A stretch of DNA of 64,000 bases, taken from positions 1 to 64,000 of the forward strand of contig MCFE01000146.1 in the NCBI GenBank assembly GCA_002104905.1. The letters run 5' to 3'. Each line of letters opens with the position of its first letter. Positions within the stretch are counted from its first letter, which is position 1. The notes beneath the pieces were generated by a model, which was not told the DNA's origin, searched no databases, and worked only from the letters and a program-made list of their open reading frames with translations. A program made the translations under genes and the position numbers. This stretch comes from Basidiobolus meristosporus CBS 931.73. Its lineage: Eukaryota; Fungi; Basidiobolomycota. Positions 1 through 64,000 of the stretch are shown here, one piece after another.

Positions 1-401
1 TTATCTAGAGATTCGTAGTTTGTTGCTTTTCTTTGTACCAGCCTACACTGAGCCGTAGACCAGGCTGAAATCATCATAGAAATTGAGAGCACTAGGTTCT
101 ATAGACATAATAGATACGAAACTTTGGTCTCGCCTCTCAATATCCGCTTACATCATATTCCCCAATCATAATAGGAGAGGGAGAGAATGAAAACTCAACA
201 TTTAACTAACTCGGCCCAGGCCATATTAATCAGCAAAAAACTGCGTACTCACCGACTCCACTCTTCCCACTCCCTTAACGAGCTTCGAAAAGGCACCGGC
301 CGCGTATTTTTTAGTAATACAGCTGGTCTACCATCAAACGATTACTTCACAACGCAAATTCGTCTCGAATTAATAGGTATTTCAACGATAACGCTCACTA
401 T

Positions 402-1172
402 ATGGTTTTTTCTATGGACTCGTCTCTTACTGTAATGTTAGAAATTGCTGAAGGGATAGTGAATACATTGTTCCAGTGTAATGGCCCTAGAGAGGACAAT
501 AACGACTATGAAACGCTTCCAAGACTCTCCGATTTTATGTTGAAAGTCATCCGACGAACCAACACTAGCCATTCCACACTCCTGATCGCACTCATGTATC
601 TGATTCGCCTGAAGCAAAGACACCCGGGGTGTAAAGGAACTTACGGTTCCGCACACCGGCTGTTGCTAGCGTCCATCATCGTAGCTTCGAAGTACCTTTA
701 TGACGATGCATATTACAATAAGACGTGGGCGTTAGTCAGCAATGGGATGTTTACTATTAAAGAAATTAACCAGATGGAGTTCGAGCTACTGTACTTCCTG
801 AATTTTAGATTACATATCAACACCGAACAATGGAACAATTTTGTGCGATTGATGGACGACAAGGTCACACGAATCTGGCTTAAATCCGGTCGACCAGATC
901 CTAATGGACTAGTTGAGAATGTATGCAGTAGACTCCAGGCAAGTAAGATCCACCAAAACGCTCTAGCTCAACAGCGCAAACTCTACACCCGCACTAAGAA
1001 GGCATCGGCGGCCCCACCGCAAGTCCCGCCAGGAAAATCTACTACGCTACCGGGCACTGTGGCGTCTTCGCGTTATCCTTTGCCCGACAAGGTTCACAAG
1101 CGCCTTAGCATGCCGGCACTGTCGCATGTATGGTCCCTCTTACCTCGATCGGTATATGTCACACCAAAGTAG
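402..1172 (+). CDS. Cyclin-box protein, PHO80/PCL-type (Pho85 cyclin family)
   Basis: 256-aa intronless ORF with Cyclin_N signature RLLLASIIVASKYLYDDAYYNKTWA...EINQMEFELLYFLNFRL. The start could be the second ATG at 414. Confidence 0.85.
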   Translation: MVFSMDSSLTVMLEIAEGIVNTLFQCNGPREDNNDYETLPRLSDFMLKVIRRTNTSHSTLLIALMYLIRLKQRHPGCKGTYGSAHRLLLASIIVASKYLYDDAYYNKTWALVSNGMFTIKEINQMEFELLYFLNFRLHINTEQWNNFVRLMDDKVTRIWLKSGRPDPNGLVENVCSRLQASKIHQNALAQQRKLYTRTKKASAAPPQVPPGKSTTLPGTVASSRYPLPDKVHKRLSMPALSHVWSLLPRSVYVTPK

Positions 1173-2612
1173 CAAGACTTGGCGGGGTATGCTGCTGCCA
1201 CACAAGCACTCGATCAACGAACCACCATTTGATGCGGACAAGTACGGCTACCTATTCTCTATTATTGAATTTTGTCCTACACCCGCACATATCCATCTAT
1301 TGTACATACTGCTACCATGTCCAAGATAAAGCAATCATTTCAAGTTATACGTCAGCCTGCCGGTGGCTCCCTTTGATCGGCTTTTTCACTTTCGGCCCTA
1401 GCCCGTCAACTATGCAATAAACGTTGTTAGGTAAGAAGCCATGCAATCCCCGTGGAGTCGAAATTCAATTCCCGATGCAGCCTGCTGAGAGCATGTTCTA
1501 TGGCACTTAATTGCTTGCATGGACACCTAATATGAGATGGTAGCTTGGTAGGGGCATGAAGGTGTTCACAATTTGGAATCAACAATCATGCTTGATATAC
1601 GCGTCACCAGGTACCAAACCAAACCAGTTGAGTGCAAGCGTAGCATACGTCATCCAGACGTTATGCTACTCGTGATCCCAAATCCAGCAGAAGTCCTACA
1701 TTTGACCTTGCACGCCAGCTAACTGGTGTTATGCCATGTTCTAGAGATAACTGAGTTACGTGGTTATTTATGTGCCGTCTGGTGATGTGATATTTACGTA
1801 AGAATCTATCCACTAAACCACAGATACGCGTTAACCCGTCGAAATATTTATGGTGGTGTTTGAAGACCCAGCCTCATGACCTGGTTTTCGGATCTTTTGC
1901 AACTGTTATGCATATGAAACCCCAATTTGGCCTGAGGCCAAAGGGGAGGCCAGCATATGGGCACTTATGCAAAATTCTAAACACGGCGATTGCAGACCTC
2001 GCTGGCACGAGACCAAGGTAAGAATGAGATCCAGTTTTTCCACAACACCATCGAGAAGATCTACTCTTGGGCTTGCTGACAGAACCATCACCAATCAAAT
2101 TGGGTTGGGCGCCAAGGACGCCCTAAATTTACAATGGCTGATCTGGGTGAATCAATATAAAAAGTTTAGTCATGGTTTTGGAATTCCATTTAATGGAGTC
2201 TAGCAAAACCATGAGGTCACCATTAGAACATTATCAACCCACTCTAGCTACCAAGATACTGGGTGGCTTCGGGTGACCTGGTTGTATTTACACCGTAGAG
2301 TGGTGGTTAGCCAGCTAAATATAGTTATGAGAATACTGCTCGAGGAGCCGAGACATCTACCAACCATGGCGCTGAAAGCCTGATTACTAGTCATTTGGGA
2401 GATTTTTATGTTCCTTGCCTAAAAGTACATATTAAAATCCAAGCGTCGCTCGATTTCGTCCATTCCACCAATGAAAATACAGTACGCCTCCCTCCATTTT
2501 GCTACCGATACGGGTACCATGTGGTTGAAGTCAATACTGGTATTCCATCCTACGCAAACCAGTCGATTCAAGCTCCATTAATCAACCAAAGCGCCATCAA
2601 CACTATGCATAT

Positions 2613-2638
2613 GGCTACGGCTACGGCTACGGCTACGG
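2613..2638. repeat. (GCTACG)n hexanucleotide microsatellite, about 4 units
   Basis: ggctacggctacggctacggctacgg read directly. Confidence 0.8.
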
Positions 2639-3031
2639 CCACTTTATTAATCAGGTGAAGTATGACATTGGTCCTAAGATGGTAATGATCATTTTTGAAC
2701 CAAAGGGGCACCATGTATATACAAAGTACTGGGGCAGTTGAGCAGATGAAATATGGAGATGAATTAACCGGATTAAATAGCTGGGTTTTAGATGATCGAT
2801 GGATATAGAATATGATTGTTACGGAATAGCCTATTTGCCTGTCCTCAAGTAAAAGTTGCATATGCGTCAATTATGTACAAGCGAGACTTCATAGGGAGAT
2901 GTTGAGTAGATAAGGCTGTGAAAGTATAACCCTCAATTATACAAAATGCTTATGCAAACCGGATAACCATTGGCGGTTAGTGCACTCAAGTGGATACCTA
3001 CTAACTCAAGTGGATAGCAGAACAAAAGAAA

Positions 3032-3883
3032 TCATTGTTCTGAATTAGCTTCGGCACGCGTCCGCCCATAAGGCTCCTCCACCTTTCTTCGCTCTTCTAT
3101 CGGCGCCATTAGCCCAGAGGATGAGCTTGATGCTTGTGACATCTCAATGCTAACATAGTTGTTGCTGTCGACTGATTGTGGTGGAGTGTTAGCCACTTGC
3201 TCCCTCAGATTTAAATTCGATCTTGCTCTGGTGGGCAATAGTGATGCATAGCTTGGTGTTAATAAGGGATTATGATATGCGGGTGGCTGAGCTGCAGCAG
3301 TGGCATATGTGGGGGGAGGAGGAGGTAGATACGTTGCTTCAACGTCCTGTCCCATTTCTACTCGACCCATTGATTGTTGTAGACTGACTTCCTCTCTATC
3401 GATGGCACGAATTCTATTTTTGAGAGTCTGAAAAGCATATTAGTAGGTGAAGTGTGATAAAGCATTGGAGTATAGATGTATACGTACAGCTATATATGCC
3501 AGGTTGAGAATCATAAGGATCATAGGAATGAAGACAAGCCACCACGGCAACCGAAGCGGGTCCACACCCAGAACCAAAATCAACACTACAAAGATTATCG
3601 ATACTCGCACAAACAAGCGTAGTCTAGCAGTAAGAATTTCGCGACTTGCTCGCAACATGACAAGTCTATCCCATAATGTTTGGTCACTATCAATTACAAG
3701 CACTGAGTTCCCAGCGTCTATTCTGCTCTGGGTGTCGGACCCATTGTGTGGCGAGTGGTGGCTTGTTTGTTCAGTTACTGTGCCGTTTTCCGGTTGAGAG
3801 GGCGACTGTTGATTTCTAGTTCTACTAAATGGAGCAACAAGGCGATTCGCTGGGCTTCGAACACTAGATATGGATTGGCCCAT
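3032..3883 (-). CDS. Two-exon membrane protein of about 263 aa: two TM helices, coiled segment and PY motifs; function unknown
   Basis: Intron 3487-3428 (GTACGT...CTAA...CAG, 60 nt) joins ORFs 3440-3883 and 3032-3370 in frame (YIA|TLKNRIRAIDREE...). Hydrophobic hairpin VSIIFVVLILVLG / WWLVFIPMILMILNLAYI; C-terminal PPPPTY and PPAY. Confidence 0.7.
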
Positions 3884-5159
3884 AAGGGGAATGTGTGCAG
3901 AAGTGTAATGTAGAAATACGATTCAAGGTCACAAATTGTGAGGGAAGTAAAACGTTAGAGAGAGAGAAAACACAACAAATGATGTGGCAGTAGGGTTGGA
4001 TGCGGCTTTATATGACTCCAGATATCGAGTCAGCCAATTAAAAGCTTGATCCGATTACCGTCTGTAGATAATCCGAGGACTTGTCGTATTATGCTCTGAA
4101 CCAGGTTGTTATAATAGGTTATTGAATGGTCTAAAATAAGCACTATATGTATGGAGATATTAATAAAACCTATCCATTCTGCCAAAGCGAGTGGAACCAC
4201 ACGAGCCTATTGCGGGAGCTTAACTCTGCTGGATTAGATCTTTTGGACAATTATACACCATTTTATTCTTGGCATCCAGAAGTGATTTATCGGCAAGGCC
4301 TTTGTCATCACTGACCAATGGACGATGGGCAATGAGACATGCTCACTTTCCAGTGACTGATTGTGCAAATAACAATTACACCAAGATTAAGCTTCTGTCA
4401 ATACATCTTTGTACTATGTTCGCATGAGATGGTGAGTAAATGCCCATGTGAGGAAGATAGATGCAAAGTAGATGACTGTAGAGCGTGTGCTTCTCTGGTA
4501 AATAGGTTGACAATCATTTACTGCAGAATCACGCCATAGAATTCGATTGTTTCCATGAGACATTGCCTATGATCTAGCCGATACAATCGTGAGAACATGT
4601 GTCGGGTACCTCGCTATTTCGGATTCATTGAGTACTTCACAATATAATTGCCAATTATTGAACAAAAGTCCCGACTGGGTGATTAGGGCTTCGACCGATC
4701 AGCAACCTAATATCTGTGATTATCCAAGTCTCAATCGCCAGAGAATTGGCTGGTCACACCCATGTTTCCAACAGCACATTGGTCGAATAAAAGTCCTACT
4801 CAGATAGTATCAATGGGAGTAGCGGCCTTCTCTGGTCGGGCTATCGTCCCTGGCTGGCAAAACGACCATATCCTGTTGATCGCTGATAAATCCCGATGCT
4901 CTATCAAGACGGCTGGTTGATCTGGTCACAAGGACTAACGTGATGGGATATGAATATTTATTTGCAGGCTTTACAACGAGGACCAATCGTCTCGTTACTT
5001 AAAGTAAGTCTAACTTCTGACTAATACAGTTTGCAATTGCCGTAAAGAGTGATCTATTTACAACAGAAGTGGTATATACACAGCGGTAGTGGTAGAGTCT
5101 GAGGCAGTTCGGAGGCAACCCAGTCGTTGTTGGGTATGGCCCAGGATCATGGAGCGCTT

Positions 5160-5782
<623 letters not shown>

Positions 5783-8700
5783 TTAATCAAGTTTCCGCGT
5801 ACAATCGTATTGCTGTAATATGACGGTTTGGCTACAAGCTAGGTATGAGATGGCTCATTTCTAACGGTGGCCTTGGAGTGGATTTATAAAGAATTCTCTT
5901 TTGCCATAAATGGATGGACAATATTGGCGTGGCCGAAGATCGAGCGTTACCTTGGTAAAAGTTCGATTTTCCGCTCCATCCGTGTCATCCTGAAAAATCC
6001 TCTGTAATAACTCGCCAATCAGTTATCAGATCTAGGTATGATAATTGCCTATATCTGCATCGATTCCCATCAAAACGGGATACACTTTGAATTCGTGAGT
6101 CAATAAATCGGAAATCTCGTTGCTATTATGGCCTCTAGATCCCAGGTGATACATATATAATTTAGTGCAATCGACCAATTCAAATTCGATTTGGCTGTGG
6201 GCCCATCATCTGTAGAGTGCTTAGCAAAAGCTCGATCTTGAGGACCAGTTGAGTTTACATTCTCCCGAATTCATTTACTAGTGGTAAGAGGAATCGCTAA
6301 TGACATAATATTGAGTGCTGAATGGCTTGGTTCGTCAGGGGAAGGGTGATATAATATGTGGGATAGTTGAGTACGAAATGTAGGAGCCGTATACAGCAAA
6401 CGTCCTGGCCTACATTAGAGCTACCCAACGATAAATCTTTTGCTTTAGTGCACAGCTGGGACGACAGGATTACATCATGATGTATCTCAAACCTTGTCTG
6501 TCGTATTGTTGATCAACGAATGTTGAGCTTGACCTCGATTCATAGGCCTCTTTCTAAGTAGCATATTTGTAATGGATGATCGAAAGACATGCGGCATGTA
6601 AATATAGGCTCAGCTCTCTAATGAGGAGGCTTCTAACATCCTCATAGACAGCTGTCGTCAGAGACAGTACAGATTTACCTTTGCCCAAGAATCAACACAG
6701 GTTCATCTGGTAAGCTGTAAACATAATGCAATGGACACTCTAATGTAGTCTTGGGGCATGGATAAGCTGACTGTAGTACTCCAGACACTACTTTCGTAGG
6801 GAATATCCAGTCATGTAATCAACTGTTCATCCATTTGCTTATACTATTCGATGGCAAAGCTATCTGCTGACGGCCGCGCTAGCATCCCGCAGAATACTAA
6901 GGAAATTATAGGTGTATACGAATATACCATTCTAATAAACACTCGGTGCTTGGGTCAATAAGCTATCTAAAACCCACTTGGCCCTGACAGTATATATTCG
7001 ATATGTGGGCTCTTATTTGCTGGATGGAATTCCCTTGCATGATGGCTGCAAATATAAATGCGTAGCAGATGGTTTCCATCAAGTTCGAAATGCATGACAA
7101 CCAATTGGGAGTGATTTTTGACTTTTCCTAAGCTACGTTTACATTGAAATATGAATGTTTATTTATTTAAAAGCTAATTCAAACTTCTGCCTAGATGTTA
7201 TTTACCCATTTCTGGTTACAAGGTGTTTCTGAATGTAGGGACTTACCTGGCAAAAACAGACGTCTCATCATGAGATGCCGGTACAACATGGTGAATGGCA
7301 GATTCCCTTGGTTCCAGACATCTGCAAGACTTCAGGGGGTGCCTCTCAAAGTAATGTTAGCAATGTATGGGTTGGACGTATCTTTGGAACTTGAGATTAC
7401 ATGATATTAGGATAAGGTTTCATGAGAATTAGTTTACAGATATAGATGGAGGTATCTGTTTAGTATCATGTTAAATTTAGCACATCACTATCATCTTAAC
7501 ATGTGGAAAGATTAACCCAACTCAGATTTAATTACCTCGCTACCAAAAGCAATTTCCTGTTAGATTAAATTGCCATTATTATCAGATATGCACGCAATTC
7601 AGTGTCAAAAAGCCAATAATACTGATACTGATATTCAATAGTCTAATATTGGCAATTTATTTGGATATCAATCTGTCTCAAATACCGAGTTTGTCGAAAC
7701 ATAAGACAGAGCATCTGACTGTTCCTAACTTGACATAGAGCCCAACCATGCCTCCATACGCACAAAGATACAATAGTGACAAATGCAAATGCAGAAAGGA
7801 TGGAGGAAGTTTCAAGCCTTGAGTATATATTTGCCTGACTTCCCCGACGCATTTGTATTTTGAGCTCTATAATGTTCTATCCAATCCAAAAATCCCAAGC
7901 ATTTAACCAACAAGGGAATAATGATTACCAGGTGGCTCCCAAGCCCCCCACTTCACCTGAAGCGCCTATATTTAGATGTGTTGGGAGGCAAGATTGGCAC
8001 TTGGCAGGTATGATGATAGCTGGGGCCAAAGGTTTTTTCACCTGGCTCTTTATTGGATTAGAATACAGCATTGCACTTTTTGCGGAGCGTTGTAGAACTG
8101 AATTCTGAAATGGTTTTGAAGGATCGGAGATATTTATGCAAAGCCTAGGGTCTTTCCTCATTATGCAGCATTTCTGAAGTGGAGGTAAAAAACCCTACAA
8201 GGTTTATTCCTAATTCATTTCTAACATATTAGGCAAGAGGGAAATCAAAATATGCTAATGATTAGGTGTAGCATTGTTTATTTACACCCCCTTGGACGTT
8301 CTACTCTCATGCTAGCTACAACAAGCTAAACAAGATGCAGAGGAACTCATGGTAAGAAGCACGAATGTACATCAAAGTCTACTTAGATCACAAACACATG
8401 AGAGCATCGAGATATCGGGAATAGTGTAATTCTGTATCACTAAGAAAGACACCGAACAGATGTTAGTTGATCTCGACTGATAAATGTAAAATTACTCCGT
8501 TGAAAAGAAATAATCGGATTCCCATTAGTAATTTCCGGAAGTTAGCAACAAGCTAATGCCATGGATGGGCTGCTGTCCATAAGTGAAACATAGAGGCACA
8601 ATCCTATCATGGTACGGTGTTTGGAAAGTGGTCACAATTGGAGGTGGCAGTCTGGTCTAAATGTCCCGGAGAAATATCAGAGCCATGTACACGTTCCCGA

Positions 8701-10243
8701 GGTAGGATTTGGCTCAAACTACCTCTACGGCATTAATTATTCTTATGGTTGCCACCTTGAATTACTGCCTGGTTTTAGTGATATGTATGTTGAAGAATAC
8801 AGACAGGATAGTCAGCAACCCAACGCCAGGCCTGTTACAACTTGCCTGACTGTAGCCGAATTGGATTTTCTTTCAGTCGAGTGCTCTGAAGCGATGTTAT
8901 TTTTTCTTCAAGCGAGGGATTACTGAGTAAATTGGTGATACACATACACCCACCGGGACTAGTTGTAGCCCATGGTTGTACATCATAGAACAATCCTTGG
9001 TTATCTCATCAATGCATCGCTCGTCACTATGCAGAGGGTCGGGTACCAAAACGCCGCTATAACCAATGATTTCACTTCCACACCACATGGTGTGTAGCTT
9101 TCTCGAGGTACATTGCTAATGATGGACGAGGTGATCCTTGTAAGACTGTCGCATTCGGTGACTCCCTGGATAAAAACTCATGTATAAATGGGTTAACCAA
9201 TTTAAGAAATCATAGGCGCTTGACTCCAACTTGCGTCTGACAAATTCGACCTAAGCTTGTCGACAGCGTACCTAAATTGAAGTACACTTGACTGACAGCG
9301 ACCACTGATCACATGATGAGCCGAGGACTGATCAAGGTATATTGGAGGTTATAGTGCAGTTGCAGTACCACTTCGGATCCGGTTTGTTGCTGGTTGCTGC
9401 ACGTACAATCCAAGCAATCATTGTCCACGTAAGTGTAATTTGGAGAGAATCGCTTTCACTGGTTTCAAGCTTCCTCTCACCCTCTCATTTGGTCCCCATA
9501 TACCACTGTAGAAAGCAATGCCAGCCGCCGTGCATCATCTCACTTCATGTGGCAATCTAACGTGGGTTTGCATTTAGGGGGCCAACATGCGCCCTATAAA
9601 GCAGAGAAAATCTCTGGGTTTGTGTGCCCAACACTATTTTCTGAATTTGGTGTGGTGTAGGAATATCGCTTGGGACCACGAACTTGATTGTCAATCAAGA
9701 CCATGTTTCCCAGTCAACCCGATAGCAGCTATACAAATGGAGCAGAGAGGTTGTCTCCGTTCTCTCAGTTAAGGTTAAATTGAATTCGACGAATCCGTGC
9801 TGGTATGTGCCGGTGGTCGCTAACAGAGACGTAAGGTTACCTCGAGATCATCCAAGCTGTACGTCCGGGTAATCTGTCCTACAAGGTGGCCGAATTGGTG
9901 CTAATATCTACCAATTCTAGTCGACACGTTAAAACCGGATTCCATCTTGATGGGGGCACGGAGCGCACTACGAATGGACATGCTACTAATCATGACTAAG
10001 TGCGCATTAGCAGTGGAAACTGTGATTCCCATCACCAGGCTCCAGTTTGGAATAATCTTTGCTCCAATTTCTTTGGAGATGGGCGTTTATGGCACAATCC
10101 TGAATTTGTGCCACAGGGCATCTCTGTGATGTTTCCGATAATGTGTGATATGAATGATTTCCCAGAGACCACTTGCTATTCAGAATGCGGCTGCATCGGT
10201 GTCCTTATAAAGGAGACCACGCCACGTCGCCAGTGAATGGAAA

Positions 10244-11578
10244 TTGATGATTTTTCTTTCCCGGATGGATTACAACATTCATGTTCACCAGATAGCGAAT
10301 ATGAGTCTACTAGCCATCTGGCTACTGTTCACATTCATATCCACGGCGATGTTTTTACGTAATCGAAACCACGAGATGATCAAGTATCGAAGCGCCATGC
10401 TAACCATCGGAAGTGTTGCCTCCCTTAATATCCTGATTTCATACTTGATCACCAAGATCACCCGGGCCAGATTCCTTTGCAACCTTGCGATTTGGTTTGT
10501 TTCCATAGGCGGGGTAATCACCATACTGTCGGTGCTCCTGAAGTATCTCAAGCTGGCCATCCTGTTCTACGCCAGTGAGGCGAAACTCCATGCGGTGCGG
10601 CAAAGCTATTCCCAAGGATCCAACACCAAGATGCACCAGTTCGAAATCAAAGATCCCGGCAACGAGCACTTGGAGCTTATATTCGATACGGACACGATAT
10701 GCAGGGAGGAGCGTGTTTTGAATCAGATCCAGCTATTTCGGTATCAAATTCGATTGCCTTCCAAGTGGATCACGTACGGACTGGGTGCAGCGATCACCAT
10801 GCAGGTGGCCATCACTCTTATCATGACACTAACACACAAAGAGATCCATGACATTGGCTCCTCCGAAGAGTGCTTCAACCATGTCACATTCCTTCCCTTG
10901 AAGATCATTTGCTCGATCTATGCAGCGGTCATTGGTTTTTTCTGCCTGTACATGCTTCATGGAGTTCACGACGCCTTTGGGATTCGCAAGGAGCTCGTAT
11001 ACATCATCATCACGATAGTGGTTCTGCTGGGGGCATTTGTTGTTTACAACTTCGTGGGGGTATTTAAGCCGTACCATTCTGTGTTTGCGTCCAGTTACTT
11101 GCTCATCCTAGGATTGATGATCATCCAGATCATCATGATTAACATCCCGTTGCTAAAGGTCTACCGGAACACGCGGAATCAATGGAACTTGGAGAAGGGC
11201 CAGATCGGCTTTAACGAGGTGGTGGAGGATCCGTTGTTGTTCGAGCAATTCAAAGACTTCACCGTCAAGGAATTTAGCATAGAGAACCCGTTGTTTTTCG
11301 AGCGGTGTCAGCGCATGAAAAAGCTCCCCACCGCCTTGATCAGAGACGAGGCCTTGGCAATCTACGATACTTTCATTGTCCCAGGGGCCGCTCTACAGGT
11401 CAACCTGTGCAATGCCGTCGTTAAGGAGATCACCTTCAAGATCGTCGACAACCAGATCGACGACACTGTATTTGATCCGGCCATACGCGAGGTGGCTGAG
11501 ATCATGATGCGGCACACCTTCCCTCGTTTCCTCCGCTCTTGTAAGGGCCAAAGCTTCAAGTTTGCTCAGCTGTTCTAA
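10244..11578 (+). CDS. 7TM-RGS protein (GPCR-like 7TM region fused to a C-terminal RGS domain; GprK/AtRGS1-type architecture)
   Basis: Seven hydrophobic segments, then RGS consensus FNEVVEDPLLFEQFKDFTVKEFSIENPLFF...IYDTFI...LQVNL...FDPAIREV...TFPRFL. True 5' end unresolved: the ORF start is a TTG and upstream exons are possible. Confidence 0.85.
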   Translation: MMIFLSRMDYNIHVHQIANMSLLAIWLLFTFISTAMFLRNRNHEMIKYRSAMLTIGSVASLNILISYLITKITRARFLCNLAIWFVSIGGVITILSVLLKYLKLAILFYASEAKLHAVRQSYSQGSNTKMHQFEIKDPGNEHLELIFDTDTICREERVLNQIQLFRYQIRLPSKWITYGLGAAITMQVAITLIMTLTHKEIHDIGSSEECFNHVTFLPLKIICSIYAAVIGFFCLYMLHGVHDAFGIRKELVYIIITIVVLLGAFVVYNFVGVFKPYHSVFASSYLLILGLMIIQIIMINIPLLKVYRNTRNQWNLEKGQIGFNEVVEDPLLFEQFKDFTVKEFSIENPLFFERCQRMKKLPTALIRDEALAIYDTFIVPGAALQVNLCNAVVKEITFKIVDNQIDDTVFDPAIREVAEIMMRHTFPRFLRSCKGQSFKFAQLF

Positions 11579-12752
11579 GCAGCAGTCGGCGTGTCCAGCT
11601 TGAGCATTAATGTATTTAAAATCCATAACCTAGACTAGTCCATCCGTTTTATTGTTCTCATCACTATTCCAATATTCCCAATAACCTTATCCATACCGAA
11701 TCCCACCTGGTGTCCGATTGTACATTTTTGTGGATTGTGCTAAGCCATTTGGATATCATTAAATGCTAATTTCAAGCGAGGCACGCATGGCTGCAGGCCC
11801 AGCACACGCGTTGTGCCCTTGTTGCCCATATATTGCCACACCCAGGGCGGACCGGTTTCCTTGCCACCTGACACCCTGCTCAGCCAATTGGCGTGGGGTG
11901 CGTCATTAACCAGGAATGAGGCAACCTTCTGCGCAGGCTTTGTGGCAACCTATCCAGTGAGCACAAGGTTTCATCGAAGGTTGGGACCCAACACCGCCGA
12001 GATCCCTCCAAGTTGGCAATGATGCAGGAGCCGAAACCAAGGTAAGTGTTTGATCAGGAGCAGTGCTCCCGGAACACGGTAGATTTCACATGGTATCCGC
12101 CCTCTGATCGACGTTCTTTTCACACCCACCGCTGGTATCAGGAGGGCACCATCGTGTTGGAGAAGCCGATTTCCTGTTGCGTCAGTGGGCAGCGAGATGG
12201 CCATCGTGGAGCAAATGAGAGGACTTCGTTTTGTTTGGCAAGAGACTGCACTCAGGTTAGCCACTCACCCCGATTCTAATCATGAGCATCGGATTGCTGG
12301 GCTTGTCCCTGCTTCATCCTAGCCAAGATCTGGAAGTCGTCTGCGTCGATTGACGCCAAACGTGGATATTCAGTGCAGACAGCCGCTCCCAGCGATCCGC
12401 ACCATCAAAACCGGCTTCCTGTGCCATCATGACAGAAGCTTGACACCCTAGGCTGGATGGATCACATGAGAGGGAGGTGTGGGGCCAAGGCCAATATCAG
12501 TTTAATCTAGAAAATATTATCTGAAAGCAATTGACTGATGCTTGCGCACCGTGGGATAAACTAGCATGAATTGACAGGTAAACAAAAAGCATGGTTTGTG
12601 TGAATAGATAAATATTTCGAAATAAAAGGGTTATCCATTGCAAGATAGAAATTAACATCTAAGAAACTATACTTCTGTACAACATCCACCTCCAATATGC
12701 GTAGAAATGGAATTACCATCAGCTTTCCGAGCCTGCCTGCTGGTAGCGGAGC

Positions 12753-15700
12753 CTAGAAAGTCTACGAAGAAGGGTTATTGCCCATTCTCATGGAACCGCC
12801 AACACGAAACCAGTTACCTCGTCTTGATTCGGGCATTCGTCGGTCCAGTGAAGATCGAATTCTTCACAGTTATCGCAATACTTTACAGAACCACTCGGTC
12901 AGAAGCTAATCCGTATTCAACATGACTCTGGAGCACTTACCATCCTGTCCGAATCACCTTCATACCCACCGTACCCGTTCATATCAATCGGATACATTGT
13001 GCAGGAAAGAATGTCATGGCCAACCGAGTCGCATAATTCACAGTATAGCTCCGCATCCTCATCGTCAGTTAAGGCCGCTGATAAAGAGCTGAATTTGGCC
13101 TTGGATGAGCCTGCACCTGGTTTCTCATCCAGACGCTTCTCTTCACCCTTAGGGCTGGTGGCTTCCGTGTGCGTATCCAGGTGCTCGACTTTCTTCTTGA
13201 GCTCAGTGATCTGCTCTTCCAGCTCTGCCTCGCGGAAGATCTTATGCTCCACTATGCTCTCCAGCTCGGCAATGTCCTTGGATTGCATCTCAATCTCTTT
13301 CTGCTTGGTGATCTCAAGATCAGTCATCCGCTTCTGAAGCTGCCGGATGTCGTCGCGGTACTGCTGCTTCATTTGGTTGATGATGGTTTGCTTTTCCGTA
13401 AGGACGCTGCGTAGACGGTTGACTTCAACATCGTCCGATTTGATCTCGTTTGCTTCATCCTCAGATTGGATCATCTCCTCCGAAGACGTGGGCAATATCA
13501 TGTCGCCCTCAAGCGATTCATTGTGGAGCCTCTCTACTTCATCCATTAACTTCAAGCACTCGGCCTCCATCTGTTTGTGGGCTTCCAAAAGACTGGCTTG
13601 CGCCTCCATCAAGGCGGAGTAATCCGACTGTAATCTTGTCTGCTGAGCCAATGATTGAGCATGTTCGGCCTTGAGCTCTTCGAACGATTGAAGGAGGGCG
13701 GCGTTGCCGTTGGCCTCATCTTGTGGAATGCCCTGCGACCCAGGCGCCGCGAGCTGTGAACGCAATGCCTCTATCTCAGATTTCAATTGAAGTATCTGCT
13801 CATCTTTCTCTTCCACAGCCTTCTCAAGCAATGAGGAATCTTCTTCAACGATAGCATGCAAGTCCTTGATGGTATCAGTAAGCTCGACGATTTCCGGATT
13901 ATCAATGCCTCGCTTACTAATCCCAGCGTCCTCATTGAGCAGCTTCTTGATGTTTTCCAGTTCGGCTTCTAGCTTACGCTTATCCGTGGCCCAGGTCTCT
14001 CGAGAAGAGAGCAGTTCTTGGTAAGAAGCCTGCGCGTGGCTAAGTTCCTCCTCCATTGTTGACACCTTGGAAGCAAGATCCTTTTGATGTTCGGTTAATT
14101 GCTGCTTCTCTTCCTCCAGAATTTTGGCTTTGCTTTGCAACTCTTCCAGCTCGGATAAGAGTCTTGTTTTCTCTTGATTGACTTGGTCCCCATTCTCTGC
14201 CTGACTTGCAGTCAGCCTATCTACTTCGGTCTTGAGCTTTTGAATCTCTTCTTTGCGCTTCCCGCTAGTAACTTGATAATTGTCAACGATTTCTTGGAGA
14301 GCATTGGTCTCATTTTTCAGCTCTTCCTCCCGAAGTTTGGCTTTCTCCAGCTCAAGTCTGAGAGCATCCGTCTCAGCTTCCAGTTCTCTTCCGGCCTCGA
14401 CAATGTTCTTGACTTGCTCCTGAAGTGAATGATTCTCTTCTTTAAGAGACTGAAGTTCTCGCTCATAGTGATCGAACGCTTCAGATCCGGCCGATCGCAG
14501 CTGATTTACCATCTGCTCTTGATCTTTGATAGTTCTCTCGTAATCCATCAACTGACTTTTGAGCGCGGATGCATCTGCTTGTTCTACAGCGGCGAGCTGC
14601 TCCTTGTATATCTGCATCCTCTCCGTCTCTTCCTGTTGAATTCTTGATATCGTTTCAACAAGCTGAGCCTTTTCTTTCTCGAAATCGGATTTCGTACGGT
14701 CGAGGCGAGCAGTGAGCTTGCCCACTTCGATGCTTTTATTCTCCAACTCCGTTTGCAGCGAGGCAATCAAATCTTGATTCGCCATTTCTCCTTCTCTTTG
14801 CAACTCCACCTTGGAGAGCCTCTCCCTGAGCTCCGACTCGGTGGCAGCTTTAAGCTTGAGCTCCATGTTGGCAGACTCGATGGCTTCTTGCAACTCTGCT
14901 ACCTGTGATACCTTACCGTCAAGCTCCTTGGCCAGCTTCTCCGTCGCCAAAGCTACCTCCGACTTGACCTGATTTTCGGATTCCAATAGGAGGCTTGCCT
15001 TCTCCTCCTTGACGAGATCAAGCTCTTTTAGATACAGGTCCACCTTGGTCTCCAGCTGAGTGATCAATTCCGATTGCTCGGACTTTTGAGTGGCCCATTG
15101 ATGCTCAAGGTCCTTCAATTGATCCACCTCCTTCTGGAGTTCATCGATCGGGAGTTGGGCAGTCTCGCTGGGGGCTTCGGCAGTCTCGTTTCGATTCTGT
15201 TGAGCCTCAAGTTTGAGGAATTTGGTTTCGGACTCCAGCATCTCGATCTGAAGCTGAAGGTTTTGGATTTTCGAATTCGCCTGCTCCAAGGAAAGCAACT
15301 CGCTCTTGCCGGAGGACTGGAAATCCTGCAAGGCGGCTTCTTCGTTGGCGGTCTCTGATGCCGGAGCGATGGCCCCGGAATGGACCGGTGAGTTGGATCT
15401 GGAGGGGGTTGGTGGGCCCTTCGGGGACGTTGGGGAAGGCGAGGGCGATGGAACGGAATAGCCAGGAGGCGATTTGGCGGAGCCATTTGTCTGGAGGGTC
15501 TTCAACGGAGGGAGGGACTTCCGGCTAGATTCTCGTTTACTCTCCAACGAAGCAGCGGCGGAATTGGGAGAGATCGGAGGGGCTGGAGACGAATTCACCT
15601 TTTTTAGTTGGGCAGCAGTCATACCAATATATCGCGAGGCCCTCGCACCAGTTACATTGGGAACTGGGTTTGTTGGGGATAAAAGTAACAACGATGATTT

Positions 15701-16628
15701 ATTGGTTGGTACGTCGGAGCTAGAAATGGAACTTGGAAGGGGGATGCCTCTTCTTTTAGAGACTGAAGGGGTGGTGTCTTTCACGGCCTCCTCTGTCGGG
15801 GCATCCTCGTGGGTGGGCTCCTCTTGAACCGGAGACTCGCCGGCTCGAACTCTCGTGAGTTTGTGTGCCAAAACAAACAACCCGGTCTTCGGGGGGCAAG
15901 TGAAGTATACAACCCTGTTGCACAAAACGGAGTGGTTCAGATTAGAATTCGCTGGGAAAGAAACAATCCAGAATAGAAAACAAACTGCACACGTACCCAT
16001 CCACGACGCCGTCGTTCTTTCCTGCTCCTTCAACATCCAACTCTATTCCAGCCCACGTTCCTGGCTTAAACTTGGTGGGCCCTAAGAATCTTAGGGTTCC
16101 GCTGATACCCATAGACTCGGCAGTAACCTTGTCGCCCACCTGGAATTGCCCCAATACGGCAGGAGAAGTGGGTCTTGGGAGTTGCTTCAAGGCACTAAGC
16201 CGCTTTGGAGACAACAACGCCGACCCGGTATGCTCAGTCCCCATAGCTGGTGAGGGAGCGTTCGATAGTGACGGCAGTTTGGAGGGGGGCTTGGGCGCTG
16301 GTGGTCTGGAAGAGGCTATGGGAGGTTTGTCGCCAGCCACTATATTGGGCGAACTGCTAACAGAAGAAGGCTTTGAGAGGCTTGGTTTACGGATACCGGA
16401 GCCACTTGAGATCCGCTTGTTGACTGCGTTCAAGGGTCCAGCAGGGGGGGGCGAGGGGGAAATTCGATCGGCGGACAAGGTCCCAGAGAAACGGCGACTC
16501 TCAGATGAAGCGTCGGAAGAAACTGACTCGCGGTCAGATGGGACATTGTTGCTCGTGGAAAGCCCAAAAGACTTGCGCTTAGTGGGAGGGGGCAAACCAG
16601 AGCCAGGCTTCGGTAACTTGGACATCAT
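12753..16628 (-). CDS. BIK1: CLIP-170/Bik1-like microtubule plus-end tracking protein (CAP-Gly, long coiled coil, two zinc knuckles, C-terminal DETF)
   Basis: CAP-Gly GKNDGVVDG|VVYFTCPPKTGLF split by intron 15996-15915. Introns 12940-12881 and 12817-12762 add exon YCDNCEEFDLHWTDECPNQDE and a 9-nt exon giving TF-stop. First knuckle YCELCDSVGHDILSC. Confidence 0.85.
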
Positions 16629-18085
16629 TACTTGGGGCCGCTCTATGAGGTCAATTCAACTTGGGCGAAGATAAAGAGGCTTGGTGGGGGCAAGAACAGT
16701 TCCTATTGGCAACGTAGAAGAAGCACGGTTGGAGGGGGAGTTTGTAAGGAAGAAAACTGGTCAAGGCCCTGAGAGGTGTAGCGTATTTTCAATAGAATGG
16801 CTGAAAACCTAGTTGAAGATGGTTCCTCAAGAAAGAAAACCTGCAATGATCAGTTGGTGGATAGGGTAGAGTGCGAACTAGAAAAACAGGGTGTTGTTTC
16901 CAAAAATCATGGTACGGTGTACAGGCAAGCAAATTCCAGTGATCAAAAAAGAGGGCAAACAGCTCCCAAATAATAGCGGTGGTATTCTTGTACTAGGCAA
17001 TATGATGCTATAATCTACTAAAGAGTATCATTAAATGTGATGTAAGGCATCACAGCCAGCCTACGGTAGGGACATTTCAATGGCTATCTTAATTGTTTAA
17101 TTATCATGCACTACTGGAGATATGTATATAATAAATGGCTGGGACCTTTATTTGGATTTGTGATTCAGTGAAATTGGATCAGGATTCCGGTAGAACCGGG
17201 AGCTTATGCATGAGCCAATACATCAAATTGCCCTCTGTTCAGAGCAACCACGGCGCCCCATAGCTCTCGTCGGCCAATATGTTGGAGATGCTGAGAGTAC
17301 AAATAATCCCATCCTCCGTTTTCCGTGATTGCAGATAGATTGCCGCTTGGATATAATGCACCCCCCATGATCCCTTTGTTGGGTAAGTTTAGCTTTTTGT
17401 GTTAAATCCATTTGGATTGGCACCACACACAGTGACGAACATAGATAAGGCCCTGTACCAGATCTGGCAATTATTTTAGCCGAGGAATGATGTCAAATAC
17501 ACATAACTTGGTTGCTGCCTCAGCCATGCAAAGACTACCCAGAGAGCACCATGACTAGCCGCCCATGAGCCGAGAGGACACTGTAGGCTTTTGGGATCGA
17601 GAGATAGACGCGGACTGTGTGGACTGTGTGGACTGTGTCTGAAGACTGGGTGACCTGGATTGGTGGGCTCCGTGGCTGCTAGTTCTGGCGAGCATAGTTC
17701 TCAAGCACCAACTAGAGTCTGCTGATCCCTCAGTTGAAACCCTTTGGCCCTTCGGATCTCCAAGTGGTTTGTACCAAATCTCTGCGCTATTATCAACCCT
17801 GCTGATTCGCCCCGGCCTCGCCAATAGGATGCGGCCAGTGAGGGACACAGTATCGGCTAGAATGGAATTTAAGCCGATGTGCTTCCATTTGAGGTTGCGG
17901 TTGCCAGATTAGTCCATCGTATTTTCCACTTCAAGCAACCAGAGTGTTTTCGTGAGATCCATTTTTTGGACTGGTTTTACAAGATTCGCAATTCATCCGA
18001 TGAGGCGAGCAGCAATGATGCTAACCTTATCAACGGTCTTTTTGGATTATGCCATCTTCATTCTCCTTCCTAGCGCATTTCCACC

Positions 18086-19111
18086 ATGACTCAAGATACC
18101 GAGGAGCTAGTTTTGGTCAAAGCCACCCACGACCAGGTGCTCACCACCTGGCACAATACCCACGTAGAGTGGGGCGTAAAGCTAGACCTGGAGCAGTACC
18201 TCAAGCGTGAAAAGCTTCTGGCCAATCAGGAATTCACCTCGGAAAACATAACCGTATGGGCACTGGTCAGCAAGGACGATCCCAGCAACTCACAACCCTT
18301 GGCTCACTGTGAGACTTTTCGTCGCCCCGTCGTCATCAAAAGCTCAGGGAAGGTGGGTGACATCCAAGAGCGCGATTGCTACAGTATCGCCACGGTGTTT
18401 TGCCCCGCCCATAATCGCGGCAAAGGGTACGCCAGCAAAATGATGAAGCTGCTCTACCAGGAATTGAAAGAAACCGGCGCCGCGGTGTCAAACCTTTACT
18501 CCGATGTGGGGCCCACCTTTTACGCTCGGCTCGGCTGGAAGATTTACCCTGCGCTCGAGGGCCAGCTTACCGCCAAGAATACGCCAAAGGGAAGCCAGCT
18601 ACCAGGTCAGGTGTCGTGGTTGACTGCCAACTCGATCGACGAGATTGCCGAAGAAGATTGCGACCTACTTAGAGAAGAGCTCAAGAACTCCACCACCGCT
18701 GCGGTTGTCGTCCTACCAAGACGTATTGACTACGATTGGCACTGGGCCAGAAGCCGTTTCTACGCTGGGGTGTATGACAGGCCTGTGCCAGATAACTTGG
18801 GCGCTCGCATTCAGAGCAAGGAAGCCTCGGAATTCGTCGTCTGGACCCATGATTTTAGAGACAATCAGCTTCTCGTGCTTAGACTTCGTAGCACCAGCAA
18901 GGAGGCCACCCGACTACTCCTCGAAGCGGCCAAAATCGAGGCCTCCAACATGGGCATCTCTCAAGTGGTTGTTTGGAATCTTCCAGCCGAGCACACTCCG
19001 GAAGGGGTGACCATCGTTGAGCGGGACAGCTCGCTACCTTCCATGGCGTTTTTCGAATTCCCTGACGAGGAGTACGAGTGGTTGGGTAACGAGAAGTACG
19101 CCTGGGTCTAA
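18086..19111 (+). CDS. GNAT-family N-acetyltransferase (fungal LYC1-like architecture)
   Basis: 341-aa ORF with acetyl-CoA binding motif A IATVFCPAHNRGKGYASKMM, then LYSDVGPTFYARLGW; C-terminal WLGNEKYAWV typical of this fungal group. Confidence 0.8.
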   Translation: MTQDTEELVLVKATHDQVLTTWHNTHVEWGVKLDLEQYLKREKLLANQEFTSENITVWALVSKDDPSNSQPLAHCETFRRPVVIKSSGKVGDIQERDCYSIATVFCPAHNRGKGYASKMMKLLYQELKETGAAVSNLYSDVGPTFYARLGWKIYPALEGQLTAKNTPKGSQLPGQVSWLTANSIDEIAEEDCDLLREELKNSTTAAVVVLPRRIDYDWHWARSRFYAGVYDRPVPDNLGARIQSKEASEFVVWTHDFRDNQLLVLRLRSTSKEATRLLLEAAKIEASNMGISQVVVWNLPAEHTPEGVTIVERDSSLPSMAFFEFPDEEYEWLGNEKYAWV

Positions 19112-19221
19112 TCACCAATAAATCACGGTTCATCACTGCTCATCACAGTACCTTTGAATTAGAATGGGGTCTTTTTATTTCGAGATCAATAGAAGGGTAG
19201 ATGTAGTGAGCCAGACATGAT

Positions 19222-20098
19222 TTAGTTCTTGGCGGCGCTGGCGTGTTGGGAGCTGAGTCTTCTCTTTCTGATCTCCTCCTTCTTCTCGCGTTGCTCCTTG
19301 ACACGTTGGGCAAGAAGCTTGGCGTATTCGGCAGCAGCCTCCTTGGAGGCTTGTGAGTTTTTGCGCTTGAGGGCAAGTCTGTGTCTCTTGCGTTGGAGGG
19401 TGAGGGGGGTGACAAGACGTTGGATCTTGGGGGCCTTGGTGTAAGGCTTCTTCTCGGCGTTCTTGGGTTGGATCTCACGACGAATGACGAACTTGCGAAC
19501 ATCATCTTCCTTTGTGAGATTGAACATCTTTCTAAGCTTGCTGGCTCTCTTGGGACCAAGACGCTTGGGAACAGTGGTGTCGGTCAATCCGGGGAGCTCT
19601 TGCTCGCCTTGCTTGACAATCACCAAAGAGAGGACGGAGAGGTCAGAGCCGACGATGCAACCGCGGACGGACTTTCTCTTGCGCTCACCGGTACGGCGGG
19701 GACGGTAGCAGGAGTGACCCTTGCTCAAGAGGAGACGGACACGGTGAGGAAGGAGAATACCTTGCTTCATGGGGAAACCTTGTTTGTCGTTACCACCGGT
19801 GATACGGAACACGTATCCCTTGAACTCATCACCAAGAGAATCTCCAGGAACCTCGGAGGACATACGTTTGTCGTAGAAGGCGCGGCTAAAAACCGAAGGG
19901 TGAGTCACGGGATGGATGTCTGGCGAATGCTTCGGGGTACTTACACCTTGCGTTCATCATCGATTTCGATGGTCTTTTGGCAGCCAGTGGCTGGGTTGGC
20001 GATATTCAACTAAAGAAGAGCACGGGAAATTGTCAATCCATGGTCAAGCATTTCACGAATGGATGTGGTGATGGTTGGATTGAAGTAACTACCTTCAT
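19222..20098 (-). CDS. RPS6: 40S ribosomal protein S6 (eS6), 3 exons
   Basis: MK|[22 protein letters not shown]|RAFYDKRMS...[13 protein letters not shown]...RRLSS. Introns 20092-20010 and 19944-19886. Confidence 0.97.
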
Positions 20099-20804
20099 GT
20101 TGGATGTGCAGGTACCCGCTGAACGTGTGTGAAAGAGAGTGAAAAAATCCCTGTACTCTCCTTTTTATTATCCGATCGAAGAATCCATTGCCGGGTATCC
20201 AATCACCGGGCGCCATTGGGGTCGGCCGGTTTTTTTGGTTTTTTTTCATTTGCCCACATTTCCATGATAGGTCGCTCTTATTTGGCGCGGTTTGCGCCGG
20301 ACTGAGGTTTCGCGCATGTCCGATCTGGCTAGTTGGTCGAATGGCTCATGGCACCTTGGGGGCCTCCTCGTGCGATGTGTGAGGGAACTCTAATCCGCCT
20401 TGTACGACGGTTTTCGGCCCCGCAGCGCAGGGAATTCCACGGCCAGACCCCCTCCGGAGTTCAATCCAGCCAAGACTGTCCGATCGGTGGAGGCCGGCAT
20501 CAGTAAATACAGTGGCTATACTTGGTTTGGGAGATCTCCGACATGAACCTTGCTTCGACAGAGGGCTAGACCGGGGCATGGTCGTGACTGAGGATCGGTA
20601 TGTCCCTCGGCCGCCTGCTCCCATACACGGGTTGCACCCACTCCCCGGCGCCCGACGACAATGCCACACTTGAGCCACGGCTCTTGAATATTATAGATTT
20701 GGTTGCGAATAATGGAGCATGGTGTTTGGGAAACAGGTCTCGGGTTTTTAATGATATTCAGAATGCTTGGACTATGTGGAATGGAAGGTCAACTATGTTG
20801 GGGT

Positions 20805-21228
20805 TTAGTTACGGGTGGGTTTGAGACTATCGAATTGGGCACGCTCAGCATATTCGCGCTCGACGTCATCGATGATGGGTTGAAGGTAGCGGATGTCTTC
20901 TTCAGGCTTGGTCCATTTGGACTTGGGGAGCTCTGTGTGGGACAAGGAGCATTGCATGGCGACGCGAAGGCGGTAGGCTCTGTCGTAGGCTTCTCTTTCG
21001 GGGAGACGTCTCAAGGCTTCTCTTACGATGTCGCTCTCTTCGGCAATGATATCGTCATAACGCAAGCCTGCAAAAACAACCGGGGTTAGGAGAAATCCAA
21101 GCAAACAAACACAGTCAGCTGCAAGTACCTAGGCGTCTGTAGCCAGCAGCATTAGCATAGGCATTTCCCAAAGGAACAAAGATCTTTTTAAGGAAGGAGC
21201 TATTCTTGATGTAGTTGGCTAAAGACAT
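20805..21228 (-). CDS. QCR7: Ubiquinol-cytochrome c reductase subunit 7 (UQCRB), 2 exons
   Basis: MSLANYIK...YANAAGYRRLG|LRYDDIIAEE...ALRRLP...DRAYRL...LPKSKWTKPEEDIRYLQP. Intron 21128-21068. Confidence 0.95.
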
Positions 21229-22025
21229 ATTCAACGGAGAGACTGCGGTGTGCCAGTGGTGGTAAACTTGACACCCACAACGCCGTGATGGTTTTAGAGA
21301 GCTGATTGTCTTACCCCAACCAAATGGATTTCCAGGAATTTATCAACGAATGGGGCCCCAAAATCCCAGCTCCCAATGCATCCTAGATTCATATTTGTGC
21401 AAATGTCATGAAACAGAGGAGCTTCGTGAGGATGTTTCACCTGGGTCACATGGAGCAGACCAATCCGAACATATGTCATTTTCTTCTAGCGTAAATTTAT
21501 ATTTTTGATGTAGCAAGAGCGAAGGGACCATTGCAATTGGCCGGGGATCCTTTCCACACGAATCAACTAAGTTCATATTTCCAATATTGTTTAAATCACG
21601 TCCCATGTAGGAACCTTCTACCTATGGTGGGTTGTGTCTCGCGCTTTGCAAGTGCTCGAAAACTGGTGTGCGGCTTATCAGGGGCTCGTTATGTTTATTG
21701 GCAAAATAATTTCCATGAATCATAGGTCCATGACTGGCATGCTGGCCAGGCTTGGTTTAGAATTGACAGCCTGGTGGTGTGGAAAATCTAAACTTTCAAG
21801 TTGGTAGATATGAAGGTCAGCAGTGTTGGCTTAATAGTACAAGGATATACCCGGTTGACACGAAAAAACGCAAGTAGAATACTCTTGATGCATTCCAACG
21901 GGTTGCCTACGGTACGATACTAGCTTGAAACAAGATACGTTTCAATGAGGTCTTGAGCAAAGAATCTGGGGAAGACCAGTCGGAACCTCCAAAATTTTGT
22001 GCTTCCCAGCTACCTTTCGTTCGAT

Positions 22026-25000
22026 CTATTCCGAACAACGTAACCCCTCATTCAGGAGTTTCAACTTTGATACGGTCTGATAGTCAAGAATTGAGTCAGA
22101 AACACAATGAATAGCTGTGTTCTCAATACACAATGGGCGTAGGTTTTTGGCCGTGATTATTTGAACCAGCTCTCCGGTTTCAATGTCCCGGATCTCGAGG
22201 AACGCCTGATCAAAAGCAACCACATACGGGAATTGGAGAGCTAAAGACGAAGTTTTAGTGAAGATACACCTTCTCTCAACACAGCTGAAGAACAAACCAA
22301 AAGCAGAAGGTGTTCCCTCCCAGTTAATAATAAAATTGGTCCGAGCCCTTCGGCCATTCTTATTCACATAAAAGGCGAACTCTGTTTTATGGAAGAACTC
22401 AGTAGGCTATCCCTTTAGTGGATGATAAATAAACATACCGTCATAACATAGAAGGAAGTCACCATCCCGGATTCTGAAAATACTTATGGGTCTGACATTT
22501 TCCCTCTTCAAGACAAAGCCAAGGTTGTCATCGGAGGGATCCAACAAAGCTGTGGCAAATTCAACGTGATTAATACTCAATGCTAACTTTGTTGATGGTC
22601 TTTGCCAAACCTTGAGTGTTTAGTGACTCCAGGTCAACAATCTCAAATCCCTTGGTACACCCAACGCAAAGCTTAGATCGCAGGAAGTGAACCGATGTAG
22701 ATTCGGTCGGAATATAGAATTCCTATAGATAGAGACGAATGAGTAACCAGCGCAACGAAATATTTGGTGGGATCTATCGCTGACCTTGTATATTTTCATG
22801 CCGTCACCTCCACCTCTGATCAGCAGCCTGCCCAGAGAGCTTTTCTTCTTTATAGTGTCAACAGGGATTGGTTCATACGTCTTGATTGTTGAAGACAATG
22901 CGGTGGACTTGACTACACAGACTAACGTTCTTCCTAAGCACATTCCAACTTTGAAGAAGCTTACATGTGAGCTTATTTTTCGTGCTCTCTTGATAGTAAC
23001 GGGTTCTGATGACTCTAATAACGCTAAAGGAAAAGTAACAAGGACTTTGTCTAAATCGTTGCAGCTACTTAGAACTACTTCAAGGTAATAGGCAAATGTT
23101 GGGATTTACCGGCCAGGACAAGCAAAACGCTATAACTTTCTAGCACTGATATCTGGGAAACTCTCTCGATATCGACGACCTTTTTGAAACTCTTATGTGA
23201 CCCTTCAGTTCCAATATATACACCATCGTCCGTGCCAATAACGATTGTTTTGCTGAAATCTGTAATGGTACTCCGTTAGGCTATCTTTTGTGACATCGAA
23301 CGAGATTCCACTTACCAATAGTCGCCGAACAGGTGACCTTGTTTGTGGTGAACGATATATCCGTTAAGATTTCCATATCGAACCTTTTCTTCTTCTCCAC
23401 AATCAACGTCTGTTGTTCCTCGATTTTTTCCTTCCACATCTGTAAATCTGCTTGACTTGCCGCATAAAGTGTATGGCTACCACCATTTTTTCCAAGGTGT
23501 ACAATGGTGAGAGGGTGACCTCCCTTTCCCATGTCTGTAATGTATTTTGGCGCTGCAGCCCCGGGAAGGTGGGGTTTCCCCAGAAATACAGCACTAGAAC
23601 GTCTTGTAGTTGCTCTTGGAATAACATCGTCTCCAGACGATAGTGAGAGAAGCTCTAATGGTATTGGCTGAATCAGGATTTAGTTAAAGATATCGGATGG
23701 TGCTATTTCGGGCTGATAACTTACCTTTTTGTGAATCTTGTATTCATAAAAATCTGAGTCCTTGGTTTTCTTTTTCTTCGTCAATAGTAGCATATGGTCA
23801 AATAAGAACATGGTCAGCTCCACTTGCTCTACGCCTGAGCGCTTTTTAATGGGTCCATCTCTGATGAGCTGGCGATATTCGTCAAGTAGTCGCAGGCTCT
23901 TAACTTTATGTTAGATGTGGAGTTGAAGGAGGGGGCGAGGCGAAGTAAACATGATACCTTAACATCATTATTTTTGGAGAACAGAGCATCATTTAGCTTA
24001 TTCAAACGGAGTCTGTTGTCTGCTCGACCTGTCTCGATGTTAACCTGTGAGAGTAGCTCTTTGATAGATTTAATTACGACAGGTAAATCGCGTGTATCTG
24101 GGTGGCCTTCAGGGGTGTGTTTAATGACGGCTTCAAGAAGGAGGGGGTAACGCCCTAGTCGTGTGGTTGGACGTCCCAAGAAGCTGTGAATTGGAAGTTT
24201 CCTAGACTCTGGTAAGCGTTCCCTTTCCTAAAATGCATCGGGTTAGATCTTTTTTCCAGTGCGCAATGAAGGGTAAGGTTTACCTCCAAGAATTTGGCCA
24301 GCCTGAAGTTACGTTTGGCTTCCAACTCCAGACAATATTTAGAATAGACCTGATGAGCACCATAGCTAACAAAAGGTTTGAAGTTTCCAATATGCTTTAG
24401 GAAGACATCCCCTATTCGCTCAACAACCGCCTTTTCATTTTGTCTTTTGATAAGGTCGTCGCTCAGTTTGGATCCAACTGAATACACTTCCATGACATTG
24501 TAGAACACTTCCCGACCAAAGTTCTCTCTTCTCGTCTCTTCTATAACACTCCCATACATTAAAGGTGCAATATAGAGCTGCAAAACCCACCAGTTCAATA
24601 CCAATGTACGAGAAATATGCTACGATAACTCGTACCTCGTTTAGGATCTCAAGATCTCGGACAAAATCTCTTTCTGTGTAGATGATTTCAAAAATGATTT
24701 CCTGTCGTTTTTGCTCTTCTTTTGAAACCATGTCAACAATTTCTTTTGGAACCGAACCGATCCAAAGATTCTGATTTTCCTGGATATGTTTGTTAAGACA
24801 GCCATGGAGGCATTAAGAATAGTACGCAGTGCCTATACCTGTTTTTCATGGAGTGAAGAGCGGCTCTCCGCCCGTGATAAGCCGGCACTAGGTGTCATGT
24901 TCAATCTTGCTTGCTAAACTCGAAATTAATGGTCAGGAAACAAAGACTTGATCCGGTACTCAAATACCTGTTCAAGTCGTCTAGGACACGCAATGCTATA

Positions 25001-25924
25001 GCAAAGCTTATCGCGTGTACATGTTGGGGAGTAGCAATCTGCAAGCAAAGTAAATACACCATTTACGGTAGAGCCGGGCTCCATACTCTGCAAGGTAGTT
25101 GGGAGTTGATTTGGTAAGCTTTCGTCAAATGAGGGAACCAACAGCTCGTCAAACTTGTATAATTCATTAATGCTATCCCGCAATCTATGCTCATAAGTAA
25201 CATCATGAAACATCTTTTGCGCGTCCAAGGCACGCCCAAGAAGTAAGGCCAGATTTCTGTCTCTGGTTCTAACAATATAGCAGATTATATCCTAAAGAAT
25301 CGTGTTAGTAGACAAGCCCTCATCGGGTAAAAGATTCGTTACATACCACTGCCTCACGCCCTGTAAAGCAATCCTTGTATTCCAAAGAATCCTTCATGTG
25401 ATTCTGTAAAACAATCTTTTCACGGAAAATCTCAGCCACCCTTGAGAGCAACGCTGGATAAATCAGGATCTTCTTTTTAGGAATATTCATGGCGTCATCA
25501 GTACGAGACATTCTTGCGAACTCTCCGTCAGAATTGCTTCTGGCACGGTGACCCCGTATCAAAGGGTGCAGTGTGCCGTCTTTTGATATGATAGAATTCA
25601 AGGCTTAGACAAAGATTCACTTGGATACTCAGTATTATTCAAACCTTGACCAATAAATTCCGAGGAGGCTCTATTTTGTGACTTGTTCTCGAGTAAATGG
25701 CTTGTACTTGCTATGGAGTCCCTTGAGGGGGAAAGCCCATACTCACTGAAATCCTCATTTGGGCTAAAGGGGGGTAGAGAATTACAAGCGTCAATAGTTA
25801 TCTCCAGGGATTCTGGGGTATTTGGCAAGTCGAGTGTTGTTTGGGGGTCTCCCATGTGAAAAGCGGTCAGCAAAGGAATGCGTGAGCCCTCTGTGACCGG
25901 ATAAGGCAGTGATTCGCTGGTCAT
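22026..25924 (-). CDS. ROM2: Rho1 guanine nucleotide exchange factor, ROM1/ROM2/Rgf type (DEP-DH-PH-CNH), many short introns
   Basis: DEP (KDCFTGREAV|DIICYIVRTRDRNLALLLGRALDAQKMFHDVTY), DH (EQKRQEIIFEIIYTERDFVRDL; FLGRPTTRLGRYPLLL), PH (LFDHMLLLTK; HTLYAASQADLQMWKEKI), CNH (WEGTPSAF|ALQFPYVVAFDQAFLEIRD). The start at 25924 is tentative; an upstream exon from ATG 26863 is possible. Confidence 0.85.
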
Positions 25925-27100
25925 GGAAGTTGTATGATTGAGCGGCTTTAGGCCAAGCTTGAGGTGGCAGCAGAGGTTGTGGTTAGATATATACAAGGCT
26001 ACCTGCTAAAGTAGTTCGTTGAGTCTAGTTGCGATGGCTCTGAGGCTGAAAGGTAAAATCCCAACCCAGGGAATTCTCTTGGGATATTGAGGGAAGGGCT
26101 AGTGTTCCTCAAGTTGGGAGAAAAGGAGATGCTGTGAAGGATGAAACACAGGTGAATGCGCTTGAAAAAGTCCAAATCCCCTCTATCAAGATTGTGCCTC
26201 CTTTGGCGCCTGATAAATAATCTATTGGAGCTGACGAACAAGGAAATAATTGAAGTAATATACACTACAATAGGCAAGATCTGAATGCAGAGCTGCTGTG
26301 GCTAGTTCAGAGAATATCCGCTCTTGGTTGCAAGCTGGATGTGAACGTGACAGGTTTTCTGTGATTTCCCTGGACATTTCTTGGCGCTAAGCGTACCCAC
26401 TTGATGGTGGGCATCAGGAGATGAGCGCCAATGAGATCCTTGCGGAGGGAATCAAATACAGATTCTGGGAAGGATTGTAAGCATACGACAACTGCTGTTT
26501 CACAAGAAACAGAGGGAACACTCTAAATGATGTGACACAGCAGGGATCTTAATTTATCTTTATTCGTAGACATGATGGTTGCGCTTCTTGCCCCACTTGC
26601 CAACCATGCATTTATTAGGAATAGATTTGTAGGTCGGGTTGTTTGGAGTGCACACTCCACATGCCTTATACTCTTATGGGACAGCGGTTCTTCTGGCGAC
26701 GTGCATGTGGTCGTTGTGTTTGGGGGTCGGTCAGCGGCAGCCGAACACCTTACCCGGTTGAGCTCAGACCTTGCATGCCCATTTGGCTCCCGCTGGCGAT
26801 ATCCATTCTCCTATATTCGGGTCGGGGCTCACTTTTATCGGTCTGCTGCCAGTCGGAATCCATCTCCTTTCCGAAATGGTATATTGGAAATCCGAGAATT
26901 GTTCATTCGCTTTGCTACTGTGGGTAAACCAATGAAGTATCGCACCATTGTTTTTCTCCTACCAAATTGATTTATCTCCGTTCCTATTTCTCCCTATTTT
27001 GCATCGATATTATTTAAAAGTACTTCCGGACGAACCTGTACCCACTTCAACTTGTACACAAGAGAGTAATGTGTTTAGGGATTAGTTCAATCCATCCTAA

Positions 27101-30100
27101 ATGCTCTTAGAAACAATTAAAATAGATGAGCCCATAATAGGCCCTTGTGAACAGGATACAAAATCTCTGACAGAAATCGATCCACCAGTGAACAAAGCAG
27201 TAAAATGTTTGGCCCAAACTCTTCAGGCTGTAAAGGAGCATGTTCAGGCGTGTTTGATCGATCAGCCAAATGGTAAGCTTCTGGAACGAATGATCTCGCA
27301 CCACTTCGACTAACCTGCTTTTAGCTGAGATTCAGAGTTTACAAACACAAATTCTTAAGGAACTAAATCAGCTCCTGTATTCTGCTACCTCTAACCCAGA
27401 GAGTACTCCCTTACTCAGTACTCTTTCTGAGCTGAAGGAGATCCTGACTACGGAGGTTGAGGAGGATTCTCTTCATTTCGTAGTAGAGTTTTACTGCTTA
27501 ATGGTCGCCTTCACCACTGTATGCCAGCTATTTTTCGATAGACTTTTGAATGAATTGGTTGGCGAGATCCAGGCTGCTTACTCAAAAAGTAAGCACCCAT
27601 CCCAAATGTCCAGCTTTCAGCAACTCTTTCACGATGCCGATAATTACACCCGTCCTGGGTCCTTCAACTCTTATCTGTGGCACTATCACTTTCTTACCAT
27701 CACTGCCAACCAGAACTTCGGCCGGCTCCTAGAAAGCCTAATCCAAAAAGAGAGGATCAGTTTCACCAATCTAGACTACGTCGAGACCATCTACTCCACA
27801 TTCTACATGAGCCACTTTCTAAATGCATCTGCGCAGCAGCACCAAAAAGATAGGGGGCAGTTTTTTACCCCGCGTTCCGTCGTCAAGTTCATGTGGGACA
27901 GGGTGCTACGCTCGGAAAAAGGGAGGGTGATGGATTTAGCGAGGATCATAGCCGAGAACCGTGGTGAATACCTGATACTCCCGCCTACTCTTGATCCATG
28001 TATGGGTATTGGTGGGTTTTTGTGTGAATACATCAACCGAATCACCAAGTTCGCCAGTACCAACCCTATCATTTGGAATCAAAGCCTCAAGGTTGAGGAA
28101 GTGATGTCTGCCTGCGTGGAGTCAATGTGGGGGATTGAGATCGACCTGTTCACCAGCACTATTGGCAAACTCAATATCATGATCCACCTGGTGCCCCTTT
28201 ATAAGCGTTGGCTGGAGTTGCAGGTGGTAGCCAAGACACAAAAGCGCTTCAGACTTCCTCGGTTGAAGCTTTTCTGTAATGATACCCTCAAGCTCTATCT
28301 GCCCAACGATGGATCGGACCCCTGGACCAAGTATCATCTGAGTACGCTCCGGGATCCAGGCGGCGTGCGATTCCACTACATCCTCACTAACCCACCCTAC
28401 ATGATCCGCAAGACCGGGATAGTCTCCGAGCCCGACCCGGTTCTCTACGACACTACTGTCCTGTGCGGAAAAGGAACCCAGGCCTATAGCTACTTCATTT
28501 GGATCGCGCTTCAGAAATTGTCCAAGGCTGGTATCCTTTGCCTCATCACAGGTATGGACCCCTTATTATCGAGAGTTGGGCAGAATGCTGACTGTTGCAA
28601 TGTTTAGCTAGCCAATGGATGACCCTGGAGTTTGCTGACAAACTAAGGTAGATTTATCTTTGCTGGCCAAACAACCACGGGCACTTCTGATTTTTGAGAA
28701 CATAGGGCGTGGATGTGGAAGAACTGCTGGTTGCACGAATTTTACCAGTTCGAACCTTACAAGGTCTGGAGAAAGGTTCAGACCGACTCACTTATATTCG
28801 TGGTTCGCCGTAAGTCCGAGGACATGACTGACCGAAATCAGAATGATCAGATCATTTTCCTGCGGTATATGGATCGTAAGGCCTCGCTGGAGGAAACCCT
28901 TCTAGCCTATGAGACCTTCATCGCTGGCCCCAATAGAAAAGGCAATGCGCTAATGGAGTCGAAGTTATCAACCCAGGAGCAGAAGCTCAATGGCCGTTCG
29001 TTTTCATTTTTGATGCCCAACTCCCCGACCAGCACCTCCATCCATGCCCTGGTTAAGGGCCTAGCCGGTATCTGTGATGCTTCTGGGAAGGCTGCCCAGT
29101 GGTCAGACGATTGCCCGTTGATATGGCATCGTGGGCCCAATACTAATCCGGTGTACGCATTGGTGGTGCGAACCGAGTGGGGTCGAATGAAGTTTGGCGA
29201 AGAGAATTGTCGGAAATGGTTAAGGCCCGTCTTTTATTGGAATGGCATGGCCAACGGGCAAAAGGAGGTGAAGGAATATCGCTTCTGGGAGAACAAGGAC
29301 CCTTATCGGCTGAGCAAGAAAGAGGGCTCGCCGGCCGAATCCTACATGCCGGTAGAACCTCGGACAGACTACTCGCTAATAATGGTGGATAAGGCTGGGT
29401 CGAACACATTGATTGCCAATCAGCGCTCGAATCCCACCCCATTTTACCTATATCTGAAGGAGGCCCGTGAAAAGTTGCAACCAACGTTCGAGGACCGAGA
29501 GATTGCCTATTGCGGCACTCAGAAATGCGGGTAAGTACTGGCTCGTAGCTGATGCCCAGATTTCATGCGGTGCTGACCCTTGGTGTAGTGTAGACGTACC
29601 GACCAAAATCATCACTCCCATCAACTACGGCTACTTCTCCAAGAACCAGGTATGTGCGGATTCCCAGATTACTATCGGCAAACAGTCACTTATCAACGGG
29701 CCCATAGCCACGACAACGATTCTTCATCGACAAGAGCTCCGTGTGTGTCACGAATCAGGTATGCGACCGTACGAGGAATCGTTTTCCGGATCCAGACTGA
29801 CAGTGGTCCTTGGTTTATCGCCACAGTGCATTTATTTCACTGTAAAGCCTCACTTGGACATAGGCTATTCCTACTTTCTAGGGTTGTTGAACTCCTCTGT
29901 AATCCAATTTCTGATGGCGGAGCACTGTAAATACGATCAGCAAGGCCGGATGCGCTTGTTCAGAGAAAACATGGCCAAGCTACCCTACAAACCACCATCC
30001 AGTGAGCTCGTCGGATGGGTCGCGAAACTGGTGGGCAACATATCTGCGCTGAAGAGACTGATCTTCCAAGTACTGCATGTTCTATCGATCGCTCCGGATT

Positions 30101-30840
30101 CCTGGCTTGAGTATATGCGCCAAGGAAAATACCGGCTCAAACCCAGCGAATGCGAGGTGTTGCAAGCCAGGTTGTCGCAGTTTCATCTGAACTCCGGGGC
30201 CGTTGGAGAGGAGCATGGTTTACAGGAGAGGGTGGTTCGCCTGTTGGAGAGCTCGCTGTTCATGCTGAGTGCTCTACAATATGGACTGGATCAGGTTTTC
30301 TACTTGATATACGATGTCCGGATCGAGCTGCAAGTCGAGTTGGAGAATGAGCTCCGACTCGACGTCAACTCTTCGATCGTTGAAGAATATCCACGCCACG
30401 ACCGCCATCATTCTAAAATCGACACGTCCAGCAGAGAGTCCGATAGTCCTGTAGATACCACCCCACAGCCCACCGATGCACCTGTTTCTCTTGGCTTGGC
30501 TGAGAACAATGAGGTTCTGAAACTCCCTGTACTGTATTTTCCATCCATCAACCCACAAATTACTCTCCCGCCTTTTCGTGAACTCTTCCATATGCACATC
30601 AACCCCGACGCCTCGAGTTTGCAGTCCCTCGGCACGCATTCTGTCTCAAGCGCAACCTCGCTCGCCGAACAGCCGGTGGTCGAGCACAGGGCCGAACCTC
30701 ATGTAGATAATAGCGATATGGAGATAGAGATCGCCTTTCCGCCTTGGCTGGTTGAGCTTGTGGACAAATCAACCAGTACGTTGCGATCGGTTCAGGAGTT
30801 CCATGAATTTCTAACCAATTCCACTGGCACACCAGTCTAA
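27101..30840 (+). CDS. Intron-containing, bacterial R-M-type N6-adenine DNA methyltransferase (Eco57I/TaqI-like, NPPY class) with target-recognition region; about 1129 aa, 7 exons
   Basis: Exons 27101-27272, 27325-28551, 28608-28647, 28706-29530, 29589-29649, 29708-29758, 29827-30840 (3390 nt, one open frame; all six introns GT-AG, 52-68 nt). Motifs KDRGQFFTP, LDPCMGIGGFL (SAM binding), WGIEID, NDTL, LTNPPY (catalytic), YSYFIWIALQKL...LCLITASQWM...KLR, TaqI_C-like RFFIDKS...YFLGLLNSSVIQF...KLP, and C-terminal LDQVFYLIYDV. Confidence 0.85.
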
Positions 30841-31172
30841 TTGAATCCCTAATTGAATCCCAGTCTAGACATACATATAGAGTAGGGTATAATCAATCCG
30901 TACATAATTCCTCGTTACTTGTTCGATTTAATGTGATTTTTACTAGTAAATTTTCCGGTTTTGTGATTCAACTCCCCGTAGAGCTAGTTGGGCTGGGCAT
31001 CGTGTTCGTTGGAGATTGATCCAATAAAGGCTTAGAACTTATAAGTAACTGGCTCGGATACCATGCAAATAAATAGAAGTTTATTGAACTCCACGGCGTG
31101 GGAAATCGCTAAGCAAATCAGAATCGGGCATAAAAGAATCAACATGAAGACATAGTAAAAGAAAAGCTATAT

Positions 31173-31204
31173 TATATATATATATATGTGCGTGTGTGTG
31201 TGTG
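31173..31204. repeat. Compound (TA)n(TG)n microsatellite between convergent 3' ends
   Basis: tatatatatatatatgtgcgtgtgtgtgtgtg read directly. Confidence 0.8.
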
Positions 31205-31259
31205 CGTGAGTGATGATAGTAGGCAATGATCCTCCAGGGAAAGTGTTAGCTCTAAGACT

Positions 31260-34155
31260 TCATGTAGGGACTTGAACCATGCTATGATCATCAGTGAAAA
31301 TGTCGAACCAGTGGCCAAGAAATTTGAACGTATTCAGGTCGGAATAATTCAATTCATCCGCACTGGGTTCGTGAAGTGTCCGCGATGGTTCAGAAACGTA
31401 TGGTGTGCTTCTGGTGGCTCTGGTGATGAATCCAAAATTGGTGGGAATGGTTGAATATATAAAGTTCGAAAGGACGAATAGAATGAATATGGCCAAGATG
31501 AGCGCGAGAGACTTCGAGATCCGCGAGGAGCGGGCGTCAAGCGTGTTGGCTTCAACGCCAGCTGACCGAGTGTCGTTGGTATACTTGGCTGGAGACTGAC
31601 ATTCTTCGGTAGCTATGGGTATTTTGTCTTGGGGTTGATGGTCATTGAGCGTAAGCAACTCGTTGATAATGGTCGTTTGGGCGTCTAATTGATCAGTTAA
31701 CTTGTTGAAATCCTCAACCAGTTGTTGGTGGGTTTCTAGGTCTACAATGTCGGCGTTGCATTGGGCACTGGTATCATTGGTACTAGGCGACTCTGTTTGT
31801 GTTTCCAGTTCTTTAGTGCGAGGGCCTTCATGTTGAATAGCAGCATCAGCCAATAAGGATGTCCGCTCAAACAGGTCACACTGAACATTCATGTCCTTGA
31901 GAGCGACCGGTTCTTTCATGGAGCTACGAAGAGTCTGGATTTCGGCCAAAAGCGCCCGTCGTTCTTCTTTGATTGCTGACTTGGCTTGCTTCAGTTGTTC
32001 TAATGCTAGACACTGGGTTATTTCCTGTAGATCGTGTATGCTAGTGTTTCAACAGGAACTAACCACTTATCCACTGATGACCACTGTCGTGCGCGTGAGC
32101 AAATGGGCGACCTGTCTCGACTGAGGACTGCTTAGAAATAGGGAATCGAAAATAATCAGTTTTGTGTAGTGGACTTAGAGTATCACCGAAGCTTACATCG
32201 TGGTCGGAATAATGGGCAGAGTTGGTGGATTCATCCTGTTCTGCGCTTAGCAGCAAGGGCGCTAATTCAGCATGTAGATTCTGAAGATAAACCGGGTTAG
32301 CTGAGCGCGCTAAGTGGAGCCAGTGGTGGATCTTGTACCTTGTTTGGAGAGATGTCGTACACTTCAATTTCTTTGGTTGTGCTCGTCTGAATACCCTTGA
32401 TAGCATCATTCAGATCGCTCCGCAAGTGGTCAACCACGTTCCTCAGATGCTGATTCTCCTCCCTCAGCTCGTTGACCTCCAGCTCAAGGGTTTGGGTGAA
32501 AGCGACTTCATGCTCCAGTCTTTCAATATGCTTCTCAAACGACATTCGGTCTTCTTGGAACTTGAGTGACAATTTCGTTAGGAATGGAATCAAGCCGGAT
32601 CTAGCAAGGTAGGTTCTTACTTTCTTCTGCTCAGAGGCTATCGAAAGGAGGTCCATTTCGACTTTGGCGAGCTCTTCCTCTTTGCTTTTCAACTGTTGCT
32701 GTAGCTTCTCATTGTCCACTATATGGAATGGTTATTATCCGAGCATAGGATGATGTTCAATTGGAAGCCATCCCAACCTCTCTTTTCCTCGCACTGTCTC
32801 TTGAGATCCGTATACAGATTCTTGTGTTGTGCCAACAACTTGGAAACGGAGAAGATTTCTGCCTCAAGCTATATAATCCCCGAAGATAAGCTACTGATTG
32901 GCCTACTAAATCACTTGCCGGACATACCATGCTTATCTGGGAGAGATGAGTTTTCTCACTGCCTTTCAACTCCTGAATATCTCGCTTCTTCATGGCGAGC
33001 TCGTCGTGCATTTCGTCAATGCGGTTTTGCAGGTCAGTGATGCGATCCTCGTGTTGACGAACGGAGGAACTCAAGTTCTTTTCCGCTTGTCTTAGTCGCT
33101 TGTTCAAGTCAACCGTGATTCTGGTAAGACGATTTATACGCAAAGCGTCGTCATCCTCATCCCCCTGTGGTAGCAAACAAGGTTTAGCAAGTGGATGTCG
33201 AGAGTGACTAATCCAGGCAGGCCTACCCTCAACTCGAACTCCTCTCCTTTGACTCTCTCGAAACTAACTTCTCCTTCGGAGGTGGACGATATCCAAGAGC
33301 TTGCCTCATACGAACGCTCGCGCCAAGACTCCACTGCATCTTGGTAGTGGCGCGATGATTTGGGAAACTCGAGAGTGTTTTCTCTTCTCAACTATATACA
33401 GACAATTAGTCCCAATGCCGCGACAGTGCTTGGTCTGAAAATCAATACCTGAAGCGGTGAGTCTAGGCTATCCATAGAATCGCTAAATGACCTATTGCGG
33501 CCATAAAAAATTGCCCCGTCTTCCTCAGTGATAGATTGTGGATAATTGGAGAAGTGTGGTGACTGTCTTTTCTCCTCCTTATCGAAGCAGAGCTTGGATG
33601 GGAACCCGCTTTGAGACAAACTTCTACGCCGCATGCTAGTTGCGGCCACTTTCCTGGTGCTAAGCGTCTTGGAAATAATCGGGGTGGTTCTTCTACGGGA
33701 TGACAGAGGGGACAATGGATGGACGTATCCTAGACTGCTCACATGAGACCGAGAAGGGGAGTTTATCTTAGGGGACATGGTGCGAACGTTCAGTGGAGAG
33801 GACAGCTGGGATATGAGGCGGTGTAGGTCATCAGCGGATAGCTCCAAATCTCGGTTTTTCTGACAAAATTTGTTGAGAAGTTCCTTGGGTTCTGAATCAA
33901 GGAGCGAAATGCCCTGCTCACGTTCAAATAAATCTAGTATGGGGAAGAGATCCTCTGCGACAATAGTGCCTTTGTTATCATGGTCGAACCTAGCGAAGAT
34001 TGCTTTGAGGTTGGATTGCAAAGAGGTGGGTGTTTTGGGCTCTGGCTGTATGTTCTACGAGGGTTGTGAATAAACAGTGTGTAGTAGGGTGCTGCGCAGC
34101 AACTTACCTTCCTTCGGGGACTTACAAAACACAAGTCGTTACTATAAAGTGACAT
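31260..34155 (-). CDS. EF-hand + coiled-coil + C-terminal TM protein, Kms1/Kms2-like candidate KASH (outer nuclear membrane) protein; multi-exon
   Basis: MSLYSNDLCFVSPRRK|NIQPEPK... EF-hand-like IFARFDHDNKGTIVAEDL, long heptad segments joined by GT-AG introns, single TM LALILAIFILFVLSNFIY, tail ending ...VQVPT-stop. Confidence 0.7.
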
Positions 34156-35839
34156 TGCTGTACTGGGAAAAACAACTTCTAGGGGACAGTCAATGGAGGG
34201 AAATCGTTCTAATATGTTTTAACGCGTCAAGTGTCGCAAAAATGGAAATTTCACAGTACGTCAAGTTGAATAAATTTCCTTACAACCGTTATTGTTTATA
34301 TAATCGAACAGCGAGTTGCAATACAATTCGTTCGGGAGTTGTTTAGATTGTTTACTGCATGATCCAATTATCGTCATGGGCCCGTTGATTGGTTTCATGG
34401 AGTTTTGATCCTGTACAGTGATCATCAAAATCCACCTGCACCTTCTATTTTATACATAGAGCGTAAATTAACCATATATATACGTCAGGATATATATATA
34501 ATACTACCAAGTTACAATAGCGGCTCCCATTCAACGAGCGACTTTGTTTACCATTGCAACGTCCACTTGACTATCTTGAAGTCCCCTCGAGTACTGCGCT
34601 GTAGCACAACTCACCGAATTCACGTTTAGAAACGTTGAAGAACAATCATGTCTTGTAAACAATTAATCAAGTCTCTCGTTGCCATATATACTGGACATCA
34701 CTGTATTGATTGAGAGCGGTCGACAAGCAAAACCGCTTCCTTTTTCGTGCGTCACTGACAACCTCCAATCTGGCTAACTCTAGCAACTTCCGGTTTTCCA
34801 AGAACGCCTCCGCCCATTGACAATCCATGGTCCTATGGGTGCCCTCGTCTCAAACCCGCTTGCCAAACATCAAGCGGGTGCAAATAGGAAAAGCCACGAT
34901 CCATACACTGCATATGTGATTTAGCCTAGGATTTCAATCTCAACAAGGGTCGAGATGCAGGTGTCAATTATCTCCGTTTGAGTTAGATTGTCTGGTGCCA
35001 CGCCTAGCTGATTCAATATGGTGTCAGCAGCGTTCCCCGCTTCTGCCTTTGGCCAGTGCTCGCCAATAAGAGCGCTTCGTGGAGAAGTCGGATTCCCCGA
35101 GCAAGAGTATCCGTCTCCAGCCCTTCCAATGGCGCCATAATATCGGTGGGGTCAGTTGAGCCGCCCCTTGCTCAAACAAAGTCACAAGTGTGTGCTTACT
35201 ATGTGAAGTATGCAAACTGTTGGTTTGATGTATAAATATATCTCAGCCGAGGTTTCATCCGTGGTTGTTATTGGTGGCTGCCATGACTGATGTCCAATAC
35301 GCAGACGGTCATTCGATCAGACATGGTTGCATTGAGGATTTGACTTCAGAACGATTATTTTTATGTTTTACATGCGGCCAACGCTGGCCAAACATGGCGC
35401 TGCGACAAGAGAAAATCCCACCCGAGATTTCGTCGATAATAATGGAGTGGAGATGGTGAATTTTGCCCGATCCAAAGGGAGCTGCAGCGTCAACAGTCCG
35501 TTTATTCGCAGAAGCTGGAAGCGGCCATCCTCATTGGCCTGATAAATATCGGCACAGCCCTGATGTGGATAAATATAAGGCTTGGGTGGAAATGGATTTT
35601 AATATCCCGCGTTTCATTTCCCACAAGATAAAAATATCAGCACCTCAAGCCTACCATTCACTCATTAGCTCTGGTCATCTATTTTAATCTATCGAGTCTG
35701 TTGCTGTGGCGTATTTTAAGCTCTAAAGCCTAGGCTTAAATATCAACCATTGTCCCGAGGGAATTCATTGATGCTCCTCTGACCTAGTAATCCTCCGAAT
35801 CTGCAGACACCAGCTTCCAACTCTCAATTCATCCAAGTC

Positions 35840-37553
35840 ATGGTCGCCCGTGATAATTCTCATTCCCACCATCTCTTGGCGCTATCAGAGATGCTGGCCC
35901 ACATTTTTGAGTTCCTGCGCTACAACAAGTACGACTTGTGGAGCTGCAGTCTAGTCAACAAGCAATGGTTGACTATAGTTAATCCGGTTTTGTGGAGGAA
36001 CCCAACATTTTCCTCCAAGAGGTCAATAAAAGCCTTTCAACGCGCCATCCTGGAGAATAAAGAGAGTACGTCCAATTGACACCCCACGCTCTGACATAAT
36101 CTAACCTCACTTCCCCACAGTTGCCAAATTGGTCATAGAGTTGAACACGGACAGATACAAAAGACACGAAATCCATCCCCTTGCTGAGCTGACTGCGCAC
36201 CTTCCGTGCCTTGAGCACATCCACTTCAGCGCTGCGCACTATACATCGATCTTGCCGTACAAACGCGAAGCGTCAAGCCTTACCAGCCTGAAGGGAATCC
36301 AGTATCTAGAAATATCGCCCAAAGACATAGGCTGGCGATCATTGATGATGGTGTTGATCAACAGCCCTCATCTGGAAAAGCTCGGGTTGCTGATCAATGG
36401 CGACCTGCATTTAACACTCGACACAATACCACTGGATTTTCCATGCCTTAGCGCTCTCTCCTCGCTGGACCTCCAGTACTTTCCACAGTCGGCGAGTTCA
36501 GAGTTCTTTCAACGCCTCTTTTCCTTTATGCCCAACTTGAGGCGCTTAAAGCTATATTCTTTCTTTATCTCGTCCGATATAGTCAAGGTAATAAGCCAGC
36601 ATTGCCATCATCTAGAGGCGCTCCATCTAATATCAGCCTTCATGCCAGACGACATAACTGCACATAAGATTTTTGATTATATTAGCACCAACCAATTTCG
36701 TCAGAACCTTCGTGAGTTCTGGCTCAACCTCGTCAACTACACCCAGTATATTGGCGCATTGGATATTCCATGCGAATTGATGAACCGATTTTGTGACACC
36801 TTATCTCATGTGGACGAGCTTCAGCTCTGTGGCATCACCTTCAACCACGGAACAATGAGGTACTTTGCAAGCAACATATCGAAGAATCTTCGCTCGTTCA
36901 AGCTGTCCAAAGTCTACTGTCGAGACATACAAGGGGTCTTCAGCACCCAGGTGTGGGACACTCTTTTCCACCGTTGCGGGGATCAGTTGGAGCATCTGGC
37001 AATAGAGTATCTCGAACTTCCCCCAACCATAGGGGAGATCATTGCTCACCGATGCGTGAACCTGCGCAGTCTTTGCTTCCGCTACACCACCGTCTCCGAC
37101 GACTCCATCCTGAACATTACCAGGGCGTTGGGCGGCAAGTTGCAGCATTTGGAGTTGCGGAACACCAGCCTATCCACCGCCGGGCTGAATTCGGTGTTCA
37201 GCCATTGTCAGCGCCTGGAGTACCTCGACGTCGGGGATCGCCTCACCAGACCTACCATTGGCGAGAACTTTTTCCGCGAGTTTATCCTTCGTTGTGGTGA
37301 TCTCCTGTCCCATATCAGCTTGATTGACTGTTGCATCACGAACAGTCATGTGGACTGCATCGCGCAGGTCTGCTGGAATCTCCATGTTTTCAAGCTGGCG
37401 AACCAACCAGCGCTCAGCGATGACGGCATCAACCGGTTGCTGAAGCGGTGTCGTCGTCTTGAGAGTCTGCAGATACTGCAAGAGCCCCACGTGAGCAACG
37501 GGTTGACCATTGAAACCATCACCAGAAGTAAGCATGATTTTATATGTTCATGA
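35840..37553 (+). CDS. F-box / leucine-rich repeat protein, 2 exons
   Basis: F-box LALSEMLAHIFEFL...LWSCSLVNKQWLTIVNPVLWRN. Intron 36066-36120 (GTACGT...CTAAC...CAG) gives an in-frame join. Repeated LxxLxLxxC-type LRRs (LRSLCFRYT, LQHLELRNT, LEYLDVG). Confidence 0.9.
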
Positions 37554-38240
37554 CTTCCCCCTGCATGGACATGGCTTGTTCGGGATGGCATCTCTTGCGC
37601 CACCTCAGTCATATGTACTTACTCCAACATAATATGTAAATAATCGAGATGTGCCCAGGTGGGTGGAGGCGACCCTCGACCCCTACGCCTGGGCCAGAAC
37701 TGTTGTTGATTAAATAAAGAAATGGTTGGCCCTTTGATCTATTTATGAGCGCGAGTCAGGCTAATGCATGAGCCAACCGACTTATGCCTTAGTCCAGGGT
37801 GCACTGAGGATCGACATATTCGTTTGGCGCGCTACTGGAATGGTGCTTTAGTCGATCGTGTATATGACAAATGGCCCACGAGCCTAGTCACTCGGATTTT
37901 GAGCTGCCACTTTCCTGGTGAAATGAAAACCCTAATATGCGGTCTCGGAGTGATTTGCCCATTGCCCCAGATATGCAGCTATAACCTGGAGTATGGGTAG
38001 GTGGGGCTCCAAGTTACAACCCAGAAGCCCCTGCCAGTTCAATTTGGTGAATGACATGTGTTGTGGACGTAGTATGTACTCACTAATTGGAAAATTGCAT
38101 ACTAAGCCCCATACCAAATTTCTTCCAACTTGGCAAATATGTAATGCTATTGAACTAGATTCTGCAAAATCATATACGTATCTTACTCTCCTCTGCCTCT
38201 TTATGCATAGTTGCTCTCTACTTTTTGATGATGTAGGCTT

Positions 38241-41200
38241 TGTTGTAAGAGTTTTGGAGATATTGAATATGATTGGGAAATAAGTAGGTTATGTGGTTTT
38301 CACTTGATGATTTATTGGACAAAAAAGTAGTATATATACTTTATATGATCTTGGCAAGACAAGCAAGTAGGATATATTTAGCAAGGTCCCAAGAGCATGC
38401 GTGCAAAGTTTGGGGGTGTTTGGACAACTTATCAAAACTTCATGTTATGGGTGCTGATAGGCTGGTGAAAATATTCCAAATAAATCCCAACAAGAAATTT
38501 GATCAGAATTTTCTAGGATTTTTATGTAATGGTCTAAGTGACTAAGCTGGGTAAATATTAGGTTCAACTACAAAATCCCACAATTCTCTTGCTCAACTAA
38601 ATACTCATATCAACTATTCCTAGTTGTGGTCTAAGATACTCAAATTTGTCTCTAGCTAATTGTTTGGTAAATATGTCAGCAATCATTTCAGCTATACAAT
38701 GGTAAGTTAGTAAGTTATCTGAGTTTACCCATCAGACTGGTCCACATACATGTCCTGATCAAGTTCTCCATTCAAAAATGCAGTTTTTACATCTATTTGA
38801 TGAATAAAATACTTATATTTGGCTGCAATAGCCTATATTAATCTAATGGAATTAAACTTGGCTACCGGTGCAAAGGTCTCAGTATGGTTAAGTCCTTTGG
38901 CTTGAGAGTATCCTTTGGCCACAAGTCTTGCTTTGTATCTTTCAATTGAACCTTCAACCTTGTATTTTGTCTTGAAGACCCATCTGCATCCAATTGATTT
39001 TTGGTTGATTGGCAATTTGACTAAGTCCCAAGTTTGATTTTCCATCAGGGTCTGATATTCCTCCATCATTGCAGATCTCCAAAACTTTGTCTGTGGGCTA
39101 TTTAGGGCCTCTTTTACAGTCTGGGGCTCATCAATACAGACTGAATAGGCATAGGCTAAGTTTGTACCCTCATTGATATATCAATTTGGGCCATTTCTTG
39201 ACTGATTGCATCTCCTGGCATTTGATACTGGAATGATCACTTCTGGGATATTCCTGGGCACTGATTCTGGCTGAACCACATTTGTAGAGTCCTCTGGAGT
39301 GAAAAAATCTTCATTGTTTTGCTCTGATTTGATCCTGACAATTGGTGGACTTGAAATCCCTTTTTGTCACCATCTGATGTCATTTTTTGTGAAACTTCTG
39401 AATTTTCATCAAACCACACATCCCAGGACTTGATTAGCTTCTTTGCTTTGGTATTGTAGAGTCTGTATGCTCTACTCTCATTGCAATAGCCCAAAAATAT
39501 GCATTTTACACTTTTTGGCTCAAATTTTGAATGATTTCTGGGCAGTTGCTTGGCATATGCTGTACACCCAAACATTCTTAGATGTTCTGCACTTGGTCTG
39601 TATCCATAACATGCTTCTGATGGAGTAGAATCATAAAGTATTCTATTGTTACTCCTACTTTTTGTTGTAAGAGTCTCGGAGATATTGGTAGTGATTGGGA
39701 GAACAAGTAGATTATGTGGTTTTTACTTAATGATTTATTGAATGTAAAAGTAGTATTTATATTTTTACCTGGTCTTGGCATTAAAAGCATGTAGAATACG
39801 TTAAGAAAGGTCCCAAGAACATGTGTGCAAAGTTTGGGGCTGTTTGGACAACTTATCAAATTTTCATGTTCTGGGTACCTGGTATTTTGGTGAAAATATT
39901 CTAAGTAAATCCCAACAAGGAATTTGGTCAGTATTCTCTAGGATTTGAGGGTAATGATCTAAGTGACTAAGTTAGGTGAATATTTAGGTGGAATTACAAA
40001 TTTTTACAACATTTTTAAGGTATACAACAGTGACAACTCATTCTGCCCATATATCATAGGATAATTTTTGATCATGAATCATAGATCTTGTCATATCAAT
40101 TATTGATCTGTTAGCATGTTCAGCTACTCCATTTAGCTGTGGGGAGTATGGTACAGTAGTCTCTTACTTTATCTCATGAACTTTGCAGAACTGGATGAAG
40201 TGTTTGGAGGTATATTCTCCACTATTATCAGAGCATATTTTCTTGATTTTTCCACCAGTTTCTCTCTCCACTGTGGCATTAGACTCCCTGAGCTTAGACA
40301 GGGCTTCTTCCTTTCTCTCCATGAAGTAGACTCATATGTATCTTGTATAAGAATCAATAAAAGTGATTAAATACTTGATCCTACCTAAGGATGAATTTTG
40401 CATAGGTCCACACAGATCTGAGTGAATTAGATCTAGTTTTTCTTATTTTTGATTAACCCAGAGCTCTTGAGCAGTTGTCTGGCTTGTGTCCCATATATGC
40501 ATGTTTCACAGTGCTCCAAATTAGCTGGGGATTAATTTTTACTCTGGAAATTAGCTGAACTTTGATCATTTTGCACATATAATCAAACTTGATGTGCCCA
40601 AATATCCTGTGCCAAAGCATTGGTGTTTCTTCATTTAAGTTACTTATATTGGCTTCCAAATATGATGGAGTATAAGTCAGCCTGTATAGGTTCTGATCTC
40701 TGATACCCAAAGCAATATGGGCACCATTTTTATCAGTGATCTTGCTTCCAGCATTGTCAATGCTGAAACTGAGTCCTTCTGCAGTGGCCTTTCTTACAGA
40801 TAGTAGGTTCTTGGCTATTTCTGGTACATAGAATACCTCTTTAAAGGTCAGTGTATGGCTACCCTCACTGCTTCTTAGGTTTACTTGGATAGTTCCTTCT
40901 CCCACTGCATCAAATGTTCTATGGTCACCCATGAAAGACTTCTTGATTGGTATTTCTTGATATTGGGTAAAAGTTCTTTTTGTTGTGTAAAGTGTCAAGA
41001 TGCTCCAGAGTCAATATACCACATCTGAGAATCCTTGTTTGTGGTCATGTTTAGTGCAGATATGAATAGTCTATCTTCAGTTGTTGGAGCGTTTCCATAT
41101 TCAGGCTTTTTCTGCTGCCTATCTTTCTTTTGAAGCACTGGTCTGATGTGTGTCCTTTCCTTTTGCAGTGGTTGCAAAACAGGATGCTGTTGTCTTTGTA

Positions 41201-42229
41201 GGGTCTTGGGTACCTCCTTTGTTGGTTATCATTGCTTATTAAAGCATTCTCTTCTTCCTTCTTATTGGTGCTTGATTTTCTTAGTTCTTCCTCCAGGAGC
41301 CTTCCATATACATAATATAAGGTTAAATCTTCAGTTCTGGACTCTAGGACTGATACAAGGCTCTGAAACATGTCTGTCAGGCTATTCAGCATGGTGACTA
41401 GCACATCCTCATCAGTAGCTGGTATACCCACAGATTTGATTTCATCTACCAGCAGGGTAATTCTGTTAATTAGATTTTTCATTTCTTCTCCTGGCAGCAT
41501 CTTTGTAGTAAAGATTTTTGTCTTGGTTACATTTTCCTAGCAGCTGAACATGACTGGTAGATGTCTTCTAATGCCTTCCAGGCATTCTTTGCCGTGTTTG
41601 CTCTTAAGCATCAAATTAGCAATTTGTCCTTAACATTAAGGCAAAGGCAGTTAAAGACACTTTGTTCTTTCTTATGGTACTTTAAGGCCTCTGCTCCCAC
41701 ATTTCTAGGAGGGCATTCTTCTCCCATGACAACATCCCAAAGGCCTCTTTCTTGTAGCAGCATCTTCATCTTCACCTTCCATACTTGGTAGTTAGATCCA
41801 TCCAACTTTTCAGTGGAGGGAAAAATTCCAGTAATAGCAGTTGTAGACATTGCAAAGCATGACAGCTTGAGGCTCATAACCTGTTGTAAGAGTCTTGGAG
41901 GTATTGGAAGTAATTGGGAGGACAAGTGGATTATCTGGTTTTCACTTAATGATTTATTTAATGTAAAAGTAGTATTTATAATTTTACCTGGTCTTGGCAT
42001 ACCAAACACATAAAGTAGGTGAAGCAAGACCCCAGGAGCATGTGTGTAAAGCTCAGGGCTGTTTGGACAGCTTTGAGAATTTTGATATTCTGGGTACCTG
42101 ATAATTTGGTGATAATATTCTAAGTAAATCCCAACAAGGAATTTGGTCAGTATTCTCTAGGAATTGAAGGTAATGCTCTAAGTGACTAAGTTAGGTGAAT
42201 ATTTAGGTGGAATTACAATTTTTACAACA
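38241..42229 (-). mobile_element. Ty1/copia element A (decayed; internal RT-RNaseH deletion; contains a solo LTR)
   Basis: LTRs 38241-38582 and 41882-42229 (TGT...ACA). Remnants of gag (EKLDGSNYQVWKVKM; CNHCKRKGHTSDQC), protease (WYIDSGAS), integrase (FGCTAY...KCIFLGY) and RT start (WVFKTK...YKARLVAKGYSQ). PBS GGTTATGAGCC. Confidence 0.9.
39663..40011. mobile_element. Solo LTR of the same copia family inside the integrase of element A
   Basis: TGTTGTAA...TTACAACA ends; similar to the other copia LTRs; flanks CTTTT/TTTTT. The equivalent empty site is visible in element B at about 44241-44260. Confidence 0.85.
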
Positions 42230-45200
42230 CTACCACTCAGCTAAATGTTCATACTGACTAGTCCTAATTTTGACATATGATATTCAATCTTGTGTCTAGC
42301 TAATTGCTTGGTAAATATGTCTGCAATCATTTCATCTGAAGGACAGTAAACTAAGCTAACTAAGTTATTGTCTATAGCTTCATGTATGATATGATGTCTA
42401 ATATCTATGTGCTTAGTTCTAGCATGAAAAGTTGGATTTCTACCTAATTGTATACATCCTTGATTATCTTGAAATAAATTAATAGGCGTTTTTTGACATA
42501 GGACTAAATCTGTATAAAGCTTTCTTAACCACATTACTTCTTTTGTAGCTTCACAGGCTGCCCTGCCTCTGTGGTGGAAAGTACTACAGTTGGTTGCTTT
42601 CTTGAATTCCATGAAATTGCTCCTTTACAGTAAAGAACGGTGTATCCTGTGGTGTATCTTCTGTCCTTTAAATATTGTCCCCAATCAGCATCAGAATATC
42701 CCACAAGATCCTGTTCTGAGTCAGTATAAGTGTATCTCAAGCAGATATCAGCAGTTCCTTTTAGGTATTTAAAAATCCACTTAACTGCTGCAATATGATC
42801 AGATCCATAGTTCTGATTATGCTGGCTGACAACTCCCACTGAATATGAGATATCTGAAAGTGCCTCAAGCATGATATATATCAGATTGTCAACCATAGAT
42901 TAATAAGGACTGTCAGGGCTTTCAGATGGCTCCAAGCTCTCTTGACCTAGTTGAGATTTGACCAAGGTAAGGTTTGTCACCATTGGTGTAGCTACCAGTT
43001 TACAGTCTTCCATTTGGTACTGCTTTAGTATATCTTGAGTATACTTGGATTGGCTTACAGTGATAGTCTGGGTATTTCTGTCTATGGAGAACTTTATCCC
43101 TAAGTAGTAACTGAGTTCTCCTAGATTGGTTATCTTGAACTCTTTATATAGGCTAGATTTAGTCTCTTCCAATGTTTTTAGTATATTGATGGCTATAATA
43201 AGATCATCCACATATAGAGCTAATAGAACTTGGTTTGCAATATCTGACTTATAGTATGTACCATAGTCAGCATTACTCCTTTTGATACTCAAGGATTTCA
43301 AATAAGAATATATCTTGCAATTCCAGGCTCTTGGTGATTGTTTGAGACCATATAGATATTTTAAGCTTGCAGACCAGATGGGGGTTATCTTGGTCAGCAA
43401 ACCCATCAGGCTGGTCCATATACATGTCCTCATCAAGCTCTCCATTCAAATATGCAGTTTTAACATCCATTTGATGTATAAAAAACTTGTATTTGGCAGC
43501 AATAGCCAATATCAATCTGATGGAATCAAACTTGGCCACCAGTGCAAAGCTCTCAGTATAGTCAAGTCATTGTGTTTGAGAGTATCCTTTGGCCACAAGT
43601 CTTGCTTTGTATTTTTTAATTTAACCATCAGCCTTGTATTTTGTCTCAAAGACCCATCTGCATCCAATTGCAGATCTCCAAAACTTTGTCTGAGGGCTAA
43701 TCAGGGCCTCTTTTACAGTGTGGGGCTCATCAATATGGACTGAATAGGCATAGGCTAAGTTTATACCCTCATTGATACAGTAATTTGCGCTATTTCTTGT
43801 CCAGCTGGATCTCCTGGTATTTGATACTTGAGTGATCACTTCTGGGATATTCCTGGGCACTGATTCAGGCTGAATCACATTTGCAGAGTCCTCTGGAGTG
43901 AAAAGGTTCTCATTGTTTTGCTCTAAATCAATCTTGACTATTGGTGGACATGAGATCAAATTTTTGTCATTATCTAATGTCATTTTTTGCGACAATTTTG
44001 AATTTTCACCATACAACACATCCATGGACTTAATCAGCTTCTTTGCTTTGGTATTGTAGAGTCTGTATGCCTTACTCTTGTTGCAGTAGCCCAAAAATAT
44101 GCACTTTACACTTTTTGGCTTAAATTTTGACTGATTTCCTTGGCATATACTTTACACCCAAACATTCTTAGATGTTCTGCACTTGGTCTGTAATCATACC
44201 ATGCTTCAAATGGAGTAGAATCACAAAGTATTCTGTTATAACTCCTATTTTTAAGGTATACAGCAGTGGTAACTGACTCTGCCCAAAATAATATGATATT
44301 TTTTGATCATAGATCATTCAGCTTGTCATATCAGTTATTGATCTATTTGCATGTTCCACTTGTCCATTTTGCCATGGGGAGTATGGTACAGTAGTCTCTT
44401 GCTTTATCCCATGAATTTTCCAGAAGTGGATGAAGAGTTCTGCGGTATATTCTCCACCAATGTCTGAGAATATTTTCATTATATTTTCACCAGTTTTCTC
44501 TCCACAATGGCTCTAAACTCCCTGAGCTTAGACAGAGCTTCATCCTTTTTCTCCATGAAGTAGACCCACATGAATCTTATATAACCATCTGTTATGAATA
44601 GACACAAGGCAGGAGGAAAAGCTAGGCACGGCAGGAAAGGACTTAGGTGTGGACCATCAAGGCAAGGCTGTTTATTCAAGACCTGTGTTTATCAGACTGA
44701 GGAATACTTAAGGGGGGATAGGACTATATATACTTTTTGGTTATACTGATGCCAAGAGATATTGGCAAATACTAATGGGGTTGTGGGGTGAGGCACAGTA
44801 ATGGTGCTGGGGATAATGACATAGATGACACAGCACTGAGACAGGATGGGGAAGTGGATTGGGTCACCTGATCATGTGACTAAGTCATGTGACCTGGTAA
44901 TTCCATATACGGTACTGGACTATGAAAAATACAATGGGAAGCTTCCATGGAATGTTCCATTGTGTAACAATGGTTTGGAATGGTCAGGAACTTTTGGGAA
45001 GGTGGTAGAAGGTTCCAGAAGGAATCTCTTAGAAATTGAGCTTGGAAGCTGAAACTTGGCATGGGTGTTTGTGGTTGTCATGTGATCATGACACCATCAA
45101 TAAGTGTGATTCAATACTTCATCTTGCCTAATGATAAATCTTGTGTAGGTCCACATAGATCTAAGTGAATTAGATCTAAATTTTTCTTAGTTTTGATTAG

Positions 45201-46927
45201 CCCTAAGCTTGTGAACAGTTGTCTGGCTTGTTTCTCATATTTGCAGGCTTTACAGTGCTCCAAACTAGCTGGGGGATCAATTTTTACTCCAGAAATTGGC
45301 TGATCTTTGATCATTTTGCGCAAATAATCAAAATCAATGTGTTGAAATCTTCTGTGTGAAAGCATTAGTGTTCTTCATTTAAGTTACTTATTTGGCTTCC
45401 AGATATACTGGAAGATAAGTCACCTTATATAGATTCCAATCTCTGATACCCAAAGCAATATTGGGACCATTTTGATCAGTGATCCTGTATCCAGAATTGT
45501 CAAAACTGGGACTGAGTCCTTCTGCAGTGGCCTTGCTTACAGATAGTAGGTTCCTGGCTATTTCTGGTACATAGAGTACTTATTCAAAGGTCAGTGTATG
45601 GCTTCCTTCACTGCTTCTAAGGTATACTTGAATAGTTCCTTCTCCCACTGCATCAAGTGTTCAACTGACACCCGTGAAAACCTTCTTGATTGGAATTTCT
45701 TCATATTGGGTAGAAAGTTCTTTTTGGTGTGTAAAGTGTTGGGATTCTCCAGAGTCAATGTAGCACATCTGAGAATCCTTGTTTGTGGTTGTATTTAGTA
45801 CAGATATGTATAGTCTGTTGCTGCAGTGTTTATATATTCAGGCTTTTCTTGCTAATTATCTCACTCTTTGCAACACTAGTCTGATGTGCATCCTTTCCTT
45901 TTGCAATAGTAGCAAAGCAGATTGCTGTTGCCTTTGTAGTGTCTTGGGTCCTCATTAGTTGGTTAACATTGCTTATTAAAGCATTTTCTTCTTCCTTCTT
46001 ATAGGTGCTTGAATTTCTTAATTCTTCATCCATATACATAATTTAAGGTCAAGTATTCAGTTCTAGACTCTAGGGCTGATACAGGCTCTGAAACTTGTCT
46101 GTCAGGCTATTCAGGATAGTAACTATCACATCCTCATTAGTAGTTAGTATGCCCACAGATTCCATCTCATCCACCAGCAGGGTAGTTCTGTAAATTAGAT
46201 TTTTCATTTCTTCTCCTGGCTGCAGCGTGTGTTTCAGAATTTTTGTCTTGGATACATTTTCTTAGCAGCTGAATATGACTGGCAGGTGTCTTCAAATGCC
46301 TTCCAGGTATTCTTTGCCATTTTTGTCTTTGACATTTAGGCATATGCAGCTGAAGGCACTTTGTTTATTCTTCTGGTACTTTAAGGATTCCCCTCCTATG
46401 TTTTTAGGAGGGCATTCTTCTCCCATAACAGAATCGCAAAGGCCTCTCTCTTGTAGCAGCATCTTCATCTTCAACTTTAACATGTGGTAGTTAGATCCAT
46501 CCAACTTTTCAGCAGAGGGGAAAAATCCAGTAAGTGCAGTGGTAGACATTGCAGAGAGTGACAACTTGGGGCTCATAACCTGTTGTAAGTGTCTTGGAGA
46601 TATTGGAAGTGTTTGGGAGAACAAGTAGATTATGTGGTGTTCACTTAGTGATTTATTGAATGCCAAAGTAGTAGTTACACTTTATATAGTCTTGACACTA
46701 CAAGCATGTGGAGTAGGTTAAAGAAGGTCCCAAGAACATGTGTGCAAAGCTTAGGGCTGTTTGAACAACTTTGAGTATTTTCATGTACTGGGTACATGGT
46801 AATTTGGTGAAAATATTCCAAGTAAATTCCAACAAGGATTTTGGTCAGTATTGTCTAGGACTTGAAGGTGATGATTCAAGTGACTAAGCTAGATGAATAT
46901 CTAGGTGGAGTTACAAGCTTTACGGCA
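41882..46927 (-). mobile_element. Ty1/copia element B (near full-length, frameshifted); its 3' LTR is the 5' LTR of element A
   Basis: LTRs 41882-42229 and 46581-46927. Remnants of gag, protease, integrase (LDLIHLDLCGP), RT (HQMDVKTAYLNGEL; LKYLYGLKQSPRAW; LALYVDDL) and RNaseH (GYSDADWG; ARTKHIDIRHH; ADIFTKQL). PBS GGTTATGAGCCCC. Confidence 0.9.
44590..45093 (-). mobile_element. Solo LTR (504 bp) of a different family inserted in the integrase of copia B
   Basis: TGTTATGA...TCATGACA ends with perfect 5-bp TSD CCATC. On the minus strand it starts TGTCATGATCACATG, like the chromovirus LTR at 50668. Confidence 0.85.
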
Positions 46928-49115
46928 TTTTGGATAACTTTGAGAAAGATCATACCCCAAGCATCTGAAAATTTGGTGAAAATATTCAAAGTAGATCCTC
47001 AGAAGAGAATTGGTCTGAATATAATGCTAATCAAACAGCAAGATCAATGTTGCTAAGTTAGCATGAATGTTTAGGTGACAACTTAATAGCTACAACACCA
47101 CCACTCAACAAACTATTCATAAGAAATAAATACACATTGAGAGTGTGCAATCTGTAATAAGCATATAAGACTTAATTGTGTTGCATATGGAACTAATATA
47201 TTATCCAGCAGTATACATATTTGTGCTCAGCTTAATTGAGCTAGTAACTTGTAATTCAATGTGCATATCTATTTTGTAGTATGCCTAAGAAATCTCATTG
47301 ATCTGATTGTAATACTAATCATCAACTTTAATTGGTTTTACAGGCTTAAGTAATGCGCTGTGTCTAATTGTCAGATTGTAATAATAATATATAGCCTCTG
47401 GGCTATCCAGTGCTTCTTATTTGAGCAAAATGTCCCACATTTGGTCAAGTTAAGGCTTTTTCATTTACAGTAGATTGGGAGTTTCCTTATTTCCAGGTAA
47501 AAGTCTAATTCATTTAGACAACTTCACTGTGTGTCCATATTAGCCTCAGGGTCAGTTACTTCCATCATATAGACACTAAATGAGGTAAGAGAAATGATTA
47601 ATATTGGGCCAAGTTAAGGTTTTGCATTTTATGCCTGATCCAGATTGTCCTCATTTCCTGGCACTGTGGCACATATCACAGGACCAAAGAAAAAGGTTTT
47701 TGCTCAACTCTGAGTTGGGATGGCCTACTCCCACTTGAAACATGCCTGTTTAGTGACTCAGATCCACAAAAAGAATCTAGATTGATCATCTTTGTATTCC
47801 TTAAGTAGCAATAACTTTCTCTGGACTTATTACTTCATTTACAGTAGATTCAAAGTATGTCCATTTGCCTCATGAATCACCCAGTTTGGTATCAAAAGTA
47901 CCGTAGATTGTTTGGTGGATATTTTCAGAGTGCTTCTACCAATTTGGACTTATACAGCTGCTTTTGTCTTATCAGAATATACTTGTGGGTACAAATATAT
48001 ATACTTGGCACCCACGTATATCAATTGTAGCTTTTGATACAGTAGACCATACTTGATCAAATAAACTGCATTTGAAAGTTAGTTTCATCTGTACTGGGTA
48101 TCAAACTCCAAAATATTAGCTTTTTGAGCAACAGAGCTTGGCATTCTTGCAATTGATTGTGTGGCACATAGTACTCCAGGTGGATATATATGTATTTTAT
48201 ATCTATAAGATCCTGGACAATTGGGGGAGCTTGCTTCTAAGATATTTGTTCTCTGATAAGTGGTCCAAAATGGCGGTTAACAGCTCCAGTATTTGCATTC
48301 TCAGCCTTATCTTGAGAAGCAACAAATTTGATATAATCTTCCTCCAGTGATCTTTAAATAATGATCTGTTTTTTTCTTGCAATTCAGGAAAATATTCCAC
48401 CCAAAAGCTTGTCCAACAGTCAATTGAGGTTGCATGGATATGTATAGCAGTACATTTCATTGCAGATCTGGACCCTCAATTGTTGGAATTATGCAATTTT
48501 CTTCAGTAGTGGTGGAGCACCAACATACTATATTTCTTGACATATTTACATGGCTGCTTGATATACTCTCCCTCATAACTAGCTTTAGTAGCTACCAAAG
48601 GGGTCTTTTGGAGGCATATCCATCTTCTCCGCAGCAATATCATCATGAGCAAAGTCCTTTTAACAGCAGTAGTCATCTTTAGCTTCAGCAGTGCAATGGT
48701 GCCAAGAATCTTTCTCCAGACTAGCAGAAGTACATTCAAGGCAAGGTAGACACCAAAAAGAGAGCAAGCTTGGGACTAATAACCTGTTGCACTATTCTAA
48801 GGAGTATTGGAAGAGGATTTACGTGTTATTCACTTGTAGATTTATAGATCAGAAGTATGGTATTTATACCTTTGATATATTAGGGCAAACAGGCATGTAG
48901 AGTTTGTTAAGTAAGGTCCCAAGAATATGTGTGCAAAGTTTGGGGGCTTTTGGGCAACTTTGAGAAGGATCATAATCTGGTACCTGATAATTTGGTGAGA
49001 ATATTCTAAGTAAATCCTAACAAAAAATTGGTCAGGACAGAATGCCAATAAAAGAGTAAGATCTATGTGACTTAGCTAGCATGAATATTTAGATGACAAC
49101 TTAAGATTTACCACA
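46928..49115 (-). mobile_element. Non-autonomous copia-family derivative: 5' LTR 48785-49115, truncated 3' LTR 46928-47097, about 1.7 kb internal region lacking gag-pol motifs
   Basis: LTR similarity to the other copia LTRs; PBS variant GGTTATTAGTCCCAAG; TTGAGTGGTGG tract before the 3' LTR like CTGAGTGGTAG of element B. Confidence 0.65.
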
Positions 49116-49699
49116 TTTTTTAGCCTCACAGGCTGCTATTTATTCCACCTCTGTGGTGGAAAGTTATACAAATGGAGGCTAACTTGAGTTTGGTGAAATT
49201 GCTTCTTCACAGTAAAGGAAGGTGACTCCAGCAGCAGATATTCTGACCTCTAGATCTTGTCCCCAATCAGCAATCAATTATCCCAAAAGATCGTGATCTG
49301 AGCCCTGAAGCACAAGTATCACTGGTTCCTTTTAGATATCTAGAAATCTGCTTAACTGCTACAACAAAATTAGCTCTGTAGTTCTGATTAGGTCAACTGG
49401 CAACTACCACTGAAAACATGATATCTTGAGAAGCTCCTAGCATACTATATATGAAGTAACCTACCTTAGACTAGGAAGTGATGTCTAAGCTCTCATATGG
49501 CACCAGGCTTTCTTAATCTGGTTAAGTCTTAACCAAGTTATGATTTGTCTCCATTGAAGTGGCTGTAGTATTATAGTCTTCCATCTAGTACTTCTTAAGT
49601 ATACTGTGAGCATGTTTGGACTGGCTTAGGGTGATAGTGTGGGTACTTCTGTCCAGGGAGAACATTATCCTTAATTTGTTACTGAGCTCTCCTAGACCC
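49116..49699 (-). mobile_element. Copia RT/RNaseH fragment
   Basis: Similar to 42540-43130 (...LGELS..., YMKTTRLP, DWGQDL, STTEV). Truncated on both sides by other insertions. Confidence 0.7.
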
Positions 49700-50945
49700 T
49701 GTGATAAATTATATGGTCCCACAGGAGGATCTATTCCAGGTCCACCATCAAGATCTTACAATGAGGCCATCATAATGCCAGCATTGTGGAATTATGGATC
49801 CTCCTCATGATATTTCAATGGGATTGTGATGATGTTTTGTTAATTTTACTACTAAATGGGCTAGCAAGCTTAGTGGTTCTTTAGCAGTCCTTTGGTAGGA
49901 TTTGCATGATATTCTGACAGTCTTATTACAGTCTACACTTACTTGAGTCAGCACAACCAGCCCATACATGCAAATGCCAAATATGGAAAAATATACAATG
50001 GTGATCTGATGGCCTCAATGCTGACATACATGGGCATTATAGCAGCAGTACAGCAGCCTACAGATAGTTATGTTCAATAATGCTAAGAATCTACCAAATG
50101 GGCTTTCCTTTAGCAACCTCCCCTTGTGCTATTGATATATTCCATTGTAGGATCACCGCAGCTTATTTCTAGCCCACTACAACCATGGGTATTCCACATA
50201 TGGTTTGAATCAAAAAATAAATACAGCCCCCTGCTTACTAGCCTCTGCATATGCACACACCTACTGCAATTGACACACTTCTATCACCTCAACTTTGTGG
50301 CATTTGCATTTGATACTTGCAAAGTTGCTATATACCTTATATTGCTGGTGACAAATTCATCTGGCAAACATATGCTTGGTTGCCACCACTTTTGCCATGA
50401 ATACCTCCTGAATATCCACAAAGAACTCTTTGTTACTTGGCTAATATATTCCTTCTCCCTACTGGATTCTAGTCCCCCTTGTAGATTCACCCTAGTTCTT
50501 GCTTGTATGAATTCAATATTGAGTGGTGGGGAGATTGGCTTGTACCCAATAGAAGCCTGGCACATTATGGTAAAGTTGTATCAATAAGAGTTAGTTGCTT
50601 GATGCATCTAACCAAACTTTATATTACTTAGCTGATTACCCACACATTGAGCTGCTTAGCTTCTTAATGTCATGATCACATGTCATCCCTGATCTCCAAT
50701 GTTCAAGCTAAATCAAGTTGGTGAAGAAATGTGTCTACTCATAAGAGTTTTATCAATCTACTCTTGTCTTACCTGTGGATCTCTGCCTTCTACCCAAGTT
50801 CTTGAGAAGAACTTCTAAAGTAATACCTACCATAGGTATCACCCTGAATCTTTCCCTAGTCATGTCCTCTAGAGGCAAAGATACTTTATCTATGTAATAT
50901 TATTGGCCAAAGCTGCATTCACTTTATTACCCTGCTGGTGTAGTT

Positions 50946-53900
50946 TGTGGGTTATTACTGACTGTACTTGGTGAGTGGGAGAGCTTATAGGTCAAGTCAG
51001 TACCACTTGGTTCAGAGTAGCTTCCAACAGAAGGTAGCAAGGTAATACAGACTTGTGTTTATTTTGTCCAGTATCCCCTTGTCTTGGTTAGATTGGGTAC
51101 ATATATATATCACTTGGGGGGGGCCTAGATAATAGTCAATATGTTATAAAATAGGGGTGTGAAAACCTTCCTGTTATGGTAAGTGTTCTAACTAGATAAG
51201 GGGAGGGATAGGAGGGAGGGTGCGTGGGGGAATCATAGGGAGGATACTGGGGGATTTTGGGTAGGACTCTGGGGAGAACTCTTGGGCAAAGAGTGGGTAC
51301 TGCATTTAGTACTCAAATGTCCCAGGGGTTAAGAGGGAGCTTTGTCCTGAAAGTTCTCTTGACTAACTTGCTTCTCCAGGGTCAATTTTGTTCACAGAGC
51401 ATGGGGAGTCACCATAGTACCATTGCTGGTTATCACTTGCAAGGGGGTTGCAGGCAAATACTGATACCATTTGGCGGCAGAGTCGGGTGCAGCTTGCGTT
51501 GCTCAAGGGATATTTTCCACAGAGCCAAATAGTTGGCAAACCATAGGGTTCTGGGTAAGTTCCTTGGGAGGGTTGGAGAACAAGAAAAGGTGCAATAGCG
51601 CAATAAAGTCTTGCTTCTTTATCTTGCAAATGTTGTTGGGGCTTGTCCTTTTTGTGTTCAATATGATGGTGGGGGACCTTTTGAAGAGGACGTACACTTG
51701 GTTGGCAGTCACCCATTGTCGGTAACAAGTTTTGCTTCTTCCAAGATGTATTGTAATTCTTCTGTAGAAACTGTGGCGCAATTGAGGCGCTTTTGTACTT
51801 GCCTCATGGTTTCTACAGAGTCTGTGGTGGTTTCTTTGGCTTCTTAGAGTTGGACTTTGTACTGGTTCCTGAGTTGTCCTATGGTAAACCACTGTAATAG
51901 TTGTAAAACAGCAACTTGGTGAATGCATGGGTTAACTGGCCGGTGTATTTAATCTGTTTGCGTATCTTCTCTAAGATGGTTCCTTCTTGGAAATGTGGTT
52001 CAAGATGTTTGCGAATTTCTTGGAGGAGTCCTTCAATTGGGAGTTCTACTTCTGGTGCTCTTGCAGCTTGTACCAGGTCTGTGTATACCTCAACAACCGC
52101 GGTACCTATCAATGGCAAGTATGCAACAAAACAGGGGGGCTCTCAAGGTCTTATGAGGGCGCAACAGTTGATTCCTTGTGTCTTCTGTCTGACTGTGTCC
52201 AGTATGGATATGGGAATCAGTGCGGCGTCCTTCTCCTTAATGATTAAGGAACCTCCTATTAGGTGGTACATGGTCTTCTTGGGTAGTATCTCCATGCTTT
52301 GTATTGGCATGGGTAACTTGTCTTGTCCCTCTCTGATTGTGTCTTGTATCAACATGACTGCTCCAGCAAACAACTCTTCATAGGTGGCTCTTATTGCATG
52401 TAATGCTTGTACCATATCTCTCAACACTTGCAGGTTGGTTTCATTGTTGATATCATCTTGGTTCTTGCTGGTGGGAGGAGTATTGCCAGTTTTGGGTGAA
52501 CTGTTTCCTTTGGCGCTTTCTATATGCATTCTTTTGTTCTCCCCTTTGGGCAAACTTCCTTGTGCATATCATTTGTGCCTATATTGACTAAAATCTCCTC
52601 TAATAAGCTTTGTATATATCCCGTGTCTTCCTCTATCCTTGTCCTGATAACTAATTAGTCACACTTTGGTTTCAGTGATGATTGGTGGATCATCATGAAA
52701 CGGTTTCAGATGGGCTGGCGCTACATTGCTGATTGTCTTGTTGTTCAGGGTAATGGTGTACTTTAGCCCGTGGTCCAAGCTAATGACGGTGCAAGGGCCA
52801 ATCTATTGAGGTGTAAATTGTGGGCAAAACTTGAGGCCTGCAACGGTTTGATTGTACCACACTTTATTGCCTGGTTTCCACTTTTGTCCTGTTAGTTCTC
52901 ATTTTTGGGTGGAGGGGGAAGGTGCTTGTCAACATTTTCAAATACTTTTATGTATAGGTGGGCAATACAGTGTATCAACCTTTCTACATAGTCATTATGT
53001 GTCATCAAGGGGACACCTTCCATTGTCAATCCAGTTTCTTCACGCTACTTGGGCCTTTGTTTGTTCAGAACTTTGTTTGGGGAGAAACCTGTTGTTTCAT
53101 TTGGTATTGTACGCATTGCTAGGAGTGTCAGTAGTAGTAACTTGGCCCATGATTGGGGTAGTTCCCAGTGGAGCTTCTCTAGTATGTGGCAACACATCTG
53201 GTTCATTCTCTTGGCTAATCTGTTGGTCTGGGGGTGATATGTGGCCATGAAGACCTGTTTCATGCCCATCATTTTGCACAACTGGGCCACGGTGTTGTTC
53301 AGGAAGGAGCCACCATTGTTGGACAAGAGTATCTGAGGATATCCGTGCCGGCAGATGAGGTGTTCTAGAATGAATTGGGCAGTTGTCTTCTGGTCTTTAT
53401 TTTGGATGGCTTGGGCTTCTACCCACTTTGAGAAATAATTGGTAGCAATTATTAGGTATTGTTCTCCTTTCTTTGTTTTCATAAAGGACCCAACAAAGTT
53501 GATCCCTACCCAATAGAAGGGTAGGTCAAGCGGTATTGGTGCATTGTCCCTATCTCTTGACTTTGGTTAAATCTTTTGCAGGTGGAGCATCTTTGTAGTG
53601 TATTCACAACATTGGTCATCATTTTTTCTCAATAAAACATCTTCCTTAACATCTTGTATGTTGTTAAAGGGTTAGCGTGTCCTAATGACATATGTCTTTC
53701 TTGTATGATTTCTTTGCAGGCAGTTATTGGGGGTACCTCAACTCTGAACTGTCCTTGGAGGAGCCATAATTGGTTTTCTTGTACTTTGTACTGACACCAT
53801 TTCTTTCAAAAGTCTCTCTTCTGCTTGTTTATAACAACGTGTTTGGGATACTTCCCTCTTCTTTTAAATCAGATTATGTCTTTGTAGTCATTGCTGATGC

Positions 53901-56900
53901 ATACTTGGCAAACAGGATAGCAACTGAGGAAGTCTGCATCTTGGTGTTTCTTGCCGGCGGGATGAATTATTTCAAGGTCGTATTCTTGTAGTTGGAGGGC
54001 CCAATGTGCTAGTTGACCGGTAAAGTCTTTAATTTTCATCAGCCAGACCAGTGCGCTGTGGTCTGTTACTATTGTGAATTGGCAACCATGTATGTATTTG
54101 TGGAATTATTTAATTGAATAAACAACAGCCAGACATTCTATCTTGTTAACGGGGTAGTGACGTTTGTGTTTGTTTAACAAACGGCTCACGTAACCAATTG
54201 GGTGGAATTCACCGGGTTGGTGGTATTGTCCCAGTACAGCGCCTATACTGGCAAGACTTCCATCAGAGTTAATAAAAAATCTTGCATCCCAATTGGGAAA
54301 ACGCAACACTGGCGGTGACGTCAGGGAATGTTTTGGCTGATTGAATGCTCTCTTTTGAGGCTCTGACCATACAAAACACTGGCCTTTTTATGTCAATTTG
54401 TATAGGGGGGCTGCTATTGTTGCAAAGTTTTTGTCAAAGCGGTGATAGTAGCTGGCTAATCCTAGGAATCCCAACACTGCATTAATATCCTGTGGTGCAG
54501 GTGTATCTTGAACAGCTTTCAGGAGTGAAGTAGATGGGTACATTCCATCTGCCAAGATCTTGTGGCCCAGGAACAACAATTTTGTATACAGGAAATGTCA
54601 CTTCTTGGGATGTAGTTTGAGTCGGTTTTTGAGGAGGGCTGTCAGGATACGTTGCACATAGTGTATATGTACCTCTACATTGGGGGAATATATTGTGATA
54701 TTGTCCAGATACACAAGAGCGCATTCCCATTGTAGATTTCCTAGCACCTTGTTGGTCATCCTTTGGAATGTAGCGGGGGCATTGCACAAGCCAAAGGGTA
54801 GTTGGTTCCATTTGTATAATCCCAATAATGTTATAAAAGCGGTTTTGGGTTAATCTTCCAGGGCTACTTCTACTTGCCAATACCCAGGGATTAAGTCAAG
54901 AGAGCAAAAATATTTAGCTCCGATTAATCTGTCCAACAGGTTGTCTATTTGCAGTAGTGTATGCACGTCCTTCCGGGTGATGGCATTCAATTTTTGGTAG
55001 TCAATGCAAAAGCATTGCTTTCCGTCTCTCTTTGGGACTATCACTACAGGGGAGGCCCACGGAGACTGGCTCTCTGTAATGATGTTGTCTTTCAATAAAG
55101 TTTCAATTGTCTCTTTGATATGGTCCATATCAATTTTCAAGCTCTATAGGCTTTTTGCTTGATGGGGTATTTGTTGGTGAGGTGGATTTGGTGATATACC
55201 TCAGGTATATGACCAATTACTTGGTTCTTAGAGAATACTTGGGCAAGCGGGCGTATTCCTTCTAGGACCTTGTCTTGTAACACAGGCGGTAGACTGGGGT
55301 CCACATATAGTTTGGGGAGTTCTTCTTCTGGTTCCTTGTTTGTAGGTGGTTTTTGGTTGTTTCTGTCAACTTCCTCTAGGTTTAACAATGGTACTCCTCT
55401 AGGCAATGTCACTGTATGTCACCCATTGTTGACCACTAAGCACTTCGGACTTTGCGTTGCAAATTTTGGTGGTATCCATACTTGAGGGATCAAGATTCCT
55501 TCCAGTTGCTTGGATGCCTTTGCTGTGGTTATCATTCTTCCGCTTGTCAAATAAGCAATTGGTGTCTCTAATGAGATCACTGTCTCACTGGCGGATGTTA
55601 TTTTATCACCTTTTGTGTGATGATTGGGGACTCCAACAGTTTCACCTCTACAATTGTCACACTGTTGCTATGCACCTTGCTCTTGTTAGTGATATGAATC
55701 AGTGGGATACTCTCAGTATTCCACCTGAGTTCAGATGCACTGTAAAGTATATCCATCTTATGTTGGATAAACCAACTCTTGCCAATGAGTAAGTTGTTGG
55801 CAGCAACAGGTAGAACCATGACATCTTGGTATAGTAGACTTGTTCCGTTGGATGGTGCCACATTGAGCCATGAGTGCCAAATCATGCCATAGTGTGCCAG
55901 AGAGGCCAATTGTGCCTCAACCTGGCCACAGAGTGTGAAACATAGCTCCGCATCTTCATGAAAAGCAGCCCCTGTGTTTCACCCATTGCACAGGAGAAAA
56001 TTCATTTTTTGACCTTTTTTTTTGGATCAATGTTGTGCAGGATGTATTAGAGCACAAGCAGATTGAAGATATGCATCTGGCACTCAATACCCATGTCACT
56101 CTGAATCTAGCTCCGGTAGCTTGTATCATATCACAAAAATGAATGGCACTATCTTGGTCCACTGGTACTATATGGCACTATATTTAAATATTAGCCCTAA
56201 AGTAAGATCTATACAAAGCACTTATAGTGCCAGATAGTACCAGTGGACCAAGATAGTGCCATTCATTTTTGTGACATGATATAAGCTACAGGAGCTAGAT
56301 TCAGAGTGCCATGGGTAATGAGTACCAGATGCATATCTTCAGTTCTCCTGTGCTGTTACACATCCTGACCTACATTGATCCACAAAAAAAGGTCAAAAAA
56401 TGGATTTTCTCCTGCGCAATGGGTGAAACACAGGGGCTGCTTTACATGAAGATGCAGAGCTATGTTTCATACTCTGTGGCCAAGTATAGGCTCACTTGAC
56501 CTCTCTGGCACACTATGGCATCATTTGGCACTCATGGCTCAATGTGGCACTATCCAACGGAACAAGTCTATTATCAAGTTGCCTGACCAGATGGGGCAAT
56601 TAGGCACCACACCTACCGTTGTTTCCAGTTGGTCATTTGCTAGCCGTACTCAAATGGTGTTGTTGGGGACTATGTCTAATTTTAGACATTTCACTAATGA
56701 CTTGGACATGATCAATGTAGAGGATCCTGTGTCAATAAGGGCAAGAATCTCCTTATTCTCTATACATACCTTTACATATGTACCTTTATTTAGTTTTTGC
56801 AGGACCATCTGGTTGACATGAAGGGTTGTGATCTCCTTCAATCCCTCTATCAGTTCCTTGACTAGAGCCTGGGCAAGTCCCAGTAAATTGGTTATTGGGA

Positions 56901-58417
56901 GGGTTGCCTTGGTTTGCTCTAGTACCCTCATTATAGGGAATAGGCCATGGGAAGATGTGCTAGCGTTCTTTGTTTGCTTTAACACTTCTTCCCAAGGCTC
57001 ATTACGTACTTATTCACCTAATTCCACGTTCTTTCCTTTTGACAGAACCTCTACTACAAGTTCCTTTGCCTCCTCTCTAGAAGCACCATGTTGACGCTTC
57101 TTCTTCCTCACTTTGACTGTCCTGACCAGAGGGCTTAGATTGACTGAGTCCTGTTGGCCTCCTGGCAAGGGACTCTGTCTTTTGATGCCTTCTTCTCTTT
57201 TGTGTCCAGTATGGCTTCTTGTCAGTACTGTTTTTCACATTTGTGGGCCCGGTGACCTACTTTGCCACACACATAACACGGAGATTGTTGTTGCGGTTGT
57301 TACATCTGTTGGGTCAGGGCTTGTACCTGGGCCTTTAGATCTACAACAGCTTCCCAGAGTTTATCGCCTTCTTTGGGGACTTCTTGGACATTGTTGATCA
57401 AGAGTTCTTGGACCTTTTGCCATAACTCTTCTAACTCACAGTCTTTTGGGGAGGCAATTTTCCTTTCTTACAGGGGATCCCTGTCCTTCAATCACTTGTA
57501 TCACTCTAGGGTAGCCCCCATAGTAAGATGACCCCTTGCACTTGTTTGACCAACTCTTGCAGCATTTTACATCCCTGTTGTTCTTTGGATGCCCTACGTC
57601 TTATTTTGTTGTCTAAGCCCATGATGTAATACCTCATGAGCTGTTATTTGGCAGTTTTGTCCTTTGGGAGACATCAAACTTGTTGGAGAAACAGTTCAGT
57701 GTAGGCTTCATAGCTCTCACTGCTTTTCTTCTGTGAGGACAGTAGAAGGGCTTTGTAGTGGTATCCTTTGGCATATAGAAAGCATGTCTTGCAGGCTTCT
57801 TATAGTGCATCCCAGTTGTCTTTAACTGCATCTTCCAACCCATAATGCCATCACCATGCTGACCCTTCCATATGTCTTGCAAACTCCCTTACTTTCTTAT
57901 TGTTGTCCCATCCTGCATCAACCGCAACTCTCTCAAACTTACCAAACCACTCAAGGGCTTTCTCTCTCTTTCCCTTGTATGTTTTTAGTTTGATTGTAGT
58001 AGTCATTACATCACTTGTGCTTATTCTGCAGAGACGGCACCAAATATATGGGTTATTACTGACTGTACTTGGTGAGTGGGAGAGCTTATAGGTTAAGTTA
58101 GTACCACTTGGCTCAGAGTAGCTTCAAATAGAAGGTAGCAAGGTAATAAACACTTGTGTTTATTTTGTCCAGAATCCCCTTGTCTAGGTTAAATTGGGTA
58201 CATATATATATCACCAGGGGGGGCTTAGATAATAGTTAATGTGTGATAAAATAGGGGTGTGAACACCTTCCTGTTATGGTAAGTGTTCTAACTAGATAAG
58301 GGGAGGGATAGGAGGGAGGGCGTGTGGGGGAATCATAGGGAGGATACTGGGGGATTTTAGGTAGGACTCTGGGGAGAACTCTTGGGTGAAGAGTGGGTAT
58401 TGCATTTAGTACTCACA
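50946..58417 (-). mobile_element. Ty3/gypsy element C, full LTR-to-LTR, inserted into the 5' LTR region of element D
   Basis: Highly similar LTRs 50946-51317 and 58047-58417; 5-bp TSD TAGTT (50941-50945, 58418-58422); PBS TGGTGCCGTCTC. Protease ALIDTGSS, RT SPWASPVVIVPK...PFGLCNAPATFQ...VYLDNI, RNaseH, integrase NYFSKWVEA...YHPQTN. Confidence 0.92.
55837..56568. mobile_element. 732-bp foldback (long-TIR) non-autonomous DNA element with TA target duplication
   Basis: Arms 55837-56182 and 56223-56568 (346 bp each) are near-perfect inverted repeats around a 40-bp spacer. Removing the element plus one TA restores the protease frame GNLIILYQDVMVLP...LLIGKSWF. Confidence 0.9.
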
Positions 58418-59527
58418 TAGTTTACAGCTGTTACAGTATTGGAGCTTTGGTACAATACTCTAACAAAGGACTTTGAGCCAGTACCTTCTGAAGTGATGCA
58501 AATTTATTCATAATTTTGGATTATGGCTCAATAATTGTATTCTTGACAAACTAAACATGTCCAGTACAGAGTACAGCTTTGCAAGCATGATGGCTGCCTT
58601 TGCCCAGCTGCAACAAGACAATGCAGATTGCAGAAACACTGTTTCTCAGCTTCAGAGCCAAAATACTCAACAGCCTATCCATACTCCCTCCTACCATGAT
58701 CCCAAGATCACTTCCGCCACCAGGCTCAGTAGCTCCCAAAATGAGTTCAAAGGTCTCATCAACATAGTCAAACATCACTTGTTGCTACTCTGCAATTGGT
58801 TCCCAACAGATCAAGCAAAAGTTAGTTATATCTCTAACCTGCTCACTGGAACTACCCAGAAATGGTTCTCCCCTTTGGCAAAAATTAACTCCCCTCTACT
58901 TAGTGACTGCCATGCCTTCCTCACAGAAATGGAGCTAACATTTGGCAACATTGACCAAGTCAGAGCTGCTGCCAACAAGAGCAAGAACTTGAAGCAAGAA
59001 AACAGACCTGCATCTGCCTATGCTTCAGAGTCTTGGCTACTAGACAGTAACTTCAGCCTTTGGGGTGATGCTGCCTTAATTACTCAGTTTCAAGATGGAC
59101 TCAATTATGAAGTCAGTGACCTGCTACTCATACTCACTAACCCAACTACCTTTGGTGAAGCAGCAAGTTAAGCAATCCAATATGATAATTGCTTTTTACA
59201 GAAGAAACAAAAGTTCCAACATACTTATCAGCTTACCTCCTTCCCAGTAATCCAGTTACCCAGTGCTAAGCCTGATAATCCTATTCAAATAAACAGTGCC
59301 AAATACAAGAAACTTACAACAGAAAAAAGATCCAGATGTTGATAGACAAACCTTGGCCTTTGCTGTGGCCAACCAGACCAATTTGCCAAGCCTTGTCCCA
59401 ACAAGAAGTCCAGCTTCAAACTCCTGCCATCAACTAGCAAACAGCCTTCTCCAGAACTCTACAGTGGCAGGCTTGCAACTGGACCCTCCAATCAATGTTT
59501 AACACATTCCAGAAACATCATATACTA

Positions 59528-59736
59528 GACTTGTTCCATTGTGCCATTGACCATAGTGCCAGAGAGTGCTGTATATTTTGTTATTAGCTTGATATTTTAG
59601 GGTCATATGCATGTCAATTTTGATCCCAAATTGGCACTGTATGGCACCATCTGGCACTCTGTGGCAGGATCAGGCACCATCTGGCATGCTATGGCGCTAT
59701 TGGACGCCATGATCAGCTAGAATGATGGAATAAGTC
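59528..59736. mobile_element. 209-bp MITE with the same termini (GACTTGTTCC) and TA duplication
   Basis: TA|GACTTGTTCCATT...ATGGAATAAGTC|TA; internal TGGCAC/GTGCCA repeats. Removal restores the frame ETSYTTTKSIQ...ALIDS of the element D protease. Confidence 0.8.
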
Positions 59737-60751
59737 TACCACCAAGTCCATCCAGTCCATAAGAATGCCTGTCAACATCCATATCCCGGAATCCAGTCCT
59801 GTCCATGTTTTTGCCCTCATAGATTCTAGTGCTTCCTCCTGTTTCATTGACTAGTCCTTTGTCCGTAAGCACAAGGTCCCCACTATCCTTAAGTCCTGTC
59901 ATATCCAAGTAGAAGTTATTGATCAAACATCCCTTTCCTCTGGTGCTAATGCCCATGAGACTGGTCTACTCCAGCTGTCCACTACTGGTCACCATCAGAC
60001 AATAGCCTTCAACATCATCAACTCTCCCCACTACCCCATAGTCCATGGAAGCTAATGGCTAAGTCACCATAACCCAGCTACCAACTGGAAGACCAAAGCC
60101 CTGACATTCTGTAGGGTCCATCAGGTCAACTCCATTGAGTAAGATCACAATCAGGAACTGGTACCCTTTGCCCCTGATCAACACCCTGTTGGATCAACAC
60201 TCTACTGTCAAAGTGTTTATCAAAATTGACCTCAGAGGAGCTTACAACCTTGTTAGGATCAAGCCTGGCAATGAATGGAAAACTGCCTTTAGAACAAGAT
60301 ATGGTCACTTTGAGTATAAAGTTAAGCTATTTGGCCTCACCAATGCCCCAGCTGTCTTTAAGTAGTTGATGAATAACATATTCTGTGAGTACCTTGACCA
60401 ATTTATGGTTATCAACCCTGATGAAGCCCTGATCTACTCCAAGTCTCATGAAGAACATAATTTCCATATGAAGAAAGTCTTGACCAAGCATGACACCACT
60501 TGCCTCCATGCCAAGCTGACAAAATGTGAGTTTGACAAGACAGAGGTTGAGTTCCCAGGGGATCTTATAAGCTCAAATGGAACAAGAATGGACCCCCAGA
60601 AAGTAGAAGCCATCCAATCCTGGAAAACTCCCTCTTCTGTAAAAGAAGTGCAATCCTTCCTTGGATTTGCCAACTTACAATGTAGATTCATTGCTGACTA
60701 CTCCAAGATAGTCACTCCCTTGACAAAGCTCACCCAGAAAAATCTGCCTGT

Positions 60752-61555
60752 TGTGGTGGTGTAGAGGTACTCCTGGGAGAAGCTACACAACTCAAGGTGT
60801 GTGAGGTGTCTGATGGGTGCAATAACCTCTGTGTCTAAACTGCTGGCGTCTTTGTCAGTATGTCTCTATGGTAAAAGCTCCTGCTTCTCTAGCTTCCCAG
60901 GTGCTCCAAGTGTCTCCAAAGGCCTCTGTGTGTCTTGTGCACTACCCTGAAAAGCTCCTTGATGGCAGGTCTGAGATGTACTGTTGAAGGCAGGTGCAGT
61001 GATCAACTGCTAATCAATAAGGGAGAAGTGTTACTGATAGAAGGGATGATTTATTGATGAGGGATTGCTTTTGCTTAAATACTTTTCCTGCTTGCCAAGT
61101 GATTACTAATGACAAGGTTCTAGAAGATTCTAGGTATCAGTGGAACTCTTGATGACATCATTATGAGCTAAAAATATACCAATAATGTCCTGGAAGGTTC
61201 TAAAAGGCACAGCACGCTCAACCAATCAGGAATCAATAGTCTGCAACATGTGCAACATAGAAATACCATATATGATATTGAAATGGTAGGGATGGTAACA
61301 CAGACCTAGCTCATGTGTCATGGGTACTGATGCGGGTACTTGCCTTATGTAGATACATATACTGAGCACAAAGCTGAATAACATCTGAGATAACTAATGC
61401 TAATAACTAATCAGGGTAAGCATCATATGGGGATAAAACTGATAATATGGGCAAAAGAAGAATGGGATAATACTGATAAGATAAAATATGGATAAGTATA
61501 TCATAATGACTATATGAATAAACTTGTCTGTGGGAGGTATGTTTACCCTACCACA
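60752..61555. mobile_element. Solo LTR (804 bp), third family, between RT and RNaseH of element D
   Basis: TGTGGTGG...CTACCACA ends; flanks CTGT/CCGT (4-bp TSD with one CpG transition). Removal restores the frame QKNLPVAMNKEQLESF. Confidence 0.7.
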
Positions 61556-64000
61556 CCGTTGCCATGAATAAAGAACAGCTTGAGTCCTTTGATTCTATCA
61601 AGAAATCCTTCTTGTATGCCCCACTGCTTGCCCACCCTGACGTTGCAAGACCTTTCATCATAGAAACCAATGCCTCTGATGTTACCCTTGGTACCACCCT
61701 TTCCTGCTATGATGACAAGAATGTGCTACACCCTATTGCATTCTATGCTCAAAAACTTACTCTAGCTAAAGTAAACTATGATATCTGTGACAAGGAGCTA
61801 TTTGCAATCATTGTTGCCTTTGAACAATGGAGACACTTTTTTGATGGTGCAGCCCTAAAGATAAAGATCTTTTGTGACCACAAAAGCCATGAATACTTTA
61901 CCACCTCAAAAGTACTGAACCAGAGACAGGTCTAATGGTCCCTCTTCCTGTCTAGCTTTGACTTTGTCATCACCTAAAGACCAGGTGTGAGACAAGGAAA
62001 ACCTGATGCCCTGTCCAGAAAGGTAGCTTATTCCCTTGAAGAAGGGGATGATGCCTGTTGGCAAATGAAAAACCCTGTACTTGACAAAAGACATTTTGAA
62101 CTCCTTGCAAACCAGTCCTCCAGTATTATAGCTTCTCTACTCCTTGAGAAAGTCAAGACTAGCTAAGCCACCAACTCCACAGCTGCAACAATCAAGAAGT
62201 ATCTCAAGTCTCCCACTGACACACCACCCAAGTTCCCTAACGTCCAACACCTATATCTAGTCAATGACATCATTTATCACCAGCACTAACAGTTTGTCCC
62301 AGACCTTGATACAATGTTGAATATCATCCATTCTAACCATGATTCAATGACTGCAGGACATTTTGGTACGGCCAGAACCGTGTATGCAATCAAGAGAGAC
62401 TTCTAGTGGCCCAAGATGAAATCCCTTGTTAAGGAGTAACTGCAATCCTGTGATACATGTAATTGTGCAAAATCTGCCTGACACAAGCCATCTGGACTTC
62501 TTCAACCCTTGCCAGTTCCTGACCAGCAATGGAAATCAATATCAATGGACTTCATAATCAACCTCCAGAATTCAACCAATTCAATTCAGTCCCCGTAGTG
62601 GCAGATAAACTCACATAGTTGGCTCACTTCATTCTCTGCTTCAAGAATATAGATGCCAAGGAGACTGCCCACCTAGTAATCAAGAACATGTTTAGCTCCA
62701 TAATATCCCAAGTGACATTGTATCTGATAGAGGACCCCAATTCATATCAAATTATTGGAATCACTTCATGCAATATCTTGGTGTGATAGTCAAGCTCTCA
62801 AGCGCTTTTCATCCTCAGTCACATGGTCAGACAGAAAGAATCAACCAGATTCTTGAACAATACCTCTGGTGCTATATCAACTATCAGCAAGACACCTGGA
62901 CTCAGCTGTTAACACTTGCAGAACTTCCCTACAACAACTCATGTCAGAGTGCAACTGGTCTCACCCCATTCTATGCAAATTATGGTATTCATCTGCAATT
63001 TGATATTCAGATCCCAACAAAACCTGCAAGCCCCTCAGCAGGTGAACATGTGTTAACAATTTTAGAAATTCAAGAAACACTAAAGTAAGAACTATCCTTA
63101 GCCCATGAAGGGCACAAGAAGTTTGCAGACAACAAATGGCAGCCTAGCCCTAAGCTTAATGAAGGAGATTCTGTATGGCTCTTAAGAAGTAACATTGTTA
63201 CCAGCCACCCTTGTAACAAATTAGACAACAAGAAGCTAGCGCCATTTAAGAGTAAGAAGAAGCTTAGTCCAGCTGTATACCACTACAGTCACCACCGAGT
63301 ATGAGAATCCATGACACATTCCATGTCTCCCTCCTAGAACCACTCCATGAAAGTACTCTACCCAGCTTGCACCTAGTTAATCCCCCAGCCATTCAAGTGT
63401 ACAGACACCAAGCATTTGAATTTCAGCAAGTGTTGGATTCAACATACATCAGATCCCAACTTCACTATCAGGTATACCAGGTTGGTTACAGTCCAAATGA
63501 TTAAACTTGGAAACCAGCAGCAAATATCACAAACTGACAAGATCTAGTTGCACAATTTCACTAGACATACCCCAACAAGCCAAAGCCATAAGCTTGAGGA
63601 GAGCCCCAAAAGAGGAGAATAGTGTCATGATCACATTACATCCCTGGTCTCCAATGTTCTACCTAAATCTGTTTTTGGTTCAAAATATCAGGTGCAATGT
63701 TTGATGGAAGTAATGGGCAGCTGATTACCAAATTTGGTATGGATGCTAGTTGGCCTAGTCTCCACCTGAGGAATCTGTTTACTTGCCTGCCCATAGGTAA
63801 CTGGCTTGTGGCCAAGAGAGACCCAGCGTACTATAGTAAAGTTGTCCAACTAAAACTAAGATGCATATTGCACCCAACCCAACTTTACAATACTCAACTG
63901 ATTATCCACTTCTTGAGGCTGCTTAGCTTCATAATGCCAAAGGCATATGTGTCTCCATGTACCATCTGTCCTCTATGTTTTCCAACCCTTCATGGCCGTC

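Follow-up and report, generated by a model that had tools for sequence, protein, structure and literature searches.

Introduction

In a 64,000-nucleotide stretch of the fungus Basidiobolus meristosporus CBS 931.73 (contig MCFE01000146.1, positions 1 to 64,000; hereafter the window), one gene carries the motifs of a bacterial restriction-modification (R-M) type DNA methyltransferase. Does this gene belong to the fungal chromosome, what does it encode, and has the system to which it belongs already been described? A sequence-only reading of the window had proposed an undescribed system, in which an anciently acquired methylase was kept under selection as a second, sequence-specific 6mA writer, possibly for defence. 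We conclude, with a probability of roughly 0.85, that the gene is orthologous to fungal MetB, a gamma-class N6-adenine DNA methyltransferase that consists of one chain and descends, with loss of the endonuclease, from a bacterial type IIG/IIL (Eco57I/MmeI-like) R-M enzyme.

Fungal MetB has been known since 2024, when Lax et al. (Nat Commun 15:6066, PMC11258239) described the family as the writer of one-strand 6mA in early fungi. Deletion of metB in Mucor reduced 6mA by 70-75%, chiefly in the asymmetric fraction, and the AAA6mACA motif disappeared. The same study proposed an ancient bacterial transfer of MetB, the origin at which the sequence-only reading had also arrived, and reported a total 6mA level of 1.6% for B. 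meristosporus. Its Supplementary Data 4 lists the B. meristosporus protein ORX96779.1 among the homologues (1 copy in this species), and the family is tabulated in a 2026 review (PMC13297926); the suggestion of an undescribed system was therefore mistaken. In an earlier survey, Iyer, Zhang and Aravind (2016; PMC4738411) describe M.EcoKI/M.TaqI-type methylases with a fused MTase-S domain in basal fungi, and their group-2 clades 5/6 may include the MetB family.

Results

The gene is intact, spliced and transcribed

Joining the seven exons of the gene (Table 1) yielded 3390 nt that encode 1129 amino acids, with a single stop at the end of the spliced open reading frame and GT..AG borders in all six introns, as the sequence-only reading had predicted. 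The public model, ORX96779.1 (family sequence P0037), is a 389-aa fragment without the catalytic motifs; it is 100% identical to residues 417-792 of the 1129-aa protein, and its ending is an erroneous read-through into intron 6. This model should give way to the seven-exon one.

Table 1. Coordinates of the methylase gene, its parts and its upstream neighbour in the window.
Feature	Position	Strand	Description and evidence
RhoGEF/DEP/PH/CNH gene	22140..25924	-	upstream divergent neighbour, outside methylase gene; tblastx
Exon 1	27101..27272	+	start codon, residues 1-57; ORF and splice model
Intron 1	27273..27324	+	52 nt, GT..AG, ACTAAC branch site
Exon 2	27325..28551	+	N-terminal helical domain and methylase motifs X, I, IV
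Methylase motif X	27855-27872	+	within exon 2
Methylase motif I	27993-28019	+	within exon 2
Methylase motif IV NPPY	28389-28400	+	within exon 2
Intron 2	28552..28607	+	56 nt, GT..AG; absent from X3 contig
Exon 3, micro-exon	28608..28647	+	40 nt; splice model, X3 contig
Intron 3	28648..28705	+	58 nt; absent from X3 contig
Exon 4	28706..29530	+	end of methylase domain and first part of target-recognition domain (TRD); border near 29033/29034
Intron 4	29531..29588	+	58 nt; absent from X3 contig
Exon 5	29589..29649	+	61 nt; splice model, B. ranarum, X3 contig
Intron 5	29650..29707	+	58 nt; absent from X3 contig
Exon 6	29708..29758	+	51 nt; PRQRFF.D...CVTNQ, near-invariant in family
Intron 6	29759..29826	+	68 nt; absent from X3 contig
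Exon 7	29827..30840	+	TRD end, C-terminal helical domain, disordered tail, terminal helix, stop codon
LNSS motif (TRD end, exon 7)	29887-29898	+	
C-terminal helical domain (exon 7)	30001-30405	+	structure model
Terminal helix (exon 7)	30736-30816	+	structure model

A 3262-nt contig from the public run X3 aligned to 27344-30903 with zero mismatches and precisely lacked introns 2-6, as expected of a spliced transcript. Transcript support begins where this contig starts, downstream of exon 1, of intron 1 and of residues 1-81. The start of the gene was instead compared with that of the orthologue in Basidiobolus ranarum, K7432_011060, with which exon 1 is co-linear. Intron 1 is supported because B. 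ranarum has an intron (54 nt) at the same position and in the same phase, and because exon 1 retains 66% amino-acid identity between the species, with one in-frame indel. The gene is thus intact and transcribed in B. meristosporus, and the full-length corrected gene model and the evidence for its spliced transcript are new here. A search of RNA-labelled public runs for the gene listed none, and run X3 surfaced when the run kind was set to 'any'; it is labelled 'DNA?', yet its contig is spliced.

The gene is shared with B. ranarum and is under purifying selection

Along its whole length the B. ranarum orthologue is 75% identical to the B. meristosporus protein, with the same seven exons and intron positions, including the 40-nt micro-exon at the same size. 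The neighbouring RhoGEF gene is co-linear with B. ranarum L001:3-3820, which adjoins the methylase gene of that species, and tblastx thereby revealed synteny of the two loci. The neighbours that we checked were ordinary eukaryotic genes or had no Pfam match, and the GC content of the gene was similar to that of its flanks.

These observations bear on whether the gene might be bacterial contamination or a very recent, still undomesticated insertion, as its bacterial-type domains could suggest. The introns and the eukaryotic neighbour recur in a second species, the transcript contig lacks five of the six spliceosomal introns, base composition follows the flanks, and the named relatives with E-values below 1e-20 are fungal. 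Contamination was refuted by the B. ranarum introns, the RhoGEF synteny and the spliced contig, and we assign the whole idea a negligible probability. That this is a genuine chromosomal gene of the fungus, as had been claimed, was thereby borne out.

Comparison of the two Basidiobolus genes gave pN 0.134 and pS 0.84; these values are reported in place of dN/dS because synonymous sites are saturated. Judged by these coding-sequence differences, the gene is under purifying selection, in line with the earlier claim that it has been retained by selection. A pseudogene reading was considered and rejected.

The protein has the motifs of a gamma-class N6-adenine methylase

We located every motif named in the sequence-only reading, starting at residues 235 (GQFFTP), 281 (DPCMGIGGF), 327 (GIEID), 413 (NPPY), 813 (LNSS) and 946 (LDQVFY). 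Their arrangement preserves the gamma-class order, with motifs X, I and IV (NPPY) followed by the TRD and then by a C-terminal helical domain. Pfam matched exon 2 to N6_Mtase (PF02384; 8.9e-13) and to Eco57I (8.4e-9), and exon 7 to TaqI_C at 0.0036, which lies under the gathering score and constitutes a weak sequence signal for the TRD. Pfam returned zero matches in exon 1 or in exon 4, the TRD core, and found no nuclease domain in the protein. The only NCBIfam matches (MADS2, Alw26I) were far below threshold and were left unused. Several family members have a precomputed PF12950 match.

We also rejected an assignment to the MT-A70 family, as PF05063 gave no match at E-values up to 1, and as the MT-A70 (MTA1/AMT1) writers have a DPPW motif whereas this protein has NPPY in unpermuted gamma-class order.

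The predicted fold matches DNA methylases solved with DNA

The AlphaFold model of the protein (pLDDT 78, pTM 0.76) predicts a gamma-class N6-adenine methylase followed by a TRD, with one helical domain on the N-terminal side and another on the C-terminal side, and residues 26-235 of the model are entirely helical. Its closest solved relative is CamA (PDB 7lni, 7lt5, 7rfk, 8cxz), an orphan N6-adenine DNA methylase from Clostridioides difficile, which came top by profile (E 1.3e-14) and matched the model with Z 27.9 over residues 205-958, a span that takes up nearly the full CamA chain. Like the Basidiobolus protein, CamA consists of methylase and TRD without a nuclease; it differs in being bacterial, in sharing only ~18% identity, and in having neither the C-terminal tail nor a counterpart of the N-terminal helices at model residues 26-205. 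MmeI (5hr4), DrdV (7lo5), BpuSI (3s1s) and PglX/BrxX (8c45, 9ewz) share the same helical-methylase-TRD-helical order, and the type IIL/IIG enzymes and BREX PglX/BrxX aligned over about 930-950 model residues at 11-13% identity. These alignments, in which exon 4 fell upon the TRDs of CamA, MmeI and M.TaqI, extend to about model residue 960-975. Together with the Pfam matches, they upheld the interpretation of the protein as an R-M-derived methylase whose TRD is TaqI/MmeI-like and whose tail is helical.

A protein of this fold could nevertheless bind DNA without catalysis, or it could methylate RNA or the N4 position of cytosine in DNA instead; Iyer et al. (PMC4738411) report that RNA became the substrate of several N6A-methylase clades in eukaryotes. 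We consider this very improbable here. NPPY, not SPPY, is invariant among 40 family members, and conservation of the residues in motifs X and I reaches 90% or more. Every one of the best matches is a DNA methylase whose structure was solved with DNA, and the matched region takes in the DNA-reading TRD. Furthermore, the Mucor metB knock-out lowers DNA 6mA as measured by HPLC/MS and by PacBio, and 5mC does not change significantly (PMC11258239).

The structural alignments also bear on defence, which the sequence-only reading had entertained. Under this proposal the methylase would mark self DNA for an unlinked nuclease, in an R-M-like system against transposons, viruses or endosymbionts. It draws on the R-M ancestry of the protein, on its nearest non-fungal relatives, which carry Eco57I and TaqI_C (one of them also has a nuclease domain, HSDR_N), and on the full-length likeness to BREX PglX/BrxX (BrxX chain 1-929). 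However, the Basidiobolus protein lacks the N-terminal PD-(D/E)xK endonuclease typical of type IIG/IIL enzymes (Eco57I, MmeI, DrdV): its N-terminal helical region aligned to the post-nuclease parts of MmeI and DrdV, the matches to these enzymes spanning only chain residues 159-891 and 150-1029, respectively. BREX partner genes are absent beside the gene, and none of the checked neighbours departs from the description given above. In Mucor, metB mutants show normal growth and sporulation, whereas their sensitivity to hydroxyurea, their lipid content and their virulence are altered (PMC11258239).

Fungal MetB proteins form one clade with a strongly conserved TRD

Only 105 matches to the protein were found among 1.84 billion representatives, and the resulting family of ~40 clusters has named members that are nearly all early-diverging fungi. 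In a quick LG+G4 tree, built from a fast alignment of HMM-trimmed sequences, the fungal family formed one clade (SH-aLRT 100) separate from the prokaryote-type Eco57I/TaqI_C relatives. The B. meristosporus protein was sister to that of B. ranarum, and the next sister of this pair was Conidiobolus KXN73575.1, a named MetB homologue (SH-aLRT 83). The taxa of this tree did not include the Mucor MetB sequence, and the link to it is made through the tree together with accessions common to our family matches and the list of Lax et al.

The Basidiobolus protein thus combines an N6_Mtase domain, in which the SAM-binding and NPPY motifs are intact, with an MmeI/TaqI-like TRD, a place in the fungal clade and an entry in the published homologue list. 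Fungal MetB clade 1 (Mucor lusitanicus; PMC11258239) likewise has a PF02384 methylase, an MmeI/TaqI-like TRD, a bacterial origin and introns, and its branching tracks fungal taxonomy. The Basidiobolus proteins differ in a tail of ~140 aa that is their own; it contains a linear motif, which is conserved, and ends in a helix, with tail motifs shared with B. ranarum.

Mean identity within the fungal family was 51.5% in the TRD versus 46.3% in the methylase domain, and exon 4 was strongly conserved across the family. By sequence identity, no other domain of fungal MetB is as conserved across four fungal lineages as the TRD, and we report this observation here for the first time; the TRD exceeded the catalytic domain in a comparison that took in Basidiobolus, Conidiobolus, Glomeromycotina, Mucoromycotina and Mortierellomycotina. 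An arms race would predict diversifying TRDs. Because the TRD is conserved rather than diversifying, and because the protein has no nuclease, the defence role is disfavoured, and we regard it as improbable. Gongronella has diverged tandem paralogues of MetB.

Discussion

How, then, would Basidiobolus MetB act? By comparison with CamA, MmeI, DrdV and the Mucor metB knock-out, it probably uses its TRD to bind a short DNA sequence that is not palindromic, and the target adenine would be flipped into the NPPY pocket. Methylation would then occur on one strand only, producing asymmetric 6mA that would have to be rewritten after every replication, and that would stand beside the symmetric ApT 6mA of the MT-A70 complex. 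The sequence-only reading's proposal that the enzyme is sequence-specific and writes 6mA in addition to MT-A70 agrees with the Mucor MetB results, and may hold for Basidiobolus as well. TRD conservation suggests a single, fixed recognition sequence, and as this domain is the most conserved over four fungal lineages, the sequence recognised in Basidiobolus is probably similar to the AAA6mACA of Mucor.

More tentatively, and at somewhat less than even odds, we propose that a single recognition sequence has been held fixed since the ancient transfer, and that MetB marks a functionally important DNA word, not self versus non-self. If this were true, the Gongronella paralogues would be natural specificity variants of MetB. 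The tail found only in Basidiobolus, which carries the conserved linear motif and the terminal helix, could serve to anchor MetB to a partner.

The value of this locus as a discovery is limited, as the B. meristosporus gene already appears in the homologue list of Lax et al. The 1129-aa model shows that Basidiobolus retains a complete, expressed MetB. This makes a stronger case for MetB in the Zoopagomycota/Basidiobolomycota lineages, where the text of Lax et al. stressed loss; outside Mucoromycota, the only holders that their main text names are Conidiobolus and Paraphysoderma (PMC11258239). The conservation of the TRD also leads to a testable prediction, namely that the recognition motif would be common to early-diverging fungi.

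Expression and correction of the gene model

The sequence-only reading had described 27101-30840 as a domesticated restriction-modification (R-M) type N6-adenine DNA methyltransferase gene, with six canonical short introns, an uninterrupted reading frame of about 1129 aa and a full set of motifs. Joining the seven exons listed in the table yielded a 3390-nt coding sequence for 1129 aa with one stop, at its end, and the six introns (52-68 nt) were all bounded by GT..AG, most having CTAAC/CTGAC-like branch sites. All six quoted motifs were located in the protein in the order described (GQFFTP 235, DPCMGIGGF 281, GIEID 327, NPPY 413, LNSS 813, LDQVFY 946), and the domain profile check proposed with them returned N6_Mtase and Eco57I, with TaqI_C below threshold.

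We evaluated expression with contigs from public sequencing runs. A 3262-nt contig from run X3 aligned to window 27344-30903 with zero mismatches and extended 63 nt beyond the stop codon; introns 2-6 (56, 58, 58, 58 and 68 nt, GT..AG) were precisely absent from it, demonstrating that a spliced transcript exists, while runs X1 and X2 held the unspliced genomic form. The predicted junctions were thereby confirmed for introns 2-6; the first 81 codons and intron 1 lie outside the contig. The public model ORX96779.1 (database match P0037; K493DRAFT_216871, Basidiobolus meristosporus CBS 931.73) is a 389-aa fragment, 100% identical to residues 417-792 of our model, that begins at M417, directly after NPPY, and ends by read-through into intron 6. 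The fragment thus contains neither the motifs for SAM binding and catalysis nor the remainder of the target-recognition domain (TRD) and the C-terminus. The X3 contig contradicted this model at both ends and backed the longer one from at least 27344 through the stop codon, so that the truncated public model is corrected here.

The Basidiobolus ranarum orthologue K7432_011060 (P0125, 1143 aa) was 75% identical to the window protein from first to last residue, and its gene had the same seven exons, including those of 40, 61 and 51 nt, with identical intron places and phases. Between the two species pN was 0.134 and pS 0.84 (saturated), introns aligned at only 38-61%, and exon 1 retained 66% protein identity with one in-frame indel, a pattern of strong purifying selection; that the gene is kept under selection had been proposed. 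The divergent upstream RhoGEF/DEP/PH/CNH gene was co-linear with the gene adjoining the B. ranarum orthologue, and the remaining window genes were ordinary eukaryotic ones (cyclin, 7TM-RGS protein, LYC1-like GNAT, EF-hand and LRR proteins, copia-type retroelement pieces). Bacterial contamination, which would explain a prokaryotic-type methylase on this contig, was excluded by the spliced transcript, the orthologue with the same introns, selection, synteny and these neighbours; the gene does reside in a fungal chromosome.

Positions of features in the window, of domains in the AlphaFold model and of structural matches
Feature	Position	Strand	Remark
Exon 1	27101-27272	+	splice model
Exon 2	27325-28551	+	splice model; N6_Mtase (8.9e-13), Eco57I (8.4e-9), both above Pfam gathering scores
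Exon 3	28608-28647	+	splice model
Exon 4	28706-29530	+	splice model
Exon 5	29589-29649	+	splice model
Exon 6	29708-29758	+	splice model
Exon 7	29827-30840	+	splice model; TaqI_C (0.0036), sub-threshold in Pfam
Tail	30406-30837 (residues 986-1129)		B. ranarum sequence L001, 8160-9209
RhoGEF/DEP/PH/CNH gene	22140-25924	-	upstream
ORF, 7tm_3 (class C GPCR) segment with RGS domain	10244-11575	+	
ORF, uninterrupted, 1039 aa	12920-16036	-	no Pfam matches
AT-rich block	38000-50000		GC about 0.37
Pol_BBD and gag-pre-integrase	40456-40998	-	Ty1/copia-type piece
RVT_2	42903-43445	-	Ty1/copia-type piece
Separate retrotransposon gag ORF	58557-59168	+	
Helical domain	model 27-205		AlphaFold
Methylase domain	model about 205-590		AlphaFold
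TRD, mixed alpha/beta	model about 590-850		AlphaFold
Second helical domain	model 853-995		AlphaFold
Disordered stretch	model 999-1105		AlphaFold
Terminal helix, confident	model 1114-1137		AlphaFold
CamA (C. difficile orphan methylase)	model 205-958; chain 3-577		Z 27.9
DrdV	model 25-956; chain 150-1029		Z 25.4
LlaBIII, LlaGI			Z about 25
BrxX/PglX	model 27-977; chain 1-929		Z 24.9
M.BseCI			Z 24.5
MmeI	model 26-970; chain 159-891		Z 21.7
M.TaqI			Z 19.4

Elsewhere in the window, the AT-rich block contained the Ty1/copia-type pieces, and one reading frame combined a receptor segment with an RGS domain.

Predicted structure

The B. ranarum orthologue was modelled with AlphaFold from a 40-member family alignment (mean pLDDT 78, pTM 0.76), and the model was compared with solved structures using Foldseek and VIA-align. 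The type IIL enzymes DrdV and MmeI aligned only past their N-terminal nuclease domains, which makes the fungal protein an Eco57I/MmeI-type enzyme that has no endonuclease. A profile search of PDB sequences agreed with the structural matches (CamA 1.3e-14, BseCI 1.7e-10, BsaXI 2.4e-7, DrdV 4e-7). Only the Basidiobolus proteins had the tail, in which about 100 disordered residues with the conserved linear motif KLPVLYFPS.NP.ITLPPFRELFHMHI precede a confidently predicted terminal helix.

Membership of the MetB family

The claim that this system was undescribed was wrong, because the family, and the membership of this gene in it, had already been published, although its biological reading was essentially right overall. 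In Mucor lusitanicus, the PF02384 protein was given the name MetB by Lax et al. (2024; Nat Commun 15:6066, PMC11258239), whose deletion of it lowered 6mA by 70-75%, chiefly in the asymmetric fraction, and abolished the AAA6mACA motif, with no significant change in 5mC. They likened its TRD to that of MmeI, and found a well-supported fungal clade whose branching order follows taxonomy, inferring an ancient bacterial transfer followed by losses; holders named outside Mucoromycota were Conidiobolus KXN73575.1 and Paraphysoderma KAI9143530. Their Supplementary Data 4 gives B. meristosporus GCA_002104905.1 one copy, and six homologues in it (ORX96779.1, OAD69548.1, KAI8988547.1, CAG8493446.1, KAI9027396.1 and ORY94032.1) were all matched in our searches. 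The window gene is thus a member of the MetB family, which a 2026 review tabulates as the asymmetric 6mA writer (PMC13297926) and which may be included among the M.EcoKI/M.TaqI-type methylases fused to MTase-S domains that Iyer et al. (2016) reported in basal fungi (PMC4738411).

With an E-value limit of 1e-3, an exhaustive HMMER search of 1.84 billion cluster representatives returned only 105 proteins. Matches at 1e-30 or below numbered 33; these showed 34-49% identity and were mostly 900-1760 aa long. The named members were almost all from early-diverging fungi: Calcarisporiella, Phycomyces, Umbelopsis, Cunninghamella, Mycotypha, Rhizopus, Parasitella, Syncephalastrum, Gongronella, Jimgerdemannia, Conidiobolus, Paraphysoderma and Basidiobolus, with many Glomeromycotina and Mortierellomycotina. 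Across the 40-member alignment NPPY was invariant and the residues of motifs X (GQFYTP) and I (DPCxGxGxF) were at least 90% conserved. The closest non-fungal relatives carried N6_Mtase and Eco57I. TaqI_C was also present in the majority of those about 1200 aa long, and one had an HSDR_N nuclease match.

In a quick-search tree that placed 39 fungal proteins alongside 26 distant relatives (863 columns, LG+G4), Mucor MetB not being among them, the fungal proteins formed a single clade (SH-aLRT 100), with Mortierellomycotina, Glomeromycotina and Mucoromycotina groups inside it. The window protein paired with that of B. ranarum (100), then with Conidiobolus KXN73575.1 (83), a topology consistent with vertical descent within published clade 1. 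P0049, a 1142-aa Eco57I-type methylase from the transcriptome of the malawimonad Gefionella okellyi (EukProt), grouped with the distant prokaryote-type relatives; it may come from a contaminating bacterium or have been acquired separately by a eukaryote.

Target recognition

The TRD is the variable part of bacterial R-M enzymes. In the fungal family, by contrast, it was the most conserved domain, with mean identity to the Basidiobolus protein of 51.5% (methylase domain 46.3%, helical domains 21-24%) and 27% of its columns at least 90% conserved, which argues that it would read one fixed target and argues against a role in arms-race defence. The exception was the Gongronella butleri paralogues, with TRD identities of 34-42%. 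Four of these MetB-like genes, with consecutive accessions, sit on one contig (KAI8071771-KAI8071774, among matches P0017, P0021, P0015, P0020 and P0019) and a fifth lies elsewhere (KAI8068341). The five group in a single lineage-specific clade, on long branches, and their TRDs are the most diverged of the family, so they may be specificity variants.

The window protein is expressed and under selection, and combines intact catalytic motifs with a DNA-methylase fold and TRD and no nuclease. By analogy with CamA and MmeI, the TRD probably recognises a non-palindromic word, the target adenine probably being flipped into the NPPY pocket and one strand methylated, probably to give asymmetric 6mA. 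Such a mark would need rewriting after replication, and the enzyme would act in parallel with the MT-A70 complex, the writer of symmetric ApT 6mA. What is new here for the MetB family is the corrected gene model, the transcript evidence of expression and a predicted conserved recognition motif.
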